Source: Bacillales bacterium UBA7581 (GTDB taxonomy: Bacteria > Bacillota_I > Bacilli_A > RFN20 > CAG-826). From it: a stretch of 64,000 nt of DNA. The stretch lies in NCBI GenBank assembly GCA_002477825.1, contig DLKT01000060.1, positions 16,616 through 80,615 of the forward strand, read 5' to 3'. The notes beneath the pieces were generated by a model. The model saw only the letters and a program-made list of their open reading frames with translations, was not told where the DNA came from and did not search any database. The translations under genes and the position numbers were made by a program. Below are positions 1 to 64,000 of this stretch, one piece after another. Numbering within the stretch: the first letter of the stretch is position 1; each line of letters starts with the position of its first letter.

Positions 1-969
1 CACATAGTCGCCTAAAGGTTCTTCAGAATAAGCATAACAGACCGTATAATAACGATCGTCGTAGTGGTTTACTGAATAAGTTAAATAATATAGGCCATTT
101 GGAGATTTCAACATAAATGGGCCTTCTGCAACTTTAAATCCAGAATAAGCTTCCCAAACTAATAGATTGCTTCTTATTGTTTTAGGTGTTGGTTCTCCTG
201 GACGAATTAAGATTTTATATGTATCCCAATTTGGAGTCACTGGGTCAAGCATTTCAACACCAACGATGTATTGCATAATTCCAGTATCATAAATGGAATA
301 ATACATATAAATACTGCCATCATCATCAAATAATAGGGTTTGGTCTAAAGCACTTAATCCTAAGGTGTCATTGTGACGGAAAAGTGGTTCTTTAGAACCA
401 TCAACCATTTGATTATGGGCATTCTTTCCTTTATAAGGAACAAATGGTCCAGTCGGTGATTCCGAAGTCATAACGTTAATATAACGTAAGCCTGTTTCTT
501 TTGAATTATCACTATAATAAAGCCAATAAAGATCAGCATAATAATACACTTCTGGTGCAAAAAGAATCTTTTGCCCCCAATAGTCATCAGGGGTGTCTTC
601 AATATTCATATATAGTTTATAGTTATTGAAGTCCTCTGTTTCATAACAATCTAGCGTTTTTGAACCGGTACGATCCGTCGTACCATAAACATAGTATTTA
701 TCACCAACTTCAATAACAGATGGATCAGGTAAAGGCATGGCTTTTAAATCGTTACGGTACCATTTTGAAGTATCAAAATCTGCCTTTGTTCCCATACTAT
801 AATCTTCATAATCCAAATTTGTACTTGTTGGTTTTTGTTGATCTTCTAAAGCTACTTCTGAAGTTTCAACCGTCGATGTTGACTTTGAAGTGCCTGGTTG
901 ATCGGTAGGGCCACAACTCACGAGCAAAAGTAATAGTCCTGCAATACTCATTATTTTTCTTTTCTTCAT
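1..969 (-). CDS. Glycoside hydrolase family 43-like lipoprotein (3'-partial, C-terminus off-window)
   Basis: Minus-strand ORF running off the left edge. The N-terminus MKKRKIMSIAGLLLLLVSCG is a lipobox. The body contains the GH43-like motif EGPFMLKSPNGLYYLTYS. It is paralogous to the next gene. Confidence 0.6.
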   Translation of the reverse strand, partial: MKKRKIMSIAGLLLLLVSCGPTDQPGTSKSTSTVETSEVALEDQQKPTSTNLDYEDYSMGTKADFDTSKWYRNDLKAMPLPDPSVIEVGDKYYVYGTTDRTGSKTLDCYETEDFNNYKLYMNIEDTPDDYWGQKILFAPEVYYYADLYWLYYSDNSKETGLRYINVMTSESPTGPFVPYKGKNAHNQMVDGSKEPLFRHNDTLGLSALDQTLLFDDDGSIYMYYSIYDTGIMQYIVGVEMLDPVTPNWDTYKILIRPGEPTPKTIRSNLLVWEAYSGFKVAEGPFMLKSPNGLYYLTYSVNHYDDRYYTVCYAYSEEPLGDYV

Positions 970-986
970 AAAATTATCTACTCCTT

Positions 987-2171
987 TTAACCAATAAAAC
1001 TTGGTCCATCCAATTCAATGCCATAAGAAGGTTTATACTTTACTTCTTTTTCTGTTTCTGGATCAATATAGGAGACATATGGGAATCCCTTGTCATCCCA
1101 ACGTAATTTATCCATAAATAAATGTCTGTCACGGAAATTATCATCCTTACTAAAAGAATGGTAGTAAATCCATAAGTCACCTTTATCATCTTTTAAGATG
1201 CTATTATGACCAGGGCCAGCAACCTTTTTATCCGAGCTTGTTCCTGCCCAAACTACTAATTCTCCATATGTTTGTCCAGAACCAGATGCGGTTAATTTCT
1301 TTCCACTTGCATCTACATAAGGACCTGCAATATTTTTACTTCTTCCTACATAAACTCGATAGGTGGAATTGCTAGATTCACAACATGTTCCTGCACTACC
1401 AAAGTAATAGTAATATTCACCTTCTTTGATAATGTAGCTACCTTCATAAGTTGAACCATCCCAACCACCTGGACGTCCTGCGATTAAAACTTTATTGTCA
1501 TATTGATATTCGATACCGTTATATAAATCCATACCATCTTCGGTTAATTCTAAAAGATATAAACCTTGAAAGGATCCAACAGCCATATAGACTCTTCCGT
1601 CATCATCAACAATAACTTGTGGATCAATACAGTTTTGAATTCCGATTTCATCTAAATCAAATAGTTTTCCGTGATCTTCATATGGCCCATCAATATTTTC
1701 ACTAGTAGCGTAACCAACACCACAGCATTTTCCCCAAGCACTTAAGGAATAATAATAAATCCAAGTATCTCCAATCTTAATTACATCAGGTGCCCAAATA
1801 CCAAAGCCAGCGCCAGATTCATTTGGATAGATATCTTTCCACCAACCTGGAATATCAATGATTTTAGGTGTAACTAATTCAAAATTACATCCGTCTTCAC
1901 TTTTTAATAAAACACCACCCGTGGCAAATACATAAAGGTTGCCATCATCGCCTTTAACAATGGAAGGATCCGCGATTCCGCCTTTATATTCGCTTCCAGT
2001 ACTATAAGTTACCGCTACAGGATTTTGATAAACTTCATTATAATACTCTACTGGTGCTGTTGTTGTCGGTGCAGTTGTTGGAACTTCTGTTGTTGGATGA
2101 TTAGTTCCACAACTTACTAATAACGTTTCTAAACAAGCTAAAGTTCCGATTAATAATTTACTCTTTTTCAT
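987..2171 (-). CDS. GH43 family glycoside hydrolase lipoprotein (arabinanase / beta-xylosidase / alpha-L-arabinofuranosidase type)
   Basis: Lipobox LVSCG. GH43 blocks ADPSIVKGDDGNLYVF, WAPDVIKIGDTWIYYYS and EGSYIIKEGEYYYYF, carrying the catalytic Asp and Glu context. Confidence 0.8.
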   Translation of the reverse strand: MKKSKLLIGTLACLETLLVSCGTNHPTTEVPTTAPTTTAPVEYYNEVYQNPVAVTYSTGSEYKGGIADPSIVKGDDGNLYVFATGGVLLKSEDGCNFELVTPKIIDIPGWWKDIYPNESGAGFGIWAPDVIKIGDTWIYYYSLSAWGKCCGVGYATSENIDGPYEDHGKLFDLDEIGIQNCIDPQVIVDDDGRVYMAVGSFQGLYLLELTEDGMDLYNGIEYQYDNKVLIAGRPGGWDGSTYEGSYIIKEGEYYYYFGSAGTCCESSNSTYRVYVGRSKNIAGPYVDASGKKLTASGSGQTYGELVVWAGTSSDKKVAGPGHNSILKDDKGDLWIYYHSFSKDDNFRDRHLFMDKLRWDDKGFPYVSYIDPETEKEVKYKPSYGIELDGPSFIG

Positions 2172-4291
2172 CTTGCGCCCTCCTTAATATCTAAGTTGAT
2201 GAAATGATAATTTCTAAATATTCCACTTGCGTGGTTATTCATCATGCCCAGTTGTCCAGGCAAATGACGGAAAATATCTTCTGTCTCATAAACCATTTGT
2301 TCATTGAGATAGAATCGTAATTTCTTTTCTTCTTTACGAATTTTTAAAACAAAGGTATTTTCTTTGTTTTTTTTCTTTTTCCAAACGACTTTACTATGAT
2401 CATAGTTTGCGTTAATGATTTGAAACTCATTTTGATTTAACACAAACATCCAGCCCATTAAAGAATAGGCATTTTCGAATTCGTTTGTTTTTCCATAATG
2501 AGAAACGTCGCTCACTAAGCCAATAAATCTATCATTTTTTGTAGGATTTCCAACTAAAGTTACTTTGGCTTCCAATTCATAGTACAAATATTTTTCCTTT
2601 GTCAAAATTGCATTGCGATCATTTTCAAAATAAAAGCCATTTTCCATCGGTAGATATCGATATAAAATATCCGCGTGCTTTAGGAAACGGTCATGATGCA
2701 ACATTGCCACTGGATAATCATGTTGTCGAATGAATAAAACTTCTTTTGTTGGTTTTATGTTTGAAAAAGAAATTTTATGCTTTCCTTTTTTCAAAAATAA
2801 AGTAGTGATGTAATTCTTTCCTTTATGTAAAGAAATAGAATATTTTTGTTGATTGATTTGCAATTCAATTTCTTGTTCTTTTTCACTTGAAAGAAATACA
2901 TCGTAATCTTGAGAAACATCCACTAATAAACTTGTTTCATAATGTTTTTTCTTTCTTATGGTATTTGCTAAGAAGAAATTTTCTTTCTTTATCGCTTCTT
3001 GATCACTGCTACCATAAGCATGGAAAGAATAAGCTAAATAGGATTCACTGAGTTGATTGTTGAAGAAACCAATTTGACCTTCTACAATCTTTATTTTCTT
3101 TTTTAAAGTGACTTCCATATCGTCTAGATAAATAGTAATTCTTTCTTTTGCATATTGAATGCGAACTGAATGAAATACATCTAATCTGTATATTTTTTTT
3201 AGTTTTTGAGAAAAAAGAATTGTTTCTTTTTCATGATCTTTCGCTATGATATCGATATGATCTTCAAACATTTGAAGATATTGATATTGATTTTCATTCT
3301 CATAGGAAAGAATTAAGCGCACATCTTTTCCTAAGAAGTTATATTCACTAGAGAATCTTTGATTCGGCATTTTTTCTAATGAAAGATAATTTGAAGTTTG
3401 AATTCTTTTTTCAAAATAGGGACGTTCCCATTGAATATTTCTCTCAATAGAAACACCATTACATAACATTTGCCCATATGAATCAAACATCAAACGCGTA
3501 ATATTCAAATATCGATTATGATTGGGCATCATATTATGATAAGCCAAATAATAACTATCTAAATTTGGACCTAGGAATGTCATTGAATGTCCTAGTCCAT
3601 AGAATTGATCCAAAGTAGAAATTAGTAAAGTGTCCTGAAACTTTAAGCCATCTTTACATAATTTTTTTCCACTTGAGTAATCAACGCGATAAGCATTACT
3701 TAAAAAATGTGTACCTGTATAAGTCAAATAATAAATTCCATAACGTTTTAATAAATAAGGACCTTCTGTCCAGTTTCCAATAGATGATTCATCGAAATTA
3801 TAATAATCATCAAATAAATCGAAATCCGTTTTTTCTTTGCTTTCTTTAAAACGTTTGATTGTAATTCCTGATTCACTTGCTCTTAAAAAATACTTTTCAC
3901 CATCTGAATCTTTAAAGAAACTTCCATCAATAAGCTCTTGAATATTTCCGTGCCAAGGTTCATATGGTCCTTCTAAAGAAGTTGAACGATAAATGCGATG
4001 CCCATTTCCTGAAGGTGAACTTACGATATAGAAATAGCCATTATCATAAGTAAGCTCTGGAGCAAAAGCATGTTTTAAATATTCATCTTCTGCCACAACG
4101 CCATCTTCATGAACATATTCCCAATGAATTAAGTCAAAAGATTTTTGTAGCACAAGGCCTTTGTCTTTTGTACAAAGCAAATAATAAAAGCCGTTATGTT
4201 TATAAATGAAAGGATCAGCGGCGCCTTTACTAACGCCGCCGTTTCCTTTTCGGTTCATAATATTTTTATAGAATTGAATTCCCTTTTCCAT
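2168..4291 (-). CDS. Cytoplasmic GH43-like glycoside hydrolase with a long C-terminal extension
   Basis: N-terminal five-bladed-propeller motifs GAADPFIYKHNGFYYL and EGPYLLKRYGIYYLTYTG. No signal peptide. About 350 aa of C-terminal region with unknown fold. Overlaps the downstream gene by 4 bp, suggesting translational coupling. Confidence 0.65.
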   Translation of the reverse strand: MEKGIQFYKNIMNRKGNGGVSKGAADPFIYKHNGFYYLLCTKDKGLVLQKSFDLIHWEYVHEDGVVAEDEYLKHAFAPELTYDNGYFYIVSSPSGNGHRIYRSTSLEGPYEPWHGNIQELIDGSFFKDSDGEKYFLRASESGITIKRFKESKEKTDFDLFDDYYNFDESSIGNWTEGPYLLKRYGIYYLTYTGTHFLSNAYRVDYSSGKKLCKDGLKFQDTLLISTLDQFYGLGHSMTFLGPNLDSYYLAYHNMMPNHNRYLNITRLMFDSYGQMLCNGVSIERNIQWERPYFEKRIQTSNYLSLEKMPNQRFSSEYNFLGKDVRLILSYENENQYQYLQMFEDHIDIIAKDHEKETILFSQKLKKIYRLDVFHSVRIQYAKERITIYLDDMEVTLKKKIKIVEGQIGFFNNQLSESYLAYSFHAYGSSDQEAIKKENFFLANTIRKKKHYETSLLVDVSQDYDVFLSSEKEQEIELQINQQKYSISLHKGKNYITTLFLKKGKHKISFSNIKPTKEVLFIRQHDYPVAMLHHDRFLKHADILYRYLPMENGFYFENDRNAILTKEKYLYYELEAKVTLVGNPTKNDRFIGLVSDVSHYGKTNEFENAYSLMGWMFVLNQNEFQIINANYDHSKVVWKKKKNKENTFVLKIRKEEKKLRFYLNEQMVYETEDIFRHLPGQLGMMNNHASGIFRNYHFINLDIKEGAR

Positions 4292-4293
4292 AA

Positions 4294-6693
4294 TTACTTA
4301 ATGGTATCTCCACTACCGATATCAAAAACAAGCACTTTTTCACCATTGAAGGTTAATTGAATTTCGGTGTGTGGTTTCACTAGAGTTCCCGTAGCAATCT
4401 TGGCGATTAAATCCATTCCATGCCATGGAGTGTGAACGAGTAATTCACTACCCATTAATTCAACAACGCCGGTTTCAACTGTGAAAGCCTTGGTCTTTTT
4501 AGGATTTGTGTATTCTTCATCAAGATGAATGTGCTCTGGACGAATACCCATTTTGACTGGATGAACACCCGTTAAAGCTTGTTCAAATTGATGATAAAGA
4601 TTTAACGCAACATCATAAAGATTGTTGATAAAGGCAATATTGACAGAATTGAGGTTGACTTTAATTCCCTTTGATTTGTCTTTACCCTTTTTCTTTTGAT
4701 AATAAAGCGTTTCTTCTTGTTTTTCTTCTTGTTCAGAGAATGCTTGTGCATTGTGAAGTTTTCCAATATCCTCTGAAGCAATCTTTTCGAAGGTTAAAAG
4801 TTCGCGGCGAACTTGAGGCATCCATTCATTTTTAATGTTTTTAGAAAGAACTTTTTCACCATTAATCGCAGTTAATGCACGAATAATTGGCTCAGCTCCT
4901 TTATCAACATTTTCTTCTGTTAAATGAATTGCTTGTTGAATTGCTTGTTGATAAGCTAAGAAGGTTTTTTGTGAATTATCTCCTGAGTAACTAGCAAGTT
5001 CTTGATTAGCTTTACTTAGATATGCGGTTAGAATATTGCATGCATTAATGCCATATTCATCTTCAATCGTTTTCGTTACTTCAAGAATTTCTTCCATCTT
5101 CTTAATGTTATTAATCTTCTTAACATATTCTAAATCATGTTTTAATGCATCTTTTGAATCCGTAATGAATGGCAATAAAAGAGCACTCATTTGATCGGTA
5201 TAATTGGATGGAACACGTTTTAAATCATCCAATAATTTACGGATAGTTTTTTCAAAATGGTCCATTTCAAAGAAGTCATTCGTGTGGAATACTCCGTCTA
5301 AAATCTTTAAAGCATGCATTTTCTTGAAATCTGGTAAAGAAAGCATTCTTTCCATATCAGCAAGTTTTTCTTGATAGAAGCGATCGTGTTTTTCTACAAA
5401 TTCTTTTCCTAATTTGATTTGATATCCATTAGGTAACACTAATGTACCTTTCTTATAGGTAGCTTTAATAATATTCATTGCTGGCGAACCAATGAAAGTG
5501 GCAACGAAAATATTTTTTGGATGAGAATAGATTTCTTGTGGTTCACCTATTTGTTGTACCCAACCCTTGGACATAACTGCAATTTTGGTTGCCATAGTCA
5601 TAGCTTCGGTTTGGTCGTGCGTAACATAAATGGTTGTTGCACCAATTTGTTCATGAATACGAACAATTTCACTACGCATTTGTACTCTTAACTTAGCGTC
5701 CAAGTTACTTAAAGGTTCGTCCATTAAGAATAATTTTGCGTTTCTAACGATAGCTCTTCCTAAAGCAACACGTTGCATTTGTCCACCTGATAATTCCTTA
5801 GGACGACGATCTAAATAAGGTCCTAAATCCAAAATGCGAGCAGCTTCAAATACTTTATTACGAATTTCTTCGCTAGTTAATCTTTCTTCTTGGTAAATAA
5901 GATTTCCATTTTCATCAAGATAACGGTATTCATCATCTAATTTAAAGCCTTCCGCAAGCATACGTTCATTTTCTTGAGCGATTGCTTGTAGAGCGTCGTT
6001 TTTAATTTTTTCTTTTAGAGTAATTCCACCCTCTAAAAGAGTATCAAAAGATGATTCATTAACAATCGGATATTTTAAAATAATATCCGATGCTTTATCA
6101 CAAATATGTAAACGAGTGCTTACATAGCCCCTGCGTGTCGTGTAATTTAAGTTTTTATCTTTTGCATCAACGATTGCAGCGGCAATTTCGTGTGGATTTT
6201 CCATCAAACGTAATACTTCATTCCATGCAACTAAAGTCACATTTCTTTTTGGTTTACGATATTTACGCACACGAAGTGGGAAAGCAATGTTATCATATAC
6301 TGTCATTTGAGGATATAATGCATAGCTTTGGAAAACCATGGAGATGTCACGGTCTTTACTTGGAAGGTAGTTGGATAAAATTTTATTAATATAAAGATAA
6401 CCACTTGTAATGTCTTCTAAGCCCGCAATCATTCTTAACGTTGTCGATTTTCCACATCCAGATGGTCCAACTAAAACAATAAAATCATGTTCTTTAATAT
6501 CAATATTAAAATCATAAACTGCTTGGATTCCATTCGGATAAATTTTGTTAATATCTTTTAGGGTGACAAAGGCTTCGACATCGCCATTACTCACAAGGTT
6601 ACCATGCTCTTTAAGTATTTTTTTGGCGTCTTTTTCTGGAACAACTGTGCTTCCATCAATTGGCTCATAGCCTACTTTTTCTTCTTTTTCCAT
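4294..6693 (-). CDS. Sugar ABC transporter ATP-binding protein (MsmK/MalK family) with a large insertion in the nucleotide-binding domain and an extended C-terminus
   Basis: Walker A GPSGCGKST, Q-loop MVFQSYALYP, signature LSGGQMQRVALGRA, Walker B LFLMDEPLSNLDA and H-loop YVTHDQ. About 145 aa are inserted between the Q-loop and the signature motif. The protein is 799 aa versus about 370 aa for a typical MalK. Confidence 0.85.
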   Translation of the reverse strand: MEKEEKVGYEPIDGSTVVPEKDAKKILKEHGNLVSNGDVEAFVTLKDINKIYPNGIQAVYDFNIDIKEHDFIVLVGPSGCGKSTTLRMIAGLEDITSGYLYINKILSNYLPSKDRDISMVFQSYALYPQMTVYDNIAFPLRVRKYRKPKRNVTLVAWNEVLRLMENPHEIAAAIVDAKDKNLNYTTRRGYVSTRLHICDKASDIILKYPIVNESSFDTLLEGGITLKEKIKNDALQAIAQENERMLAEGFKLDDEYRYLDENGNLIYQEERLTSEEIRNKVFEAARILDLGPYLDRRPKELSGGQMQRVALGRAIVRNAKLFLMDEPLSNLDAKLRVQMRSEIVRIHEQIGATTIYVTHDQTEAMTMATKIAVMSKGWVQQIGEPQEIYSHPKNIFVATFIGSPAMNIIKATYKKGTLVLPNGYQIKLGKEFVEKHDRFYQEKLADMERMLSLPDFKKMHALKILDGVFHTNDFFEMDHFEKTIRKLLDDLKRVPSNYTDQMSALLLPFITDSKDALKHDLEYVKKINNIKKMEEILEVTKTIEDEYGINACNILTAYLSKANQELASYSGDNSQKTFLAYQQAIQQAIHLTEENVDKGAEPIIRALTAINGEKVLSKNIKNEWMPQVRRELLTFEKIASEDIGKLHNAQAFSEQEEKQEETLYYQKKKGKDKSKGIKVNLNSVNIAFINNLYDVALNLYHQFEQALTGVHPVKMGIRPEHIHLDEEYTNPKKTKAFTVETGVVELMGSELLVHTPWHGMDLIAKIATGTLVKPHTEIQLTFNGEKVLVFDIGSGDTIK

Positions 6694-6705
6694 TTTGTTT
6701 CCTCC

Positions 6706-8487
6706 TTATCTACTTTCCTTTTTATAACCATTAACTTCTAAACTATCATTCATCTCTTTAATTATAGATGGATCTATTTTGAACTTTCGATCAAAAGTCA
6801 TTAAACCATTGACCTCTTGTTCTACGTCTGTTAGTTGCGTATAGCAGATTCCTTGTAAGCAACTTGATTTTTGAATAGCTGCATAAATTCTTCTTAAATC
6901 CGCCTCATATTCTTCTTCACTGCTGCTTGTGGTATATCCCCAAGCTTTTCCACCAGTATCTTTTTTGAAGGCCACTCCGCCAAATTCAGAAAGAATAATG
7001 GGTTGTCCTTCATCTTTGAAACCTGGATTAATAATGAAGCGATTAATCATTTCAAATTTTGTAATCTCTTCTCTTGAAGATAAATCTCTAATAAAGCGAA
7101 GATATTTTTCTTTTTCTTCTTTTCCACCATGTCCATAATTATGAACTGTTATTAAATCCGTTTTGCAATGTTCCCAGCCATCATTTGAAACCACTAAACG
7201 TGAAGAGTCTAATGAATGAATTGAATAATAAAGTGACATTGCAAAGGCTTGAATTTCTTTATCATAAGGAATGCCTTCAACACCCCAAGATTCATTTAAT
7301 GGCGTGTAACAAATAATAGAAGGATGATTGTAGTTATTTTTCACAATATCGATCCATTCATTGAGCATACGTCTTTGACTGTAGGAATTGAATCCATAAT
7401 TGGATGCACATTCTTGCCAAATTAAGAATCCTTTCTTATCGCATAAATATAAGAAATAAGGATCTTCTGTTTTTTGATGAATTCGGCATCCATTAAATCC
7501 CATTTTCATCATATAATCAATGTCATTTTCCATGTCTTGAATGGTTGGTGCCGTTAAAACACCTCGTGGATAATAACCTTGATTTAATACAAGTTTTTGA
7601 TAAATGGGCTCATTGTTTAAAAGTACATAACCATCTTTTGTTATTACTTCTCGAATTCCTAAATAAGAGCGAACTTCATCTTTTAATTCATTTTTTTCAT
7701 CATATAAACGAATCTTTAAACCAAAGAGGAAAGGATTCGCTAAAGTCCAAATTCGATCATTGACAAAGTCATTGGGTAAATGGAAGGTATAAATAGCCTT
7801 CTTCCCTTGTAATTCAAATCGATATGCTTTCTCTGAGCCTTGATCACGGACAATGAATTCAACAGCGCCGCAATCTGTAGTGGTTTCTAAATCAATAGAA
7901 ACTTGATATTTATCTAATTTCGTTTGAATGTAGAAATCATCGATATGTTTTTCATTAACCACTTGTAACCAAACTGGTTTATAAATACCTGTTGTTCTTG
8001 TATACCAAATTGCATGTCCTAAAGGTTCCCAATCTTGTTTACCTCTAGGGATAGAACGATCCTTTGATGGATCAAAACAATAAACAACAATATCATTTTC
8101 TTTTTTTAGATATTTTGTGATATCCACTTTAAAGCTACCATTAGAGCCATAATGTGACTTAACAAAACATCCATTTACATAAACTTCACAAAAATAGTCA
8201 ACACCTTCAAAATGAAGAATTAATCTTTCGTCTTTCTTTAAAGCAATCGATGAAAGATGCTTATGATACCAAACATGGTCATGATATGTAACATCATGTA
8301 TACCACTTAATTCAGTTTCAAAAGAGAAAGGTACCTCAATTTTCTTGCTAAATTCATGGTGATTGAACCATTTTTGCTTATGACCTATATTTTGATCGTC
8401 AAAATCAAAATCCCATGTATCACAAAGAGAGATAAAGGAATCTCGAACAAAATCAGGCCTTGGATATTCATTTCTCATTTTATTCAC
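6706..8487 (-). CDS. Glycoside hydrolase family 2 protein (beta-mannosidase / beta-galactosidase / beta-glucuronidase-like)
   Basis: GH2-like blocks NGCRIHQKTEDPYFLYLCDKKGFLIWQE and NHPSIICYTPLNESWG (compare NHPSVIIWSLGNE). No signal peptide. Confidence 0.65.
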   Translation of the reverse strand: MNKMRNEYPRPDFVRDSFISLCDTWDFDFDDQNIGHKQKWFNHHEFSKKIEVPFSFETELSGIHDVTYHDHVWYHKHLSSIALKKDERLILHFEGVDYFCEVYVNGCFVKSHYGSNGSFKVDITKYLKKENDIVVYCFDPSKDRSIPRGKQDWEPLGHAIWYTRTTGIYKPVWLQVVNEKHIDDFYIQTKLDKYQVSIDLETTTDCGAVEFIVRDQGSEKAYRFELQGKKAIYTFHLPNDFVNDRIWTLANPFLFGLKIRLYDEKNELKDEVRSYLGIREVITKDGYVLLNNEPIYQKLVLNQGYYPRGVLTAPTIQDMENDIDYMMKMGFNGCRIHQKTEDPYFLYLCDKKGFLIWQECASNYGFNSYSQRRMLNEWIDIVKNNYNHPSIICYTPLNESWGVEGIPYDKEIQAFAMSLYYSIHSLDSSRLVVSNDGWEHCKTDLITVHNYGHGGKEEKEKYLRFIRDLSSREEITKFEMINRFIINPGFKDEGQPIILSEFGGVAFKKDTGGKAWGYTTSSSEEEYEADLRRIYAAIQKSSCLQGICYTQLTDVEQEVNGLMTFDRKFKIDPSIIKEMNDSLEVNGYKKESR

Positions 8488-9438
8488 CTAGCGCTTAATA
8501 CCCGCGCCCGCCATGCCTTCAATAATTTTGTTTTGGGCAATAATATAAACAATCAATACTGGAACCAAACAGATAACACCACCCGCTAAAGCGGTGCCGA
8601 CTAAGCTTGCACTTTTTGAGTTGTTAATAATATAGGCCATACCTACTTGTAAAGTCCAACGCTTGCCATCCATTGTTCCATATAACATTTGTGGCCAAAT
8701 TAAGTCGTTCCAGCCACCCATAAAGCCAAATAAGCCTTGTACGAATAAAGCTGTTTTTCCTAATGGAAGAACAATCTTTCTAAAGATTTTTAGATTACTA
8801 TATCCATCCATTTTAGCGGATTCAACTAAATCCTTAGGTACGGCTTCAAAGAATGTCTTAATTAAATACATACCGTAAACGCCACCTAAACCTGGAATAA
8901 TTAAAGCGAGAACGCCCACTTTATGTAGTTTCATTCCAAATACGATACTTTGGTTACCAACTGCAGTTGCTGCACCTGGAATAACCATGGTAGCAATCAA
9001 AATGCCAAAGATAACATTGCGATAACGGAAATCTAAGAATACAAATGCGTACGCTGCTAAAGAAGCAACAACTAAATATAATAATGTTCCCCCAATAGCG
9101 CTAAAGCAAGTATTCAAAAACCAACGTCCAATTTGATAATCTTGTGTTTTGTTATGAATAATGCCGTCAGGAAATACATTTGTTAATAAGATTTTGTAGT
9201 TCTCTAGTGTATAGCCACTATGAGGTCTAAATAATTCTTTAGGATATGCCATAGCATCTTGGAATCCTCTTAATGATCCAAAAAACATAATTAAGAAGGG
9301 TGATATCCAAATGATGCAAAATATGGTTAAGAAAGCGAAAGAAAGAATCTTTCCCCAATTCATTTTCTTGTGCTCGCCCATGGCTTTCTTTTTTTCGAAG
9401 CCGATGTATTGTTCGATGGTTATCTTGCTTTTGTCCAT
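8488..9438 (-). CDS. Carbohydrate ABC transporter permease (MalG/AraQ-like)
   Basis: Six predicted TM segments. EAA-loop-like region ESAKMDGYSNLKIFRKIVLPLGKTAL. Confidence 0.8.
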   Translation of the reverse strand: MDKSKITIEQYIGFEKKKAMGEHKKMNWGKILSFAFLTIFCIIWISPFLIMFFGSLRGFQDAMAYPKELFRPHSGYTLENYKILLTNVFPDGIIHNKTQDYQIGRWFLNTCFSAIGGTLLYLVVASLAAYAFVFLDFRYRNVIFGILIATMVIPGAATAVGNQSIVFGMKLHKVGVLALIIPGLGGVYGMYLIKTFFEAVPKDLVESAKMDGYSNLKIFRKIVLPLGKTALFVQGLFGFMGGWNDLIWPQMLYGTMDGKRWTLQVGMAYIINNSKSASLVGTALAGGVICLVPVLIVYIIAQNKIIEGMAGAGIKR

Positions 9439-10487
9439 TTTTCATACGCCTCCGAAATCTTTGTGCCAGTTTTCTTCTCTCTTGTGCAGTACATTTGAAT
9501 ACCAGAAATAAGACCTACAAAGAGAGCAAAAATAATACTTGCTGCGGCTGCTAAGCCATAGAATTTTTCTTTAAAGTTTGGGTTATTCGCAACAATATCC
9601 TGAATGAAGTAAATGACTGTAGAAACTTTTCCACCGCCAGGGACTGATGCGAGTTTCGTAAATTTTGGATATCCTGCAGTTAAAACAAAGTTCTGTCCAT
9701 ATAAACCTAAGTAACCAATAATAGTTGTAAATAAGCAAAGGACTAATTGTCCTTTAATTCCTGGAATAGTAACGCTTTTTGTTCTTTGCCATTTAGAGCA
9801 TCCATCAATTGAACAAGCTTCGTATAAATTCTTAGGAACATTTTGTAAACCTGCGCTTAAAATGATGAAGTTACCACCCCATCCGCCCCATAAGCACATG
9901 AGGAAAATAGGAATCCAAGCGTATGCGACATCAAATGTGGTTTTTCCGATTTTAAAAGTAAACCAAGAATCAACAAACCACTGTATGTCAATATTGAACA
10001 TCTGAGCAAATAAGCCCGCTTGTGTTTTAGGTAAAAAGAATAAGGTAAAAATTGTACCAGCCGCTGTTAAAGGAACAATAGATGGCATATAAATCAATGC
10101 TCTAAAGACTTTATATCCTGGCGGTTTTAAATTAACAAGAATAGCTAATCCTAAAGGTAATAAAACCGCGATAGGCACCATGATTAAAGCGAATACAAAA
10201 GTATGCAAAAATGAGCGCCAAAAGGCTTCAAATATTAATTTATTATAGCCTCTAACAAACAATATGCGATACCATCTAAAAGCGTTGAATGTTGCCTTCT
10301 CTGGAACCGAATAATTAAAGTTTGTCAAGGAAATATAAATTCCATAAAATAAAGGTAAAACGAAGAATACAATAAACGCTAACATGAATGGAAGAAGGAA
10401 AAGTATGGTGACACCATACTTTTTCAACGCTCCAATTCTTCTTGACCGTCTTTTAGCATATTCTTCTAAAACGACAGTTTTCTCCAT
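9420..10487 (-). CDS. Carbohydrate ABC transporter permease (MalF/AraP-like)
   Basis: Polytopic membrane protein. EAA-like motif EACSIDGCSKWQRTKSVTIPGIKGQL. Overlaps the downstream permease gene. Confidence 0.8.
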   Translation of the reverse strand: MEKTVVLEEYAKRRSRRIGALKKYGVTILFLLPFMLAFIVFFVLPLFYGIYISLTNFNYSVPEKATFNAFRWYRILFVRGYNKLIFEAFWRSFLHTFVFALIMVPIAVLLPLGLAILVNLKPPGYKVFRALIYMPSIVPLTAAGTIFTLFFLPKTQAGLFAQMFNIDIQWFVDSWFTFKIGKTTFDVAYAWIPIFLMCLWGGWGGNFIILSAGLQNVPKNLYEACSIDGCSKWQRTKSVTIPGIKGQLVLCLFTTIIGYLGLYGQNFVLTAGYPKFTKLASVPGGGKVSTVIYFIQDIVANNPNFKEKFYGLAAAASIIFALFVGLISGIQMYCTREKKTGTKISEAYEKWTKAR

Positions 10488-10507
10488 TTTTAAATTCCTT
10501 TTTCTTT

Positions 10508-12106
10508 CTACATCATTTCGAGTAGGGATTCTGCGCCTTCAACTACATCTTTAATAATGGTTTTTGCTTCTTCAACTGTACATCCATTTTTGCTCTTATA
10601 AGCTGTTTGTACTAAAGCAACCGCGTCAGCAAGTGCATTAAAGATTGTTGTTTCATAGACAATGCCTTCCATAGCAATAATGTCTTCTGGGTTGCCTAAT
10701 GCTTTACAGGTAACATTGTTTTCAACCATCTTTTTATAATCATCAGATTCATAAACATTTTTCCAAGCTGGAATGTGTCCAGAGGAGCACCAGTTGGTCA
10801 AATTGTACATTTTCTTTTGTTCATTAAAACCTTGAGTATAGTATTTAATAAAGGTTAAAGCAGCAGCTACTTTTTTCATGCTCTTTGCGTGTCTAGTAAT
10901 AGAAACGGCATGTCCGTTACCATACCATTTATTTGCATTTTCTAAAGAAGCATTTTCTTCTAATGTCCACCAACCATTTGGGTGAGAAGCAACGAATGGT
11001 TTGCTATATACTGGATCCGCTGCATCTTCTGCAGTTACGCCTGAAGCATCACTAGCAGTCTTTAATTCGGAGTTATTCCAAGAGCCTTCAAAGGTGTTTG
11101 AAGCCCACCAAGGTCCTTCTGTAAACATAATGGTGTTGCCAGATGCAAACATTTCTTGGTTCGATGCACTTTCACCGATGAGCCTATTGTTAAATCTTTC
11201 AACTTGGTCTGTAATATAAGTTACAAAGCCTTCGTTTTTGTCAAAGCCGATTTTTGTTTGGCTTCCGTTAATTAAAGAGCCACCATTTGCATATAATGCG
11301 CTTAATCCATCTGGGTCAGTAGATTGATGGAAACTTGGGAAGAAAGCATTCTTATCAGCAACTTTCCAAGCATGATTTTGGCCACGGTTAATGTTACGAA
11401 TTAATAATTCGCCTGCATCTGCTTTGGCTCTAAGTCCTTCTAATAAGCTTTGATATTCAGCACGAGAATTTGGAATAAAGCGTGTGTTATTTTCAAAACC
11501 TAAACCATTTTTCTTAATAATGTCTTGACGTAAATAGGTTAAGAATCCATGAGCGTCCACAGGAACTGCAAAACGATGGTCCTCATATTGAGTAACACGG
11601 TCAATGTTCTCATAAACATTGCTAAAGTCCATAGGAACGCCTGCTCTGTCATATAATGAATCCAATGGATATAAATATCCTTTTGCTGCATATTCTGTAG
11701 TTTTTTCATTGTGCATGAAGCAAACGTCTGGGAAAGCATCATCAAAGTCGTTCTTCCATGTGGTGTCTAATGCAGTGTAATAGTCGAAGTGACCTTGATA
11801 AACTAAGTTAATCTTAATTTCGCCTAAATAGTCTTCGTTAAATTGGTCTACGATTGCTTGGAACTTCACTTGATCTGGGTCTCCAATAATGGACCAAACT
11901 TTAATTTGGACCTCCTCTTCAAATTCCACTAAACCATCTGCGTCCTTTGTAACATCATCAACGATTGAATCTGTTTCAAAAATTGAATCATCTGGGCCAG
12001 GTGGAGTAGACGGATCATCCGATCCACCGCATGATGTTAGACCAAGGCTTAACGATGCTAGTAAAACCGAAAGAGTCATTGTCAATAATCTTTTTGAATT
12101 TTTCAT
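10508..12106 (-). CDS. Extracellular solute-binding lipoprotein (ABC sugar transporter, family 1)
   Basis: Lipobox LGLTSCGG followed by a low-complexity linker. Its size and its position as first gene of the permease/ATPase operon fit a substrate-binding protein. RBS AAGGAGA (12114-12120, minus). Confidence 0.75.
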   Translation of the reverse strand: MKNSKRLLTMTLSVLLASLSLGLTSCGGSDDPSTPPGPDDSIFETDSIVDDVTKDADGLVEFEEEVQIKVWSIIGDPDQVKFQAIVDQFNEDYLGEIKINLVYQGHFDYYTALDTTWKNDFDDAFPDVCFMHNEKTTEYAAKGYLYPLDSLYDRAGVPMDFSNVYENIDRVTQYEDHRFAVPVDAHGFLTYLRQDIIKKNGLGFENNTRFIPNSRAEYQSLLEGLRAKADAGELLIRNINRGQNHAWKVADKNAFFPSFHQSTDPDGLSALYANGGSLINGSQTKIGFDKNEGFVTYITDQVERFNNRLIGESASNQEMFASGNTIMFTEGPWWASNTFEGSWNNSELKTASDASGVTAEDAADPVYSKPFVASHPNGWWTLEENASLENANKWYGNGHAVSITRHAKSMKKVAAALTFIKYYTQGFNEQKKMYNLTNWCSSGHIPAWKNVYESDDYKKMVENNVTCKALGNPEDIIAMEGIVYETTIFNALADAVALVQTAYKSKNGCTVEEAKTIIKDVVEGAESLLEMM

Positions 12107-12121
12107 TGTTTTTTCTCCTTT

Positions 12122-12148
12122 CTTACAATTATATTGTAAGTGCTTACA
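12122..12148 (-). promoter_or_regulatory. cre-like catabolite-responsive element overlapping a CTTACAA-N5-TTGTAAG palindrome in the 5' UTR of the locus-1 operon
   Basis: TGTAAGTGCTTACA at 12135-12148 matches cre consensus WTGNAANCGNWNNCW with one central mismatch. It overlaps the inverted repeat CTTACAATTATATTGTAAG (12122-12140). It lies 16-40 bp upstream of the solute-binding-protein start codon. Confidence 0.4.
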
Positions 12149-12243
12149 CCTTTATTTTCTAAAAAATTCTCTTTGATTTCAAGTAAATGTTTACATTAAG
12201 ATTAATGCAACTTTTTTACATTTTTTTCTTTCTACTTAAGTTT

Positions 12244-12284
12244 TAAAAAAGAAAAAACCTATTTCATACAAAACAGGTTTCTTT
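12244..12284 (-). terminator. Rho-independent terminator downstream of membrane-protein gene 12291-13550
   Basis: Minus-sense hairpin AAACCT-N14-AGGTTT followed by a TTTTTTCTTTTTT run. Confidence 0.5.
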
Positions 12285-12290
12285 AAATTG

Positions 12291-13550
12291 TTAATAAGTT
12301 TTTCCTTCGTATTGGTCATCAAAATCGCCTTCATCGATATGCTTTAAATCAACGACATAACTATGGCCAATTAAATCAAGAACACTTGTTTTATAGTGCA
12401 TAAATAATGTGGAAACATAATTTATGACACTGACGGCGGCTATTATAACTAGAATAAACGCCATGGTTAAAACTTTAGAATTGGCAAAAAGTGGAATAAA
12501 TATAAAATCATAAATGCCATTGAATGGCGGTAGAAGATACATAAATAGCATAGTGGACATAAAGCCTATTGCTCCTAATATAGAATGTATTAATACAATA
12601 TACCAAGGTAATCTTTCTCGTTCAGGCACAATCACACCTAATTTCATCACCAAACGACCTATAGTTCTTTCGTCTTTTAAAAGAAGTTTTGGTAATAAAA
12701 TAGCAAGAAGATAACCACAAACCATGCTACTTAAAAGCGTATAATTTACGAGTTGCCCTTGTTGATTAAAGGCTGCACGATATTCTAGGTAATGTGTTGT
12801 ATAGTAGGGTTCACTACGGACTAAAAGGATTTCTGCATTACTTAACATATTTGAATAACCCGTATAAAAGGAAAAGTAAACATCTTTTCCGCTATTACCT
12901 AAATCATCATTTTCATCTACAAATAGGTAATGGTACATTTTGTTTGCCGCTGCACTCGTTAGCATAGGAACATTCACGCCATCATTATTTCGTAAGAATA
13001 TTTCTTTTGATTCAAACTGAGTATTATAAACACTATATAAATATTCTAATGGTGTCTGCCCATGAAAATTCACGATTTGCATATCTCCATGATTTACTAC
13101 ATAATTGGTATAAAAATAAGAAATAGTATCGTTATCTAAAGAAGCCTCTCCATAATTACTTACTGTTTTTTCTTTACCTAACAATTGATCTTCTGGAATA
13201 ACAAAGTCAGGATCTGATGAATGATTATAAGCATGTAAAATTGCACGACAAGCATTTTCTAATACAAGGACATCCTCATCTTTTCTTATTTTCTTTTCTT
13301 CGTCAATGAATTCAACAACTTTTGTGTCAGAAAAAAGTTCATTATAATACTTAACTTCTTCTTGAATTTTGTTTTGTGCATTATGGTAGCTTCCACTATT
13401 CTTGGTGATTTGGAACCCACCCAAGAAAATAAGATAAGAGACAAAAAACACGATAACAAAATCAATGCAAAAAGACACAAAACGCTTCCCAGGCTTAGCC
13501 GGGGAAGCACGTTTTAATAATTCATGAGTTGTTTCAAAGTTGATCTTCAT
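12291..13550 (-). CDS. Hypothetical polytopic membrane protein (N-terminal RDD-like TM segment, large extracytoplasmic middle region, C-terminal TM bundle)
   Basis: Hydrophobic segments RFVSFCIDFVIVFFVSYLIFLGGF and C-terminal LLAILLPKLLL...MLFMYLLPPF...ILVIIAAVSVINYV. No recognisable catalytic motif. Confidence 0.45.
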   Translation of the reverse strand: MKINFETTHELLKRASPAKPGKRFVSFCIDFVIVFFVSYLIFLGGFQITKNSGSYHNAQNKIQEEVKYYNELFSDTKVVEFIDEEKKIRKDEDVLVLENACRAILHAYNHSSDPDFVIPEDQLLGKEKTVSNYGEASLDNDTISYFYTNYVVNHGDMQIVNFHGQTPLEYLYSVYNTQFESKEIFLRNNDGVNVPMLTSAAANKMYHYLFVDENDDLGNSGKDVYFSFYTGYSNMLSNAEILLVRSEPYYTTHYLEYRAAFNQQGQLVNYTLLSSMVCGYLLAILLPKLLLKDERTIGRLVMKLGVIVPERERLPWYIVLIHSILGAIGFMSTMLFMYLLPPFNGIYDFIFIPLFANSKVLTMAFILVIIAAVSVINYVSTLFMHYKTSVLDLIGHSYVVDLKHIDEGDFDDQYEGKTY

Positions 13551-13561
13551 AAGCTCTTTGA

Positions 13562-14716
13562 CTAGTCAGCTGCCCAATCAGAATCAGCAAGGAATCTTAC
13601 ATTTTCAATGCTATTAATTGCTGCACGAACTGTTTCTGCATCTTGTGTAGCAGAATAATTTTGATATACAGCATCAGATTGGAATTGGAAGAAACCACAA
13701 GTCGATTTTACTGCATTACCATCTTTATCTGTGAATAGGTAAGGTAAAACCTTCATAGATGCAGCATAGTTATCATTAACCCACATATGGAAATCATAAC
13801 CATCATGTGCTACTTTCATTTTAAATTTTGTAGCTGCAGTTGAACCTTCTTCAAATTTTGATGTTGATGTAATGGATTGTCCTTCTGGTAAGGTATAGCA
13901 AGCATCTGCGTGACGAGCAATAGAATTGCCTACGCCATCATTCCAAGCCCAAGAGCCACCATTATATACTTCGCAGAATCCAAAATTCTTCCAAATATAA
14001 TTTTCTTTTGAGCCAATTGCAGCATCTAAGAAGAAGTATACTCTATTTTCTGATCCTTCAGCGGCATTATCCATTGCACTAGCAACAATACCAAACTTAG
14101 GATATTTTTCATCTTTATAAACTTCTTTAATAGTCACTTCAACTTCTGTCATCCAAATAGTGGAATCAATACCATTGACAAAGTAATCGCCACTTTGCAT
14201 TGCTTTCGTTTCCACAATACCACCATCTTCTATAAGTTCTTTAGAGAAGTCATCGTCTGATGAAATAGTGGATGTTTCGTGATTGAAATAAACATCTTTA
14301 ACTGTAATTTTGAAAGAGCAGGTTTTCTTCGTATCTGCAGTTGAAGTTACAGTAATATTAGCAGAGCCACTCTTTAATGCAAAAAGGTATTTTGATTTGT
14401 CCGGAATTGAAACTACCTCTGGGTTATCGGACACATATGTGCATTGTTTTTGCTTGTTATTTAATGAAGCATAACCTTTTAATTCATAAAAAGCACTTAC
14501 TGCCTTTTTATCTCCCACACGTATTTCAAAACTTTCTGATAATGCTGTCAAACTTTTAATTACGCTTTTTTCTTCATTTGAAGTTGGTGCAGTTGTTGTT
14601 TGAGGATGATCTCCTCCAGTAGTTGGATCGTTTCTTTTTCCACCACATGAAGCCACGCTAAGTGTACTTCCAAGAAGGAATAAAGCAACTAAACTTTTAA
14701 AGATTTTCTTTTTCAT
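13562..14716 (-). CDS. Surface lipoprotein with a BIG2-like Ig domain and the shared PKFG-type C-terminal domain
   Basis: Lipobox LSVASCGG. Ig-like block NITVTSTADTKKTCSFKITVKD. C-terminal YPKFGIVASAMD...W..W domain homologous to regions of genes 17716-20487, 38564-40657 and 40669-42480. Confidence 0.6.
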   Translation of the reverse strand: MKKKIFKSLVALFLLGSTLSVASCGGKRNDPTTGGDHPQTTTAPTSNEEKSVIKSLTALSESFEIRVGDKKAVSAFYELKGYASLNNKQKQCTYVSDNPEVVSIPDKSKYLFALKSGSANITVTSTADTKKTCSFKITVKDVYFNHETSTISSDDDFSKELIEDGGIVETKAMQSGDYFVNGIDSTIWMTEVEVTIKEVYKDEKYPKFGIVASAMDNAAEGSENRVYFFLDAAIGSKENYIWKNFGFCEVYNGGSWAWNDGVGNSIARHADACYTLPEGQSITSTSKFEEGSTAATKFKMKVAHDGYDFHMWVNDNYAASMKVLPYLFTDKDGNAVKSTCGFFQFQSDAVYQNYSATQDAETVRAAINSIENVRFLADSDWAAD

Positions 14717-14960
14717 GTCGTATCTCCTTTTCTTTTTTTAAATACAATATCATGTTAATGAAATCGCTTTCAGTTGTCAAACAGCAATTTTAACTTTAAA
14801 AATTTTGAAAAATGGCAAAAAAGCCCATTATTGTAGGCTTTTTCTTAATTTTATTAGTGATTCAAACACTTTTCACATTATTTTTAATGCTCTATAATGA
14901 ATACAAATTTAAAAAGAAATACTATATAGTATTTCATGTAAGGAGTTAGACGTTTTCTTT

Positions 14961-16400
14961 ATGTTAAAAGCAATTCAAAATTTCTTTAAACCCATAGATT
15001 TAACTAAGGGCAAACCATGGAAAGTCATCTTAATATTTGCTATTCCAATTTTAATTTCTACGATTCTTAATAGTGCTTTTTCTTTAATTAATGCTTTAGT
15101 TTTAAAAGTGAATGTCGGCGGCGATAGTGTTACTGCCATTAACTCCACTTCTCCTATCTCTAGCATTCTATTTAACTTTGCTTATGGTTGTAGTAGTGGC
15201 TTTGCCGTTATTGCTTCCAATCAGCACGGCGCTAAAGATGATGATGGCGTGAAAAGGTCTTTTTATCATTCCATTTTTCTTTCCTTACTCCTCGCTCTTG
15301 TGATTATGATTATTGGTTTAATCTTCTATAAAGACTTATTAAAATTATTAAATATTGACGAGAGATACCTAACCAAAGCAGGTAATTACTATCAAATTAT
15401 TCTTTGTAGTTTTGTATTTATGATGCTATCTAACTTTTTAGGTAACTTTTTAAGAGCTATAGGTAACTCTTCTATTCCATTAGTTATTTCATTAGGCGCC
15501 ACATTAGTAAATATTGGTATGGCTTTCTTACTTACTGGCCCTATCCATTTAGACACTAGAGGCGTCGCTTTAGCAACGCTCAGCGCAAACCTATTTAATA
15601 CCGGCATTACGCTTTTCTATATTTATAAAAAGCATCCTTTCTTACGTTTAAAAAAAGAAAATCTAAAGATTGAGAAGGAAATGATCGGCAACTTATTAAA
15701 GATGGGACTTCCTTTAGGATTACAATGGTCTATTCTTTTTGTAGGATCTTTCATCCAAGCACAAAAGGTCAATGGATTTGGTGGCTTAGCCACAAAAGCT
15801 GTTAGTTGCTATTCTCCAATGGAAGGCTATTTAACCATTCCTTTAAGTGTTATGGCATCTAGTTTATTAAGTTATGTTGGACAAAATTACGGTGCGAAAG
15901 AAAAAAAGCGAATCAAGAATGGTATTCGTGATGTCTTTGTAATCGACATTATTTGCTACGCTCTTATCGTCATCATTGGTTTTATCATTATTCCTTATGT
16001 TCCTTATATCTTCCTTCCTAAAAACGAATTGACCGGTGAAGAGGGAAGCAAAATTATGTATTATTGTTCCACTTATTTAAAAATATTAATCCCTTTCTTA
16101 ATTATGCAAGGTATTGTCCAGATGTCGAGATCTTGCTTACAAGGTATTAAAAAGCCTGTCATTCCTTTTCTCAGTGGAATAGGGGAATTACTTGCTCGTG
16201 TTGCTATTTGCTTATTTATTCCAAAATGGATTAATCCTTCTAATCCAATGAGCAATGAATCATATTTAGGCATATGCTTTTCCACTCCTATCGCTTGGGT
16301 GGTCAGTGCTCTTATCATGGGTGGTAGTGTGATCTACATTATCTTTATTAAAAATCTTCGCTCGTTAGATCAAATTACAGACATAGAAAAAGAGGCTTGA
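14961..16400 (+). CDS. MATE/MOP-superfamily efflux transporter (12-TM)
   Basis: 479 aa with about 12 hydrophobic segments. The N-terminus KPWKVILIFAIPILISTILNSAFSLINALVLKVNVGG is typical of MATE family proteins. Confidence 0.55.
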   Translation: MLKAIQNFFKPIDLTKGKPWKVILIFAIPILISTILNSAFSLINALVLKVNVGGDSVTAINSTSPISSILFNFAYGCSSGFAVIASNQHGAKDDDGVKRSFYHSIFLSLLLALVIMIIGLIFYKDLLKLLNIDERYLTKAGNYYQIILCSFVFMMLSNFLGNFLRAIGNSSIPLVISLGATLVNIGMAFLLTGPIHLDTRGVALATLSANLFNTGITLFYIYKKHPFLRLKKENLKIEKEMIGNLLKMGLPLGLQWSILFVGSFIQAQKVNGFGGLATKAVSCYSPMEGYLTIPLSVMASSLLSYVGQNYGAKEKKRIKNGIRDVFVIDIICYALIVIIGFIIIPYVPYIFLPKNELTGEEGSKIMYYCSTYLKILIPFLIMQGIVQMSRSCLQGIKKPVIPFLSGIGELLARVAICLFIPKWINPSNPMSNESYLGICFSTPIAWVVSALIMGGSVIYIIFIKNLRSLDQITDIEKEA

Positions 16401-16414
16401 GCCTCTTTTTTAGA
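16386..16414. terminator. Bidirectional rho-independent terminator between the convergent MATE and LacI genes
   Basis: AAAAGAGGCTTGAGCCTCTTTTTT: a GC-containing stem flanked by an A-run and a T-run. Both stop codons lie within or adjacent to it. Confidence 0.55.
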
Positions 16415-17393
16415 AATACTTTCTTTGATGTAATTTAACAGGTAGTTTTACTACCTTTTTTTCACGTTTCATATTCTTTAATTTTTCTTGTAAAAGCGTG
16501 AAGGCTGTATGGCAAATTTCATCATAATCATAGTCAATTGAAGTAATATCCATTAAGCCACATACACGAGTGGATAAACAGTCAAATCCGATAATATGTA
16601 AACGTGGATACACCTTTCTAACGTTAGGAATTTCTTTATTTAATACCTTTAAAAGCGTGTACGCTAATTCATCATTAAAGCAGAAGATGCCTAAATAACC
16701 TTGGTTAATTAAATTAATCATTTGGCTATTCATTTGTTTTTGATCTAAAATCAAACATTCACTATCAGGAAGTAAGGTGCTCAATGTTTGTTGGAAAGCT
16801 TTTTGTCTTCTTCTAGAGCATTCAACATTTGGCATTTTAATATAAACAAATTTATCTAATTTATGATAATTCACTAAGTAGTTAGCGGCTAACTTACCAC
16901 CTAATTCATCATCGGTATAGATTTCATCAATATAATCTTTGTTGACTTGACGACCAATAATGACGAGTGGAATGTGATTTAATTTTGCGTTTTCAATTAC
17001 GGAATCTTCAGGTTCTAGAAGCGTAATAATGCCATCAATTCTTTGGGAAATACATTGTTTTAACACATCAAGTTCTAGTCTTTTACTGGAAGCATAAACA
17101 ATCGTAAAGTCATAATTCTCTTCTGAGAAAATACTAACTAATTTTTCACAAACAATAGAAAAGTACATATTCTTCAAACTATTGACAATAACCGCTACTA
17201 AGCGCTTGCCATCCCGTTTAATAAACTGTGAAACATTGTTCGGCATATAGCCTAATTCATAGGCTTTTTGACGTACTCTTTCTTTGGTTAAGTCACTAAT
17301 ATCATCACAATCTCTTAAAGCACGAGAAACTGTATTAATCGATAAACCTAATTCATAAGCAATACTTTTTAAACCTGTTGATCGAGGATTCAT
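16410..17393 (-). CDS. LacI family transcriptional regulator
   Basis: N-terminal HTH IAYELGLSINTVSRALRDCDDISDLTKERVRQKAYELGYMPN plus a periplasmic-binding-fold sugar sensor. The track ORF begins at a TTG at 17423. The preferred start is the ATG at 17393, preceded by a perfect RBS AAAGGAGA. Confidence 0.85.
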   Translation of the reverse strand: MNPRSTGLKSIAYELGLSINTVSRALRDCDDISDLTKERVRQKAYELGYMPNNVSQFIKRDGKRLVAVIVNSLKNMYFSIVCEKLVSIFSEENYDFTIVYASSKRLELDVLKQCISQRIDGIITLLEPEDSVIENAKLNHIPLVIIGRQVNKDYIDEIYTDDELGGKLAANYLVNYHKLDKFVYIKMPNVECSRRRQKAFQQTLSTLLPDSECLILDQKQMNSQMINLINQGYLGIFCFNDELAYTLLKVLNKEIPNVRKVYPRLHIIGFDCLSTRVCGLMDITSIDYDYDEICHTAFTLLQEKLKNMKREKKVVKLPVKLHQRKYF

Positions 17394-17647
17394 TATGATT
17401 CTCCTTTCGCATGATTTTAACAATATATATTTTAAAAGAAATCCACTTTATTTTCAAGTTTGTTATTTGAAAAGGATGGCATTACTTGAAAGCATTAATT
17501 ATAAGCACGCTAAAACAATCCTTTCAATTTTTTTAAAGAAAAGAGAAATGCTAATAATAAACCTACTTTCAAGTTAATTGAGTACCTTCAAATAGGGTGC
17601 TAATAAAAATTTGAATTAAAAATATGGATGATGATCTAATTTTGCTA

Positions 17648-17698
17648 GAAAAAAAGAGAGAGTAAGTTAGAAAAGACTTAATTTCTCTCTCTTTTATA
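17648..17698 (-). terminator. Rho-independent terminator downstream of lipoprotein gene 17716-20487
   Basis: Inverted repeat AAAAAGAGAGAG-N21-CTCTCTCTTTTT, with a T-run in minus sense. Confidence 0.55.
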
Positions 17699-17715
17699 TT
17701 AATTTTTAGAAATAA

Positions 17716-20487
17716 TTAATCCACTAAACCGACTGCGCCAGTTTTGGCATGTGGACCTTCGATTATATTACCTGTAATCTTTACAGAATTGATTGTATGG
17801 GTTCCTTCCATTTGGAATAACATGCCAAAGCAAACTTCCATTTTCTTATCAGTTGGGAAAGCAAGGCTTTCATAGGTTACTGTTGCAAAATTTCCTGCTT
17901 CATCGCCCGCTTTTGCAGTAACAATGGTTACAATGCTAACTTTTCCCGTTTCATGTGAGAATGAAATTGTTTGAAGTAAATGACAATTATCTAAAACAGA
18001 ATCTTTATAAGCTGCGAATCCGCCCTCTTCTTGATTAACAAAGTTATTAGTCCAACCGCCACAGTTTCCATCTTTATTTGCTTGATCTGCTGGGAGGCCT
18101 TTTCCGTTAGCAGGATTGTAATATCCCCATCCCCACCAGTCTTGTCTCCAAACCCATTTATGGGTATCATTATTATCAAATTCTCCAGAATCATTTTCAA
18201 CTTGAACTTGACCAGCCCATCCACGAGCTGCATCCTTATTACCATTCGTACGAATCATATCGACATCTAAGGTAATCGTCCAATCCGCATTACCATTCAT
18301 AACACCAAGAATAAAGTTGTTGGTTTGCCAATCAGTTTTAGCTGGATAATCAAACACTGTTTTCTTCTCTAAGCGGTTATTACAGCAAGACCAGACACCA
18401 TCAGCGTAACTTCCTTCATGGTGAGATAAATCTTTTGGTAAAGTAACTTCAACATCTTCATGGCAAGAAGTACATTTGGTTGTTCCTTTTCCTTCTTTTA
18501 AGCAAGTAGCAGCTTCCACTGTTGTAATGTTGTTATTATCAATAGTGTGTTTACCATTGCTGGCAATTACTTCAGTTTCAGAATGTCCACATAAAATACA
18601 ATCACGACGTTTATTACCATCTACTGTACATGTAGCGGCATTTTCAGTATACCAAGCGCCATAAACGTGGCTATCTTCTGTTGGACAAATTAAAGTTTCA
18701 TCAACTTTAGCTAAAAGACCATCCTCAGTAATCTTAAGATTTTCAGCAAGTTTAGTGCTTCCCCACCATGGACAAGATTTCCACTCTGATGCTGGGTTAG
18801 AACCCATAGAAACACCAATGACAGTGTCTTTGGTAACTAAGTTTTCAGTTCTACCTCTATTCATGTCTTCATAAGAAGAGAACACTTCAAACACCATATG
18901 GTATTGTCCATTTTCTTCAGCTGGTGAAGAAACATAGAAACCGGTGTAATTAGAGGTTTTATTTCCACTAATCCAACCTTGACCATCCATTTTATCTGGA
19001 TTAATACCACCGATGATACCATACTTATCAACAAATCTAGTTTCAAAGTTATCATTCATCCACCATTCGTTACTAGCGTTTCCACTCTTTTGAGCATTCA
19101 CCCAGTAATCCGCGAAGAGATAGACACCTTTGGAGTTTCTAGATCCATAGAAGTCAATGTGTTCATTTGTGCCTTTTAAAGTTAAAGTATATTTATTTTC
19201 CTTAACAGTATCAGTCCAAATTAAATCATCCATTTTAGCATCTAATACAACTTTGAATTTTGCATCATCGGTAACTTCAACATTAAAGGTCTTTTCAATG
19301 TCACCATATTTTACAGTAATAACAGCATTACCAGGTTTTTCAGTTGCCGTAACTTTACCAGTAGAGTCTACTGTAGCAACGGTTTCATCGCTAGAAGTAA
19401 AGGTTAATTTATTTCTATTGTAATTTAATGTGTTGGTTGTAACTCTTAAAGTATAAGATTCATTTAAGAATAATGTGGTTGCATCAAGTGAGAGTTTTAA
19501 TTCTGTTACTTCACCATACATCTTATCCACATCATCACCAGTTAGAGCTTTGAAATCTTTAACGGTAACGGCGGTCGCCCAGCCACCAACCCAAGCATAG
19601 GATGGTTCATCAGCGGCAATACCCATCCATTGAACGTGATTATAGCAGTAGATTTCTTCACCTTTCATTGTGAAGAGATAATAATCAATACCATCTCTTA
19701 AAAGGCCCATTCTAAATTCTTTGTTTTGCTCAACTTTATCATCGTTTGAAACGTTGAAGTAACCTGTTTGTCCCCCCCAGTTCCAATCGTTAAGTAATTC
19801 GGTTTGAGTAACAAAGTTAAATGCTGTCCAACCTTTTGCTAAGTTGCTCTTTTGAGCATCAACATAGAAGAAAGCATTTTTAAATTTTTCATCAGCAATG
19901 TTCCAATAACCATGATCACTTGTACCTGTCATAAGACCGAATTTTGGAAAACCATCGGTTTCATGGAAATCAGACATCATAATGTTAGCTTCTACATACC
20001 ATTTGGTTCCATAGACGCCATCATAAACCATGGCAACATCTTCAACTTCCGTAGAAATAGATCCATCTGTTAAGAACATAGAAGTATCTAGATTTCCTCT
20101 AGAATTGAAGATATCAATAGCGGTATGTACGACTTTGAATTTTACACTATCGAATTTTGTTTTATCGTCAGTACTTGTGGCGGTAATAGTAACTTCTTTG
20201 TCTTCCGCAACTTTTTGGAATTTTACTTTTCCATTTTTAACAACCGCAACAGTCTCGTCGGAAGTAGACCAAGTTACTTTCAACTTTTCTTTGCTGGCTG
20301 TAACTTCAGCTTTTAAAGTTAATTCTGAACCACCTAAAACAGTCAAATCATCATAGCCTGAGATTTTAACTGAATCAACGGTAATTTGTTCTACCGAAGA
20401 AGTAGTAGGTGCTGGTTTTGGACCACAACTTGCTAAACCGACGAGCAAGATTGCAGACAAAGCCAATATAGGCAATTTCATTTTCAT
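17716..20487 (-). CDS. Large surface lipoprotein (923 aa) with BIG2-like repeats, PKFG-type domains and a cysteine-rich segment
   Basis: Lipobox LASCGPKPAPTTSS. Ig-like repeats KVTWSTSDETVAVV and LTFTSSDETVATVDSTGKVTA. Domains FPKFGLMTGTSDHGYW...LRDGIDYYLF. Cysteine-rich stretch CPTEDSH...CTVDGNKRRDCILCGH...CLKEGKGTTKCTSCHED...WSCCNN. Confidence 0.6.
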   Translation of the reverse strand: MKMKLPILALSAILLVGLASCGPKPAPTTSSVEQITVDSVKISGYDDLTVLGGSELTLKAEVTASKEKLKVTWSTSDETVAVVKNGKVKFQKVAEDKEVTITATSTDDKTKFDSVKFKVVHTAIDIFNSRGNLDTSMFLTDGSISTEVEDVAMVYDGVYGTKWYVEANIMMSDFHETDGFPKFGLMTGTSDHGYWNIADEKFKNAFFYVDAQKSNLAKGWTAFNFVTQTELLNDWNWGGQTGYFNVSNDDKVEQNKEFRMGLLRDGIDYYLFTMKGEEIYCYNHVQWMGIAADEPSYAWVGGWATAVTVKDFKALTGDDVDKMYGEVTELKLSLDATTLFLNESYTLRVTTNTLNYNRNKLTFTSSDETVATVDSTGKVTATEKPGNAVITVKYGDIEKTFNVEVTDDAKFKVVLDAKMDDLIWTDTVKENKYTLTLKGTNEHIDFYGSRNSKGVYLFADYWVNAQKSGNASNEWWMNDNFETRFVDKYGIIGGINPDKMDGQGWISGNKTSNYTGFYVSSPAEENGQYHMVFEVFSSYEDMNRGRTENLVTKDTVIGVSMGSNPASEWKSCPWWGSTKLAENLKITEDGLLAKVDETLICPTEDSHVYGAWYTENAATCTVDGNKRRDCILCGHSETEVIASNGKHTIDNNNITTVEAATCLKEGKGTTKCTSCHEDVEVTLPKDLSHHEGSYADGVWSCCNNRLEKKTVFDYPAKTDWQTNNFILGVMNGNADWTITLDVDMIRTNGNKDAARGWAGQVQVENDSGEFDNNDTHKWVWRQDWWGWGYYNPANGKGLPADQANKDGNCGGWTNNFVNQEEGGFAAYKDSVLDNCHLLQTISFSHETGKVSIVTIVTAKAGDEAGNFATVTYESLAFPTDKKMEVCFGMLFQMEGTHTINSVKITGNIIEGPHAKTGAVGLVD

Positions 20488-20635
20488 TGTGTTTATCCTC
20501 CTCTAAATTACCTTTTAATTTCAGTGATTAGAACACTAAAAAATGTTGTAATCGCTTTCATCACTTTCATTTTAATATGAATGTTATGGTATCGCAAACA
20601 TTAAAAATAATGTGGGTAGCGATTTTTTCCAATTC

Positions 20636-21658
20636 TTATTTCTGAGACTCCATTGGGACATTTTCAAGAATTAATTGTTTAAATAAATTGTAACCTGCTT
20701 GATTAGGATGCAAGCCATCTTGCTCATAATTCGCATAATTATCACCATATAAAGCCATGACATCCAAATAATGGACTCTTTCTTGGGTTTCGCAATACTC
20801 TTTCATATAAGTATTACTTCCTTCGTGGCTATCCCATTTAGAAGCAAATCCTCCTGAACAACGTGTGATAGAAAAATAATAAATATTGGTTTCTGGGTAA
20901 GCCTCTAAATAGTCTTCTATTAAAAGTTGAACGTTCCGGCCACAAGTTTTCCCCCCTTCTAAATCATCGTCCACATTGTTAATTCCAATATTGAGAACAA
21001 TATTTTTAGGTTGAACATTTGTTCCTTCTATAATATTGCGACTAATCACACGCCAGTCATGCGTTGTGGTAGCACTGATGCCCAAATTTAATGTTGCATA
21101 GCCTGCAAAAGCGTCGCTAAACTTTTCATCTATTCCTGTTTTATTGGCCCAAAATTCAAAGAAAGAATCACCAATAAACACGGTATCTTCTGCCTTCATA
21201 TTCTTTTTAGCACGATCAATTCTTGAAGTGCCTTGTGATTTAAAGTCAAAATAAGATTTAGCAAATACAGTGAATGTTCCTTTTAAATGTTCGCTTTGTG
21301 CTTGCACAGTTGTCGAGCCTTCCCTTAAGAAGAACACCTTGTCATCTTCAATGTAACAAATATCTTCATTCTTTATGGTGTATTCAAACACCTCATCTTT
21401 GGCTTCTTCTGGCTTTGTTAAAAATGGGCGGACTTTAATGCCGTCAAAGTCATTATCGTAAACAAAAACATTTTGAAAGGACACCTTCCCAAAATAATCA
21501 GTAGGATATGATGAGGTTGTTGGTGTTTCCGTCGTTGGAGTGACGGTTGTCGGTTCTAAAGAAGTAGAATTTGATGTGGGTTTTGTTTCTCCACAACTAA
21601 GAAGCATAGCGCTACAAAGGGCTACAAATAAGATAGAATTTTTCTTTGATAATTTCAT
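20636..21658 (-). CDS. SGNH/GDSL-family hydrolase lipoprotein (likely carbohydrate esterase, e.g. acetyl-xylan esterase)
   Basis: Lipobox LLSCGETKP. Block I FIGDSFFEFW (GDS) and block V DGLHPNQAGY (DxxH). Confidence 0.7.
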   Translation of the reverse strand: MKLSKKNSILFVALCSAMLLSCGETKPTSNSTSLEPTTVTPTTETPTTSSYPTDYFGKVSFQNVFVYDNDFDGIKVRPFLTKPEEAKDEVFEYTIKNEDICYIEDDKVFFLREGSTTVQAQSEHLKGTFTVFAKSYFDFKSQGTSRIDRAKKNMKAEDTVFIGDSFFEFWANKTGIDEKFSDAFAGYATLNLGISATTTHDWRVISRNIIEGTNVQPKNIVLNIGINNVDDDLEGGKTCGRNVQLLIEDYLEAYPETNIYYFSITRCSGGFASKWDSHEGSNTYMKEYCETQERVHYLDVMALYGDNYANYEQDGLHPNQAGYNLFKQLILENVPMESQK

Positions 21659-21677
21659 AGATAAAAAAATCTCCTTT

Positions 21678-23888
21678 TTATCTATAGTATTTTTTTAAAT
21701 GTTGAAAATCAATATCTAACTCTCCATTAAAAGTAATGTTCTTTATCGGTTCACACATCATCCAAGAGTAGCTTTTAAAGAATTCATCTATATCTAAATC
21801 AGGATGTTTTTCATGTATCATTTTTTGAAATTTTTCGGTGTGAATTACCTCTAGAATCGGTGTTGTAATATCCGGTTCTTGTGGCATTTCTTTTCTTTTT
21901 AAAAGGGGAATATTTTTATTTTGTTGAACTTTTTCTCCATGAATTTCAATTTCTAATGTGGTTAAAACTTCTTTCACATTTTTAGCAATATAAATTTGAT
22001 ATTTTCCATCTTCAATTTTCATTTCGTCAGAAACAACATCATAAACGGCTAAATCTTGATAGAAAACTTCAATTGTAATTTCTTTTTTGAAATTTCCTAA
22101 AATTTCTTCTTTAGTAATAGCTTTTAATTCTTTTAGCGGACGATAAACAACGCTATCACGTTTACCTACATAAATTTGAATTACATCTTTAGCCGTAAAG
22201 GAAGAAGTATTTTCAATCGTGAGTTCAACTTTGAATGACTTTTCTTCTTTTCTGAGTTTGTAGTTTGAATAAATAAAATGAGCATAGGATAAACCTTCAC
22301 CAAAGTGATAGTTAATTTCATTGTCTTTTTGTTGATCGTAGTAGCGGTAACCAACAAAAATATCATCATCATAATAAGAATAATAAATAGGTCTTTGGAT
22401 AAAATCTTTATAAATCGGATTCGCCTCTAAAGAACGAATCCAGGTTTCGGGTAAGCGTCCACTTGGACTCACTTTTCCGTAAATTACATCTCCTATTGCT
22501 TCATACATGCCTTCACCTGCTAAATAGCCGATTAAAATACTTGAAGCATCGTTTTTTAATTCATCAATATTAATCACAGAACCTGTAACGACAATAGAAG
22601 CATAAGCAATATGATGTTCTTTTAAGAATGATAAAAGTTGTTGTTGTTCTTTGTGCATCTTTAAAGAACCACGATCCCAACCTTCACTTTCATCTTCTTC
22701 ATATTGTCCTAAGAACACTAAAACTTTCTGATATTGATGAATGTATTTTAGTAATTCATCTTCATTTAATGTATATTCATTCTTTCGATAAGCTTCTACA
22801 TAATCAAAAGGAATATTTTCTTTTAAAAGCGCTTGTAAACAGCTAATATTTTGGTGTGTATTTACCCAAGCGCTTCCTCCACCCACAAAGCGAGGATGGC
22901 TTGCAAAATAACCTAACACTAATACTTTTTCTTCTTTGTTAAATGGTAAATAATTATTTTCATTTTTTAATAAAACAAAAGATTCTGCCGCTAATTCCCT
23001 TGCTTTTTGATGGATTTCATCAAAATCATAGATAATTGTAGGTTTTTCTTTTTTGGCTAATCTTGACACTGTTCTTGTAATTTCTTCCGCTCTATTTTCA
23101 ATATCTTCTAAAAAGAAATCATGATGAAACCCTTCATCAATTTCTTCCATCGTTCGTTTAGAAATCGGCATTTCCACATCTAAACCTGTATGAATGGTTT
23201 TCCCTTTATTTACGACCGCGGTCCAGTCACTAATAATTAAACCTTGATAACCGAATTCTTTTCGTAATTTCTTTTGAATTAAATAATCGGATTCATTAAC
23301 ATATATTCCATTCACCCGATTATAAGAAGTCATTAATAAACTTGGAGAGGCATGTTGAATCACATAATGAAAAGCCCATAAATAAATTTCATTTAAAGCA
23401 CGATAAGATACTTCACTTGAATTCGTCAAACGGAAGTATTCTTGGTTATTACAAGCATAATGTTTTACGCAGCTTGCTGCACCATTATCCTCTAATCCTT
23501 GAATATATCGACTCGCTAAAAAACCCGTCAAATAAGGATCTTCACTAAAATATTCAAAGTTTCTACCGCATAAAGCACTACGTTTAATGTTGATGCCTGG
23601 CGCTAAAAGGACATCGACTTTTTTACTTAAGCAATCTAATGCTAATAAACGTCCATTTTCATAACAAACCTCTTGACTAAAAGATGCTGCTAAAGCAGCA
23701 GGTGATAATAAACACACGGTTTCTAATATAGTTTCTTGGGCACTAAAATCATTTTTTACTGGTTTTCTGACTCCTAAAGGTCCATCATTTACCACAATAG
23801 GACGAATATCTTTTTGATAACAGCCAATTTCCCAAGCGTTTAATCCTTCAAAATAATGATAATGTGCATAACGTTCTTTTTTATCCAT
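21678..23888 (-). CDS. Glycoside hydrolase family 3 (beta-glucosidase / beta-xylosidase)
   Basis: GH3 motifs GRNFEYFSEDPYL and KHYACNNQE. Nucleophile context LIISDWTAV. C-terminal sandwich domain. No signal peptide. Confidence 0.75.
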   Translation of the reverse strand: MDKKERYAHYHYFEGLNAWEIGCYQKDIRPIVVNDGPLGVRKPVKNDFSAQETILETVCLLSPAALAASFSQEVCYENGRLLALDCLSKKVDVLLAPGINIKRSALCGRNFEYFSEDPYLTGFLASRYIQGLEDNGAASCVKHYACNNQEYFRLTNSSEVSYRALNEIYLWAFHYVIQHASPSLLMTSYNRVNGIYVNESDYLIQKKLRKEFGYQGLIISDWTAVVNKGKTIHTGLDVEMPISKRTMEEIDEGFHHDFFLEDIENRAEEITRTVSRLAKKEKPTIIYDFDEIHQKARELAAESFVLLKNENNYLPFNKEEKVLVLGYFASHPRFVGGGSAWVNTHQNISCLQALLKENIPFDYVEAYRKNEYTLNEDELLKYIHQYQKVLVFLGQYEEDESEGWDRGSLKMHKEQQQLLSFLKEHHIAYASIVVTGSVINIDELKNDASSILIGYLAGEGMYEAIGDVIYGKVSPSGRLPETWIRSLEANPIYKDFIQRPIYYSYYDDDIFVGYRYYDQQKDNEINYHFGEGLSYAHFIYSNYKLRKEEKSFKVELTIENTSSFTAKDVIQIYVGKRDSVVYRPLKELKAITKEEILGNFKKEITIEVFYQDLAVYDVVSDEMKIEDGKYQIYIAKNVKEVLTTLEIEIHGEKVQQNKNIPLLKRKEMPQEPDITTPILEVIHTEKFQKMIHEKHPDLDIDEFFKSYSWMMCEPIKNITFNGELDIDFQHLKKYYR

Positions 23889-23980
23889 GTTTTTTCCTCG
23901 TCACTTTTATTATACATAAAACCAAAAAAGAGAAAAGAAAAAGGATAGCATAAATACTACCCTCATCTTACAATTTAAAA

Positions 23981-25027
23981 TCATTTACGAACATATCTTG
24001 TATTTTTTCCTATGCCTATTTTTGAAATTTTATTCTCTCTTACCATTTTAGACAACACAAACTCTATAGTTGTAACCGAAACATCTGGTAAAATATCGCT
24101 AATTTCTTTTTTGGATATAGGAAGAATACTATTTAAAATAGTTGCTTCAACTCTAGTTGTTTTATTTATTTTTTTACTATTCAAAGTAGCAAATCTTTTA
24201 TCTAACTCTTTATAACAAGTAAATAAAGTCATAAGAAAATTATCAATAAAATAAGCATAATCATTTTGATTATCATGCCAACCTTCTGATGATTTTTTTA
24301 ATGCTTCATAATAATATCCTTTGGTTTTATTAATTTGTTCTTCAAATGAAATATATTTTCCTGCATCAAATCCAGCTTTATATAGCAAGAGTAAGGTCAA
24401 CAATCTAGACATTCTTCCATTTCCATCTGAAAATGGATGAATGCATAAAAAGTCAAGAACTACACAAGGAATCAATAATAATTGATTAACATTAGGATTA
24501 TCTCTAGCATCCATGTATGCCAAAATTAATTGTTCCATTGCTTTTGGCGTCTCACTTGCGGAAATTGGAGAAAAACGAACTTTTCGTGTTCCATCTTGCC
24601 TTATTTCCATAATTACATTGTCACTTGTTTTATATTTACCAGCGACGCCTGGCTTAGCTCTTTGCAATAAAATTTCTTGAAATGATAAGAGATTTGCTTC
24701 AGTTATACTCAAATCATCATAATGAGTATGAATCATATTAAGAACATCTCTATAACCCGCTATTTCTTCTTCGTTATGATTTAATGGCGCACTGCTTTGA
24801 TTGACAATGGCTCGAATTCTTTCGTCAGTAGTGATAATTCCTTCAATTGCATTGGATCCTTTTACTGATTGAATAATAGCTATTTTTTCTAATTCGGTAA
24901 AAACCTTTGGATATTCTTGTTTTCTATTATCATTGTTACTTTTCATTGCATAAATACTAGTTAAAATATTAATTAAATTAGCTGGTAAATTTCCAACTTC
25001 TAAAAAAGAGTAATCAAATTTTCTCAT
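23981..25027 (-). CDS. Fic/DOC family protein (auto-inhibited class II) with a C-terminal winged-helix domain
   Basis: Fic motif HPFSDGNGRMSR. N-terminal inhibitory motif SNAIEG (S/TxxxEG/N). C-terminal HTH-like tail. RBS AAGAGG upstream of the ATG. Confidence 0.8.
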   Translation of the reverse strand: MRKFDYSFLEVGNLPANLINILTSIYAMKSNNDNRKQEYPKVFTELEKIAIIQSVKGSNAIEGIITTDERIRAIVNQSSAPLNHNEEEIAGYRDVLNMIHTHYDDLSITEANLLSFQEILLQRAKPGVAGKYKTSDNVIMEIRQDGTRKVRFSPISASETPKAMEQLILAYMDARDNPNVNQLLLIPCVVLDFLCIHPFSDGNGRMSRLLTLLLLYKAGFDAGKYISFEEQINKTKGYYYEALKKSSEGWHDNQNDYAYFIDNFLMTLFTCYKELDKRFATLNSKKINKTTRVEATILNSILPISKKEISDILPDVSVTTIEFVLSKMVRENKISKIGIGKNTRYVRK

Positions 25028-25040
25028 CTATTTCGCCTCT

Positions 25041-25073
25041 TTCTGCATATATTTTATATTTTTTTATGCAGAA
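25041..25073. repeat. 33-bp palindromic element TTCTGCATA-N15(AT only)-TATGCAGAA, copy 1, 14 bp upstream of the Fic start
   Basis: Perfect 9-bp inverted arms with a 15-nt A/T-only spacer. An identical architecture is found at 25269-25301. Confidence 0.6.
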
Positions 25074-25199
25074 AAGCAATTTCTTTGTGCATAAAAAATG
25101 AAAATTTTTATGTAGAATAATTTATTGCCACAAAAGATTTTTTTGAAAGGAAAAAAAGTATTTCATTCAACTGCACTTGCTAGACAGATTTTTGGATAT

Positions 25200-25226
25200 A
25201 GAAAAAGGTGACTTATAAGCCACCCT
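25200..25226 (-). terminator. Rho-independent terminator of eno
   Basis: Minus-sense GGGTGGC-TTATAA-GTCACC hairpin (one G-U pair) followed by a U-run. Confidence 0.5.
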
Positions 25227-25268
25227 CTTCTAATTCAATTTAAATCAAGAAAATCAATGTGTTTTATT

Positions 25269-25301
25269 TTCTGCATATTTTTTATTATTTTTTATGCAGA
25301 A
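25269..25301. repeat. 33-bp palindromic element TTCTGCATA-N15-TATGCAGAA, copy 2, 32 bp downstream of the eno stop
   Basis: Same arms and spacer length as copy 1. An extra half-site TATGCAGAA lies at 25314-25322. Confidence 0.6.
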
Positions 25302-25333
25302 AGAAAGCTATATTATGCAGAATCTTTTCTCCG

Positions 25334-26641
<1,308 letters not shown>

Positions 26642-26934
26642 TCATCATTCTCCTTTTCTGAACAATTTTATTATTGTCCTTTTTAAGAGAAATACAACAA
26701 ATATGCTCAAAAATTTACTTTGTAAATTACTTGAAGAATTGCGTGGCTAATAGCTGATGTTTTTTAGGGAACATTTTCACTTCATTCATCATCATTTGTT
26801 CCCTAAATTTTGCTTAAAGAAAATTTCTAAAACATAAAATACTCTAAAGTTAAGTGGGGATAACAAAAATAAAAGACCTCTTTAGAGTTAAAAATTATTT
26901 TCACTCTATCGAAGTCTTTTTATACAATTTCTAA

Positions 26935-27888
26935 TTAATGAATGACATCAAAAGAAAGCAAAGCATTAGCGAATAATTTTCCTAATTCCACCATCGCTAG
27001 TGAGTCGTAGTGGCAGTAATCAATGCCATTATCCGGTTCTTTATCATAGGAAAGTTGATTTTGAATTGTATCAATGTAGTAATTATTTTCTTCATCTAAC
27101 AAAGCGTTATTTTTCTTTCCTTGATTGATGATAGAATAATTTTCCCAATATGGGGAAATGCCACCAGAAACGAATTTAATTTTGTTATCGCCTTCTTCAA
27201 CATAATAGCTAAACTCTTCTCTTAAATCTTTGATAAGATTCAGTTCATTACTTTCATATTGATTCGCGTAATAACCACCATCGGATTCACCTTGCATCCA
27301 GCAAATACCTTTTATATAGGGGTAATAATTTTGATCTTCTAATTCACTTAAACAGGAATGAATATAATCGACCATACCGGAATAAAGGACACCTACAGGT
27401 AAAGTTTCGGTTGAACTTGAAGTCGATAACCAATCTCTTTGAAGCGTGGTTCCTCCACTTGCGTATTTAATGATGAATAAATCGCGTTCAAATGTCTTCG
27501 TTTCAAAAACTTCATTCATACCAATCTCGGGGCCAAATCTTTCAAAATCATAACCCATACCTAAACGAATAGAAGAAAAGGTTTTTGATTCATTTAAATG
27601 GGTAGGTTGCATGGCATTACAACGGAATTTGATTTTGGTATTAGAACTATGTGCTTCAAAATATTTATTAAATAAAGTTTCATCTTTTTGCATTAACATC
27701 CGATTCCAAGTATTACCTTCCGCATTGGATTGTCCGCATAAAATAATGACATTGGCTTCTTTTACCATTGGTGTTTCACTCGTGGTAGGCACGCTTGAAG
27801 AAGTCGAAACGGGTGTATTCGAACAGGCACATAACATGAGTGTCATAAGAAGCACTGAAAATATATTATTTTTTCTTGTTTTTTCCAT
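26935..27888 (-). CDS. SASA/DUF303-type carbohydrate esterase lipoprotein (sialate-O-acetylesterase-like fold; probable acetyl esterase)
   Basis: Lipobox MLCACSNTP. Catalytic block IILCGQSNAEGN (GQSNMxG-type). Confidence 0.55.
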   Translation of the reverse strand: MEKTRKNNIFSVLLMTLMLCACSNTPVSTSSSVPTTSETPMVKEANVIILCGQSNAEGNTWNRMLMQKDETLFNKYFEAHSSNTKIKFRCNAMQPTHLNESKTFSSIRLGMGYDFERFGPEIGMNEVFETKTFERDLFIIKYASGGTTLQRDWLSTSSSTETLPVGVLYSGMVDYIHSCLSELEDQNYYPYIKGICWMQGESDGGYYANQYESNELNLIKDLREEFSYYVEEGDNKIKFVSGGISPYWENYSIINQGKKNNALLDEENNYYIDTIQNQLSYDKEPDNGIDYCHYDSLAMVELGKLFANALLSFDVIH

Positions 27889-27903
27889 TTGTTTTTTTCT
27901 CCT

Positions 27904-28746
27904 TTAATGATGAACCGGTTCCATCTTAGAATGATAGGGATAAAGCACTAAACGCTCATTACCATCGAAGGTATTTGGAGCATGGAAAGTCATCATTTTT
28001 TGACCGTCCTTTTCAAATACCATCGCGTGACCTCCATCTTCACTATAAATCGGTTGATCTTCTTGAATCCAAGGCCCTTTGATAGATTTACTATGGCATA
28101 CACCAATGGCGTATCCCGTTTTTGAATAGCTCGACCATATCATTTCTAAACCATCTTTTTGTTGAATGATAAATGGGCCATCGGTGACATAGTTATTTTT
28201 TCCTTGAAAGGCAATCGGCCATTTAGCGTCTTTTGCTGAAAATAGAATTTTCGGTTCACTAACGGGATGCGTTAAATCATCCGATAATTGCATTAAACAA
28301 ATCGTTCCATTTCCTATTTGAAGCCATTCGTGACAAAAGATAAGATAAGGTATTCCATTTTCTACCCAAAGGGTTCCATCTAAACATTCCCAATTTTTAG
28401 GCGTAATTGCGTGTTCGGTTAAACATGTAAATTCTCCGTCTGGACGATCAGAAACAAAGATTTGGGTTCCTCTACAACAATTGTCCGCTTTACAAGAGGC
28501 AAACAGATAGTACTTATTTTTGTATTTATGCATTTCTGGCGCCCAAAAATCTTTATTACCCCAGAAATGAGAATTTCCTTGAAAAATGATAGTGGGTTCG
28601 GTAAATTCTCCTAGATCTTTCGATTTATAAACAACAAATGAAGGATAAATCTCATCCTTTTTTTGATAGGCCGAATATAGATAATAGACTCCGTTTTCAA
28701 AATAAATAAATGGATCTCGAATATAAAGATCTTCTTTCTTAATCAT
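27904..28746 (-). CDS. Small cytoplasmic GH43-like five-bladed propeller glycosidase
   Basis: IRDPFIYFENGVYYLYS, WAPEMHKYKNKYYLFAS and DGPFIIQQKDG. 280 aa, no signal peptide. Confidence 0.55.
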   Translation of the reverse strand: MIKKEDLYIRDPFIYFENGVYYLYSAYQKKDEIYPSFVVYKSKDLGEFTEPTIIFQGNSHFWGNKDFWAPEMHKYKNKYYLFASCKADNCCRGTQIFVSDRPDGEFTCLTEHAITPKNWECLDGTLWVENGIPYLIFCHEWLQIGNGTICLMQLSDDLTHPVSEPKILFSAKDAKWPIAFQGKNNYVTDGPFIIQQKDGLEMIWSSYSKTGYAIGVCHSKSIKGPWIQEDQPIYSEDGGHAMVFEKDGQKMMTFHAPNTFDGNERLVLYPYHSKMEPVHH

Positions 28747-28760
28747 ATAATTTCACCTTC

Positions 28761-30956
28761 TCAGTTTTCTACCTTATCGAAGGTGATAACAATAGTTTCA
28801 AATTCTTCTAGCCATTTGATAAGATTAATGCCTACTAAACGTAGTTGTTTACCTGAATAAATCTTTCCATCTAATGAGTTTTGATAAAGTGTTTCATCGT
28901 CTAATCCATCGAATTTTAAGAAACGAGATAAGTTGCTTTCTCTTCTTTTATTAAAGAAAAGTGCAATGGCTTTTTCTTTATTTTTCGCTACACAAATCAT
29001 GGACATATGATTGGTTTCATAAGGAGATTCCATCCGATATAAATCACCATTTTGAATACAATCTAAATGATATTTTTTATAAAGATCTGCAATTTCGTTA
29101 ATTTGTTCAATATCTTCTTTATTTAAGTTCACTGGATTCATTTCATAACCATATGTTCCAAAAAGTGCGATTGCGCATTTTGCATAATAAGGAAGTAACG
29201 CACCACTAAAGGCATGAGAACCGATGGAGGATAATGGATATCCGTAGGTCGAAGCGTAATTAATGAACACTCTTTCGACTGCGTCGTTAGAGTCACTCGC
29301 TTGAATTTGGGGACAATACGATAACATTCCCATATCGAAACGGCCACCACCGGAAGCGCAGTGTTCAAATAAAATATTCGGATAACGTTCCACTAGCATA
29401 CCATAAAGACGATAAGCACCTTCCATAAAACGATGATACACTTCGCCTTGATGCTTTTTATTTAAAGTGGTGGAATACACTTCACTTAAACAACGATTGA
29501 AGTCAATTTTCACATAATCGATAGCGTATTGATCTAATAAATTACAAATTTGGGTATAAACATTTTGCACCGCTTCTTGATTCGTCATATCTAAGACGAG
29601 TTGATGTCTTCCTAAAGATAGCTTAATTCCTGGTAAACCTAAAGCATATTCAGGATGTTCTTGATAGAGTTTCGAGTGAAAAGAAATCATTTCCGGCTCT
29701 AACCAAATACCAAACTTCATGTGATTTTGGTGACAGGTCGCAATGATTTTTTCTAAATCAATCTTTTTAGGATTAACGGTCCAATCTCCTAAAGAAGAAG
29801 TATCATCATATCTTTCACCAAACCATCCATCATCTAAAACGAACACTTCGGTATTTAAAATTTTAGAATGTTCGATAAAATCACAGATTTTTTGAGTATC
29901 AAAATCAATGGTCGCGCCTTCCCAAGAATTAAATAAAATACCACGGTCGATGAAGGCATAAGGAGAACGAATAATATGTTGACGAACAAAATCATGTAAA
30001 GTTCTTGATAACGCGCCTCTTCCTTCATCAGAATAAGCCATAATGACTTCTGGTAAATATAATTTTTCATTTTCATCTAAACAATAGGAGAAGTCTTCTT
30101 CATTGATACCGAATAAAATACGCGTTGAATTCCATTTACTCACATCAACTTCAAAAGCAAAGTTACTAGAATACATTAAAGAAAATGCATACGCTTCTCC
30201 ATCTTTTTCATTGGTGTCCGGCCTTTCTAAGAAAAACACTGGATTTTCATTATGGGAAGTAAATCCATAATTTGATTGAATTCTTTCTTTTCCGTCATGG
30301 AGTTTTCTTCGACATATATTTTTTTCTTTACACCAATCCCCATAAAAATGCGTGAGATAATAATTGTCATCGGGTAAATCTAAAGTCATGGAATAGGCTT
30401 TTACGACATGGAAGGAATTTTTTCCTTTATTTTCGATATAAGCACTGCGTGTGATGACATCTAAATCTTCAAATATAGAATAGAATAAATGAACATAAGC
30501 TTCACTTAATTCATCTTTTAAAACGATTTCTAACGTCATACATTCTTCATCTTTTCCAAAAGAAGAAGGAAGGGTTTCTATTCCGGGTTTTCCTTTTAAA
30601 ATTTGATGAGATACATAGGTAAACTTTGTATAATTCGTATTTAAATCAGGTTTATGAATGATGATGGGCGCTCCACGTTTATCAAAACCACCATGGGTAG
30701 GAAGTTCCATCATCGAGAAATCTTCGTAGTAATGAAAATGAGCCCATGGCACCATTTTTTCAGAATTGGTTTCCTTATCTAAATATTGCCATCCCCACTC
30801 TCCTCTAGAAGTGAGATTTTGTAAATCTAAGTTTTCTAAATAGGGGCCAAAATAAAAGTGTTGAAGATAATTAAAATCATTAATTCCTAAATAATAAGAA
30901 ATTCTTTGGTTAAATAAATGAAAGTATCTTTCTTTCTCGTTATAGTAAATCAACAT
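28761..30956 (-). CDS. Alpha-galactosidase, glycoside hydrolase family 36
   Basis: GH36 blocks IDYVKIDFNRC (KWD-type nucleophile region) and HCASGGGRFD (SGGGR signature). 731 aa. Confidence 0.8.
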   Translation of the reverse strand: MLIYYNEKERYFHLFNQRISYYLGINDFNYLQHFYFGPYLENLDLQNLTSRGEWGWQYLDKETNSEKMVPWAHFHYYEDFSMMELPTHGGFDKRGAPIIIHKPDLNTNYTKFTYVSHQILKGKPGIETLPSSFGKDEECMTLEIVLKDELSEAYVHLFYSIFEDLDVITRSAYIENKGKNSFHVVKAYSMTLDLPDDNYYLTHFYGDWCKEKNICRRKLHDGKERIQSNYGFTSHNENPVFFLERPDTNEKDGEAYAFSLMYSSNFAFEVDVSKWNSTRILFGINEEDFSYCLDENEKLYLPEVIMAYSDEGRGALSRTLHDFVRQHIIRSPYAFIDRGILFNSWEGATIDFDTQKICDFIEHSKILNTEVFVLDDGWFGERYDDTSSLGDWTVNPKKIDLEKIIATCHQNHMKFGIWLEPEMISFHSKLYQEHPEYALGLPGIKLSLGRHQLVLDMTNQEAVQNVYTQICNLLDQYAIDYVKIDFNRCLSEVYSTTLNKKHQGEVYHRFMEGAYRLYGMLVERYPNILFEHCASGGGRFDMGMLSYCPQIQASDSNDAVERVFINYASTYGYPLSSIGSHAFSGALLPYYAKCAIALFGTYGYEMNPVNLNKEDIEQINEIADLYKKYHLDCIQNGDLYRMESPYETNHMSMICVAKNKEKAIALFFNKRRESNLSRFLKFDGLDDETLYQNSLDGKIYSGKQLRLVGINLIKWLEEFETIVITFDKVEN

Positions 30957-32793
30957 AGTTCACTTCCTCTATTCTTGTTATTTTTTGTCCACTGACAGGA
31001 TCAAATAAATGTAATTTTTCCATATTCACTTTCAGTAAAATATGGGCACCTGAACGAATGATATAATGGTTCGGTACTTTAGCAATTAAATCAGTAGATG
31101 ATAAATCTGAATGCACATAATAGTCACTACCAATGAGTTCCACTATCGTGGTATTCACGTCAATACAAGAGCTTTCTAACTCTCTAACTAAAGTTAAATC
31201 CTCTGGACGAATACCAATTTTCACTGCATGCGGGCCTTTTAAGTATTGTTCATAGGTTTGAATAATCTCTTGAATTTTTTGCTTTTTTTCTTCCATCGTC
31301 GTTGGAATACTTTCGACGGGCTTAGTGCCACTATCCTTATTTTGCGTAAAGGCTTTAAAGGATTGAATCTTTTGTAATTCTAAATCGATGACACTATCTT
31401 CTTTATCGCTTAATATTTCTAAAATACGTTTAAGAATTTTCGTCATCTTTGCTTTAGCAAAAAGGCTATTTTCTTTGATATCTTCTAATGCATCTAATTC
31501 GTCTTGTACCTTGATAGCGACATCTTCCAATAATTCATCGATAGAGAATAAAGACGTTTCTTTTAAAATCTCTTGAGCATCCTTAAGTTCTTTGTTTTTC
31601 ATTTTTAAAAGAAGATTCTCCACTTGCTCTTTCACTTTTAAACTACCTGGATGATGGATTCTTTTTAATAAAGTTTTCCAAAATTCTAGTTTTTGTTTAT
31701 AAAATTCTTGGTGTTGATCTTCTATTCTTTTTGCGTACTCCAATTTTGTACCATCTTCTAAAGTAATGATACCTTGATTATAAGTTCCACTAAAGATATT
31801 CATCGCTGGTGCCCCAATAAAGGTTGCGACGAAGAGATTTTCTGGGTTCATATAGATTTCTCTAGGGGACCCAATTTGTTGAATCCATCCTTTGTTCATA
31901 ACGACAATTTTCGTAGCCATGGTCATGGCTTCGGTTTGGTCATGGGTAACATAAATCGTAGTGGCTCCAACATTTTTATGAATACGAACAATTTCACTTC
32001 GCATGGACACTCTTAATTTCGCATCTAAATTACTTAAAGGTTCATCCATTAAGAAGAGTTTTGAATTTCTCACTAACGCTCTTCCTAAGGCAACACGTTG
32101 CATTTGTCCACCGGATAACTCTTTCGGTTTACGGTCTAAATAGGCGCCTAAATCTAAGAAATTCGCTGCGTTAAACACTTTTTCTTTAATTTCCTTTTCC
32201 GTGTATTTTCGTAAAACATAGATGTGTTCAGGATTCTTTTCTAATTTTTCAATTTCTAATTGTATTTCTTTTCTTTCTTCTACTTTTGTTTCTTCTAAAG
32301 AAGAAAGTTTTTTCTTTAATTCTTCAATTTTTTCATGGTTGATGGCTACAATTGGTTGCTTGGTCTTTTTATCTAACTTAGGTAACCATTCTTTTTTTAC
32401 TCTTAATCCATAACTCATATTTTCGTAAACCGTCATATGGGGATATAAAGCATAAGATTGGAAAACCATAGCGATTCCGCGGTCTTTACTCGGTAAATAG
32501 TTCGCTAATTGTTGATTGATATAAAGATAGCCACTAGAGATTTCTTCGAGTCCAGCAATCATACGTAAAGTGGTCGACTTTCCACATCCAGAAGGTCCTA
32601 CTAAAACAATAAAATCGTGAGGATCAATTTCTAGATTGAAGTTAAAAACAGCTTGTACTTTATTGGGATAAACTTTATTAATTCCTTGTAAAGAAACAAA
32701 GCTTTGAATATTTTCATTACGAAGCATCTTATGATTTTCTTTATATTGTTTTCTTGCTTCCTTCACAGTAATCTTTTTTTCTTTTTTCATCAT
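30940..32793 (-). CDS. Sugar ABC transporter ATP-binding protein (MsmK/MalK family) with an insertion in the helical subdomain
   Basis: GPSGCGKST, LSGGQMQRVALGRA, LFLMDEPLSNLDA and YVTHDQ. About 90 aa of charged coiled-coil-like insert (KKLSSLEETKVEERKEIQLEIEKLEK) between the Q-loop and the signature. Paralogue of 4294-6693. Confidence 0.85.
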   Translation of the reverse strand: MMKKEKKITVKEARKQYKENHKMLRNENIQSFVSLQGINKVYPNKVQAVFNFNLEIDPHDFIVLVGPSGCGKSTTLRMIAGLEEISSGYLYINQQLANYLPSKDRGIAMVFQSYALYPHMTVYENMSYGLRVKKEWLPKLDKKTKQPIVAINHEKIEELKKKLSSLEETKVEERKEIQLEIEKLEKNPEHIYVLRKYTEKEIKEKVFNAANFLDLGAYLDRKPKELSGGQMQRVALGRALVRNSKLFLMDEPLSNLDAKLRVSMRSEIVRIHKNVGATTIYVTHDQTEAMTMATKIVVMNKGWIQQIGSPREIYMNPENLFVATFIGAPAMNIFSGTYNQGIITLEDGTKLEYAKRIEDQHQEFYKQKLEFWKTLLKRIHHPGSLKVKEQVENLLLKMKNKELKDAQEILKETSLFSIDELLEDVAIKVQDELDALEDIKENSLFAKAKMTKILKRILEILSDKEDSVIDLELQKIQSFKAFTQNKDSGTKPVESIPTTMEEKKQKIQEIIQTYEQYLKGPHAVKIGIRPEDLTLVRELESSCIDVNTTIVELIGSDYYVHSDLSSTDLIAKVPNHYIIRSGAHILLKVNMEKLHLFDPVSGQKITRIEEVNYVDLL

Positions 32794-32803
32794 TTTGTCC
32801 TCA

Positions 32804-33670
32804 CTACCTTTTAATACCTGTCATGGATACGCCTTCCACTAAACGATCTTGAATAATACAATAAAGAATAAAAATCGGAATCATGGAAATGACAGAACAC
32901 GCTAATTGGATGCCGACTTTGGTGTAGGATTGATTTCCTTCAATGACTTTAGAAAGTCCAACCGCCAAAGTCCACATCTTTTTATCTGCTTTACCAATGA
33001 TTAATTCAGCCCATTGTAAGTCATTCCATGCGCCTAAGAAACTAAATAAACCTTGTACTAAAAGCGCTGATTTTCCTAAAGGTAAAACAATAGTACGGAA
33101 AATACGGAAGTTACTTGAGCCATCCATTCTTGCATTTTCAATTAAGTCTTTGGGAATACCTAGGAAGAATTGACGAATTAAATAAAGGCCATAAACACCG
33201 CATAATCCCGGTAAAATTAAACCTAACAGATTTTTATTTAATCCCATTTGGATGATGTTCGTAAATTGCGGTACGGTATTGACAATGCCTGGCACGGTCA
33301 TCGTGGCAATTAAAAATCCAAAAAGGATATTCGCGTATTTTAAATCCATAAATACAAAGGCATATGCCGCTAAAGACGCAATCGCTAAATATATAAACGT
33401 TGTGGCTAGAGCGACAATGAAACTATTGATAATCCAGTTGAATACAGGATATTCTTCACTAGAAAAAATAGCAATATAGTTTTGAATCGTCCATGCTTTT
33501 AAATTTGTTGGAAGAAAACTTCCTGGATAGAAGCGTAAATCATTTGCGTCTCTAAACGAAGAGATAACGCCCCAAATGAGTGGAAAAAGTAATAATAAAC
33601 AAACAATCAATAAAACAGCAGAACTAACGTATTTTCCCAGATGCTTTGAACGTTTTAAATTGTTTTGCAT
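32804..33670 (-). CDS. Carbohydrate ABC transporter permease (MalG-like)
   Basis: Paralogue of 8488-9438. ENARMDGSSNFRIFRTIVLPLGKSAL. Start may lie downstream of 33670 because the ORF overlaps the upstream permease by 47 bp. Confidence 0.75.
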   Translation of the reverse strand: MQNNLKRSKHLGKYVSSAVLLIVCLLLLFPLIWGVISSFRDANDLRFYPGSFLPTNLKAWTIQNYIAIFSSEEYPVFNWIINSFIVALATTFIYLAIASLAAYAFVFMDLKYANILFGFLIATMTVPGIVNTVPQFTNIIQMGLNKNLLGLILPGLCGVYGLYLIRQFFLGIPKDLIENARMDGSSNFRIFRTIVLPLGKSALLVQGLFSFLGAWNDLQWAELIIGKADKKMWTLAVGLSKVIEGNQSYTKVGIQLACSVISMIPIFILYCIIQDRLVEGVSMTGIKR

Positions 33671-34622
33671 ACTTATCCCCTCCTTTTCTTTCTTTAGTAA
33701 TTAACATTTGTGCAACCGAAATTAGAGCGATAAATACACCTAAACAAATCGCCATAGCGGAAGTCATTCCGTATACGGCAAAGTTGGTACCTTTTAATTG
33801 GTTTTGAATGACATAAATCACGGTATATACCGAATTTTGGGGTTGAACATAAGAACCTAAAATGTAACATTGACCATAAAGATTCATATATCCACATACC
33901 GTGGTAAATAAGCAAATAATCATTTGATTTTTAATTTGTGGAAAAGTAACATCAAATCGTTGTCTAAATTTACTACAACCATCAATAGCACTTGCTTCAT
34001 ATAATGATTTATCCACATTTTGTAAGGCAGCGGTAAAGATAACAAAGTTGGTGCCTAATCCACCCCAAACACAGAAAAGGATAATGATCATCCATACAGT
34101 AGTTGGGTTTTGTAACCAGTTTACATTGATTTTGAATAGGTTATTAATAAAACCATATTCATTGTTAAACATATTTAAAAAGATAACGCCAGTTGCGGTA
34201 ATAGGAAAAATGCCTGGTAAATAAATAATCGCCCGGTAGATTTTGTATCCTGGTGGTTTGGCATTAATTAATAACGCTAATCCAAGAGGAATCAAAATAC
34301 AAAGAGGGACAATAATTGCGGTGGCCATCAACGTGTTTTTCATACCATTCCAAAAGTCTTTATAATACGATGTATTGGAATCAAAAAGGATCTTTTGATA
34401 ATTTAAAAATCCTCGCCATGAAATATCATTGACATTCGCAATATTATATCGATATAACGACATAATGCACCCCTTAATAAAGGGGTACATGAAAAAGACG
34501 ATAAAAGAAATTAAGTAGGGTGCCATAAATAAAATGGCCAATCCATATTTCTTTAAAAAGCTTGTCGTTTTAGATACGCGTTTGGTATATTCCTCGATGG
34601 TTGTTCTCTTGGATGAAAACAT
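33624..34622 (-). CDS. Carbohydrate ABC transporter permease (MalF-like)
   Basis: Polytopic. EASAIDGCSKFRQRFDVTFPQIKNQMI. Confidence 0.75.
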   Translation of the reverse strand: MFSSKRTTIEEYTKRVSKTTSFLKKYGLAILFMAPYLISFIVFFMYPFIKGCIMSLYRYNIANVNDISWRGFLNYQKILFDSNTSYYKDFWNGMKNTLMATAIIVPLCILIPLGLALLINAKPPGYKIYRAIIYLPGIFPITATGVIFLNMFNNEYGFINNLFKINVNWLQNPTTVWMIIILFCVWGGLGTNFVIFTAALQNVDKSLYEASAIDGCSKFRQRFDVTFPQIKNQMIICLFTTVCGYMNLYGQCYILGSYVQPQNSVYTVIYVIQNQLKGTNFAVYGMTSAMAICLGVFIALISVAQMLITKERKGGDKYAKQFKTFKASGKIR

Positions 34623-34624
34623 AA

Positions 34625-36154
34625 CTACAAGTCCTCACGATCTGAGATTCTAAGCATGCAATCTTGATAATTGGTCTCAAGAATACTACTAATGGTTTTA
34701 CTCTTATAAGTAGAAGCCATCACTTGTTTAATCGCAACTTGATAAGATTCATAGATTTCATCATAGTAAATAGTGGATGGAAGAATTTGATATTGCGTTG
34801 TGCTTCCATAATATTGAACATATTTTTTATAGTATTGGTTATTTAAATATAAATCATCGGAAGATTGCACAATTAAAGAAGCAGGAAGGTGTCCAGCTTG
34901 TGTCCAAACGCCACCACAGTTTTCCGCCAAATAGTTGATGAAGATAGCGGCAGCAATTCTTTCGGTTCTACTCTTACAGGTCTTTACAATTGTAGCGGTA
35001 TGAGAATCACCAAAGATTGCATTAGCGTATGGTTTCGTATTATCTAAAGCAAATAAATTACCAAAATTTAAGATAGCCATGTTTTTTGCACTTCCACCAT
35101 CAGCGGCGTACATACTATCAATTAAAGCAGTATCTTTATAACCACTCCAAGCACCATCTAAATAGAAAGCAGATCCGCCTGAGTGGAATTCAGAAATACC
35201 CGCATCATAGTTTAAATCTGGTTTACTTAAAGCATGACGGTTGACACTGGTTTCCGTTGGCCAGAACCAATCTCTTAAAATTTGTAAGCCTCTTGCCACT
35301 TCTTCGGTATTATAAGCAGGTTTACCTTCATCATTCACTAATTTTCCACCGTTTTGTAAAGCAACGGTTTGAGATAAATAAGCATTGACCCACATATCAC
35401 CAGAAGAAATAGGGAATGGATAATAAGGTCCTTCTAAATCAGGAACATATTTTCTCCATTTATAAACATCATCGGTCGTTACGGCAGAAGAATTATTTCC
35501 TCTTACCCATAATTCACCTTGTTCTGCTTTTTCTACTAAGGTATCACAGACACCCATAAGCTCAACATAATTCGTTGGCATATTGATTCCGTTTTTCTCT
35601 AAAATATCTTTTCTAACGAAAATCATCGTAGAGTCTACAGAAATAGGAAGACCATATAAACGATCACCAACAAAGCAAGCAGAAATTAAATTGGTTTCAA
35701 AATAAGAGGCATCAAAACCAATATTTGCGGTTTCTAAATACGTATCGATAGGCACTAAAATGTCATTATCTTCTAAGGATGCAATTTTTTCACCATAACC
35801 ATAGAAAATATCGGGTGCGTTATCAGGATCTTGGGTTACCGATTGCGCTAAAGCGCCATAAATAGAATAACGTGATTCATGATAAGGATTAATTTTGATT
35901 TGTCCTTTATAAAGCTCGTTAAATTGGTTGATGATTTGATCTTGATACACACTATCCGGATTGGTGCAAACGCTCCACATACTTAATTCAATGTTATCAA
36001 AAACAACATTTCCGTTTTCATCATAAGCGACATCATCAATAGAATCATCCACCCATTCATTTTTGGTAGAACTTGTAGAAGTTGTTCCGCCACAAGCAAT
36101 TAATGATAGAGACGCGATGGATAATGCCATCCATTTGGTAAATCTTTTTTTCAT
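34625..36154 (-). CDS. Extracellular solute-binding lipoprotein of the ABC sugar importer
   Basis: Lipobox SLIACGGTTSTSST. 509 aa. Position is immediately upstream of the permease genes. Confidence 0.7.
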   Translation of the reverse strand: MKKRFTKWMALSIASLSLIACGGTTSTSSTKNEWVDDSIDDVAYDENGNVVFDNIELSMWSVCTNPDSVYQDQIINQFNELYKGQIKINPYHESRYSIYGALAQSVTQDPDNAPDIFYGYGEKIASLEDNDILVPIDTYLETANIGFDASYFETNLISACFVGDRLYGLPISVDSTMIFVRKDILEKNGINMPTNYVELMGVCDTLVEKAEQGELWVRGNNSSAVTTDDVYKWRKYVPDLEGPYYPFPISSGDMWVNAYLSQTVALQNGGKLVNDEGKPAYNTEEVARGLQILRDWFWPTETSVNRHALSKPDLNYDAGISEFHSGGSAFYLDGAWSGYKDTALIDSMYAADGGSAKNMAILNFGNLFALDNTKPYANAIFGDSHTATIVKTCKSRTERIAAAIFINYLAENCGGVWTQAGHLPASLIVQSSDDLYLNNQYYKKYVQYYGSTTQYQILPSTIYYDEIYESYQVAIKQVMASTYKSKTISSILETNYQDCMLRISDREDL

Positions 36155-36172
36155 TTTTTTGTTTCTCCTTTT

Positions 36173-37345
36173 TTAATTAATATAAGGTCCAGGAATTTCA
36201 CCTAAACTAGGATAGGTTTCCTTACAAATAGGGAAGCCTTTTTCATTCCAATAAATTCGGTCAATATATAACGTTCTTGTATTTTGTTGACCAGTAGTTG
36301 AAGCACTTGGATTATAGGCATGATAGACAATCCAATCTAAACCTTTATCATCTTGTACAATTGCACAGTGACCTGGTCCCATACCTCTTTTTAAATGCGG
36401 TTGAATGACCATTGTGCCACGATTCGGTCCATCAATTGCTCTTCCGTTTTGACCTACATAAGGTCCATATAATGTTTCTGAGCGACCCACAACAACGTGA
36501 TAATCAGATTGTAAGCCTGCGCAACATCCGCCCGTCGATAAATACAAATAGTAATAACCATTTTTCTTTTGAATAAAGGAAGCTTCATAGTTATCGTTAT
36601 AATATAAATCAAAGCCAGCAATTTGCACTTTATTTTCTTTTTGTGTTTCTAATCCATCTTTTAACGATAAGCCATCATCGCTGAGTTCCATAATCCAAAT
36701 ACCATCACCACTACCCCATACGCAATAAACGGTTTCTTCTTCAATAAAGACATAGCAGTCAATGGAATTTTTAACGCCTATATCTTTGGAGTCAAAGATT
36801 TTTCCATAATGAGTCCATGGTCCATAAGGGGTTGGGGCACTTGCTACTCCAATTCCGGTGTAGTCCGAATAATAGCCACCTGCTCCTAAGGTATAATAGA
36901 AAACATATTGGTCTTTGATTTTTGCTACAGAAGGTGCCCAAACGCCGCCTTCACCATTATTCCAGCCAATATATTGTTGATAGTTCGGTGTATCTAAAAA
37001 TACCGAGCCACAATATTCCCACGTTTGCATATTACGACTTTTGAAAATAGGACCGGGATCAAAACCATATCCCTTTTCTCCTCTTGTGCAATCAAGTTGG
37101 GTGGAATATAAGTAATAATATCCGTCGTCTCCTCTTAAACAGAAGGGGTCGGCTATTCCTACAAACTCTTTTTCACCATTGGGTTTTAAAAAGACACCGG
37201 GATTCGTAATCATGTTATTGATATCACCAGCATCTTCATAAATGTCAATAGAAGTCACTGAAGTGGAAGGTTCATTTTTTCCACACGCCGCGAATGATAG
37301 AAGCGTGAAGATAAAAATAAAGAAGCGAAATAATTTTTTCATCAA
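36173..37345 (-). CDS. GH43 family glycoside hydrolase lipoprotein
   Basis: Lipobox SFAACGKNEPS. GIADPFCLRGDDGYYYLYST and WAPSVAKIKDQYVFYYTL. Confidence 0.75.
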   Translation of the reverse strand: MMKKLFRFFIFIFTLLSFAACGKNEPSTSVTSIDIYEDAGDINNMITNPGVFLKPNGEKEFVGIADPFCLRGDDGYYYLYSTQLDCTRGEKGYGFDPGPIFKSRNMQTWEYCGSVFLDTPNYQQYIGWNNGEGGVWAPSVAKIKDQYVFYYTLGAGGYYSDYTGIGVASAPTPYGPWTHYGKIFDSKDIGVKNSIDCYVFIEEETVYCVWGSGDGIWIMELSDDGLSLKDGLETQKENKVQIAGFDLYYNDNYEASFIQKKNGYYYLYLSTGGCCAGLQSDYHVVVGRSETLYGPYVGQNGRAIDGPNRGTMVIQPHLKRGMGPGHCAIVQDDKGLDWIVYHAYNPSASTTGQQNTRTLYIDRIYWNEKGFPICKETYPSLGEIPGPYIN

Positions 37346-38553
37346 TACTGTTCCTCCTTCTTTTTCTCTTTTACGATATAAGTTGGGCCTAGATGTTCAT
37401 TAGAAGACGCAACTTTATCTTTTACATAAGGCATGGATGTTTTTTCATCCCATAAAAGTTGATCAATAAATAATGTTCTGGTATTTTTGTTGGAACTCGT
37501 TTGATCATAACCATGATAAACCATCCAATAATCGCCGATATCATCCTTTACAACCGAACAATGTCCGACGCCTGTAGCAAATTCACGATTATTGGTGACG
37601 ACAATATCGCCGTCACCCGATGACATCATGTCATTGCCTAATGAATCTTTAAACCCACCAAGTAAGGATTGGCTTTTGGCCACTACAACATGATAACCAG
37701 CATCAATACCTCCATCCCATCCACCAAGAGATAAGAAGAGATAGTAATAACCATCTTTTTTTACAATGTGCGCGGCTTCAAAGTTATCAATGGAGCCTTG
37801 TACCCAACCCCAACCAGCAATTTTATGCATATTTTCTTTGGCATAAGATAATCCGCCATACATATCAATGCCATCAGGAGACATTTCGGCAACGTAAATT
37901 CCATCACCACTCCCCCAAATCATCCAAACACTGCCATCATCGTCGACAAATACATCTTGATCGGATGAATTATAAACACCAATTTCTTCACTATCGAAAA
38001 CTTTTCCATAGTGCGTCCATGGTCCATAAGGAGTAGGTGCCGTGGCAACACCAATGCCTGGATTATAAGAAGAGCCGGCACTTAATGTATAATAATAATT
38101 ATATTGATCGGCAATTTTTACCACGTTCGGCGCCCATACACCAGGCACAATACCGGCATATTGTTGTCCCCATTTTAAGACATCTTCTTGCCCATCAAAC
38201 ACACTTCCCACATAAGTCCAATTCACTAAGTCAATACTTCTCCAAATGGGGCCATAATCGAAGCGATATCCACTATCATCACCTCTAAAAACGGTTTCGT
38301 TTGTCGAGTATAAATAATAGTAACCATCATCCGCTTTAAGGCAAAAAGGGTCGGCGCAAGGGCCGAAGCCCTTTTCGCCTTTCCCTATATCGAATTGAAT
38401 TGAATTTTTGTAAGTCGTATTTGTATATTGGATATCTGGAGGATTTTCTGTCGTATTACTTGTTGTATTTTCTTCCATTTTACCACACGCACTGATAGAA
38501 ATGGTAGTAAATGCAAGTAAACTCAACAGCGTTAATCTTTTGAAATTCAACAT
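37342..38553 (-). CDS. GH43 family glycoside hydrolase lipoprotein (paralogue of 36173-37345)
   Basis: Lipobox ISACGKMEENTTS. CADPFCLKADDGYYYLYSTNE and WAPNVVKIADQYNYYYTL. Overlaps the downstream gene by 4 bp. Confidence 0.75.
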   Translation of the reverse strand: MLNFKRLTLLSLLAFTTISISACGKMEENTTSNTTENPPDIQYTNTTYKNSIQFDIGKGEKGFGPCADPFCLKADDGYYYLYSTNETVFRGDDSGYRFDYGPIWRSIDLVNWTYVGSVFDGQEDVLKWGQQYAGIVPGVWAPNVVKIADQYNYYYTLSAGSSYNPGIGVATAPTPYGPWTHYGKVFDSEEIGVYNSSDQDVFVDDDGSVWMIWGSGDGIYVAEMSPDGIDMYGGLSYAKENMHKIAGWGWVQGSIDNFEAAHIVKKDGYYYLFLSLGGWDGGIDAGYHVVVAKSQSLLGGFKDSLGNDMMSSGDGDIVVTNNREFATGVGHCSVVKDDIGDYWMVYHGYDQTSSNKNTRTLFIDQLLWDEKTSMPYVKDKVASSNEHLGPTYIVKEKKKEEQY

Positions 38554-38563
38554 ACTTTTCTCC

Positions 38564-40657
38564 TTATTCTATTCCGTAAAATGTAACGTTTCTAAATGTG
38601 CCAGAAGCATAGTTTGCTCCAAAAATAGGATGATAATTTCCAACATAAGAAGTCGTAATATTTAAAACGGCTGTATCATTGAAATATAAGACTAAAGTAG
38701 CACTGGTTTCTGAAGTAATCGTTCTTACTAGTTTATAATGACCTTCAACCGTTGTGCCATCCGCACGAGTCGCACTGTCTTGTGTTTCCCAATAAGTATG
38801 AGCTCCACTACTCCATGTAAAGACACGATAATCGAATGCTTGTGCTCCGTTATTGGTCATCGCGAAGGTATCTGCAACATATGGGCTTTCAATACCGACT
38901 TGACGTAAGGCTACACCGATACGGTTATTATTATCATTTGCATTATCTGAACCCACATCACTTAAATCAAATTCAATGGCGAAGTTTCCTTTTAATAATG
39001 CTTTATCGCCAAGAGGTTTAACAGCAACATTTTGGAAAACGTCTCCTTTTGCTAAACTAAATTCAGAATCACTCACAAAGGTAACGCGACCACTCGTATC
39101 TCCATTAAAGAAGATTTGTTTAAAAGCAGCTGTATTAAGTTTTTCATCAATAGTAGCGTTATCTAAAGTAACAGACCAGTTGGTAATATTAATTTGTGTA
39201 TCTTTAGTAATAATCGTTGGATAAGTATTCACATCATGGAATTTATCACTGATTTCAAACCAATATAATTTGTTATTTAATAAATAGTAATAGTTATCTC
39301 CATCTCTTAAAATGCCTAATTTTAAATCCGAAGGATCCATGGTGCTAATACCATTGGCTTGCCAAATCATGGATTGAGCGGTAATTGCACCCCAACCATT
39401 AGGAACGTCCATCATTACGGTCTTTTGTCCTTCTTTTGGTGAGAAGAAGAATGCTCTTGCATGTCCGTCTGCGTCATCGGTTGCAGAACCGATACCAAAT
39501 CTTGCCCAACCATCGTTAGAACTTCCGATCATCGAGACACTCGCTTCTGCATAATATCTTGTACCACTTGCATTAAACATTGCAAAGGCGTGTGGGTTAT
39601 CGGTATCACTTACTGCACTCGTTTGAAGATAAGGTTCATCTTTATCATTCATATGAGAATAATCAACATTTTTCGCATATCCTTCTTTATTAATTAAGAA
39701 ATCTGGACGAATAGCCGTAAAGGAATATGTACCAAAGATTTCTTCTTTAACTAAAGATGCGACTTTAATGGTTACGGTTCCATCTTTTAATACACTAACG
39801 GTATTTCCTTCAATGGAAGCGGCATCGCTAGGATCAATAGTCACTTGTACATTTTCATCAGCGGTGCTTGGTAAAATGGTATAGTCTAATTCAAAAGAAG
39901 TACCAACATAATAAGAGGTTTTTGTATTGTTAATCGTAATAGAAGTTGGCGCTGCTTTTAAGACTTGGATAGTTAATTCATCTTTGACTTTATCATCGAA
40001 TTTTGAAACCACACTAATGGTAGCAGAACCATCTTTTAAAAGTTTAATTTTGTTTTCTTTCATTTCTAAAACAGTAGAATCACTAATTTCAACTTTAACA
40101 TCTTCTTTGCATTCTGTTGGTGTAACAGTATAGCTAAGTTCAAATTCATCACCTACACGTCCTGAAGTGAAATCTTTATTAATTTCAATTTTGGTAGGGA
40201 CTTTTTTAGAAACTTCAAAAGTAATTTCATCTTTCACTGTTTCATTACTTGCACTGCTTGCTGTAATGGTAACTGAACCATCACTTAAGAAATTAACAAG
40301 TCCTGTGTCAGAAACCGTAGCGACGGTTGCACTACTGGTCTTATACACTAATGTTGTATCTGCATTTTCTCCAGTCGTCGTTAATTTTGTATTAATTTGA
40401 ACGGAATCACCCACAAAATATTTGGTGGTTTCATTGGTAATTTTTACTTCTGTAACCTTTGGGGTTTCTACCGTTGTCGTTGGCGTTACCGTCGTTGTTG
40501 GTGTCACCGTAGTAGTCGGTGGCACTGTCGTTGTTGGGGTTACGGTAGTAGGTGTCGTGTTTGAACTAGAAGATGGTTGATTTCCACAAGAAGTTAAAAG
40601 ACCTGCTGTACCTAAAATCGTTCCTAAAATCGTACCGAATAAAGTAATTTTTTTCAT
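38564..40657 (-). CDS. Surface lipoprotein with a Thr/Pro-rich repeat linker, BIG2-like domains and the PKFG/LRDG-YY domain (possible glycan-binding protein)
   Basis: Lipobox LLTSCGNQPSSSS. Linker TTVTPTTTVPPTTTVTPTTTVTPTTTVETP. Ig-like VSDTGLVNFLSDGSVTITASS. Domain ARFGIGSATDD...GILRDGDNYYYLL. Confidence 0.6.
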   Translation of the reverse strand: MKKITLFGTILGTILGTAGLLTSCGNQPSSSSNTTPTTVTPTTTVPPTTTVTPTTTVTPTTTVETPKVTEVKITNETTKYFVGDSVQINTKLTTTGENADTTLVYKTSSATVATVSDTGLVNFLSDGSVTITASSASNETVKDEITFEVSKKVPTKIEINKDFTSGRVGDEFELSYTVTPTECKEDVKVEISDSTVLEMKENKIKLLKDGSATISVVSKFDDKVKDELTIQVLKAAPTSITINNTKTSYYVGTSFELDYTILPSTADENVQVTIDPSDAASIEGNTVSVLKDGTVTIKVASLVKEEIFGTYSFTAIRPDFLINKEGYAKNVDYSHMNDKDEPYLQTSAVSDTDNPHAFAMFNASGTRYYAEASVSMIGSSNDGWARFGIGSATDDADGHARAFFFSPKEGQKTVMMDVPNGWGAITAQSMIWQANGISTMDPSDLKLGILRDGDNYYYLLNNKLYWFEISDKFHDVNTYPTIITKDTQINITNWSVTLDNATIDEKLNTAAFKQIFFNGDTSGRVTFVSDSEFSLAKGDVFQNVAVKPLGDKALLKGNFAIEFDLSDVGSDNANDNNNRIGVALRQVGIESPYVADTFAMTNNGAQAFDYRVFTWSSGAHTYWETQDSATRADGTTVEGHYKLVRTITSETSATLVLYFNDTAVLNITTSYVGNYHPIFGANYASGTFRNVTFYGIE

Positions 40658-40668
40658 TGTTTTTCTCC

Positions 40669-42480
40669 TTAGTTACTTTCTATTTCTTTAAAATCAAAGT
40701 TTTTAACAGTACCTTTTGCGTGATTAGCACCAATCATGATTAAGTATTTTCCGGTGTAGTTAATCTTTAATACTTTTTCATTGTTGTTTGCGTCAAAGAA
40801 CGTATATTCTGTACCATTTAAATAAACTTTAAAAGTCGATGAAATGCTACCTACAGTTCTTTCAATTTTCACATGAACGGTTGTTAAATCTTTGGTTAAA
40901 GATTCAAATTTTGAAGAATTGTAACTGGCATTTGCAATCGTGCCATAAGAGAATTGAGAATCATAATTCCAAGTTCTAAAATGGAAAGATTGTTCGTCTA
41001 CCATAATGGAATCGCACACAACAGGGCTATCGGTGTCATATCTTCTTAAAGCCACACCTAACATTGAATTGATATCATCAGCAAAGTTTTCATAACCTTC
41101 GACATCAAATTCGATGGTAAAGTTACCGCCAATCATGCCTTTATCGCCATAGGTTTTTACACATTGATCACGGAAACGATAATTTTCTTCGTTTGCATAG
41201 ATGTTATTAAATTTGAATTCTGTGTTGCTCACTACCGTGACTTGACCAGTTGAAGTACCACTATTAAAGAATTTTTTATCTAAATCCGCTGATTGAAGCA
41301 TGGTATTTAAAGTTGCCTCATCATTTACATATTTCGCTTCGCTAGCGGTAAAGGAGGTATCTTTAGATAAAACAACAGGTAAAGTTCCCATATCGTTAAA
41401 ACGATTGTTGGATTCATACCAATAAAGAGAGCCATTAATGGTGTAATAGTAATTATTACCATCTCTTAAAATACCCATGGTAAGATTGGTTGGATCCATA
41501 TCACGAATACCATTGACTTGCCAAATCATTGAACGAGAGGCCGCAGCACCCCAGGTGTTTGGGAAATCCATCATTACGGTCTTTTGTCCTTCTTTAGGTG
41601 AGAAATAGAAGCCTCTTGTATCATTATCATTAGAGCCACTTCCAATACCCACTCTCGTCCAAGCATCCGTAGTGGATGCTAAGATGTTGAAGGTTACTTC
41701 AGCATAATATTTAGTGGATGGTGATGCATTAAACCATGCCATAGCGGCTGGGTTATCACCTTCAATTAATGTATTTTTGGTTTGAATATAAGCTTCTTTA
41801 TCCGCTTGGTGAGAATAGTCCATGTTATCGGCATATCCACCTTTGTTAGTAAAGAACATTCCTTTTTTCACTTCATAAGTTTTCTTATCAGAAATGGTTG
41901 AATCCGAAATTGAAGTGACGGTAATTTCTACTTCGCCTGCTTTTAAGAAAGAGATTTTTCCATTTGCATCAACGGTCGCTACCGTTTCATCTGATGACTT
42001 GTAGGTTAAACGTGGATCGGCGCTTTCAGGAGTTAAAGTAACACTTAGAGTAGCGTCTTCTCCAACCCAACCTAAGCCATTTCCTTCTCCGTTAATTTTT
42101 ACACTAGTCGGTCTATTAGCAGCAATAACTGTAACTTCTACTGAAGTGTAAATGGAAGGATCAGCAGCTAAAGCAATTTTAATCTCCGCTTTTCCTTCAC
42201 TAATACCGGTTACTCTTCCACCTTCAACTGTGGCAATAGCTTCATTTGAGCTAGACCAAACCACGTCACGTTTAGCAGTACCTGAAACAAGTACACGAAT
42301 CGTAATGGTATTTCCTACCGATACTTCTTTGATGGTTGAAGTAACTTTGATTTGGATATTACTTGGTGCTTCTGTAGTTACTGACATGCTTGTACTTGCA
42401 TCCTGATGATTGCAAGCAGCCAAAGTTGTACAGGTACAAAGTAATAATGGAAATAATAGTAAACATTTCTTTATTTTCAT
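40669..42480 (-). CDS. Surface lipoprotein, paralogue of 38564-40657
   Basis: Lipobox TLAACNHQDAS. SSDETVATVDANGKISFLKAGEVEITV. TRVGIGSGSNDNDTRGFYFSPKEGQKTVMMDFPNTWGAAASRSMIWQVNGIRDMDPTNLTMGILRDGNNYYYTI. Confidence 0.6.
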   Translation of the reverse strand: MKIKKCLLLFPLLLCTCTTLAACNHQDASTSMSVTTEAPSNIQIKVTSTIKEVSVGNTITIRVLVSGTAKRDVVWSSSNEAIATVEGGRVTGISEGKAEIKIALAADPSIYTSVEVTVIAANRPTSVKINGEGNGLGWVGEDATLSVTLTPESADPRLTYKSSDETVATVDANGKISFLKAGEVEITVTSISDSTISDKKTYEVKKGMFFTNKGGYADNMDYSHQADKEAYIQTKNTLIEGDNPAAMAWFNASPSTKYYAEVTFNILASTTDAWTRVGIGSGSNDNDTRGFYFSPKEGQKTVMMDFPNTWGAAASRSMIWQVNGIRDMDPTNLTMGILRDGNNYYYTINGSLYWYESNNRFNDMGTLPVVLSKDTSFTASEAKYVNDEATLNTMLQSADLDKKFFNSGTSTGQVTVVSNTEFKFNNIYANEENYRFRDQCVKTYGDKGMIGGNFTIEFDVEGYENFADDINSMLGVALRRYDTDSPVVCDSIMVDEQSFHFRTWNYDSQFSYGTIANASYNSSKFESLTKDLTTVHVKIERTVGSISSTFKVYLNGTEYTFFDANNNEKVLKINYTGKYLIMIGANHAKGTVKNFDFKEIESN

Positions 42481-42528
42481 TGAATTTTTCCTTCCCGCGG
42501 TAATTAAGAAACCGCTTTCTTTAATTGG

Positions 42529-42557
42529 ATATTAACATACTTTAACGTTAAAGTAAA
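42529..42557 (-). promoter_or_regulatory. Putative sigma-A promoter of the locus-2 operon (-35 TTTACT, 17-bp spacer, -10 TAATAT in minus sense) with operator 1 in its spacer
   Basis: Minus-sense TTTACT-N17-TAATAT. The 16-bp palindrome at 42539-42554 sits between the -35 and -10 hexamers. Confidence 0.35.
42539..42554. promoter_or_regulatory. LacI-type operator 1: perfect 16-bp palindrome ACTTTAACGTTAAAGT
   Basis: Exact reverse-complement symmetry with a central CG. Lies in the divergent intergenic region between the LacI gene 42735-43712 and the operon starting at 42480. Confidence 0.6.
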
Positions 42558-42583
42558 TATTTTTCATTGCATTTTTTTAAAAA

Positions 42584-42599
42584 AGTTTATCGTTAAAGT
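42584..42599. promoter_or_regulatory. LacI-type operator 2: AGTTTATCGTTAAAGT (14 of 16 positions match operator 1)
   Basis: Shares the right half-site CGTTAAAGT with operator 1. Centre-to-centre spacing is 45 bp. Confidence 0.5.
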
Positions 42600-42639
42600 A
42601 CACATCATTTTAGCATGTATTTTAATCATTCTGCGAAAA

Positions 42640-42668
42640 TTGACATATTTTACCATCTATGATATTAT
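42640..42668 (+). promoter_or_regulatory. Sigma-A promoter of the LacI regulator gene (TTGACA-N17-TATTAT with TG extension)
   Basis: Consensus -35 TTGACA (42640-42645), 17-bp spacer, TGATATTAT with -10 at 42663-42668. About 66 bp upstream of the ATG at 42735. Confidence 0.55.
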
Positions 42669-42734
42669 GTAAAAAATAAATAGTAATTCTATTAGCAAAT
42701 TATATTTTATACATTCAGTAAAGTTGGTGGAAAA

Positions 42735-43712
42735 ATGCAACAAAAAAAGAATATTACATTAAAAGATATTGCTTTAAGAGCAGGTATATCGATTAATGCT
42801 GTTTCAAGAGCGTTAAGAGATTCACCTGACATTTCTGAACCAACAAAAGAAAGAGTGCGAAAAATCGCTACGGAATTAGGTTATGTACCCGATAGTGTGG
42901 CCCGTAGTTTAAAAAATGACAATTCTAAAATTGTCGCTCTTGTATATAACGACTTCTATAATCCTTATTTCGCTATTTATTGTGAAAAGGTTTTTCACTA
43001 CATCAAAGAAAAAGGTTACAAATGTAACCTTATTTATTCTGACACGAACCTTATGACCATGAATGATATTGAAAATATCATGATCAATCGTTATTGTGGT
43101 GTTATTTCTTTTGTGGAACCCACCACTGATGTTGCTCTCTTCTTTAAAAAAAGAGAAATTCCTTTTTGCTTAGTTGGTATTAATTCTAACGTTGAATATA
43201 TTGATTGTGTTTATACCGATGATATTGATGGTGGCAGACAAGTGGGAAATTATTTTGTTCAAAATGAGTTCACTAAAGCTCTTTATCTAACAAATAGTAT
43301 TTCGGAAACAAGCTTCCGAAGATTTTTAGGCTTTTCTGAAGTCGTTAATGCATCAAATAAACCCTTTAGTTTCATTCCATATCAATACCAAAAAGATTTC
43401 ATTCAAATTGCTTATAAAAAAATCGTTTCCGAAGATATCGATTTCGTCTTCTGCTTTTCTGATTCGTTAGCAATTGAACTTATCAGTTATTTAAAACAAA
43501 AAAGAATGAAAAAGAAAATTAAAATTATTGGATACGATGATATTCATCAATTCTATCCTATTTTTAAAAATGTCGATTCTGTTAGAACAGACACGGAAGA
43601 AATTGTACATTTTGCCTGCGATCTTATTATTGATAAAGTGACGCAAGAAAAAAATATTAATGAATATTTCACTAAAATGTTTCCAACATACCTTCACATT
43701 ATTAAAGAATAA
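42735..43712 (+). CDS. LacI family transcriptional regulator (divergent from the locus-2 operon)
   Basis: HTH IALRAGISINAVSRALRDSPDISEPTKERVRKIATELGYVPDSVARSL plus a sugar-binding core. Confidence 0.85.
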   Translation: MQQKKNITLKDIALRAGISINAVSRALRDSPDISEPTKERVRKIATELGYVPDSVARSLKNDNSKIVALVYNDFYNPYFAIYCEKVFHYIKEKGYKCNLIYSDTNLMTMNDIENIMINRYCGVISFVEPTTDVALFFKKREIPFCLVGINSNVEYIDCVYTDDIDGGRQVGNYFVQNEFTKALYLTNSISETSFRRFLGFSEVVNASNKPFSFIPYQYQKDFIQIAYKKIVSEDIDFVFCFSDSLAIELISYLKQKRMKKKIKIIGYDDIHQFYPIFKNVDSVRTDTEEIVHFACDLIIDKVTQEKNINEYFTKMFPTYLHIIKE

Positions 43713-43873
43713 ACAAAATCTTATTACTAGTATTTCATAATTTTCTCTATAGTTCATTTTCTGAAAGCTCTATAAAGAAGTCTACAGTATTATTATAGAT
43801 TGTTTTAATCATGCCGTTTTTAATCTTATAAGCAAAAATTTCAAATCAATATTTTATGTTCATAATTTAATTT

Positions 43874-43966
43874 TTTAATAAATTCGGAGCGACTTTTCAA
43901 TGAAAATGCAACAAATTCGGAGCGACTTTTTTAGCAAAAAGCAACAATTTCAGGGTGACTTTTAAA
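43874..43966. repeat. Three tandem about 33-bp direct repeats (GCAACAAATTCGGAGCGACTTTT units) in an AT-rich 720-bp non-coding gap
   Basis: AATTCGGAGCGACTTTT at 43881-43897 and 43914-43930. Degenerate third unit AATTTCAGGGTGACTTTT at 43946-43963. Confidence 0.6.
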
Positions 43967-44435
43967 AGCCATCTCTAGAAATCTAAGAATGTTTATAATA
44001 AAATCTATGTCAAAAACTTTCATAAAAAGCCAGCTTTTCCGCTATTTTGTTCAAACATCAAGCAAGATTTTAATTCATTTTTATCATCACTTTTTGTTTT
44101 GCCTAATACCTATAAACATGAGTTCTTTCTTTATCATCATTATATTCGCTTCTCTAAATACAATTAAATTGGATTTTATGGAGTATTTCAATGTAACTTT
44201 AAGTACTATATATGAAATTTATTTTTTAGAAAAAAATAGATTCCTAGCATTTTTAGATGCCTTAAATTCATTATATGTTTATATTGTATTTGCATTTTTT
44301 TACAACTAAAGCATACTTCTACTCTATACGCATAATTTATATGTTAGAATCTTCAAAATATTAGCTTATTAAAATTTCTCATAATTTAAAAATAAAGGGG
44401 AAGATTATTTGTTAATCTTTTTTTAAAAAACTTTA

Positions 44436-45269
44436 TTAAAGCATCACTTCAAGTATATGCTTAATGGAAACAATCACTTCGTCAAAAGAAATATTTCTTG
44501 CAAAGCTCATCTTTTTTGCATATGTTTCCCATCTTTTTTTCTGTGTTACATTTGATTCAATAGATTTTAGGATTTTCATTGCTTTTTCTCTATCAATTTC
44601 AAATCTACGATTTTGGCAAGTTTCTCTAAATGCCTCTTTTAATGATTCATCATTTTTCTTTACAAATCTTTCTAAAACGTAAATATCGTATAAATCCTTT
44701 GTTCTGCTATTTAAAATTCCCTTTAGCAAAAAAGTTTGCATTTTTTCAGCTATCACACTTTCGACTGAATAAGTTTTTAAATGAATAGTTTCTCCTGTGA
44801 CCAAGCATTGATATTCGTAATCACAGTCTTTTGGATAAACAGTATCAGCAGCGGCTAAATCAATGTCGAAACGTTGTTTAACATTCTCTAATCTTCCTTC
44901 AATACTAACACTAAACCCACCATAGATATCGTCTTTTTTAATTTCTGAATCACCCATATATTGAAAAATAACATTATCATCTGCGCTCTCCTGACAAATT
45001 TCCTTCATGATGTCAATAACGGAGTCGTGATCCATATGTATTTTTCTCAAGACGAAATCAATATCCATCGTAGATCTATTCTCAATACCAAGCATAGACG
45101 AAAGGAACAATCCTCCCTTAAGTACAAATTTTTCTGCATAAGGAGAAAAGGAAAGTCGCTTTAGAAAGCAGTCAAAAAAATATCTTGAGTAGACGACATT
45201 TATACCTATTCCTTTCTCTTTGGCAATGCTTTTTGCTTTCATAGAAAGCGAATCCTTGTTAATTTTCAT
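44436..45269 (-). CDS. AbiEii/AbiGii-family nucleotidyltransferase toxin (type IV TA / abortive infection)
   Basis: N-terminal NTase signature FVLKGGLFLSSMLGIENRSTMDIDFVL (GG...DxD). About 277 aa. Overlaps the upstream AbiEi gene by 11 bp. RBS GGAGG. Confidence 0.7.
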   Translation of the reverse strand: MKINKDSLSMKAKSIAKEKGIGINVVYSRYFFDCFLKRLSFSPYAEKFVLKGGLFLSSMLGIENRSTMDIDFVLRKIHMDHDSVIDIMKEICQESADDNVIFQYMGDSEIKKDDIYGGFSVSIEGRLENVKQRFDIDLAAADTVYPKDCDYEYQCLVTGETIHLKTYSVESVIAEKMQTFLLKGILNSRTKDLYDIYVLERFVKKNDESLKEAFRETCQNRRFEIDREKAMKILKSIESNVTQKKRWETYAKKMSFARNISFDEVIVSIKHILEVML

Positions 45270-45873
45270 AATTCATAGCCTCCAAAACTTGATATACTTT
45301 CTCTTCTATCTTTCTCATTTTTGCATATTCAAAGAGAAAATCCATGTCTTTATCTTTTTTCCTTAAAAATGTTTTTATAGCCTTAAGAAATAATTCAGAA
45401 TCGTATTCATTTCTTTTCCATATCATCTCAACAATCATTTTTTCTTTGGAAAAGCAACAAACTTTATTTCCAAACATCGTTTTTACCATAATGTTTCCTT
45501 TTTGAAAAAGATGAACTTTGTTTTCAATATGACAAATCGCACTCAAATCATTTTTTCCTTTTCTAATTCGATAGTTTTTTGGTATGGTAAACTCAATTAA
45601 ATCTGGTATCCTATCAGTTAAGCCTAGAAGATAAAGAGCGGTCATCCCAGAGTAAACAATTTTTGGATATCTCTTTTGGAGCTGAAAAAGATCATCTATC
45701 AACGTGGCATCTGTTGCATAAACGCCCGGTCTAATTTTGATTAATTTGTTACATTGAACATATCTAGCAAACGTCGCAGGAGGTATTCCATTTGCAATTG
45801 CGTCTTTTCTAGATATAGATCCATCGCCTTGTTTTGTCATTCTTTCAATAATTTCATTGTAGCTTTGATTCAT
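45259..45873 (-). CDS. AbiEi-family antitoxin / transcriptional regulator
   Basis: N-terminal winged-helix SISRKDAIANGIPPATFARYVQCNKLIKIRPGVY (the RPGVY motif typical of AbiEi). The track ORF extends to a TTG at 45891. The ATG at 45873 is the preferred start. Confidence 0.65.
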   Translation of the reverse strand: MNQSYNEIIERMTKQGDGSISRKDAIANGIPPATFARYVQCNKLIKIRPGVYATDATLIDDLFQLQKRYPKIVYSGMTALYLLGLTDRIPDLIEFTIPKNYRIRKGKNDLSAICHIENKVHLFQKGNIMVKTMFGNKVCCFSKEKMIVEMIWKRNEYDSELFLKAIKTFLRKKDKDMDFLFEYAKMRKIEEKVYQVLEAMNYEN

Positions 45874-46085
45874 TGGTATCACCACTTTCAATAATTAGTG
45901 TAACAAATGTATCAAAGATTATCAAATGTTTGCTTGGATTTCTATCAAAAATTTAAGGTTAGAATAATGAATACTTTTACCATTTGGACTTAAGATTAGT
46001 CAAGAATATTTTAATTTTCTCATTGAATATACTCTTAACCTATTTTTATATACGAATTAAATTTCATTTTTCCTAGTTTTCACAA

Positions 46086-46131
46086 AGAAAAAATGGATTT
46101 CTAATATTTTTAGATGTCAGAAATCCATTAT
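46086..46131 (-). terminator. Rho-independent terminator downstream of the rlmD-like gene
   Basis: AATGGATTTCT-N17-AGAAATCCATT hairpin followed by a U-run in minus sense. Confidence 0.55.
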
Positions 46132-46148
46132 ACATTTATATTTTAATA

Positions 46149-47525
46149 TTATTTTCCGTTAATTTTACGAGTAAGTAAGACTATGGTTTCCACATGGTAC
46201 GTCATGGGAAACATATCAACAGGTTGTACTTTTTCAATTTGATAATGTGTAGATAAATATTTAACATCTCTAGCTAAAGTAGATGGATCACAAGAAACAT
46301 ATACCACTTTTCTTGGTTTTAGAGTCAACACGGATGATAAGAACTTTTCATCTGATCCTTTACGAGGTGGATCCATAAATAAAACATCTACTTTACCTTT
46401 ATTTTTAGCGTAATTTACAATCCATTCACTTGCGTCACCTACATAAAAAGTTTCGTTTTGAATATTGTTTCTAATTGCATTCTTTTTTGCATCAGAAATG
46501 GCTTCTTTTACGATTTCTATGCCTATGACTTGTTTAGCGTAGCGTGCTGCAATTAAGCCAATCGTGCCAATTCCGCAGTAACAGTCTAAGACTATTTCTT
46601 TTTTACTTAGCCCCGCAAATTGAATAGCGGTTTGATATAAAACTTCCGTTTGCACCGGGTTAACTTGATAGAAAGATTTAGAAGAGATTTGAAACCACAC
46701 ACCACAAAGAGCGTCTTCTATATAGCCTTTACCAAAAAGGATTCTTTCTTTTTCACCTAGAATTACATTCGTATCCCGTGTGTTGATGTTTTGGACGATG
46801 GTCGTAATGGATGGGCACGCTAAATGGAGGGCTTTTACAAATTCTCCTCTTCCACCAAATACATCTTGAGCGGTCACAAGAACCACCATTAATTGTTTCT
46901 TTTCTTTGGATGTACGGATTAAAATATGACGAATAATACCTTTTCTGGTATCTTCATCATAAGGAAGTATTTTAAATTTTTTCATTAATTCACGAATCGT
47001 TTTTAAAACTTCTTCCGCTTTTTCATTTTCAATATAGCAAGTTTCAATAGGAACAATTTCATGAGTTTTTTCTTTATAAAAACCTGTAATAATTCTACCA
47101 GTTTGACTTAAACCTACCGGCATTTGAATTTTATTACGGTAATAGTAAGGATTCTCCATCCCTAAGCATGGGAGAACTTTTACTTTCATATTCCCAATTT
47201 TACGGAAAGCTTCTTCTACTTTATGCGTTTTAAATTCAAGTTGAGCAGCATAATCTAGTTGTTGAAAAGAACAGCCTCCACAAGTAGTGCATACTTTACA
47301 CTTTGGCTCAATTCTAGAAGGAGATTTCGAAAGAAGTTTAATGATTTTACCTATGTAGAACTCGCTTCTTTCATAGGTTAATCGTATAATGGCTTTTTCG
47401 TTTAAAAAGAAACCGTTAACGAAAACAACTTTTCCTTGATAGTGCGTAACGCCTTTACCATCATAGGAATAGTCTTCGCATATCGCTTCAAATTCTCCTA
47501 AATTCTTTTCCACTTTCTTCTTCAT
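46149..47525 (-). CDS. rlmD: 23S rRNA (uracil-C5)-methyltransferase, RlmD/RumA family (TRAM domain, 4Fe-4S cluster, SAM-dependent methyltransferase)
   Basis: Cys cluster CKVCTTCGGCSFQQ. SAM motif LDCYCGIGTIG. DPPRKG block. C-terminal catalytic Cys region. Confidence 0.8.
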   Translation of the reverse strand: MKKKVEKNLGEFEAICEDYSYDGKGVTHYQGKVVFVNGFFLNEKAIIRLTYERSEFYIGKIIKLLSKSPSRIEPKCKVCTTCGGCSFQQLDYAAQLEFKTHKVEEAFRKIGNMKVKVLPCLGMENPYYYRNKIQMPVGLSQTGRIITGFYKEKTHEIVPIETCYIENEKAEEVLKTIRELMKKFKILPYDEDTRKGIIRHILIRTSKEKKQLMVVLVTAQDVFGGRGEFVKALHLACPSITTIVQNINTRDTNVILGEKERILFGKGYIEDALCGVWFQISSKSFYQVNPVQTEVLYQTAIQFAGLSKKEIVLDCYCGIGTIGLIAARYAKQVIGIEIVKEAISDAKKNAIRNNIQNETFYVGDASEWIVNYAKNKGKVDVLFMDPPRKGSDEKFLSSVLTLKPRKVVYVSCDPSTLARDVKYLSTHYQIEKVQPVDMFPMTYHVETIVLLTRKINGK

Positions 47526-47544
47526 GTTTTTCTCCTAAAATCTC

Positions 47545-47575
47545 AAAAAGTCCCGTATATGCGGGACTTATTTTT
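47545..47575 (-). terminator. Hairpin plus U-run between metG and rlmD (possible partial terminator or attenuator)
   Basis: AGTCCCG-TATATG-CGGGACT with a T-run in minus sense. Only about 22 bp from the rlmD RBS, so read-through is likely. Confidence 0.4.
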
Positions 47576-49161
47576 TATTTCTTTTGCATTAATGATGCGA
47601 TAAAATCTACTTCCACTTTCGCGTCTAAGCGTGGGAATAATGGATTTCCTTTGGTTACATCCACATCACCTAAAACACCAAAGGTACGAATGCTTTCATA
47701 ATTTTGTAAGCTTTCTGGCACACCTAATTGTCTAAATAATTCTTTTGGTGCATGGGTTAATACCGGTTGAAGTAACACGCCAGAAATATATAAGACGTTG
47801 GCTAAGTGCGACATTACACTCTTAAGTTCTTCTACTTTGGTTTCATCTTTTGCTAAAGCCCAAGGTGTTGTTTCATCAATGTATTTATTTGCGCGAGAAA
47901 TTAAATTCATCACCGCAATAAAGGCATCGGTAATCTTTAAGTCATCAAAAGCTTTTTCATATTGTTCAATGGTTAACATCGCCATAGCTCTTAATTCTTT
48001 ATCTTGAGGATTCACATCACCAGGATAAGCTGGAATATGGCCGTTAAAATATTTAATCATCATACCAATCGTACGATTTAAAAGGTTACCAAAGTCATTG
48101 ACTAAATCGGTATTAATACGATTAACGAAATCTTCAGGAGTAAAGCGACCATCACTACCAAAGATGGTTTCTCTTACTAAATAATAACGGACCGCGTCTA
48201 ATCCATATCTTTCAATTAATGGATAAGGACTTACTACGTTACCTTTCGATTTCGACATTTTTCCATCTTTCATCATTAATAAACCATGGACGAAGATACG
48301 ATCAGGTAAAGGTAAATCTAACGCCATTAAAATAATTGGCCAATAAATGGTATGGAAACGCGTAATATCATTACCGATAACATGAATGATTTCTGTGTCT
48401 TTATTCCAGTATTTATCAAATAAAGAAGTATCATCAGAATCATAACCTAAAGCAGAAATATAATTTAACAAAGCATCAATCCAAACATAGATAACATGAC
48501 GGGGGTCTTCTCTAACAGGAATTCCCCAGGTAAAGGTAGTTCTCGTGATACATAAATCTTCTAAGCCCGGTTTAATGAAGGTATTAATCATTTCATTCTT
48601 ACGAGATTCTGGAGTAATGAACTCAGGGTGAGCGTCATAGAACGCTAATAAGCGGTCCACATATTTTCCAACACGTAAGAAATAGGCTTGTTCTTTGGCT
48701 TTATAAACCGGACGTCCACAGTCTGGGCAAATATGATCTTCGCCTACTTGGGTATCGGTCCAGAAAGATTCACAAGGGGTACAATACCAACCTTCATATT
48801 CTCCTAGATAAATGTCACCTTGTTTTAATAAACGAGAGAAAACATCTTGAACGACTTTAATATGACGGGCTTCTGTCGTACGAATATAATCATCATTAGA
48901 AATTTCTAAAGCATCCCATAATTGATGGAAGCCTTTGACGATTTCATCAACGAATTCTTGTTCTGTTTTATTAGCTAAAATGGCGTTCTTTTGAATTTTT
49001 TCACCATGTTCATCTGAACCAGTTAAAAAATAGGTATCAAAACCACGCATTCTTCTATAGCGAGCATAGGTATCGCACATTACTGTGCAATAAGCGTGTC
49101 CAATATGCAAATTTGCGCTTGGATAATAGATTGGGGTTGTAATGTAATATCTCTTTTTCAT
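47575..49161 (-). CDS. metG: Methionine--tRNA ligase
   Basis: HIGH motif (PSANLHIGHAY), KMSKS motif (KMSKSKGN) and Zn-knuckle cysteines. The ORF in the track starts 14 codons earlier. The ATG at 49161 is preferred because of the RBS AGAGGG. Confidence 0.9.
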   Translation of the reverse strand: MKKRYYITTPIYYPSANLHIGHAYCTVMCDTYARYRRMRGFDTYFLTGSDEHGEKIQKNAILANKTEQEFVDEIVKGFHQLWDALEISNDDYIRTTEARHIKVVQDVFSRLLKQGDIYLGEYEGWYCTPCESFWTDTQVGEDHICPDCGRPVYKAKEQAYFLRVGKYVDRLLAFYDAHPEFITPESRKNEMINTFIKPGLEDLCITRTTFTWGIPVREDPRHVIYVWIDALLNYISALGYDSDDTSLFDKYWNKDTEIIHVIGNDITRFHTIYWPIILMALDLPLPDRIFVHGLLMMKDGKMSKSKGNVVSPYPLIERYGLDAVRYYLVRETIFGSDGRFTPEDFVNRINTDLVNDFGNLLNRTIGMMIKYFNGHIPAYPGDVNPQDKELRAMAMLTIEQYEKAFDDLKITDAFIAVMNLISRANKYIDETTPWALAKDETKVEELKSVMSHLANVLYISGVLLQPVLTHAPKELFRQLGVPESLQNYESIRTFGVLGDVDVTKGNPLFPRLDAKVEVDFIASLMQKK

Positions 49162-49236
49162 AGCAATATTCCCTCTTTCTTCTAATAAAAAACCGCTACC
49201 CAAAACGAGATAACGGTTTTAAATACAAAATTCTTC

Positions 49237-49443
49237 TTATTTGCCAAGTCCGTATTTTTTGTTGAATTTATCAACACGGCCATCTGCTTGGGTAAAGCGT
49301 TGTTTTCCCGTATAGAAAGGATGGCAATTCGAACATGTGTCAACACGAATTTCTTCTAATGTAGAACCGGTTTCGAATGTGTTACCACAGGATACGCAGG
49401 TCACTTTGCATCTGTGATATGTTGGGTGAATTCCTTTTTTCAT
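49237..49443 (-). CDS. rpmE: 50S ribosomal protein L31 (type A, Zn-ribbon)
   Basis: [28 protein letters not shown]...[12 protein letters not shown]. 68 aa. Confidence 0.9.
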
Positions 49444-49591
49444 TTTTCATTTCTCCTTCCGCCTTAAGCTTCTATGCGAGCTTAAAGAAAGTTTCGCTTA
49501 GTTATATTATCATTTTATTTTCGATTTAGCAACCTTTTTCTAAAAGAAAAAAGGATTACTATTTTTTTTGATTCTTGTCCCGAAACAAGTT

Positions 49592-50359
49592 TTACTTCAA
49601 TTCAATCAATAATTCGGTAGATTTTCCTTTGGTGACTAAGAATTTTTCCGCATTAAAGAAATCTTGTGCTTTACGAACATGATAGTTTTTATAGTTAAAA
49701 TCAGGGAAGTTCTGATAGACTTTTTGCATTAATTGGCTCATAGGGTAAGGGCCATTGATGCTCTCTAAAATTTTAACTGCAAATTCTTCTACTTCTTCTC
49801 GAGTAGGAGAAACAATGACTGTTTCTTCTTCTGCTTTCTTCGTTGAAGCTTTACTACCTTTTTTCTTCTTTTTCTTCGCTTTTGTTACTTTATTCGCTGT
49901 TTCTTTTTCAAGATTTTCTTTTCCAAGAAGATCTTCTAAATAAAAGAAACGGTCACAAGCTTTTACGAAAGAAGAGGCGGTTTTCTTTTCTCCTGCTCCA
50001 ATAACGAAGATGTTGGATTCTTTTAATCTCTTCACTAGTCCCGTATAGTCACTATCGGAAGACATAATACAGAAAGCATCGACATTACCAGAATATAAAA
50101 TATCCATAGCATCAATAATGAGTTTAGAATCCGATGCATTTTTTCCTGTCGTATAGCAATATTGTTGAATCGGTGTAATCGCATAATCGTTCACTAACGT
50201 TTTCCAGCTATGGGAAGTATTACTCGTAAAGTCACCATACATACGGAAATACGTTACTTTTCCTAATACGTTTAATTCTTCTTTTAACGCTGTTAAATAT
50301 TTACCAGAAACGTTTTCGGTATCAATTAAAAGCGCAATTGTATAATCATAATTTTCCAT
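49592..50359 (-). CDS. NYN (PIN-like) domain protein with a C-terminal OST-HTH/LOTUS domain
   Basis: N-terminus MENYDYTIALLIDTENVSGKYL...VTYFRMYGDF (LabA/NYN). Lys-rich linker. C-terminus EEFAVKILESINGPYPMSQLMQKVYQNFPDFNYKNYHVRK (LOTUS-like). Confidence 0.55.
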   Translation of the reverse strand: MENYDYTIALLIDTENVSGKYLTALKEELNVLGKVTYFRMYGDFTSNTSHSWKTLVNDYAITPIQQYCYTTGKNASDSKLIIDAMDILYSGNVDAFCIMSSDSDYTGLVKRLKESNIFVIGAGEKKTASSFVKACDRFFYLEDLLGKENLEKETANKVTKAKKKKKKGSKASTKKAEEETVIVSPTREEVEEFAVKILESINGPYPMSQLMQKVYQNFPDFNYKNYHVRKAQDFFNAEKFLVTKGKSTELLIELK

Positions 50360-50371
50360 GATTTTCTCCCT

Positions 50372-52147
50372 TTATTCATTTTCAAATTGGAGGCGATATA
50401 AATTATAATAATATCCTTTTTCTTTTAATAAGGCTTGATGAGTGCCTTCTTCAATAATTTTTCCGTTTTGTAAAACAATAATTTTATCCGCATGTTGAAT
50501 CGTGCTTAAACGGTGTGCCACGATTAACATCGTACCCATATTCATCATTTTTTCTAATGATTGTTGGATTAATAACTCGGTTTCTGTATCGATATTCGCG
50601 GTAGCTTCATCTAATATGAGCATCTTTGGCTCATGAACCATCGTACGAGCAAACGATAAAAGCTGACGTTGACCAATCGAGAAGTTACTTCCTTTTTCTA
50701 ATACAGGTTCATCATATTTTAATGGTAATTTTTCAATAAATTGATTAGCACCAACAAAGGAAGCGGCTTTTTCAATCTTATCATTTGGAATATCATCATC
50801 GCGAAGTGAGATATTCGAGCGAATGGTTCCACTAAATAAGAAGACATCTTGTAACATTTGTCCAATTTGTTTTCTTAAACTTTGAATCTTCACTTTTTTA
50901 ATATCAATTCCATCAATGTAAATTGTACCTTTTTGTACATCATAGTTTCTCGTTAATAAAGATAAAATCGTAGTCTTTCCTGCTCCGGTAGCGCCCACAA
51001 ACGCAACCGTTTCACCGGCTTTGATGGTAAAGCTAACATCTCTTAAAATCCAGTTTTCTTCTTCATAAGCAAACCAAACGTGGTCAAATTGAATGTCTCC
51101 ATGAATCGGTGGCATTTCAATCGCATCTTTATCATCTTCATAGGATGGCTTTAAATCTAAAAGTAAGAATAGACGCTCACTCGCAGCAAAGGCTTGTTGA
51201 AGTCCGTTGACTTGGTCCGCTAAAGTTTGAATGGGTCCAAAGAATCTTCCTACGCATTCATAGAAAGACCAAATCACTTGTACACCCGTTTCCGTTGTTC
51301 CTAATTCGAGTTGATAAATGCTTACATAAATTAACGTAGCAATCGCACCAAAATATAAGAAAGAGATAATCGGTCTAAAGATAGCAAAAATAATATTTTG
51401 TTTCGACCTTGCTTTTACGACTTCTTCATTGACTTGAATGAATTCGTTTTCTTTTCTCTTTTCTTGGTGGAAAATTTGCGTGATTTTCATACCCGAAAGA
51501 TTTTCATTTAAGAAAGCATTCATAGAGGTGATGCTATGACGCACTCTCCGATAAGCTTTTTTTGAAAGGACGCGGTAAGCATAAGATAAGCCTCCTACCA
51601 CTGGAACAAAGATAAGCATATAAAGCGCTAATTGATAATTTAACGCTAGCATCATGGCAAATATGCCGAATAGCGAAAGAATGTTCTTTAAAAGATTAAT
51701 TAAAATATTCGTATAAAGATCATTAATCGCATTCGTATCACTTGTAACACGTGATACGAGTTTACCAATCGGTATACCATTAATTTGATCAATGGATAAC
51801 GATTCAATATGATGAAACACATCTTCTCTTAATTGATATACGATGGATTGCCCTGCTTTTTGTAAAATCATCGTTTCAAAATACATAAAGAATAAGCTAG
51901 TTAAAATGGAACCTAAGTAACCTATCGATAAAGCAAGAATAGTCAGATATTTCGTATTTTCAGGATGCGACAATTTACCAATAATTAATCCGGATAAATA
52001 AGGCACCATGAGCTCTAAAGCAATCACAAAAAGCATATAGATAATGGCTAAGATAAACTTCTTTTTATGGGGACGAATATAGGTAAGCGTGCGACGAATA
52101 ATTTCACTATCTTTCATCGTGCGTTCTTTTTTTACATCATTCATCAT
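50372..52147 (-). CDS. ABC exporter, fused TMD-NBD half-transporter (subunit B of a heterodimeric multidrug/lipid exporter)
   Basis: Six N-terminal TM segments. Walker A GATGAGKTT, signature FSIGQRQLLSFART (degenerate), Walker B LILDEATANID. Confidence 0.8.
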   Translation of the reverse strand: MMNDVKKERTMKDSEIIRRTLTYIRPHKKKFILAIIYMLFVIALELMVPYLSGLIIGKLSHPENTKYLTILALSIGYLGSILTSLFFMYFETMILQKAGQSIVYQLREDVFHHIESLSIDQINGIPIGKLVSRVTSDTNAINDLYTNILINLLKNILSLFGIFAMMLALNYQLALYMLIFVPVVGGLSYAYRVLSKKAYRRVRHSITSMNAFLNENLSGMKITQIFHQEKRKENEFIQVNEEVVKARSKQNIIFAIFRPIISFLYFGAIATLIYVSIYQLELGTTETGVQVIWSFYECVGRFFGPIQTLADQVNGLQQAFAASERLFLLLDLKPSYEDDKDAIEMPPIHGDIQFDHVWFAYEEENWILRDVSFTIKAGETVAFVGATGAGKTTILSLLTRNYDVQKGTIYIDGIDIKKVKIQSLRKQIGQMLQDVFLFSGTIRSNISLRDDDIPNDKIEKAASFVGANQFIEKLPLKYDEPVLEKGSNFSIGQRQLLSFARTMVHEPKMLILDEATANIDTETELLIQQSLEKMMNMGTMLIVAHRLSTIQHADKIIVLQNGKIIEEGTHQALLKEKGYYYNLYRLQFENE

Positions 52148-53895
52148 TATCGCTCCTCCATTTCTTTTTCTAATTCTTGGAGTTCGACCATTCTTCGATA
52201 TGTTTTGGAGGTTTCCATTAAAGTATCATGATCCGCAAAAGCTTCAATTTTTCCGTGGCGTAAAACTAAAATGCGATGGGCATGACGAACCGTAGAAACA
52301 CGTGACGCTACAATAATCGTCGTTTTGCCTTTTCTTTCTTCTTCAATATGACGAAGTATTTGTTCTTCGGTTTTCACGTCAACAGCGGAAACAACATCAT
52401 CTAAAATTAAAATCGTTGGATCTTTAATGACCGCACGCGCTAAAGCAATTCTTTGCTTTTGTCCACCGGATAAAGTTACACCTCTTTCTCCAGAAACCGT
52501 TTGATAGCCTTCTGGAAAACTTAAAATGTTTTCTTCAACTTCTGCAAAACGCGCTGCTTTTGATATTTCTTCTTCACTTGCATCCATTTTTCCAAATGAA
52601 ATATGGCTCGCAATCGTACCTGAAAAAAGGAATTGATCTTGCGGAACATATCCGATATCTTTTCTGATGACATCTAAAGAGATATCCATGATATCATGTG
52701 CATCAAAGAACAATTGATCTTTATCCACGTTATATAGACGTAATAAAAGTTGGACGAGGGTGGTTTTTCCACTTCCAATTTTTCCAACGATACCAATCGT
52801 TTCTCCTTTTTCAATGTGTAAAGAAATATCTTTTAAAGTAGGTTCAAGAGAACCGGGGTAAGAAAAATATAAGTGCTTCATGGTAATTTCACCTTGTAAC
52901 GGTTCTTGAAGCGCTCCTGGCGCATCCACAATTTCTGGTTTTTCTTCTAATAATTTAGCAATACGATTCAAACTTGCATTGCCTCTACTTCTTAAATTAA
53001 TGATTTGCGCAAGGGCAAGCATCGGCCAAATAATCGTGGTGAAATAGCCAGAGAATTCAGTTACATCTCCGGCATTAAAGTTTTGACCATTGATGACATA
53101 ATAGCCACCAATTGCCATAATTAAAGCCCCAATGGTATAAATTAATAAGTCAATCAAAATATCTAAAATTACGCCATACCGGACATAAGCAATGTTGGCT
53201 TTTTTAATATCTTGATTTCGATAAGAAAAAGAACGAAATTCTTGTACTTCTTTAACAAAGGCTTTAATAACCGAAATACCAGTGAAATTTTCTTGGGTAA
53301 AGTCACTTAATCTTTCATATGCTTCTTGGCACTCTTTTTGGCGTAGCTCCATTGCTTTTCCCACTACCCCACCTAAAGCCACTAGAACTAAAAGTGGAAT
53401 CGTTGCAACAATACTAAGCTTCCAATTCGATAAAAACATTTTTACAAATGCCATCCCTCCCAAGAAAAATGCATCTATCGTAAAGATTGTGCCATCGGAG
53501 ACCACTTGGGATATCATTTCTAAGTCGTTAGTAAAAAGCGCCATCAATGCTCCGACTTTTTGCTCTTGAAAATATCGTAAAGATAACTTTTCTGCATGCA
53601 AAAACATTTCTTGACGAAGGTCCGCCTCCACACGAAAACCTGCGCGTAAAATGGTAAGTCGCCACACAAACCGACCCAGAAAGATAAAAAATCCTATGAG
53701 TAATATATAAACCACTGGTTTCCATATCATTTCACTAGTAAATGTTCCTGTTACTTTTAATTGATTAATCAAATCTCCTAGAATTTCTGGCACCATTAAT
53801 TGCGCGTAATCGACTAAAATTAAGGCTAAAATTCCAGCAAGAAAAAGATACCAATATTTTTTATAGTAACGATTAATCCATTTACCAAAAATCAT
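52147..53895 (-). CDS. ABC exporter, fused TMD-NBD half-transporter (subunit A)
   Basis: Walker A GKIGSGKTT, canonical signature LSGGQKQRIALARA, Walker B LILDDVVSAVD. One-base overlap with the partner gene. Confidence 0.8.
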   Translation of the reverse strand: MIFGKWINRYYKKYWYLFLAGILALILVDYAQLMVPEILGDLINQLKVTGTFTSEMIWKPVVYILLIGFFIFLGRFVWRLTILRAGFRVEADLRQEMFLHAEKLSLRYFQEQKVGALMALFTNDLEMISQVVSDGTIFTIDAFFLGGMAFVKMFLSNWKLSIVATIPLLVLVALGGVVGKAMELRQKECQEAYERLSDFTQENFTGISVIKAFVKEVQEFRSFSYRNQDIKKANIAYVRYGVILDILIDLLIYTIGALIMAIGGYYVINGQNFNAGDVTEFSGYFTTIIWPMLALAQIINLRSRGNASLNRIAKLLEEKPEIVDAPGALQEPLQGEITMKHLYFSYPGSLEPTLKDISLHIEKGETIGIVGKIGSGKTTLVQLLLRLYNVDKDQLFFDAHDIMDISLDVIRKDIGYVPQDQFLFSGTIASHISFGKMDASEEEISKAARFAEVEENILSFPEGYQTVSGERGVTLSGGQKQRIALARAVIKDPTILILDDVVSAVDVKTEEQILRHIEEERKGKTTIIVASRVSTVRHAHRILVLRHGKIEAFADHDTLMETSKTYRRMVELQELEKEMEER

Positions 53896-54042
53896 AGTGT
53901 TCTCCTTTCTAGCAATATAAGTATTATACCAAAGTTTTCTTTGTTTTTTTCTTTAAATTGTATTCTTCTCTTTTTTAGGAATAATTTCTTTAAAACATAT
54001 TTGTTTTAATGTATGATTGTTGTGTATAAAGGAGGGCTGAAT

Positions 54043-54891
54043 ATGGAACCAAATAACCTAGTGCCCAACAATAATCAAGAAGAAAGTATGTATGTTGAAG
54101 TCGATAAAAATAAAAAATATTATCTTGTCGGATCAACCAATAAAAAAGACTCTATTTTGTTTAGATTATACTTTTTTATTTACATCATTTTAATTGCACT
54201 TTCCGTTGTTCTAGCTTTTGAATTAAAAAATGCGTTAGTGTGTATCATTCCCATCATTGTACTTTTTTCGCTCTATATTCTTTTTTTCGCAATCAAAGTA
54301 AAAAAAGATGAACAATATTTTCTGGATTTTATGAATGATCTTGATTATGAAAAATTAGAAAGAAATGTTTTAAATCTTCTTAGTAATGAAAAGATTCACC
54401 CCGAAACCAAAAATTATTATCTAATGAGACTCGTTACTTTTTCACCAAGTTATAGTAAGGAAAAGTATTTAGAATATGGAAATCAAGTGAAATGTCCTAA
54501 AAATAAATCTTATCAAATCAATTATGATCTGTTATCTTTTTCCAATAATATGACACTTGAAGAATTAGATCAACTTTATCATTTTTTGTCCGAGAAATAT
54601 AAGAAAAACCGACAAGTTTATAAAGCAATCCAATTAGAATATAAAATTCAAAAAGCCGTAATGCTCGGCGCTTCAGAAGAACCTATTGATCAATTACTTC
54701 AATCCGTTGGAAAAACAAACTATCAATGCGCTGTCCGAACTTATTTGTACGCTTTCTATTATGCGAACGCCCATGACAAGGAAAAATTCCAAAAATATTA
54801 CAATGATTTTATGAATCAATACGTTGTTTTAAAAGGGCTTGTTGAGAAATTAAACACTTTAAAAGAAGAAATAGAAAAAGAATCATTATAG
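54043..54891 (+). CDS. Hypothetical membrane protein (two TM helices plus a cytoplasmic helical domain)
   Basis: RBS AAGGAGGG 7 nt upstream of the ATG at 54043. TM segments LYFFIYIILIALSVVLAF and LVCIIPIIVLFSLYILFFAI. No known motif. Confidence 0.45.
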   Translation: MEPNNLVPNNNQEESMYVEVDKNKKYYLVGSTNKKDSILFRLYFFIYIILIALSVVLAFELKNALVCIIPIIVLFSLYILFFAIKVKKDEQYFLDFMNDLDYEKLERNVLNLLSNEKIHPETKNYYLMRLVTFSPSYSKEKYLEYGNQVKCPKNKSYQINYDLLSFSNNMTLEELDQLYHFLSEKYKKNRQVYKAIQLEYKIQKAVMLGASEEPIDQLLQSVGKTNYQCAVRTYLYAFYYANAHDKEKFQKYYNDFMNQYVVLKGLVEKLNTLKEEIEKESL

Positions 54892-54962
54892 ATTTTTTAA
54901 ATCATTCTAACGTTTCATTTTATCTTTATGATAAAATATAAAGTAACAAAGGAGTTGATATT

Positions 54963-56816
54963 ATGGCCACCGATTTATTAGAGCCACTATCCCTATATAA
55001 CAAAACATTAAAAAATGAGTTTCATCAACACGCTGAAGATTATTTCGATGAACTGATTCAAAAATCACAAGTAGATGTGGAAGGAAATAAGCTTACCGTA
55101 AAAGCTTATAAAGATGCTTTAGCAAAATTAGAAGTTGCTAAAAAGAAAATGTCAAAAACTCGTTCTTTAAAAGTTTTTCTCATTATTTTAACGGTTATCT
55201 TCTTTATTGTAACATTTATCTTTGCTTATTCTGCATTTACAACACCCGTTGTCTCTTTAATGGTAGATCTCATTATTGCCATCGCATCTTTGGGACTTGC
55301 TATTCTCATGATTGTTTTGTTGGCTAAAAAAATTAAGAAAAAATTAAAAGACCAACAAGCTGTCATTGATGAACTTACCAATACAGCCAATCAACGTTTA
55401 GCAGAAGCACAAGCACAAATGGCTTGTTTGAATCGAATTTTTGACTGGAACGCCCATGCTGAAATTGTTAAAAGGACGACAGATGTCTTAAAAATCGATC
55501 GTTACTTTGACGTTCAACGCTACCACTATTTACAAGAAAACTATGGTTTAGAAGACGAATTAGATGAACATATCTCCACCGATATGATTATGTCGGGTGA
55601 AATCGTCAAGAATCCTTTCTTGCTCGTTAGACAAGTAAAACAAACCATGGGTTCTAAAACTTATTATGGTACTTTAACCATTAGTTGGACCGAAACCGTA
55701 CGCGATTCTAATGGCAAGTCACATACTGTCACTAGAACACAAACCTTACATGCTTCCGTAATTAAACCAATTCCAGTTTATAATTACAACACTTTCCTCG
55801 TTTATGGAAATGAAGCAGCAAAGGATTTACACTTTACTCGTTCTCCCTCAGGAGCATCTGGGTTAAGTGAAAAGCAAATTGATGCCAAAGTAAAAAAAGG
55901 CATGAAAGCCTTAACTAAAAAAGCAAAAAAAGATTTAGCAAAAGGAAATAGTGGCTTTACCGCTTTAGGCAATGAAGAGTTTGATGTATTATTTGGTGCC
56001 AAAGACCGTGATAATGAAGTAGAATTCCGTTTACTCTTTACTCCTCTTGCGCAAAAATCATTACTTGAATTAATAAAAAACAAAGAGCCTTATGGTGATG
56101 ATTTCTATTTTGTAAAAGATGGACCATTGAATTTCATTACTTCTGTCCACTCACAAAACCAAGATTATTATGGAAATCCTGCTCGCTATATTTCTTATGA
56201 CTTAGAGGAATCAAAGAAAGCTTTCATTAATTACAATGATAACTTATTACAAGGCTTATTCTTCGATTTAGCTCCTGTCCTTTGCATTCCTTTATATCAA
56301 CAACATGAACCCAATGCATTTAATCCATATCCAACGTATTCACAAAACTTTACTAGTTATGAAATGGAAGTTTTATCGAATGCATTTGATCCTGACATCT
56401 TCAAACATCCTGAAACAGCGACTCCAGTTATTCTAAAATCTAATTTCCAAGAAAAAGCAGGTCTTGCTGATACGACCGTTATTAAAGCTTTCTCATTTAG
56501 GACTGAAGATAGATTGGACTATGTCTCTGTTTATGGTGGAGATGGGCACTACCATAACGTACCTGTACCATGGGAAGAATATTTACCTATTGATTATGAA
56601 ACACCTATGGTCATCAAAGGTTTTGAAGGCTCACGTGAAGACTTTAATGATTTATTAAATACTGCCGAATTCCAAGGTTTTATGCAAAAATATGTACGTG
56701 ATTCGCATATCATTTATCAAAGAGGTTTAATAGCTTTTATTATGAGTTCTCTCTATACTACAAATGCAGATGAAGAATTGACGAACTTATTAAAAAAAGC
56801 TAAAATAAATAAGTAA
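54963..56816 (+). CDS. Hypothetical 617-aa protein with an N-terminal coiled coil, a TM hairpin (residues about 68-120) and a large C-terminal domain of unknown function
   Basis: TM stretches LKVFLIILTVIFFIVTFIFAY and LMVDLIIAIASLGLAILMIVLLA. No recognisable catalytic motif. Co-oriented and tightly spaced with the flanking genes. Confidence 0.45.
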   Translation: MATDLLEPLSLYNKTLKNEFHQHAEDYFDELIQKSQVDVEGNKLTVKAYKDALAKLEVAKKKMSKTRSLKVFLIILTVIFFIVTFIFAYSAFTTPVVSLMVDLIIAIASLGLAILMIVLLAKKIKKKLKDQQAVIDELTNTANQRLAEAQAQMACLNRIFDWNAHAEIVKRTTDVLKIDRYFDVQRYHYLQENYGLEDELDEHISTDMIMSGEIVKNPFLLVRQVKQTMGSKTYYGTLTISWTETVRDSNGKSHTVTRTQTLHASVIKPIPVYNYNTFLVYGNEAAKDLHFTRSPSGASGLSEKQIDAKVKKGMKALTKKAKKDLAKGNSGFTALGNEEFDVLFGAKDRDNEVEFRLLFTPLAQKSLLELIKNKEPYGDDFYFVKDGPLNFITSVHSQNQDYYGNPARYISYDLEESKKAFINYNDNLLQGLFFDLAPVLCIPLYQQHEPNAFNPYPTYSQNFTSYEMEVLSNAFDPDIFKHPETATPVILKSNFQEKAGLADTTVIKAFSFRTEDRLDYVSVYGGDGHYHNVPVPWEEYLPIDYETPMVIKGFEGSREDFNDLLNTAEFQGFMQKYVRDSHIIYQRGLIAFIMSSLYTTNADEELTNLLKKAKINK

Positions 56817-56835
56817 GAAAGGAATTAAAAAAACT

Positions 56836-57516
56836 ATGGCAAATGAATTAGACGAAGTGAATGGCCCAGTTAGCGAAGAAGGTCGCGACGTTGCGGTTAT
56901 TCAAAAACAAATCCCTGTAAAAGTGGGTTGGGGATCCACATTCTTCCAAGTCATCCTTTGGGTACTTGGTATTATTCCTGGCTTAATTTTCTTGATTATG
57001 AAAATTAAAGCTAAGACCTATTTACGTCAATTACAACAAAAGATTCAACATGACGCATCTCAAATCGACAACTATCTTGAACAACGCGTTGTTATCTTAT
57101 CTAACTGCGCAAAACTTCTTGATAAAGCCATTGATTTAGATAAAGACACCTATACCACTATCGCCGCTGCTCGTTCAGGTATTAATCCAAATGGTGATGC
57201 CTCTAACGATGAAGCAAGAAATGCATTAGGCGGAGCTGTTGATCGTTTATCCACTCAAATTCATCTCGCTTTTGAAAATTATCCAGATTTACAAGCACAT
57301 AAAGAATTAGAGAAAGCAATGCAACAAAACGATTATCTCCAACGTGAAATCACCGCTGCTCGTGAAGTTTATAACGACACTGTCAGCCGTTGGAACCAAG
57401 ACATCTTTGCTTGGCCAACCAAGATGATTGCCGCTGCTGAATTAGGATATACTACTCGTATTCCATTCTCTGCTTCTAAAGAAGTCAAAGATAAAGCAAG
57501 AGACGTTTTCTTCTAG
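56836..57516 (+). CDS. LemA family protein
   Basis: N-terminal TM FQVILWVLGIIPGLIFLIM. C-terminal LemA signature AAREVYNDTVSRWNQDIFAWPTKMIAAAELGYTTRIPFSA. Confidence 0.7.
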   Translation: MANELDEVNGPVSEEGRDVAVIQKQIPVKVGWGSTFFQVILWVLGIIPGLIFLIMKIKAKTYLRQLQQKIQHDASQIDNYLEQRVVILSNCAKLLDKAIDLDKDTYTTIAAARSGINPNGDASNDEARNALGGAVDRLSTQIHLAFENYPDLQAHKELEKAMQQNDYLQREITAAREVYNDTVSRWNQDIFAWPTKMIAAAELGYTTRIPFSASKEVKDKARDVFF

Positions 57517-57520
57517 AAAG

Positions 57521-57574
57521 AAAAATGAGCCATCTTCTCCAATGGAGGGATGGCTTTTTTGTTGCTCATTTTTT
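57521..57574. terminator. Bidirectional rho-independent terminator between LemA (+) and the AraC regulator (-)
   Basis: Nested inverted repeats AAAAATGAGC / GCTCATTTTTT and AGCCATC-N14-GATGGCT, flanked by T-runs on both strands. Confidence 0.65.
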
Positions 57575-58402
57575 CTTATATTTTGAAGGAGATAAATGCG
57601 AATACTTTTTAAATTGCTTCGAAAAGTATAAAGGATCATTAAAGCCAACAGAATACGCAACTTCTTGAACATTTAAGCGCCCAGATAATAGTAAAAGACG
57701 GGCTTTCTGCATGCGAATATCATATATATATCGCGTAATTGTAAATCCAGTTTGTTGTTTAAACACTCTTGAAAGATATGCTTCGTTCATAAAGAAATGT
57801 CGGGCGATAGAAGAAGTATTCAATGTAGATCTAGTGTAGTTTTCATTAATATATGCGCATATTCTTTTAACCACAGTTTTGGTTTCTTGTTGAATTTCTT
57901 TTTTACCATTATTTCGTCTTCTAATAATTTCAAATAATAATTGATTGACCTTTGCAATAGCGATTAAATCATTTGATATTTCATCCATATTTTCTAAAAG
58001 TGAGCAAAAAATATCTTTTAGTTTTCCATCCTCGTCATGAAAAACCGGCGTATCTTTTGTAAATCCAGCTTTTTGGAAAAGCGTTTGCGCTGCTGAACCA
58101 TTTACCTCTATCCATAAATAAGTCCATGGATCATTTTGATTAGGAGCATAGGCAATTTTAGTATCCACGGGAATGAAAAACATATCGTTCTCTTTAATTT
58201 CATATTCTTGCCCTTCAATCTTAAAATATCCTTTTCCTTTTAAGCAATAATGGATCACGAAATGACTTCTAACCAAAGGCCCGATAGCGCCTTTTTCTTT
58301 TTTGCATTGTTCGTAACCCGCTACAATGACATAAAACTCACTTAATGTATTATCTAATACATATTTATAATATAGTGATTCCGTTAAAAACTTATATTTC
58401 AT
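57566..58402 (-). CDS. AraC family transcriptional regulator (cupin sensor plus HTH)
   Basis: C-terminal AraC HTH ICAYINENYTRSTLNTSSIARHFFMNEAYLSRVFKQQTGFTITRYIYDIRMQKARLLL. The ORF extends to 58471. The ATG at 58402 is preferred (RBS GAGGAAACAAGG). Confidence 0.75.
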   Translation of the reverse strand: MKYKFLTESLYYKYVLDNTLSEFYVIVAGYEQCKKEKGAIGPLVRSHFVIHYCLKGKGYFKIEGQEYEIKENDMFFIPVDTKIAYAPNQNDPWTYLWIEVNGSAAQTLFQKAGFTKDTPVFHDEDGKLKDIFCSLLENMDEISNDLIAIAKVNQLLFEIIRRRNNGKKEIQQETKTVVKRICAYINENYTRSTLNTSSIARHFFMNEAYLSRVFKQQTGFTITRYIYDIRMQKARLLLLSGRLNVQEVAYSVGFNDPLYFSKQFKKYSHLSPSKYKKK

Positions 58403-58545
58403 CCTTGTTTCCTCGAATAAATTATCCATAATTTTTTTACTATTTTCAATTACTAAGTAAAAATTTTCCATATTGCAGTAAAATTACGCCATTAAATGTA
58501 ACCGCTTTTATTTTCTATAATGAAAATATGAAAGGAAATAATTAT

Positions 58546-60477
58546 ATGAAAAAAAAGAAAAGTTTTGTGCTTTTAGCGTTATCTTTCCTTCTCGCGTCTT
58601 GCGGAAATAAAGTACCTACAAGCACATCGAGTAGTCAACCAACTACAACCCCAACTTCTACTTCTATTACTACTCCTTCAAGTAATAGTTCATCTTCTAG
58701 TGTAGAAAGAGAAAAGCCTCGAATTCTTCTAGAAAATGAAGTTACCGAAGTAACCTGTAAAGCCGGAGAATATCTTCGCTTACCTAAAGGCTTTGCCCGT
58801 GATATGGATCAAAAAGATATAAGTAGTTCTATATCCACCTCTCTTTTAGAAAATGAAGGAGCCACTTTAAATAATGGTTATTTTATCGCTTCTTTAGCGG
58901 GAACTTATCATGTTCAATATGCGGTTAAAGATCATTTAGATACCGAAGCGACTTTTGATTTGCCAATCAAAGTTACTTCATGGTATGAAAACACCTACGA
59001 TGTTGGCGCTTATGGGAATTTAAAGGAATTTGAAAATAATAAAGTCTATAAAGATGGTTTAGAAAATACCTCTGCTTTATTATCTTTACCTTCTAACGCG
59101 CAATTTGTTTCTGATGATCGTGCGATTGAAGGAACTTCATTATATATCGATTTCTCTAGTCGTAGCGGCGAAAGTAATGCAATTACATTACCCGGTCTTT
59201 CTAATTATATTCAACCAGGAAAATGGACTATTTCCTTTGATGTGAAAATGGTTAAAGGTATTGGTTTTTCTGATTTCTTTGTTGGTTATAAAGAAGCTTC
59301 TAATAGTGATAATCAACAAATTTCATTAGCGAAAGTAGCGTTTGGAGAAACAACTCGCGTTACTTATACTGGTGTATTAAATGTAGACACACAAAAAGAT
59401 TATACCTTCCAAATTTTTAAAATGAATAATGGATCTAATGCTATCAGCTTAGATAACTTTGACATTCGTTACGAAGAAGTAAGCTACACCTTCTATACAC
59501 CAACCGTTGAAGATTTAAAGAAAGGTGTTACCATTGATTGGAATGACAAATTCATGCCGATTACCTCTTCTGTTCCTCAAACGGTTTCGGAAATTGAATC
59601 GGATGCGGTTCGTCAAGAATTAGAAGCCTCCCCTGCTTTTGGTGAAACTTGCTTATATATGTATGGAACCGGAGATCATAACTTAACGGGTATTGAAAGA
59701 GATGTAGACCCAGACTATTTTGATACCTCTATGGTTTATAACTTTAAATTCACCTATTATGCAATGTCTGTAAGTGCTCACTATATCATTATCATCGATG
59801 GATCTGCAGATAATGTTAACGTAGCTTCTGGTTTCTTAAAAACTGGTTTAAATGAAGCAGACATTTCTTTCCAAGTACCTAAAAATGCTAAGAGAATTAC
59901 TTTCTATGGTACCTATGATATGTATGTTGGAAAAATGGAAATTTCTTTGACCAAATCTACCGTTAATTCTCGTACAGATACTTACAAACCAGCCAATGAT
60001 GAAATCATCAAAGAAGGCGGTTATACCTGGGATTATAGCGAAAATAACGCAATCGACTTAGGTGGATTCTTGTTTGCAGACACTGCAAGTCTTTCTTCGG
60101 AAATTCAAGAATCCATTCAAGGATTAACTTCTTTCTCTTCTCAAGTTATTAAAGCCGACTTTATTAATGGTGGCGGTCGTCAATTACTCAGTGTCGCTAA
60201 TGTCTTATCGTTAGACTATTCCTACACTTTATCCTTTGACGCCTATTGTGAAAGTGGTAAAACCGTCTTAGTTCTACTTTACGGAAATTCCCAAATTGGA
60301 AATCACTTCACAATGCAAAAAGCTGCTGTTAGTGGTCATACCAATGTCTACCACTATTCGGTAACCTTTACTCCAAAAAATGGAACAAATAATGATTTTA
60401 AAACCATTATGCTTTACCCACAAGCGACCTTTACTATGTATATCGGTAACATCACGCTGAGTGGTGTGAAAAACTAG
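58546..60477 (+). CDS. Hypothetical surface lipoprotein with a Ser/Thr-rich linker
   Basis: Lipobox LLASCGNKVPTSTSSSQPTTTPTS. About 600 aa of beta-rich sequence without catalytic motifs. Track start 58528, preferred ATG 58546 (MKKKKSF). Confidence 0.5.
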   Translation: MKKKKSFVLLALSFLLASCGNKVPTSTSSSQPTTTPTSTSITTPSSNSSSSSVEREKPRILLENEVTEVTCKAGEYLRLPKGFARDMDQKDISSSISTSLLENEGATLNNGYFIASLAGTYHVQYAVKDHLDTEATFDLPIKVTSWYENTYDVGAYGNLKEFENNKVYKDGLENTSALLSLPSNAQFVSDDRAIEGTSLYIDFSSRSGESNAITLPGLSNYIQPGKWTISFDVKMVKGIGFSDFFVGYKEASNSDNQQISLAKVAFGETTRVTYTGVLNVDTQKDYTFQIFKMNNGSNAISLDNFDIRYEEVSYTFYTPTVEDLKKGVTIDWNDKFMPITSSVPQTVSEIESDAVRQELEASPAFGETCLYMYGTGDHNLTGIERDVDPDYFDTSMVYNFKFTYYAMSVSAHYIIIIDGSADNVNVASGFLKTGLNEADISFQVPKNAKRITFYGTYDMYVGKMEISLTKSTVNSRTDTYKPANDEIIKEGGYTWDYSENNAIDLGGFLFADTASLSSEIQESIQGLTSFSSQVIKADFINGGGRQLLSVANVLSLDYSYTLSFDAYCESGKTVLVLLYGNSQIGNHFTMQKAAVSGHTNVYHYSVTFTPKNGTNNDFKTIMLYPQATFTMYIGNITLSGVKN

Positions 60478-60489
60478 GAGGAATTCATC

Positions 60490-62871
60490 ATGAAAAAAAG
60501 ATTGATTATATGTTCTCTTGCTCTTATTTCTTCTATTCTATCGTCGAATCCAGCGAAAAAAGTAAATGCTGATGTCAACTTAAATCCAATCGATGGAATT
60601 TATTATCAAGAAACCTTTGAAGATAAAACCGAAGTTCCTTCTGATTTAACTTTGATTTCTGGAAAAACAAATCTAACTGTTGAAGACGGAAAATTACATT
60701 TCTCTTATGATAGTAGTGGTTATAGCTTCGTTGCTTTACCTTTATCATTAAGTTCGTTAGGTAACTACACCATTGATATTCGTTATGCTTTTGGATCACA
60801 GGCCTCCGATAGTGGTCGTTTCTCCGCAATTGGCTATCGTGCAAATATCGATGATACCAAAGCTTTAAAAGAATTCTATTTAATGAACTTTAGAAGAGAT
60901 GGAAGAACGGCAAATGGCGCTCGAAATGCGGGGGGTACCTTCACCGCTGATGGAGGATTAAATAACGTCGGCGCACCCGAAGTCAACAAATACTATAACA
61001 TTAAGATTGTAGTGGATGGCGAAGTTGCCAAACACTATCATGAAAATGTTTTAGTGCAAACCGTCAATTTAAAAACCGATTCTAACTATCAAAAAGTTTT
61101 AGGCGCAAATGGTTATCGTGAAACAGGTGCTATCTTTATCGCTACAATGAAAACTGAATTCTTTGTGGATGAAATCACAGTTCGTCAAAATGAAAATGTG
61201 GTATCTCGTGATTATATGATGGATACTTATCACAAAAAAACCAATTTAACTAGAACTCCTTCTGTTTATAGTTCCATCAAAGATAACGCTGCATATACGA
61301 GTTTAAAGGAAGCTGCTGAAAGTAAAAAAATGCGTCCAACTGGTGTTATCATGAATTTCAATGATAATCTTAGTGTACTTGCTGATGATGGACAAATTTT
61401 AGGTACATTAGATGCGACACTTGCTTCATTCAATAAAGCGGTAATTCCTATGCTAAAAGCGGATAACGCAACACAAGCACAAAAAATTGCTGATTATGCA
61501 AAAGCCTCCAACTTAGTAGATGGTTTCTATGTTTCTAATCAAATGGAACTCATCCAACAAATGAAAACAGCTTATGCTAAATTGTCATCTTTATATATTT
61601 TACCCGATGACTTTACTTACTCTAAAGCAAACATCAAAACTTTAGTAGAAAATGCAAATAAAGCCAGTGTCCGTGCGATTCTTGTTCCTTCCAATTTTGA
61701 AGAAGAAGGCATCACCTATTTACAAAATCATATGATTACTGTCATGACGAAAGGCGAAACCGAAAATGAAATCGTAGAAGGCGTTCTTCATGGCGCAACC
61801 GGTATTTATACTGGAGATGTAAATTTAGCTTACAATACTTTTAACACCTTTAAAAAAGGCACACTTACAAGAAAGCCTAACGTTATTGGTCATAGAGGTA
61901 TGTTATCTTCTACTACTGTAGAAAACACACTTTCTGCCTTTAAAGAAGCTTTTGAAAAAGGTGCGAATGCATTAGAAATGGATCTTCACGTCACTTCTGA
62001 TAGAAAGATTGTTGTAAACCATGATGATAATGTAAATGGCAAGAAAATTGCGAATATGACTTTAGCGGAAGTTCAAGCCATCGATTTCATTAGAGGAAAT
62101 AAAGTTCATCATTTGTCCTCTTTAGAAGAAGTCTTTGATTATTTTAAAGATAAAGATGTCATGTTAGCGCTTGAAATTAAAATCAATAACCAAGATCTCA
62201 TTCCTCTCTTAAAAGAACTCTTTGAACAATATAAAGATACCGACATTCAAGAAAAATGTTTCTTCATCGGTTTCTACGATAAAATTAGTATGTTTAAATT
62301 AGTTCGTGAACAACTTCCAACCATGAGTATTGAAGTCTTCCCTTCTACGGGTGTAACCGTACAAAGCGCTATGAACTTAGCCACACAAGTCAATGCAGCC
62401 GTGAATCCAGATAAAAATATTATTCCTGAAAACTTCATTCAAGATATGCAAGATCGTGGTTATATGGTGAATACCTATACCTATAATGGCACACAAGAAG
62501 AATACATTGAACATTATATTGATGGATATTTCGGTTTAACAACTGATTACCCAAATTGGTCAATGAACTTCATTAGTGAAGTCATCAATCAAGAAATCAA
62601 CATTCCTGTTGGTGAAAAAAATGCAGCTTATGTACCATTAAAAGTAAAAACAAGAAAAGGTGAAATTAAAATCGTTTACTCTTTTGAAGCCACAAGTTCT
62701 GATATCGTTACGTTAAGTGATGGAAGAATGTATATGAAAGAAGCAAAAGACGTTGAAAGTCGTATTATTTATCATTTTACCATTGATAATCAATACGGAT
62801 ACTACATCTATTCTTCTCTTCTCACCATTCATGGTCAAGCCGTAAATATTCAAGATCCTTTTAACAAGTAA
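60490..62871 (+). CDS. Secreted multidomain protein with a C-terminal glycerophosphodiester phosphodiesterase (GDPD) domain
   Basis: Signal peptide MKKRLIICSLALISSILSS with cleavage near VNA-DV. GDPD catalytic region NVIGHRGMLSSTTVENTLSAFKEAFEKGANALEMDLHVTSDRKIVVNHDDNV. The N-terminal 440 aa are unassigned. Confidence 0.7.
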   Translation: MKKRLIICSLALISSILSSNPAKKVNADVNLNPIDGIYYQETFEDKTEVPSDLTLISGKTNLTVEDGKLHFSYDSSGYSFVALPLSLSSLGNYTIDIRYAFGSQASDSGRFSAIGYRANIDDTKALKEFYLMNFRRDGRTANGARNAGGTFTADGGLNNVGAPEVNKYYNIKIVVDGEVAKHYHENVLVQTVNLKTDSNYQKVLGANGYRETGAIFIATMKTEFFVDEITVRQNENVVSRDYMMDTYHKKTNLTRTPSVYSSIKDNAAYTSLKEAAESKKMRPTGVIMNFNDNLSVLADDGQILGTLDATLASFNKAVIPMLKADNATQAQKIADYAKASNLVDGFYVSNQMELIQQMKTAYAKLSSLYILPDDFTYSKANIKTLVENANKASVRAILVPSNFEEEGITYLQNHMITVMTKGETENEIVEGVLHGATGIYTGDVNLAYNTFNTFKKGTLTRKPNVIGHRGMLSSTTVENTLSAFKEAFEKGANALEMDLHVTSDRKIVVNHDDNVNGKKIANMTLAEVQAIDFIRGNKVHHLSSLEEVFDYFKDKDVMLALEIKINNQDLIPLLKELFEQYKDTDIQEKCFFIGFYDKISMFKLVREQLPTMSIEVFPSTGVTVQSAMNLATQVNAAVNPDKNIIPENFIQDMQDRGYMVNTYTYNGTQEEYIEHYIDGYFGLTTDYPNWSMNFISEVINQEINIPVGEKNAAYVPLKVKTRKGEIKIVYSFEATSSDIVTLSDGRMYMKEAKDVESRIIYHFTIDNQYGYYIYSSLLTIHGQAVNIQDPFNK

Positions 62872-62878
62872 AAATGAA

Positions 62879-62914
62879 AAGAGGCCTTCACTACTTAGTG
62901 AGGGCCTTTTTTAT
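62879..62914. terminator. Bidirectional rho-independent terminator between the convergent genes
   Basis: GAGGCCTTCACTA-CT-TAGTGAGGGCC stem followed by TTTTTTATT. Confidence 0.65.
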
Positions 62915-63940
62915 TGAAAAATCAGTAAAATCAAAAATAAAATTTGCTTTAATCTTCTGCTTAGAATATCGATAAGAACCAACGAACACTAAAGTAGCGT
63001 TAAAAAGAAGTTCTTCTTGTTTTGCTGCATAATGAATCTTAGCCGTGGGTTTTAAACATTCTTTGGCCTTATTGAAATAAACATCATCATAGAACCATAT
63101 CGCATCCGTTTCTTTTGCTAATCGTTTGATTAATTTTAATACATAATTCTTTTCTACATCAAAAGGTGGTTCAATTCCTAAAAAAGCAATTTTTTTCATG
63201 TTTTGGCAATGAACTATTTTAGTTAATGCGGTAATTATTTTTTCTTCTATTTCTTTTTCATAAGTTAAAAGCGATGGTGTGGTGAATCGATTAGTAGGAC
63301 TTCTTTTAAAAAGAGAGAGATTTTTCATGATATTTAGTTTTTCTAATACATAAATCAGATCATCATTATTTTTTTCTTTTTCCATCATTTCACTTAATTG
63401 GTCTTTAAAGAATGTATTCATCATTTCATAGTAATTTTCTAGAACCAGTGGCACTTTTAAAGAAGTTTCTATATTGGTATAAATCGTTTCAATTTCTTGA
63501 AGATACAAAGATTCTATTAAAAAATGCATGGCTAAATGTTCTTCATCTTCTCTACAGCCAATCAGCAAGAGCAATGGATAAAAAACATTGAGAAACATAT
63601 TGTTTTGATTTCGAATGATAGGCCAATTTAAAACATGTGCTTTTTTATGTCGATCATTTAAAAACTGATAAAGCGTCTGATTTATTCTAATAGAAGATGA
63701 TTCTGTTAGGATAACATAAGGTAAAAGTTCCCAGGATACTTCATCTAAAATTTCCCATTCACTCTTTTTTAATTGATTGATGATGATCCACTGAAAATCT
63801 TTCTTTAGCCAATTTTTATCGGACGAAAAAAAGATATTTTCTTTATATAACGAAAATACCTCGCTTAAACCTTGAATTCTTTTATCATAATATCCTTTTT
63901 GCAAAAAGTTGGTTTTATTTTTATCAACGTCAAAAGCCAC
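62891..63940 (-). CDS. Hypothetical protein (349 aa)
   Basis: Long ORF with no motif I could assign. The 3' end overlaps the terminator hairpin. Confidence 0.35.
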   Translation of the reverse strand: MAFDVDKNKTNFLQKGYYDKRIQGLSEVFSLYKENIFFSSDKNWLKKDFQWIIINQLKKSEWEILDEVSWELLPYVILTESSSIRINQTLYQFLNDRHKKAHVLNWPIIRNQNNMFLNVFYPLLLLIGCREDEEHLAMHFLIESLYLQEIETIYTNIETSLKVPLVLENYYEMMNTFFKDQLSEMMEKEKNNDDLIYVLEKLNIMKNLSLFKRSPTNRFTTPSLLTYEKEIEEKIITALTKIVHCQNMKKIAFLGIEPPFDVEKNYVLKLIKRLAKETDAIWFYDDVYFNKAKECLKPTAKIHYAAKQEELLFNATLVFVGSYRYSKQKIKANFIFDFTDFSIKKALTK

Positions 63941-64000
63941 TACTTGGTAGTGGGCTTTAGCAAATAATAATGATAAAAATATTCCTTGTTCATCTAATCC

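Follow-up and report, generated by a model that had tools for sequence, protein, structure and literature searches.

The DNA between eno and fic carries palindromic elements of a common architecture, which raises the question of what reads them and with what effect on the neighboring genes. The first-pass annotation described two such elements as flanking a gene for an auto-inhibited Fic protein. It offered three readings of them, namely operators of an unknown regulator, RNA hairpins controlling Fic translation, or the ends of a small inserted element. These readings were weighed here using the window, i.e., the whole 64-kb stretch of DNA analyzed, together with homologous loci from other genomes.

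Inverted repeats and a predicted promoter upstream of fic

Two perfect 9-bp inverted repeats with 15-nt A/T-only spacers are located where they had been reported (O1 and O3; Table 1), as is the additional half-site, TATGCAGAA. However, the count of two elements overlooked a third full copy, O2. Likewise, the elements do not flank fic: as eno and fic are both encoded on the minus strand, every site lies upstream of fic, and the region 3' of fic contains no palindrome, only the gene's own terminator. O1 and the ATG are separated by 13 nt rather than 14 nt. O3 is located 228 bp upstream of O1 and is 91% identical to it across 35 nt. An extra left half-site 20 to 21 bp upstream of a palindrome, like the one next to O3, was also found in three homologous loci (L090, L070, and L111).

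Table 1. Positions of genes, predicted control elements, and segment boundaries in the eno-fic region of the window
Feature	Position	Strand	Description
T2, fic intrinsic terminator	23941..23964	-	fic is a single-gene transcription unit
Accessory segment, ~1.3 kb	23970..25266	-	T1, O2, O1, and fic ORF; from BLAST breakpoints and alignment
fic	23981..25027	-	348 aa; class II Fic; predicted C-terminal winged helix
Ribosome-binding site AGAGG	25036..25040	-	8 nt before fic ATG at 25027
O1, proximal operator (predicted)	25041..25073	.	TTCTGCATA-N15-TATGCAGAA, perfect; overlaps predicted fic core promoter
-10 box TAAAAT (predicted)	25051..25056	-	within O1 spacer; 17 nt from -35 box
-35 box TTGCTT (predicted)	25074..25079	-	directly abuts O1 left half-site
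O2, second operator (predicted)	25085..25117	.	TTGTGCATA-N15-TATGTAGAA; 16/18 half-site positions, 2 mismatches; 44 bp upstream of O1
T1, intrinsic-terminator hairpin then U-run	25199..25232	-	-19.9 kcal/mol, z = -7
O3, distal palindrome	25269..25301	.	perfect; eno 3' untranslated region; outside fic insertion
Extra half-site	25314..25322	.	minus-strand reading TTCTGCATA; direct orientation, 21 bp upstream of O3 left half-site
eno	25334..26638	-	

When the window was searched for the full pattern with up to 3 mismatches, 3 matches were obtained, all in the eno-fic intergenic region. Shuffled sequences gave a mean of 0.05 matches, and none of 100 shuffles reached 3. A shorter core pattern gave the same outcome in both the window scan and the shuffles. 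The concern, raised in the first-pass annotation, that the pattern might be common in AT-rich intergenic DNA was thus not borne out within the 64 kb. Likewise, the confinement of the sites to this one region differs from the scatter of a dispersed repeat of the REP or MITE type.

O1 is interleaved with a predicted sigma-A-type promoter (TTGCTT-17-TAAAAT), for which the transcription start is predicted near position 25044, within the O1 right half-site. The same layout was observed in 51 unique Fic-proximal sites from homologous loci. In these, the -35 columns read TTGatT (T 88%, T 90%, G 88%) and the -10 columns TAtAaT (T 86%, A 92%, T 96%), with a TG upstream of the latter. The spacer columns were unconstrained in the search pattern. 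Overall, the homologous sites follow the consensus TTGatT / half-site / ..TGnTAtAaT. / half-site / aggagg, and the ATG starts 12 to 14 nt after the proximal site. O3 was considered as a strong second promoter and rejected, having CTTTCT before its left arm and TAAAAA at the -10 position. On the plus strand, a TATTAT is present at O3 without a usable -35 box.

Association of the sites with fic and a candidate regulator

In species-representative genomes, the exact 33-bp pattern occurs in at least 119 places across many phyla, compared to a chance expectation of about 9 exact matches (596 Gb x 4^-18). At 76 of these 119 matches, a Fic homologue of 41 to 80% identity begins directly after the site. 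The homologues behind the promoter-operator pair show 41 to 82% identity and are found in unrelated neighborhoods in several phyla. The equivalent of the proximal site is positioned at -44 to -55 from the ATG in approximately 70 Fic loci, and most homologous loci have a second site 43 to 44 or 54 to 55 bp upstream of the O1 equivalent (around -90 or -100). An independent set of 78 metagenome loci was picked by protein similarity only. A site matching at least 13 of 18 positions was present within 300 nt upstream in 48 of them, mostly at the same positions, and most of the others had a site that varied in spacing (N14, N16) or in its half-sites. The neighbors differ between loci and include, among others, a recombinase, the atp operon, a GGDEF gene, and AbiE; AbiEii, Schlafen/AlbA_2, and RelB/YafQ genes also occur in the neighborhoods of homologues. 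The sole gene that always accompanies the sites is fic, and no second gene is conserved alongside.

The assignment of the encoded protein to class II Fic, made in the first-pass annotation, was confirmed, as the active-site motif and SNAIEG are present in one chain. The active site, HPFSDGNGRMSR (residues 197 to 208), is an AMP-transferase motif that matches HxFx(D/E)GNGRxxR and is invariant in homologues; the Pfam Fic match of the window protein is 1.4e-13. SNAIEG (residues 58 to 63) lies N-terminal to the Fic core and fits the inhibitory motif (S/T)xxxE(G/N), with S58, N59, E62, and G63 invariant in homologue alignments. In an AlphaFold model (pLDDT 88), this motif falls in a helix predicted at residues 40 to 62, and a long N-terminal helix is predicted at residues 16 to 38. 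No helix-turn-helix domain was detected in the window Fic by Pfam search. The model has a C-terminal helix-helix-helix-wing domain (residues ~289 to 348), with predicted helices at 289 to 298, 306 to 312, and 318 to 330 and predicted strands at 334 to 337 and 344 to 347. The helix at 318 to 330 is the putative recognition helix. Full-length Foldseek matches of the model include 3eqx, 8cil, 7xux, and 4rgl, and SoFic, CbFic2, and CccR are among the proteins matched. For the closest solved relative, PDB 8UQU, the entry spans the N-terminal domain only, and a literature search found no accompanying paper.

No small ORF that could encode a separate antitoxin, as in class I Fic/Doc modules of the VbhT/VbhA type, is adjacent to fic in the operon. 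The transcription unit comprises a promoter, fic, and a terminator, and the inhibitory motif is inside Fic itself.

Variation among the half-sites follows the Fic subclades. The core TGCATA is nearly invariant across sites, and where the site is conserved, so is the putative recognition helix; loci with CTGCATA have the helix PD[VI]SxTT[VI]E in common. Divergent Fic subclades show the same geometry and architecture with other half-sites: TCTCCATCA-N13-TGATGGAGA pairs with the recognition helix PDISKITVERTL, ACAGTGCA with PDISVDTIK, and CTACACA with PDVGLRTIE. These pairings cover few clades. De novo grouping of half-sites against recognition helices was noisy from register shifts and is used here qualitatively only.

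As fic is the one constant companion of the sites and its product has a predicted C-terminal winged helix, the regulator is probably Fic itself. The suggestion of operator sites in the first-pass annotation is supported, with the regulator probably not an unknown one. In our assessment, the palindromes are likely operators of a self-repressing, single-gene fic cassette, with both the binding and the repression by Fic inferred. A Fic dimer would set its two recognition helices on two TTCTGCATA half-sites whose centers are 24 bp apart. With the -35 box abutting the left arm of O1, the -10 box in the spacer, and the right arm over the predicted start, a bound dimer would exclude RNA polymerase. 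O2, 44 bp (about four helical turns) upstream, would probably support cooperative binding. The net outcome would be that a potentially toxic enzyme is kept at a low, self-limited level. O3 and the extra half-site have the same half-sites and no usable promoter, and their presumed function is that of either an orphan or an auxiliary operator.

The fetched loci of the remaining 43 of the 119 exact matches contained no Fic gene. About 12 of these appear chance-like, several are cut by contig ends, and the rest are genuine-looking sites beside unrelated housekeeping genes. Such orphan sites precede genes for a response regulator, a class-V aminotransferase, the DNA polymerase III delta' subunit, and a ROK kinase, among others. 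All-against-all BLAST of the neighboring ORFs identified no shared family, and Pfam likewise assigned the neighbors to unrelated housekeeping genes. The orphans were also considered as an operator plus terminator left after deletion of the ORF. This is not generally the case, as a crude scan found a terminator-like hairpin within 130 nt in only 6 of 27.

The orphan sites may indicate that a regulator is encoded at another locus, or that the regulon is wider. Together with the persistence of O3 in fic-less loci (see below), they are what would be expected if the palindromes were operators of a separately encoded regulator, such as a host transcription factor or a mobile-element protein, with fic as one of several targets. 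However, we consider this unlikely, because no second gene is conserved beside the sites and because the same sites accompany a single-gene cassette with its own terminator in several phyla. Furthermore, the half-site sequence shifts with the Fic subclade, and Fic has a predicted winged helix of which the putative recognition helix is conserved with the site.

An accessory fic segment and the remaining explanations

Comparison with related loci, proposed as a check in the first-pass annotation, was informative. None of the 14 loci sampled, which carry two other near-identical eno alleles, contains the ~1.3-kb accessory segment; approximately 35 nt take its place. The hairpin described as the eno terminator between the sites (T1) does exist and ends eno transcription in this strain. 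However, it belongs to the accessory segment and is absent in the fic-less loci; T2 is homologous to the sole terminator found there. O3 is positioned just outside the left junction of the segment and was present in all 14 fic-less loci read, in perfect form in 11, while the extra half-site reads TTCTACATA in fic-less loci. The right junction falls at the fic stop codon and has no palindrome. Sequence past the left junction resembles sequence past the fic stop, and the insert is thus flanked by direct repeats. All contigs with fic match the window at 100% identity and are thus uninformative on strain variation within the intergenic region.

Because O3 lies outside the insert and is kept in fic-less loci of the same species, it may be either an operator with an auxiliary or looping role or what is left of an earlier cassette. 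Its retention without fic could reflect another binder, a paralogue elsewhere, or recent loss of fic. O3 is 228 bp from O1 and 184 bp from O2, corresponding to 21.7 and 17.5 helical turns; this helical phasing is ambiguous, and we therefore make no claim of DNA looping. A bolder extension of Fic autorepression, to which we give a small chance of being right, is, by analogy with the DNA-driven dimerization and activity switch of CbFic2 (PMC10628234), that arrays of operator DNA (O1, O2, O3, and the orphans beside housekeeping genes) hold Fic inactive as a dimer, with the DNA serving as a sort of antitoxin or decoy. Fic could also gain a small regulon in this way. If so, Fic would be released and activated on phage infection or cassette loss, and O3 in fic-less strains would be a maintained part of a strain-variable defense circuit rather than a scar.

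The absence of the segment from conspecific loci supports the part of the inserted-element proposal that treats fic as an accessory insertion, but not the part that makes the palindromes its two ends, as O1 and O2 are internal and O3 is outside. In its stronger form, this proposal takes the palindromes as boundaries or recombination sites of a small mobile fic cassette, concerned with movement rather than regulation. The 1.3-kb segment containing fic, O1, O2, and T1, its left junction abutting O3, the direct repeats bounding the insert, and the many differing genomic contexts of fic would all be compatible with such a role. Nevertheless, we regard it as decidedly improbable. Besides the internal position of O1 and O2 and the palindrome-free right junction, a recombinase was found near fic only in loci L003 and L004, with none consistently linked. 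In addition, the promoter in O1 and the fixed distance to the ATG indicate transcription control. An interpretation of the palindromes as flanking inverted repeats was likewise rejected, as there is none 3' of fic and the insert junctions do not match the palindrome pair. Roles in movement and regulation are compatible with each other, and the movement of cassettes may benefit from homologous exchange between copies of the operator.

The palindromes could also act as hairpins in RNA or single-strand DNA, either controlling Fic translation from the 5' leader or stabilizing the 3' end of eno mRNA. Indeed, the perfect palindromes fold as a stem of 10 to 11 bp with a 15-nt loop (O1, -10.8 kcal/mol, z = -4.2; O3 region, -11.1 kcal/mol, z = -2.3), and O3 is transcribed within the eno 3' untranslated region. 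However, folding of O2 is weak (-4.4 kcal/mol). Changes in the arms are mostly one-sided rather than compensatory, and both-sided changes were no commoner than chance, with observed versus expected numbers for independent arms of 11 versus 8.9 at position 1, 4 versus 1.5 at position 2, 3 versus 2.3 at position 3, and 1 versus 1.0 at position 8. With transcription predicted to start within the right arm of O1, the left arm would be missing from fic mRNA. No Rfam family was matched (best score, 21.9 bits; threshold, 100). Given the lack of compensatory variation, the predicted start inside O1, and the lack of an Rfam family, we reject the RNA hairpins of the first-pass annotation and rate the hairpin reading as a whole as very unlikely. 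Finally, despite the A/T-only spacers and the G+C content of the window of ~33%, the notion that the palindromes arose by chance in AT-rich intergenic DNA can practically be dismissed in light of the shuffles, the cross-genome matches in excess of expectation, and the fixed spacing of most of these to Fic genes.

Self-repression by Fic, the preferred reading, would have several implications. It provides a candidate operator/promoter layout, (T/A)TCTGCATA-N15-TATGCAGA(A/T), for a large winged-helix Fic subfamily that spans a wide phylogenetic range and occurs in gut and rumen anaerobes. Our literature search found no operator for this subfamily, and in the accessible text on the relatives compared below, a defined sequence is given for CccR only. 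The half-site differences between subclades represent natural specificity variants for studying how dimers read widely spaced half-sites. With respect to annotation, the presumed eno terminator is, like fic, accessory DNA specific to the strain. Furthermore, a palindrome within the 3' untranslated region of a housekeeping gene can be part of a mobile gene that is, or once was, its neighbor.

Comparison with known Fic proteins and autoregulated operators

A published precedent is CccR of Yersinia pseudotuberculosis (YPK_0951, PDB 7XUX), a dimeric repressor of its own gene that acts on its promoter via AGATAATCAT-N26-ATGATAATCT near the -35 and -10 boxes (PMC9755527). Both proteins are class II Fic proteins with an N-terminal inhibitory motif (SARIEG in CccR, SNAIEG here) and a C-terminal helix-turn-helix, which is a predicted winged helix in the window Fic. 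Both operators consist of inverted 9- to 10-bp half-sites with an unusually long spacer over the -35/-10 region. The window Fic matches 7xux in sequence with E = 9e-8, and the predicted fold is alike over the full length. However, identity in the structural alignment is only ~20%, and the operators differ (AGATAATCAT-N26-ATGATAATCT versus TTCTGCATA-N15-TATGCAGAA). One inverted-repeat pair is described for CccR in the text available, compared to two tandem operators and a distal one predicted here. Furthermore, CccR is a type VI secretion effector of a proteobacterium, whereas the window fic is a stand-alone cassette in a gut Bacilli genome, and no link to secretion was seen in its surroundings. 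CccR has been demonstrated to bind and repress; for the window Fic, both are inferred.

[quoted passage not shown] The PADLOC SoFic model, which stands for an anti-phage defense system, matched the window Fic at 7.8e-33 (112 bits, residues 48 to 327), while the NCBIfam SoFic equivalog NF046030 scored 36 bits against a cut-off of 550. Judged from these profile scores, the window Fic is a relative and not an equivalog. The target of SoFic is EF-Tu. For a role of the window Fic in phage defense, there are hints from context, namely the AbiEii, Schlafen/AlbA_2, RelB/YafQ, and recombinase genes near homologues and the variable presence of fic among strains. CbFic2 of Coxiella burnetii (PDB 8CIL) is another class II Fic with a C-terminal winged helix and a full-length predicted-fold match. 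CbFic2 binds DNA, which promotes its dimerization and switches its enzyme activity (PMC10628234). In contrast to the sequence-specific sites predicted in the fic promoter here, the DNA binding of CbFic2 is without demonstrated sequence specificity.

As such self-repression is already known for related Fic proteins, the fic cassette would add one more example to a known kind of system, and the advance is incremental. The result suggests that single-chain Fic cassettes in general repress themselves. Autoregulated type II and type IV toxin-antitoxin systems, such as those with the winged-helix protein AbiEi and its inverted repeats, similarly limit a toxic activity through palindromic operators over the promoter. 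However, the window locus has no separate antitoxin gene; instead, the inhibitory helix, the toxin, and the predicted DNA-binding domain are combined in one chain.

Palindromic sites between eno and fic

Three palindromic putative operator sites (O1, O2 and O3) lie between eno and fic, the gene for a 348-aa class II Fic protein. The first-pass annotation had described two perfect 9-bp inverted repeats with A/T-only 15-nt spacers, O1 and O3, together with a further single half-site; all of these were found at the positions listed below, and a third full copy, O2, had been missed. With three mismatches allowed, O1, O2 and O3 were the sole matches in the 64 kb, compared with a mean of 0.05 in shuffled sequence, and three matches were reached in none of 100 shuffles. 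A shorter core of the pattern gave the same outcome in the shuffle test. The pattern is not frequent in the window, and the set of palindromes is real and non-random.

Features of the eno-fic region (window positions)
Feature	Position	Strand	Details
eno	25334-26638	minus	
Extra half-site	25314-25322		single TATGCAGAA
O3	25269-25301	both strands read	perfect inverted repeat TTCTGCATA-N15-TATGCAGAA; spacer A/T only
T1 (hairpin, then U-run)	25232-25199	minus	strong; -19.9 kcal/mol, z = -7
O2	25085-25117		TTGTGCATA-N15-TATGTAGAA; N15 as in O1 and O3; two mismatches
Predicted -35 box	25079-25074	minus	TTGCTT; adjoins left arm of O1
O1	25041-25073	both strands read	perfect inverted repeat TTCTGCATA-N15-TATGCAGAA; spacer A/T only
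Predicted -10 box	25056-25051	minus	TAAAAT; within O1 spacer, 17 nt downstream of -35 box
Predicted start site	near 25044	minus	under right arm of O1
Ribosome-binding site		minus	AGAGG; between O1 and fic ATG
fic	23981-25027	minus	
T2 (terminator)	23964-23941	minus	only feature after fic stop codon
Insert	23970-25266		~1.3 kb; T1, O2, O1 and fic ORF

On the minus strand, the order is eno stop, extra half-site, O3, T1, O2, O1, AGAGG and fic ATG. As eno and fic are both on this strand, every site is upstream of fic, and the earlier description of fic as flanked by palindromes does not hold; the unit contains a single gene, fic. A predicted sigma-A-type promoter is interleaved with O1; a simple promoter scan overlooked it because its -35 box matches TTGACA at only 3 of 6 positions. 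fic lies within a carbohydrate-utilization run (20981-30956) encoding a GH36 alpha-galactosidase, GH43, a SASA-family esterase, eno, GH3 and a GDSL lipase.

Conservation of the sites and their neighbors

Uncultured Bacilli are rich in Fic homologues at 67 to 82% identity. Among seven close homologues read in their contigs, the neighboring genes vary (serine recombinase, atp operon, second Fic with RelB/YafQ, Schlafen/AbiEii genes, GGDEF gene, DUF1292 gene), and the O2-O1 pair is directly 5' of the ATG in all seven. Three of these neighborhoods, with a large serine recombinase upstream (L003, 726-2717), another Fic gene and RelB/YafQ immediately upstream (L006, 775-4050), and Schlafen/AlbA_2 and AbiEii genes nearby (L007, 819-6078), resemble defense or mobile islands.

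A scan for the exact 33-bp pattern in one genome per species returned at least 119 places, with ~9 expected by chance (our own calculation). The matches listed come from Clostridia, Bacilli, Fibrobacter, Treponema, Verrucomicrobia, Synergistetes, Desulfovibrionaceae and Actinomycetes, and a Fic homologue (41 to 80% identity) begins directly after the site in 76 of the 119 listed. At the homologous loci among them, O1 is 44 to 55 bp and O2 87 to 110 bp from the ATG, and the O1-O2 spacing is 43 to 44 or 54 to 55 bp, approximately four or five helical turns. The free positions of 51 unique proximal sites yielded a consensus of TTGatT preceding the left arm and TGnTAtAaT within the spacer, with aggagg after the site and the ATG 12 to 14 nt past it. 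Embedding of the promoter in the operator is therefore characteristic of the family. In an independent set selected by protein similarity only, comprising 78 metagenome loci whose upstream DNA could be analyzed, 48 had a site scoring at least 13/18 within 300 nt upstream, at mostly unchanged positions; the others were mostly N14/N16 spacing variants or half-site variants. A three-half-site layout recurs in the window (25293-25322), L090, L070, L111 and L007, where a palindrome has an additional left-type half-site 20 to 22 bp (two helical turns) upstream of its left arm. Such a layout suggests that more than a simple dimer may bind.

Fic was absent from the fetched locus in 43 of the 119 exact matches listed. 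About 12 of these, in coding DNA and with G+C-rich spacers, look like chance occurrences, and several are cut by contig ends, one of which (L114) shows the first ten Fic codons. The remaining sites look genuine, often with extra half-sites nearby, and stand just upstream of unrelated housekeeping genes (L109, 5436; L123, 804; L122, 3249; L127, 2874; L072, 7145 and 7188; L103, 2590; L076, 6594). The genes that follow encode an OmpR-type response regulator, a class-V aminotransferase, the DNA polymerase III delta' subunit, a 2-hydroxyacid dehydrogenase, a ROK kinase, a short-chain dehydrogenase and a uridine-kinase-like protein. Such sites may be remnants of cassettes that have been lost, or may belong to a regulon, and they are the main support for the rival view of a broader regulon or a regulator other than Fic.

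The palindromes had also been proposed as RNA hairpins controlling Fic translation. Among 47 partner sites, for which exactness was not imposed by the search, the core TGCATA was near-invariant in both arms. Changes at positions 1, 2, 3 and 8 were predominantly one-sided (19, 9, 15 and 12), and both-sided changes (11, 4, 3 and 1) were close to those expected under independent variation (8.9, 1.5, 2.3 and 1.0). Judged from the sequences, this pattern indicates two half-sites each kept to one consensus rather than a conserved stem. As variation is mainly one-sided, the predicted start site falls within O1 and an Rfam search gave no match, the RNA reading is unlikely. A weak hit to RF03532 (SQ2397, "cis-regulator of HTH transcription factor"; 25186-25307, minus strand) was taken as chance (21.9 bits versus a gathering score of 100; E = 0.42).

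O3 and the strain-variable fic insertion

The eno protein is 99% identical to that of "Coprobacillus sp. CAG:826," which makes the organism a relative. All contigs carrying the window's own eno allele contain fic. With two other near-identical eno alleles, fic was absent in 14 of the 14 places listed (L213 to L226, compared at about 3806-3960 in locus coordinates), where the GH3 gene directly follows eno. The alignment places the insertion breakpoints at 25267 and 23969, and the insert stands in place of ~35 nt found in the empty site. The sequence past the left junction (TGATTTTCTTGATTTAAATTG...GAGGGTGG into T1) resembles that past the fic stop (TGATTTTAAATTG...GAGGGTAG into T2); direct repeats therefore bound the insert on either side. 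The sole terminator of the empty site is of the T2 type and serves the fic-less eno, while T1, previously taken for the eno terminator between the palindromes, belongs to the insert. The GH3 gene is called as 778 aa in fic-less contigs (L213, 3863-6199, with the start inside the O3 region) versus 736 aa here, probably a gene-calling artifact.

The strain comparison bears out the suggestion that fic was inserted next to eno but not that the palindromes form the ends of the insert, as O1 and O2 are inside it and O3 is outside. Each of the 14 fic-less places has both O3 (perfect in 11, one mismatch in 3) and the extra half-site (there TTCTACATA). O3 is thus a putative orphan operator at a locus that gains and loses fic cassettes. 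It matches O1 at 91% identity across 35 nt, but its -35 region is poor and its -10 position reads TAAAAA; no distal third site was found among the close fic homologues examined. O3 may aid repression in this strain by looping or cooperative binding, or may be a scar.

Fic as the candidate DNA-binding protein

The class II assignment was confirmed, with the active site HPFSDGNGRMSR and, N-terminal to it in the same chain, the inhibitory motif SNAIEG. The AlphaFold model (pLDDT 88) has a C-terminal predicted winged helix (helices 289-298, 306-312 and 318-330, then a two-strand wing).

Of the neighboring genes, fic is the only one constantly found with the sites. Divergent Fic subclades keep the inverted-repeat geometry, with a ~15-nt spacer around the -10 box, and differ in their half-sites. 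These include TCTCCATCA-N13-TGATGGAGA with helix PDISKITVERTL in a clade of 41 to 44% identity (L197, L200 and L206), ACAGTGCA-N15 with helix PDISVDTIK, CTACACA-type repeats with helix PDVGLRTIE, and TTGCATA in other subclades. The 41 to 44% clade retains the promoter-embedded geometry and carries a further half-site in direct orientation ~23 bp upstream; the -35 box lies between them. Loci with CTGCATA have the helix PD[VI]SxTT[VI]E in common, even at 41% overall identity. In L181, whose Fic homologue (55% identity) has the divergent putative recognition helix PDVGLRTIE, three identical tandem units 54 bp apart lie ~160 nt upstream of the Fic start (1418), each holding a variant palindrome, TACTACACA-N16-TGTGTAGTA.

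We infer that Fic would repress itself via O1 and O2. Overall, the best reading of the sites is that they form the promoter-operator region of a winged-helix Fic cassette that represses itself and varies between strains. What this analysis adds is a defined operator consensus that holds across phyla, its variants in particular subclades, and an orphan copy remaining at the insertion site.

The cassette is related to CccR and SoFic. Foldseek aligned the protein over its full length with Dde_2494 (4rgl), SoFic (3eqx, 3zec), CbFic2 (8cil) and CccR (7xux), all winged-helix Fic proteins. Among solved relatives, a Bordetella Fic (8uqu; E = 4e-71) is nearest in sequence, and CccR matches at E = 9e-8. 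The PADLOC SoFic defense model matched (7.8e-33); the NCBIfam SoFic equivalog scored 36 bits, far under its cut-off of 550. In published work, CccR acts as a dimer through its C-terminal domain and represses its own promoter via AGATAATCAT-N26-ATGATAATCT near the -35/-10 boxes (PMC9755527), and a SoFic dimer binds its own promoter region (bioRxiv 10.64898/2026.07.09.737422). CbFic2 likewise binds DNA through its C-terminal domain (PMC10628234). The published DNA-binding logic of these three proteins is that proposed here for the window Fic.

Follow-up and report, generated by a model that had tools for sequence, protein, structure and literature searches.

Surface glycan-binding proteins (SGBPs) of the Bacteroidota, SusE and SusF among them, are lipid-anchored, non-catalytic, multidomain proteins in which an Ig-like stalk carries distal binding domains, and they are encoded in utilisation loci beside surface glycosidases. 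The same traits, with the lipid anchor and the lack of catalysis being predicted, recur in four lipoproteins, A–D, of the window analysed here, a 64,000-nucleotide stretch of DNA from Bacillales bacterium UBA7581. The envelopes differ, with an outer membrane for the SGBPs and a single membrane in the host of A–D, as do the transporters, which are TonB-dependent SusC/D pairs in the former and ABC importers with a lipoprotein solute-binding protein (SBP) in the latter. The A–D loci contain no SusC/D-like genes, and so A–D do not stand next to the susC/susD pair that marks SGBPs; their uptake genes encode ABC importers. The binding domains differ in fold as well, and the likeness is one of analogy only. 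The SusE/SusF comparison drawn in the initial annotation is a fair one in terms of function, but does not extend to homology.

Two further systems are relevant. The CBMs of Sas6 are joined by Ig-like domains, and the protein is attached through a dockerin/cohesin amylosome, not a lipid anchor. Sas6 is a non-catalytic surface glycan-binding protein of the gut Firmicute Ruminococcus bromii, built from CBMs (bioRxiv 10.1101/2022.11.20.514607), which, unlike the proteins described here, is starch-specific (CBM26, CBM74). The closest functional precedent for the role proposed below for C and D is Domain 4 of AbnA from Geobacillus stearothermophilus, a concanavalin-A-like sandwich whose concave face is rich in Trp and which is joined to a GH43 arabinanase, binds arabinan and arabino-oligosaccharides by ITC, and was proposed by its authors as a new CBM family (PMC9110388). 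As a relative of the domain described here, X1, it was rejected, having no sequence match to X1 and being absent from the top structural hits.

Architecture of the four lipoproteins

The window had been annotated as encoding four lipobox proteins, and all four open reading frames are present on the minus strand, each with a lipobox Cys. Their extents and those of their domains are as follows.

13562..14716, minus strand: protein A, 384 aa; lipobox, linker, Big_2-like domain, X1; first gene of the locus-1 operon
17716..20487, minus strand: protein B, 923 aa; in order, lipobox, Big_2, X1, Big_2 and three more conserved unnamed regions
38564..40657, minus strand: protein C, 697 aa; lipobox, Thr/Pro linker, three Big_2, X1, X2
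40669..42480, minus strand: protein D, 603 aa; lipobox, two Big_2, X1, X2; first gene of the locus-2 operon
42412..42480, minus strand: signal peptide and lipobox of D (aa 1-23, LAAC), from sequence; C23 invariant in 15 homologues
41866..42354, minus strand: two Big_2 Ig-like domains of D (aa 43-205), from Pfam and the AlphaFold model
13565..14305, minus strand: X1 of A (aa 138-384), in which the loops are larger and a C-terminal helix is present
19510..20130, minus strand: X1 of B (aa 120-326), from BLASTP, HHalign and the X1 HMM
39137..39709, minus strand: X1 of C (aa 317-507), from the X1 HMM
41323..41865, minus strand: X1 of D (aa 206-386), the shared lectin-fold module, from HHalign, AlphaFold, Foldseek and the X1 HMM
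38567..39136, minus strand: X2 of C (aa 508-697)
40681..41271, minus strand: X2 of D (aa 404-600), a second concanavalin-A-like sandwich, from HHalign, AlphaFold and Foldseek

Each protein begins with a signal peptide and a lipobox of the bacterial lipoprotein form [LVI][ASTVI][GAS]C, predicting lipidation at C24 in A (VASC), C21 in B (LASC), C24 in C (LTSC) and C23 in D (LAAC); for A and for D, the aligned homologues all retain this Cys. Big_2 (PF02368) scores of 42.8, 43.5 and 56.9 bits are obtained for B, C and D, all above the Pfam gathering threshold of 22.8 bits, whereas A, at 19.7 bits, falls just below it and has an Ig-like beta-sandwich at this position in its AlphaFold model. Of the Big_2 repeats and Thr/Pro linkers annotated earlier, the repeats hold for B, C and D by Pfam and for A by its model, and the linker holds for C, where it can be read directly in the sequence. 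The AlphaFold models have a pLDDT of 90.2 for A and 84.4 for D. C is a paralogue of D (37% identity across 585 aa), a protein identical to D is found on 10 metagenomic contigs, and A has 57 homologues. The three unnamed regions of B are a middle domain, a Cys-rich segment and a C-terminal domain, and the whole architecture is common to B-type relatives of ~900 aa. A CBM9-like identity, guessed for the middle domain from its sequence pattern, finds no Pfam support in B or ten B-type relatives; the genuine CBM9_1 matches in relatives are separate N-terminal domains. Searches of the full protein sequences against Pfam, NCBIfam and PDB returned nothing except Big_2.

X1 is present in one copy in each of A–D and spans ~180–250 aa, rather than the ~130 aa first assigned to the shared domain. 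The PKFG, W and LRDG-YY motifs by which it had been recognised are its core strands, and they form a family-wide signature over 233 domain instances. With the X1 regions alone, BLASTP aligns C and D at 52% identity (E 1e-70) and connects A with B (34.7 bits) and B with C (32.7 bits), while A gives no significant direct match to C or D. By HHalign, the A-family matches the C/D-family with 95.6% probability (E 1e-8, 174 columns), and X1 of B matches the A-family at 97.4% (E 1.5e-11) and the C/D-family at 91.2% (E 1e-6). The negative control, X1 against the adjoining X2, yields a probability of 0.2–0.5%. The claim that one alignable domain is common to all four proteins is therefore borne out by profile–profile comparison (91–97%, E 1e-6 to 1e-11, against <1% for X2). 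A combined X1 HMM, run on the six-frame translation of the window, recovers exactly the four open reading frames, with the next match at 4 bits; since the HMM was trained on these proteins and their relatives, this search shows only the absence of a fifth copy.

X2 is a C-terminal domain of ~200 aa that is common to C and D, and A and B do not carry it. An internal duplication giving rise to X1 and X2 was ruled out at the sequence level (HHalign 0.5%), though the lectin fold is seen in both; as the two are unrelated by sequence, the pair is not a simple duplication.

Predicted fold and nearest relatives of X1

In sequence searches X1 has no named counterpart in Pfam, NCBIfam or any PDB sequence, as the initial annotation had suspected. 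The X1 profile returned nothing meaningful from PDB sequences (E<=10) or from Pfam (E<=1), and no sequence match to CBM66 or any other solved CBM was found. At the level of fold, X1 is predicted to be a two-sheet curved beta-sandwich (jelly roll) of the superfamily of concanavalin A-like lectins/glucanases, whose members span about 150–250 residues and can be superposed on lectins, LamG, SPRY or GH16. Its structural matches include CBM66, ECA2234 (3mep), the galactocerebrosidase lectin domain, BT3469 (4jqt), legume lectins and the C-terminal sandwiches of GH32 and GH43 enzymes, and for protein D the PRY-SPRY domain of TRIM67 is level with CBM66 as the best match. Foldseek with X1 and X2 of D together places BT3469, a tandem DUF1080 protein, at the top (E 6e-10, 462 aligned columns), with tandem galectins and laminin LG4-5 also found; BoSGBP-B (6e57) is a weak match to protein D. 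No SPRY or PRY profile matches X1 in sequence, as membership of the SPRY/B30.2 family would require. A dedicated non-carbohydrate fold would have counted against the proposed glycan-capture role, and the fold of X1 is not of that kind; protein-binding SPRY domains share it, however, and it is thus not decisive for glycan binding by itself.

CAZy families are defined by sequence. Measured in this way, X1 does not belong with CBM66, the C-terminal module of the B. subtilis exo-levanase SacC (PDB 4b1m), as the structure-based identity is only 8–14% and the X1 profile does not match 4b1m at E<=10, judged on the PDB sequence. The contexts also differ: CBM66 binds levan and other fructans (PMC8715580), whereas X1 is found with GH43 genes for arabinanase-like enzymes. 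No GH32 gene occurs in the window, where the enzyme families neighbouring X1 genes are GH43, GH36, GH2 and GH3, and this context argues against CBM66-type binding of fructan (levan) ends. Unlike CBM66, X1 is also found as part of stand-alone lipoproteins and in arrays that reach 10 copies. Of 24 X1 sequences, not one matches PF06439 (3keto-disac_hyd/DUF1080), the family of BT3469 (4jqt, two tandem domains) and ECA2234 (3mep), at E<=1. A weak sequence bridge is provided by the X1 copy in the relative P0145 (residues 864–1024), which scores 25.1 bits against PF06439, the best in any relative and below the gathering threshold of 26.8 bits, and 21.3 bits against Laminin_G_3. The best explanation of the models and comparisons is that X1 would be a sequence family of its own with a known fold, nearest to CBM66 and DUF1080.

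Gene neighbourhoods and the X1 family at large

The genes around A, C and D in the window are listed below.

36173..38553, minus strand: two GH43 lipoproteins, directly 3' of C (lipoboxes; Pfam GH43)
30940..36154, minus strand: locus-2 ABC importer, comprising solute-binding protein, two permeases and ATPase
26935..30956, minus strand: distal locus-2 genes, encoding a GH36 alpha-galactosidase, a 280-aa GH43 and a SASA-type esterase
42735..43712, plus strand: divergent LacI-family regulator, located upstream of D (the identical gene in L001 matches Pfam LacI)
987..13550, minus strand: rest of locus 1, 3' of A; same order beside A-type homologues in L013 and L014
987..2171, minus strand: last locus-1 open reading frame, 394 aa, without annotation

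Locus 2 opens with D, followed by C, the GH43 lipoproteins and the ABC importer, in agreement with the initial annotation, and C and D are co-transcribed with the enzyme genes, the intergenic gaps being 10–11 nt. Both GH43 lipoproteins are closest to endo-1,5-alpha-L-arabinanases (PDB 1gyd, 6a8h and 3cu9; E 1e-22 to 1e-27), and for the 280-aa GH43 the match is to 5c0p, an 'endo-arabinase' entry (E 3e-63). The minus-strand order of locus 1 from 13550 to 2168 is RDD-family membrane protein, solute-binding lipoprotein, two permeases, GH2, ABC ATPase and GH43 (707 aa). Scans for promoters, terminators and operators in the D–LacI intergenic region and upstream of A and B gave results no better than chance.

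An exhaustive HMMER search of 1.84 billion proteins finds X1 in 493 protein clusters; the family is visible through this search, whereas a word-indexed homologue search with X1 of B returned one protein only. The clusters that were looked up are annotated only as 'Ig-like domain-containing protein' or left unnamed. A single protein carries between 1 and 10 tandem copies of X1, which also occurs, as is the case for CBMs, as a discrete fold inside carbohydrate-active enzymes: it shares a polypeptide with a GH43 catalytic domain in P0095, P0131, P0134, P0145 and P0151, and surrounds GDSL esterase domains in a recurring X1-GDSL-X1 order (P0135, P0153, P0187 and others). Such copy numbers and fusions are behaviour typical of a CBM. 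The co-occurrence with GH43 and ABC sugar-importer genes, which had been put forward as a check, is seen in all eight distinct X1 genomic contexts examined. C/D-type genes lie 5' of two or three GH43 genes and an SBP gene, even at 44–48% identity (L008, L011); A-type genes always lie 5' of RDD, SBP, two permeases, GH2, ABC ATPase and GH43 (L013, L014); and four further diverse X1 proteins are each in a cluster with GH43, SBP and permeases. One genome encodes a single 1324-aa protein ordered Big_2, X1, X2, Big_2, X1, X2, in a cluster with nearly the gene content of locus 2, and this C/D-like fusion argues that C and D work together.

Proposed role and alternative explanations

On balance, we favour the reading that X1 is a non-catalytic CBM of concanavalin-A-like fold and that A–D are lipid-anchored surface glycan-binding proteins, with C and D serving arabinan breakdown. 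X1 is elsewhere fused to plant-fibre-degrading enzymes, and so the most likely task of A–D is to capture plant glycans on behalf of the enzymes and importers encoded nearby. The stronger support for this predicted binding comes from architecture, namely the cis fusions, the tandem copies and the GH43/ABC-importer neighbours, and not from the fold alone; the same observations support the earlier suggestion of an undescribed glycan-capture module.

Other roles for a lectin-like fold have to be weighed. The X1 proteins could be adhesins, binding host mucus glycans, host proteins or other microbes for attachment, but this is unlikely given that 8/8 contexts are sugar-utilisation clusters, that plant-glycan enzymes are fused in cis to X1, and that C and D are so closely co-transcribed with enzymes. 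We likewise think it quite improbable that X1, X2 or both are catalytic, as an undescribed glycoside hydrolase, lyase or 3-keto-sugar hydrolase on this fold. Structurally, X1 is closest to modules that are non-catalytic; in Pfam and the PDB sequences no catalytic family matches it by sequence, and its high copy number and attachment to genuine catalytic domains are typical of binding modules. The A, B and C/D subfamilies have a single invariant residue in common, a Gly, and no catalytic residue set appears conserved across the three. The match of D to PRY-SPRY, a protein-interaction domain, raises the question of whether X1 and X2 bind the GH43 lipoproteins or the SBP by SPRY-like contacts, organising an enzyme–transporter complex without direct glycan binding. 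The strict synteny of the C and D gene pair with the GH43 pair, and the constant pairing of A with an RDD-family membrane protein, are in line with such a scaffold. The cis fusions to enzymes in many relatives, however, make a recruiting role unnecessary, and the high-copy arrays suggest polymer avidity rather than a defined protein partner, so that we give the scaffold little credence.

For A–D as glycan-binding proteins, we infer binding, ligand, surface exposure and cooperation with the enzymes as follows. Through a diacylglycerol-modified Cys, each protein would be fixed in the membrane of what is probably a wall-less bacterium; the stalk would consist of the Thr/Pro linker together with one to three Ig-like Big_2 domains, and polysaccharide would be bound distally by X1 and then, in C and D, by X2. 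At locus 2, arabinan-type pectic side chains would be held at the cell surface by C and D and cut by the two co-transcribed arabinanase-like GH43 lipoproteins, and the oligosaccharides would be imported via the lipoprotein SBP and ABC permease for the GH43 and GH36 of the cytoplasm. Likewise, locus 1 would be served by A, and the GDSL/GH3 region by B. Arabinan is the likely substrate, as guessed from the neighbouring enzymes; locus 2 also encodes a GH36 alpha-galactosidase, and so the substrate could be another. Peptidoglycan and sortases are predicted to be missing from the lineage of the host, RFN20 family CAG-826 (PMC10868615), which leaves lipid anchoring as the available route for surface display and fits the Mollicute-like, lipoprotein-anchored context initially described. 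A bolder version, which we offer tentatively and consider rather doubtful, is that X1 may be a new CBM family for arabinose-rich plant glycans (arabinan, arabinogalactan, arabinoxylan side chains), that C and D may be the SGBP counterpart in peptidoglycan-less gut Bacilli (RFN20/CAG-826), forming a single-membrane capture-cleavage-import assembly with the GH43 lipoproteins and SBP, and that X2 may be a second new binding family.

We regard X1 as a new sequence family of known fold and a probable new CBM family, not a new kind of system, and as reports of further CBM families with a known fold appear regularly, the result is useful rather than surprising. The gut orders RFN20 and RF39 are uncultured and partly wall-less, with reduced genomes and a poorly understood ecology, and in the window one bacterium of this type invests in several lipoprotein-based plant-glycan loci. 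Glycan recognition in these loci, and in many large surface enzymes of Firmicutes, is probably the task of the unannotated X1 family. If the predicted binding is true, GH43 and esterase loci could be annotated with a new CBM family, or perhaps with two if X2 is counted, arabinose-rich glycans would gain a probe, and there would be a worked example of the SGBP logic of the Bacteroidota being reproduced by a single-membrane bacterium.

A domain common to four lipoproteins

The initial annotation had named four lipobox proteins, here called A to D, and all four open reading frames are present at exactly those coordinates, on the minus strand.

Lipoproteins A to D, as open reading frames read in the window
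13562-14716, minus strand: A, 384 aa
17716-20487, minus strand: B, 923 aa
38564-40657, minus strand: C, 697 aa
40669-42480, minus strand: D, 603 aa

Each protein begins with a hydrophobic signal sequence that closes with a lipobox Cys (VASC-24 in A, LASC-21 in B, LTSC-24 in C and LAAC-23 in D), and the Cys is unchanged throughout the homologue alignments of D (n = 15 sequences) and A (n = 54 sequences). The BIG2 repeats attributed to all four are borne out by Pfam for B, C and D, which carry two, three and two stretches of Big_2 Ig-like domain, respectively, while the one match in A is sub-threshold. Besides Big_2, Pfam recognizes no domain in full-length A to D, and neither NCBIfam nor phmmer against all PDB sequences adds anything further.

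The regions that follow Big_2 were compared on their own. C and D are 52% identical there, and targeted comparison links A with B (34.7 bits) and B with C (32.7 bits), both significantly; direct comparison of A with C or D gives no significant similarity. An HMM of the shared domain (X1) from the C/D family reaches B at 17.9 bits and A at 3 bits only. In profile-profile comparison, the A and C/D families match with 95.6% probability (E 1e-8, 174 columns), and B matches the A family at 97.4% (E 1.5e-11) and the C/D family at 91.2% (E 1e-6). As a control, X2, the second, C-terminal domain of C and D, scores <1% against each X1 set. At the level of sequence profiles, these comparisons settle the question of X1 homology across A, B, C and D, and the four proteins are alignable over one domain as had been claimed. 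The domain is, however, longer than the ~130 aa first assigned to it, which covers the core strands only; full X1 spans 180-247 aa (~180 aa in C and D, 207 aa in B and 247 aa in A). The motifs quoted at first belong to a genuine family signature, Y-x-E ... [DE]-x-x-P-K-[FV]-G-[IL] ... F-x-x-D ... W ... K-x-L-x3-R-x-D-G ... Y-x-x-V-N-[DG], drawn from 233 X1 instances in 128 proteins. Across the X1 subfamilies a single Gly is the only invariant residue; conserved positions of the domain, numbered as in D, are Glu261, Asp272, Arg276, Gly278, Trp310, Arg339, Asp340, Tyr345 and Asn349. Within the window, no further X1 copy is found outside the four open reading frames, and X2 is restricted to C and D.

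B is extended beyond its second Big_2 stretch by three conserved regions, none of which matches Pfam. The middle domain and the Cys-rich segment are common to most of the listed B-type relatives, and the C-terminal domain is also present in a few (P0132, P0155, P0197).

Conserved regions in aa 405-923 of B (17719-19275, minus strand)
~195 aa, minus strand: middle domain, without Pfam match
~100 aa, minus strand: Cys-rich segment in which C-x(n)-C-x2-C motifs recur; zf-CHY matches weakly, E 0.29
~220 aa, minus strand: C-terminal domain, without Pfam match

Predicted folds of X1 and X2

AlphaFold2 models of D and A, built with family alignments, are confident. In the model of D (mean pLDDT 84.4, pTM 0.74), two Ig-like domains (aa 43-205) precede an all-beta X1 (206-386), which a short helical connector joins to X2 (404-600), likewise all-beta; the model of A (mean pLDDT 90.2, ~97 over the folded part) has one Ig-like domain (53-140), X1 (~150-357) and a terminal helix. 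Foldseek aligns D over 462 columns (E 6e-10) to BT3469 (4jqt), a protein of two tandem DUF1080 domains, and also to tandem galectins and laminin LG4-5. Because these are tandem lectin-fold proteins, X2 is, as modeled, a second lectin-fold sandwich. It has no sequence match in Pfam or the PDB and no sequence similarity to X1, and is probably a second new sequence family.

X2, predicted lectin-fold sandwich
38567-39136, minus strand: X2 of C
40681-41271, minus strand: X2 of D

The X1 sequence has no match in Pfam at E<=1 or in the PDB at E<=10. The sole sequence bridge is one X1 copy in the related protein P0145, with a score of 25.1 bits for PF06439, where the cutoff is 26.8, and of 21.3 bits for Laminin_G_3. 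The lack of a direct match together with this bridge indicates that X1 is a divergent, unmodeled branch of the concanavalin-A-like clan, with DUF1080 and CBM66 nearest. Although X1 resembles both in structure, it falls outside the sequence criteria of each, and we therefore assign it to neither. Judged by its sequence against Pfam, NCBIfam and the PDB rather than CAZy/dbCAN, X1 is a new family of known fold and functional kind.

Distribution and gene neighborhoods

Relatives are scarce in word-indexed searches, which give 15 for D, 1 for the B copy of X1 and 57 for A. When hmmsearch was run exhaustively over 1.84 billion representative proteins, with an alignment of 24 X1 sequences as query, X1 was placed in 493 clusters at E<=1e-3, 284 of them at E<=1e-10. 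Local domain mapping resolves four recurring architectures, and at the N-terminus most listed relatives have either a lipobox-type signal peptide or a hydrophobic anchor. Of 40 multi-domain relatives scanned with Pfam, 16 contain Big_2, 7 GH43, 6 GDSL esterase, 6 Flg_new_2 and 3 CBM9_1. Positional scans confirm that X1 is fused in one polypeptide with catalytic domains; in the clusters checked, such proteins have no public name or are called 'Ig-like domain-containing protein'. X2 always directly follows X1 in relatives.

Architectures of X1 proteins
A-type: Big_2 then X1, ~380 aa
B-type: Big_2, X1, Big_2, then three more regions without a name, ~900 aa
C/D-type: Big_2 repeats, X1, X2, ~600 aa
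Multi-X1: 2-10 X1 copies, proteins up to 4,795 aa
P0134: GH43 (59-393) then two X1
P0131: GH43 (54-385) then two X1
P0095: GH43, GDSL, three X1
P0145: GH43 then two X1
P0151: two X1 then GH43
P0135, P0153, P0187, P0177, P0190, P0210: recurrent X1-GDSL-X1

In the window, locus 2 is transcribed in the order D, C, GH43, GH43, solute-binding protein (SBP), permease, permease, ABC ATPase, GH36, GH43 and SASA esterase, with adjacent genes overlapping by up to 47 nt or lying up to 18 nt apart and a divergently transcribed LacI regulator upstream. Endo-1,5-alpha-L-arabinanases are the nearest matches of both GH43 lipoproteins (E 1e-22 to 1e-27), the small GH43 matches 5c0p, an entry named 'endo-arabinase' (E 3e-63), and the GH36 gene encodes an alpha-galactosidase. 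The order D-like, C-like, GH43, GH43 is conserved in loci at only 44-48% identity; one of these (L011) adds a third GH43, and in another (L008), from a higher-GC Firmicute MAG, an SBP gene follows the GH43 genes. In a further genome, D and C are fused as P0129 (L018, 10001-13975), a single 1324-aa protein of Big_2, X1, X2, Big_2, X1 and X2, which argues that C and D act together. P0129 lies mid-cluster (GH43, GH43, SBP, two permeases, ABC ATPase, P0129, GH36, GDSL, GH43, LacI), with gene content nearly that of locus 2 in a different order.

In locus 1, A comes first, followed by an RDD membrane protein, SBP, two permeases, GH2, ABC ATPase and GH43, an order repeated beside A homologues at ~42% identity. 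The second gene encodes a ~420-aa polytopic membrane protein with a weak RDD-family N-terminus (12291-13550, minus strand; 11232-12485 in L013 and 11194-12462 in L014). It always stands between the A-type gene and the importer SBP, and the pairing is likewise kept at ~42% identity; possible roles are as a membrane partner for A or as a transporter accessory. B is flanked by a GDSL lipoprotein and GH3 on one side and a LacI regulator on the other, and L014 has a B-like protein in the equivalent position. The adjoining stand-alone GDSL esterase lipoprotein (20636-21658, minus strand) is of the type fused between X1 copies in other genomes, so B and this esterase may be a split form of the X1-GDSL-X1 enzymes. 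The genes for P0135, P0092 and P0074 each adjoin GH43, SBP and two permeases. P0074 (L019, 10001-21040; 3,679 aa) combines six X1 with Flg_new_2 repeats, a GDSL esterase, a BNR_2 (sialidase-like) domain and F5/8 type C (CBM32-like) domains, and its gene adjoins three GH43 genes and an ABC importer.

Other features of the window were noted in passing. The importer ATPases are unusually long for the MalK type (equivalents in relatives have 693-702 aa), and their split or interrupted ABC_tran match suggests large insertions. Defense or toxin-type genes, AbiEii and Fic/DOC, are scattered among the sugar loci.

Further genes in the window
4294-6693, minus strand: ABC-importer ATPase, 799 aa
30940-32793, minus strand: ABC-importer ATPase, 617 aa
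23981-25027, minus strand: Fic/DOC family, between the GH3 gene and enolase
44436-45269, minus strand: AbiEii-type toxin, just past the LacI regulator of locus 2

A putative glycan-binding role

These observations fit X1 as a non-catalytic carbohydrate-binding module that is tethered by a lipid anchor and carried on a stalk of Ig domains, where we infer binding, surface exposure and any cooperation with the enzymes. The lectin fold is closest to that of a proven CBM, X1 is appended to carbohydrate-active catalytic domains, its multi-copy arrays suggest avidity for polymers, and it is strictly linked to loci of GH43 and ABC importers. Rival readings are that these proteins are adhesins, cryptic enzymes or protein scaffolds, and the concanavalin-A-like fold also serves protein binding (SPRY) and catalysis (GH16, PL7, DUF1080). 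Conservation of only one Gly across subfamilies favors a binding module, as do the catalytic fusions and the gene neighborhoods; we consider adhesins unlikely, and give slightly less credence to scaffolds or to hidden enzymes. For C and D, the putative ligand of the binding module is most likely arabinan or a related arabinose-rich pectic/arabinogalactan side chain, because the neighboring enzymes are arabinanase-like. An arabinan-binding lectin-fold module, AbnA Domain 4, has been published (PMC9110388); it shares the lectin fold with X1 but no detectable relationship.

Nearest among genome records are 'Coprobacillus sp. CAG:826', from which members of the B-type cluster take their names, 'uncultured Mollicutes UMGS1248' and Bacilli MAGs from the Hadza gut. 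Comparative work predicts that peptidoglycan is absent in the RFN20 family CAG-826 and sortases in the order RFN20 (PMC10868615), which would explain why all extracellular components inspected (A to D, the GDSL esterase, the SBP of locus 1 and the two GH43 enzymes) are lipoproteins. In its logic the system resembles Bacteroidota surface glycan-binding proteins of the SusE/F type and also Sas6 of R. bromii (bioRxiv 10.1101/2022.11.20.514607), but it differs from both in anchor, transporter and fold. X1 is not a conceptual surprise; its host lineage is under-studied, and the family is well suited to biochemical characterization and to better annotation of GH43 and esterase loci.

Follow-up and report, generated by a model that had tools for sequence, protein, structure and literature searches.

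LemA proteins are among the most widespread bacterial families that still lack a biochemical function; none is established in the literature searched, in agreement with the earlier note on this DNA. The Pfam LemA family was named for a Listeria protein, not for the Pseudomonas kinase. MamQ, a LemA-like magnetosome protein, provides a precedent for a LemA-type protein in membrane shaping, and two papers on magnetosome membrane formation, PMC4902198 and PMC3905215, reportedly mention LemA. A gene neighbourhood of DUF2207 and LemA has also been reported in the literature.

A lemA gene next to a larger membrane protein gene is also found in JCVI-syn3A (Pelletier et al., bioRxiv 10.1101/2020.10.07.326892; Breuer et al., eLife 2019). 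Here, the pseudogene JCVISYN3A_0602 (367754-369517, 1,763 nt, + strand) is followed after 1 nt by the lemA gene JCVISYN3A_0604 (369519-370188, 669 nt, + strand). The 0602 gene is frameshifted in syn3A, whereas the M. mycoides group has it at full length; two TM helices are found in its N-terminal part. Normal morphology of syn3A and its division into cells of even size need seven genes (602, 604, 605, ftsZ, sepF, 520 and 527), and the truncated syn3A 602, comprising the N-terminal TM part only, remains required. Transposon data revealed that 0602 and 0604 are non-essential in syn3A, and the LemA gene of M. bovis tolerates transposon insertion. The few division genes of syn3A with no assigned function are a well-known open problem. 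In the literature, the syn3A work is the only genetic evidence we found for a gene pair similar to the one described below, and it points to morphology and division.

Results

The locus analyzed here lies in a 64,000-nt stretch of DNA (the window) and consists of three genes on the + strand. Gene 1 (54043..54891) encodes a protein of 282 aa, gene 2 (54963..56816) a MAG1210-family membrane protein of 617 aa and gene 3 (56836..57516) a LemA family protein of 226 aa. The spacer between genes 1 and 2 comprises 71 nt, and 19 nt lie between the stop codon of gene 2 and gene 3. Neither a terminator (fold analysis) nor a promoter match (simple scan) was found in the 71-nt spacer. The ribosome-binding site of gene 1, AAGGAGG, is located 6 nt 5' of the ATG at 54043; those upstream of genes 2 and 3 read AAAGGAG and AAAGGAA, respectively. 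An alternative ATG at 54013 would extend gene 1 to 292 aa. The start at 54043 was chosen because all homologues have 282 aa and AAGGAGG is found 6 nt ahead. A two-way intrinsic terminator (57527..57556) is situated between gene 3 and a convergent AraC-type gene (57566..58471, - strand). Folding of the hairpin yields -19 kcal/mol (z = -3.7) for the + strand and -14.7 kcal/mol (z = -2.9) for the - strand, and U runs trail the hairpin on either strand. Open reading frames, ribosome-binding motifs and the two-way terminator were all as described in the earlier note.

Gene 3 had been recognized as LemA before, and rightly so. Its product matched Pfam LemA (PF04011) with 75.9 bits (cut-off 26.2, E = 3.7e-21), residues 74-224 aligning with model positions 2-147 of 149. 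A further match was obtained with PDB entry 2ETD (E = 1.7e-9; residues 62-214 against chain positions 12-160). The peptide AAREVYNDTVSRWNQDIFAWPTKMIAAAELGY is located in this protein. Ahead of the stretch matching Pfam, an alignment of 79 partners revealed a conserved acidic N-terminal tail (MANxLDE...; residues 1-33, 56836..56934, + strand), which is predicted to be extracellular. It is followed by a single TM helix (residues 34-55, 56935..57000, + strand) with the hydrophobic stretch GSTFFQVILWVLGIIPGLIFLIM and then KIKAK, and by the LemA helical domain (residues 74-224, 57055..57507, + strand). Among 79 homologues, the median net charge is -3 before and +3 after the TM segment. The LemA bundle is thus predicted to face the cytoplasm and the short tail to lie outside.

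The 617-aa protein was described earlier as unmatchable. Indeed, it has no relative in Pfam, PDB or BFVD, but it matched the NCBIfam model NF046000 ("MAG1210 family") with 600.2 bits (E = 3.7e-180, cut-off 275), residues 6-552 aligning with model positions 2-548 of 550. Judged by this match, the protein is a member of NF046000, a family that is catalogued but unstudied. A full-text literature search for 'MAG1210' returned 0 papers; the family has neither a described function or structure nor a Pfam model, and no Pfam domain was found in the 617-aa protein. More than 1,288 homologues were counted (∼1,290 clusters at 50% identity), and relatives of gene 2 occur in at least 561 genomes of the genome contig collection. 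The homologues among the matches listed come from gut MAGs only, and the GC content of the gene 2 loci ranges from 25% to 62%. MAG1210 is presumably a locus tag of Mycoplasmopsis agalactiae, and the family should therefore extend into the Mycoplasmatota. A scan for code-4 copies found none.

Two other assignments of the 617-aa protein were considered and rejected. PF20990 (DUF2207_C) matched weakly over the TM hairpin in 29 of 32 MAG1210-family members (best member E = 1.2e-4). All of these matches stayed far short of the 33-bit gathering score and fall in the TM region, where composition alone can give matches; one checked member scored 19.3 bits. The protein from the window reached 11.6 bits and had no match to the N-terminal DUF2207 model PF09972 (Pfam), and was hence not classified as DUF2207. 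Its TM region scored 18.1 bits against Phage_holin_3_6 (PF07332, cut-off 28.4). With a score below the threshold, a size of 617 aa and no phage homologue, it was not considered a phage holin.

AlphaFold2 models of the full-length protein and of the large domain alone had a pLDDT of 91 and 92.6, respectively (pTM 0.87 for the domain). The full-length model reproduced the architecture proposed earlier, with N-terminal helices, a long helical hairpin that has the two TM segments at its tip, and a domain of ∼450 aa. The N-terminal helices (residues 1-68, 54963..55166, + strand) carry a conserved LLEPL motif with an invariant P8 and are predicted to be cytoplasmic. A hydropathy scan located the TM helical hairpin at residues 69-121 (55167..55325, + strand), with an external loop of ∼5 aa. 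The helix after TM2 (residues 122-159, 55326..55439, + strand), likewise predicted to be cytoplasmic, forms a stalk together with helix 39-68. In the model the helices 8-35, 39-93 and 96-159 run continuously through the TM stretch. The remaining part (residues 160-617, 55440..56813, + strand) is a large alpha/beta domain that includes a pair of long beta-hairpins (residues 217-282 and 502-553). Its core at residues 337-400 (FGAxDRDNEVEFRLLFTPLAQ...GDDF) is the most conserved segment of the protein, with the highest mean majority fraction of any segment (0.73). Invariant charged or polar residues of this domain are N217, R349, R356, T360, D379, D380, K385, H396, E467, E469, N473 and K492. In 32 homologues the median net charge is +3 in the 15 residues before TM1 and +3 in the 15 residues after TM2, with an uncharged loop; the large domain and both termini are predicted to be on the cytoplasmic side. 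A role in envelope stress or signalling, as suggested in the earlier note, finds no support in these results: both large domains of the pair are predicted to be cytoplasmic, and Pfam revealed no sensor or kinase domain.

Structural and profile searches with the 617-aa protein identified its family but no structural relative. A sequence-profile search of the PDB gave no match, and Foldseek with the AlphaFold models returned nothing at E ≤ 0.001 in PDB or BFVD. As far as the models allow, the fold of the large domain is one with no detectable known relative. The top Foldseek matches, all non-significant, include beta-hairpin stems of pore-forming toxins.

The proposed conservation of gene 2 with LemA turned out to be stricter than supposed. 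In 82 of the 85 loci the gene directly 3' of the gene 2 homologue is a LemA gene, and contig ends truncate the remainder. Among species-representative genomes, the pairing was found in 77 of 80. The gap between both genes has a median of 19 nt (range 0-100 nt, 79 loci). The partner LemA proteins share 52-98% identity over their full length; outside the closest relatives LemA retains 52-78% identity, compared to 38-59% for its gene 2 partner. Flanking genes vary among the loci, upstream genes are heterogeneous and no third neighbour is conserved. Each locus has one MAG1210-family match, and none was found elsewhere in the window. Phage and plasmid collections contained no gene 2 homologue, and a search of PADLOC-DB with all three proteins yielded 0 families at E ≤ 1. 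Genes 2 and 3 are thus a chromosomal module that is widespread in Bacillota and housekeeping rather than mobile or defensive. An obligate pairing of MAG1210 and LemA is absent from the literature searched.

The product of gene 1 contains a TM hairpin at approximately residues 44-84, its C-terminal part comprises ∼195 aa, and it matched nothing in Pfam or PADLOC. Among 5.8 billion (5.8e9) proteins it has three homologues (95, 73 and 60% identity), each of 282 aa. Gene 1 is missing from 83 of the 85 related loci and present in L004 and L006 only. Position and 282-aa length are kept in the closest relatives, and at a locus where gene 2 identity is 59% the upstream slot is held by an unrelated 391-aa protein. 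Gene 1 is a lineage-restricted orphan, added on outside the conserved module. The earlier note had proposed the trio as the unit and had named lack of conservation in other genomes as its refutation. Conservation of the neighbourhood was found for two genes but not for three, gene 1 being confined to two or three closest relatives. The conserved unit is therefore gene 2 plus lemA.

Discussion

To judge from the order and size of the genes, the TM pattern and the NCBIfam name, syn3A 0602 and 0604 most likely have their intact counterpart in the gene 2-3 pair. In the window, a gene for 617 aa is followed after 19 nt by a gene for a LemA of 226 aa, compared to 1,763 nt, a gap of 1 nt and a lemA of 669 nt in syn3A. 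If so, the pair would serve to keep membrane shape compatible with division.

The following mechanism can be proposed. Gene 2 and lemA products would be made together from one transcript and may assemble into a complex at the inner membrane face. A TM hairpin would anchor the MAG1210-family protein, whose two ends would be cytoplasmic and whose helical stalk and 450-aa domain would lie under the membrane. LemA would span the membrane once, exposing its short conserved tail on the outer side and keeping its helical bundle in the cytoplasm, and could dock on the helix and TM-hairpin part of its partner. The idea of docking comes from the DUF2207_C matches described above, from the DUF2207-LemA neighbours and from the truncated syn3A 602 that is still required, which together may hint at such a contact. 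The complex might then keep membrane shape or area compatible with FtsZ-driven division, leading to uniform daughter cells. We give about an even chance to this reading as a whole, i.e. an inner-face MAG1210-LemA complex that is the counterpart of syn3A 0602/0604 and maintains a division-compatible membrane shape, with gene 1 as a lineage add-on. Two points argue for caution. The invariant charged residues resemble a catalytic or ligand-binding site more than a passive scaffold. Moreover, the syn3A phenotype was obtained in a wall-less, genome-minimised cell and need not transfer to walled gut Bacillota.

The pair could instead be an accessory of membrane-protein biogenesis or quality control, working with the insertion or proteolysis machinery and not on membrane shape. 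It lies directly after ffh in at least 7 loci (L026, L050-L052, L061, L066 and L076). In L026, L050 and L066 the sizes of the upstream genes fit rnc-ftsY-ylxM-ffh, and ftsY, ylxM and ffh were confirmed by Pfam in L026. Gaps before the pair measure -4 to 58 nt. According to the literature, an sppA mutant of Flavobacterium columnare shows increased lemA expression. In streptococci, lemA-htpX operons exist. However, only one lineage (7 of 74 loci) shows the ffh linkage, neither protein has a protease, chaperone or insertase domain in Pfam or NCBIfam, and the syn3A phenotype is morphological. We therefore regard a biogenesis role as unlikely.

Hardly more probable, and if anything slightly less so, is that the 450-aa domain has enzymatic or ligand-binding activity towards a membrane-proximal substrate, e.g. 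lipid head groups or nucleotides, with LemA as regulator or anchor. While the invariant polar residues are dense within residues 337-500 and conservation peaks in the core (mean majority fraction 0.73, as given above), no similarity to an enzyme family emerged from Pfam, NCBIfam, the PDB sequence profile or Foldseek. Furthermore, the truncated syn3A 602 is still required although it probably lacks the large domain.

That all three genes, including the one for the 282-aa protein, encode one functional complex, as proposed in the earlier note, is improbable. The absence of gene 1 from 83 of 85 loci, its three homologues, the unrelated 391-aa protein in its slot at 59% gene 2 identity and the heterogeneous upstream neighbours outweigh the shared orientation, the terminator-free 71-nt spacer, the TM hairpin that gene 1 likewise encodes and its constant place and length in the closest relatives.

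Very unlikely is an anti-phage or holin-like membrane disruptor, in which a 2-TM effector would form pores via long amphipathic beta-hairpins. The TM region weakly matches Phage_holin_3_6 and SLATT models, one homologue cluster is labelled 'phage holin family protein' by NCBI, and there are the non-significant Foldseek matches to toxin stems. All holin and SLATT matches are below cut-off, though, and the PADLOC, phage and plasmid searches were empty. With a single match at each locus and no second one in the window, the family occurs in at least 561 genomes beside housekeeping genes, strictly paired with a highly conserved LemA, and no location in defence islands was seen.

The statement of several mycoplasma papers that this LemA is a LemA/GacS-type two-component sensor can be dismissed almost entirely, as it shares the name only and is refuted by domain content: the protein has 226 aa, PF04011 as its sole significant Pfam match, similarity to the helical T. 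maritima protein 2ETD and no HisKA or HATPase_c at E ≤ 1 (Pfam: LemA and three weak unrelated matches). An error that recurs in mycoplasma papers is thereby corrected.

Returning to the MAG1210-LemA pair as counterpart of 0602/0604, this orthology, if true, would have several consequences. The window would supply an intact, full-length version of a gene that is frameshifted in syn3A, and the strict rule of partner, then lemA, would define a two-protein unit in more than 1,000 lineages. Structure models of high confidence would be at hand, together with a few invariant residues to mutate, and vague 'membrane proteins of unknown function' would turn into specific testable hypotheses. A bolder idea, possible but doubtful in our view, is that the MAG1210 protein and its dedicated LemA constitute an unrecognised, Bacillota-wide inner-face machine, with a fold without a solved relative, that controls membrane shape or area at division. 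This would provide the first molecular identity for two syn3A division genes and the first defined partner and role for LemA.

Among known systems, the DUF2207-LemA pairs resemble the locus in that a LemA gene adjoins the gene of a larger TM-hairpin membrane protein. The big domain of DUF2207 is extracellular, whereas that of the MAG1210 family is predicted to be inside. Against the NCBIfam MamQ model, the LemA domain of gene 3 scored 33 bits (E = 3.6e-8, cut-off 250). Gene 3 is thus not an equivalog of MamQ; it has no magnetosome context, and the partners of MamQ are unrelated. Like PF04011 and Thermotoga maritima TM0961 (2ETD), the gene 3 product is predicted to have one TM segment near its N terminus, ahead of a helical domain. 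In contrast to the LemA family in general, its subfamily has a conserved acidic tail of ∼33 aa before the TM segment, and it retains 52-78% identity across distant Bacillota, closest relatives excluded.

In syn3A as in the window, a gene of ∼590 codons for a 2-TM protein precedes lemA by 1-19 nt, both genes having the same orientation. The LemA proteins are also of similar length, with 222-223 aa in syn3A, 226 aa in the window and a median of 222 aa in the related loci. The two loci differ in that 0602 is frameshifted while gene 2 is intact, and in that lemA is followed by the small lipoprotein gene 0605 in syn3A and by a terminator in the window.

Organization of the locus

Three genes lie close together on the + strand: gene 1 (54043..54891; 282 aa), gene 2 (54963..56816; 617 aa) and gene 3 (56836..57516), encoding a LemA protein of 226 aa. 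The ORFs are preceded by the Shine-Dalgarno-like sequences AAGGAGG, AAAGGAG and AAAGGAA, respectively, and separated by gaps of 71 nt (genes 1 and 2) and 19 nt (genes 2 and 3). The 71-nt spacer holds no terminator and, in a simple scan, no promoter match either. Between gene 3 and the convergent AraC-type gene a GC-rich hairpin (57527-57556) was found, with an A run before and a T run after it. Its fold energies (+ strand, -19 kcal/mol; - strand, -14.7 kcal/mol) are far below those of shuffled controls. From the ORFs, the Shine-Dalgarno-like sequences and the hairpin energies, the earlier note was correct as written in describing three co-oriented ORFs with ribosome binding sites and a two-way terminator.

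Upstream and divergent (49592-53895, - strand) are two genes for ABC exporter half-transporters (591 and 582 aa) and one for an NYN-domain protein with a lysine-rich linker. A closely related locus (L004) keeps this ABC/ABC/NYN arrangement, and another (L001) also has ABC genes upstream. Downstream (57566-62871), the AraC-type regulator gene (- strand) is accompanied by two large + strand genes, encoding a putative lipoprotein of 649 aa, whose L004 orthologue faintly matches CBM_4_9, and a GDPD-domain protein of 793 aa. The downstream genes resemble an independent unit for the utilisation of carbohydrates or phosphodiesters.

Gene 2 encodes a member of the MAG1210 family

The earlier note could not match the 617-aa protein, but it is a member of NCBIfam NF046000 ('MAG1210 family protein'), which it matches end to end with 600 bits (cut-off 275). 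The name MAG1210 is presumably a locus tag of Mycoplasmopsis agalactiae. A full-text literature search with 'MAG1210' and related locus tags, including MMSYN1_0602, returned no paper. The NF046000 model stops at about residue 552 of the gene 2 product, leaving the last alpha/beta subdomain (557-617) outside. No Pfam domain was found in the query or in 32 homologues, only sub-threshold matches in the TM region. One homologue (P0317) has a precomputed match to PF27081.1, which may be a newer Pfam entry covering part of the family. A homologue cluster (P0360) carries the NCBI name 'phage holin family protein'; this name probably stems from a sub-threshold Phage_holin_3_6 match on the TM hairpin and is likely wrong, with a risk of being passed on to other records.

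The family is large, with more than 1,288 matches in a 90%-clustered database, 1,290 clusters at 50% identity with E <= 1e-3 (665 of them with E <= 1e-30) and relatives in at least 561 genomes of a species-representative collection. Most labelled hosts are gut and rumen Bacilli (RF39-like lineages, Anaeroplasmataceae, Acholeplasmatales, Erysipelotrichaceae) and Clostridia (Christensenellales-like), and the GC content of the loci ranges from 25% to 62%. At this locus, Coprobacillus sp. CAG:826 (L006) is ~98% identical to the window. Some contigs bearing a MAG1210-family gene and lemA have record titles such as Alistipes finegoldii, Paludibacteraceae, Prevotella sp. CAG:755, Parasutterella and Bacteroidales (L039, L052, L054, L061, L013); mis-binning or mislabelling of the MAGs probably accounts for these titles, rather than a true occurrence beyond Bacillota. 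Members fall into length classes of ~550-620 aa and ~665-726 aa, the longer class having extra C-terminal sequence past the region aligned to gene 2.

The MAG1210-family gene and lemA form a conserved pair

Related loci with a gene 2 homologue (85 in all) were searched with the three products by tblastn. In 82 of them the gene directly after the MAG1210-family gene, in the same orientation, encodes a full-length LemA homologue; in the other three (L029, L043 and L054) the locus ends within ~320 nt of the gene, so that pairing is not assessable there. This bears out the earlier proposal that the 617-aa protein is conserved with a LemA partner. Among 80 species-representative genomes, LemA follows in 77 of 77 assessable cases. 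Across 79 loci the MAG1210 stop codon and the start of LemA are a median 19 nt apart (range 0-100 nt). Outside the closest relatives LemA is the better conserved partner, with 52-78% identity versus 38-59% for the MAG1210 protein. Clustering of all ORFs from the 85 loci yielded no third conserved neighbour; 19 of the 85 have ABC-type genes nearby, varying in position and type.

Gene 3 matches the LemA model of Pfam (PF04011) with 75.9 bits (cut-off 26.2) and T. maritima LemA (PDB 2ETD) with E = 1.7e-9, confirming its earlier reading as LemA. Both conserved genes belong to catalogued families, which makes the locus one of a known but uncharacterised kind; in itself it is ordinary for the MAG1210 family. 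In the literature searched, we found no description of the obligate MAG1210-LemA pairing or of its breadth across Bacillota.

The pair is not accompanied by gene 1 as a rule. Gene 1 occurs only in the two closest relatives (L004 and L006) among the 85 loci, and the trio is therefore not a conserved unit; under the refuting condition set in the earlier note the trio falls and the pair stands. No family match was obtained in Pfam or PADLOC, and the single NCBIfam match was far sub-threshold (DltD, 19.5 bits versus 150). Only three homologues exist among 5.8 billion proteins (95, 73 and 60% identity), every one of 282 aa. Gene 1 is a genuine but lineage-restricted orphan. The four known copies are all exactly 282 aa long, even at 59% identity, and its TM hairpin has basic flanks, the same kind of membrane anchor as in gene 2. 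Beside a gene 2 relative of 59% identity (L005), a candidate homologue of gene 1 was rejected, since the 391-aa protein in the upstream slot is unrelated. This slot holds different, unrelated membrane proteins in some other lineages, the L005 protein being one example.

Predicted structure and membrane topology

An AlphaFold2 model of the gene 2 product built with 32 homologues (pLDDT 91, pTM 0.81) predicts an N-terminal helix (residues 8-35), a very long helical hairpin (39-93 and 96-159) with two hydrophobic segments at its tip (~69-121), and an alpha/beta domain of ~450 aa. The latter contains two beta-hairpins (217-282 and 502-553) with 25-30 residues per strand. A model of the domain only (residues 160-617, 51 sequences) reached pLDDT 92.6 and pTM 0.87. 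An internal duplication of the two beta-meanders was considered and rejected (hhalign probability 1.4%, no detectable sequence repeat). Foldseek, proposed earlier as a check on this protein, gave no match at E <= 0.001 when PDB and BFVD were searched with the full model and PDB with the domain model. The top matches, none of them significant, had TM-scores <=0.15 and were to long beta-hairpin stems of pore-forming toxins and to an MHC-like platform. A sequence-profile search of PDB found nothing either. As modelled, the large domain is without a known-fold relative among solved and viral structures (PDB, BFVD); that no solved structure is related to it is a point on which we found nothing in the literature searched.

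In the 32 homologues the median net charge is +3 in the 15 residues before TM1 and likewise +3 in the 15 after TM2, and the inter-TM loop of ~5 residues is uncharged. By the positive-inside rule, both ends of the gene 2 product, including the 450-aa domain, are predicted to be cytoplasmic. For the LemA partners (n = 79) the median net charge is -3 over the 32-residue N-terminal tail and +3 after the TM segment, which predicts an extracellular tail and a cytoplasmic LemA bundle. The partners share a conserved acidic tail ahead of the TM helix (MANxLDE..NGP...GR.V.VI.KQIP.K; 56836-56934), which precedes the region matching the Pfam model.

Possible function of the pair

The MAG1210-family gene and lemA form a strictly conserved, tightly spaced pair encoding two membrane-anchored products, the bulk of which is predicted to be cytoplasmic, and carry no mobile-element or defence signature. 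We infer that the two proteins may form a complex at the inner leaflet. The helix and TM-hairpin module of the MAG1210 protein is a plausible LemA docking site, because DUF2207_C-like matches fall there, genes for DUF2207 proteins have likewise been reported beside LemA genes, and the truncated 602 of the synthetic minimal cell JCVI-syn3A, consisting only of this part, is still needed. The matches occur in 29 of 32 family members, all sub-threshold and inside the TM region, and the docking site is thus a lead and not a result. The role we favour is that the pair would hold the shape or area of the membrane within what FtsZ-driven scission allows; to this chain as a whole we give roughly even odds.

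Alternatively, the pair may be a membrane-protein biogenesis or quality-control factor. In seven loci of one lineage (L026, L050, L051, L052, L061, L066 and L076) the SRP gene ffh lies immediately before it in the same orientation, -4 to 58 nt away. Pfam confirmed ftsY, ylxM and ffh upstream of the pair in L026 (605-6528), where the preceding gene was read as rnc from sequence, and the upstream ORF sizes of L050 and L066 match this arrangement. The linkage may hint at membrane-protein insertion, or be mere local synteny. Conservation of the gene 2 product peaks at residues 337-400, and the polar residues invariant in 51 sequences include N217, R349, R356, T360, D379, D380, K385, H396, E467, E469, N473 and K492; the invariant charged residues suggest that the big domain could be an enzyme or ligand-binding module. 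A true three-protein complex including gene 1 is a further rival, to be seen beside the narrow occurrence of that gene. A holin-like or defence function is unlikely and a defence or mobile-element origin was rejected, as PADLOC was negative and the 50,697 phage and 72,556 plasmid records searched contained no family copy.

Comparison with the division genes of JCVI-syn3A

To regain normal morphology and division, JCVI-syn3.0 needs each of seven genes, namely 520, sepF, ftsZ, 527, 602, 604 and 605 (bioRxiv 10.1101/2020.10.07.326892). Loss of 602/604, the probable orthologues of the pair, leads to pleomorphic cells and aberrant membrane vesicles (same preprint). The 604 product is a LemA-family protein present in several hundred copies per cell (Pelletier et al., bioRxiv 10.1101/2020.10.07.326892; Breuer et al., eLife 2019), and 602 is a frameshifted pseudogene, full-length in the M. 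mycoides group, whose expressed N-terminal part has two TM helices (bioRxiv 10.1101/2020.10.07.326892). A small lipoprotein gene after lemA, 0605, is likewise required (same preprint), and raises the possibility of an external contact of the LemA tail.

The mycoplasma LemA-family protein (PF04011) has been equated with the Pseudomonas LemA/GacS sensor kinase (bioRxiv 10.1101/2020.10.07.326892, PMC9483919, PMC4398514). For gene 3 a GacS-type sensor is refuted by domain content: the 226-aa protein has the PF04011 helical domain only and no kinase domain, so that the equation looks like a name collision.

A homologue search seeded with the shortest MAG1210-family members returned, among the matches listed, Clostridia MAGs only, and the family homologues listed were from gut MAGs only. 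The cluster names of ten short members were uninformative for a Mycoplasma link. A metagenome scan for code-4 copies (HxVPVxWxEY, Trp as TGA) yielded no family member, its 83 matches being due to chance. The probable identity of the pair with 0602/0604 was not found described in the literature searched. The MAG1210 family bears on a well-known open question and can now be tested directly.

In the syn3A annotation table, 0602 (367754-369517, 1,763 nt) and lemA 0604 (369519-370188, 669 nt) are both on the + strand. A gene of ~590 codons with an N-terminal TM pair thus stands 1 nt before a 222-aa LemA, the same architecture as in every locus examined here. On the strength of this layout and of the Mycoplasmopsis-derived name of NF046000, 0602 is likely a MAG1210-family gene.
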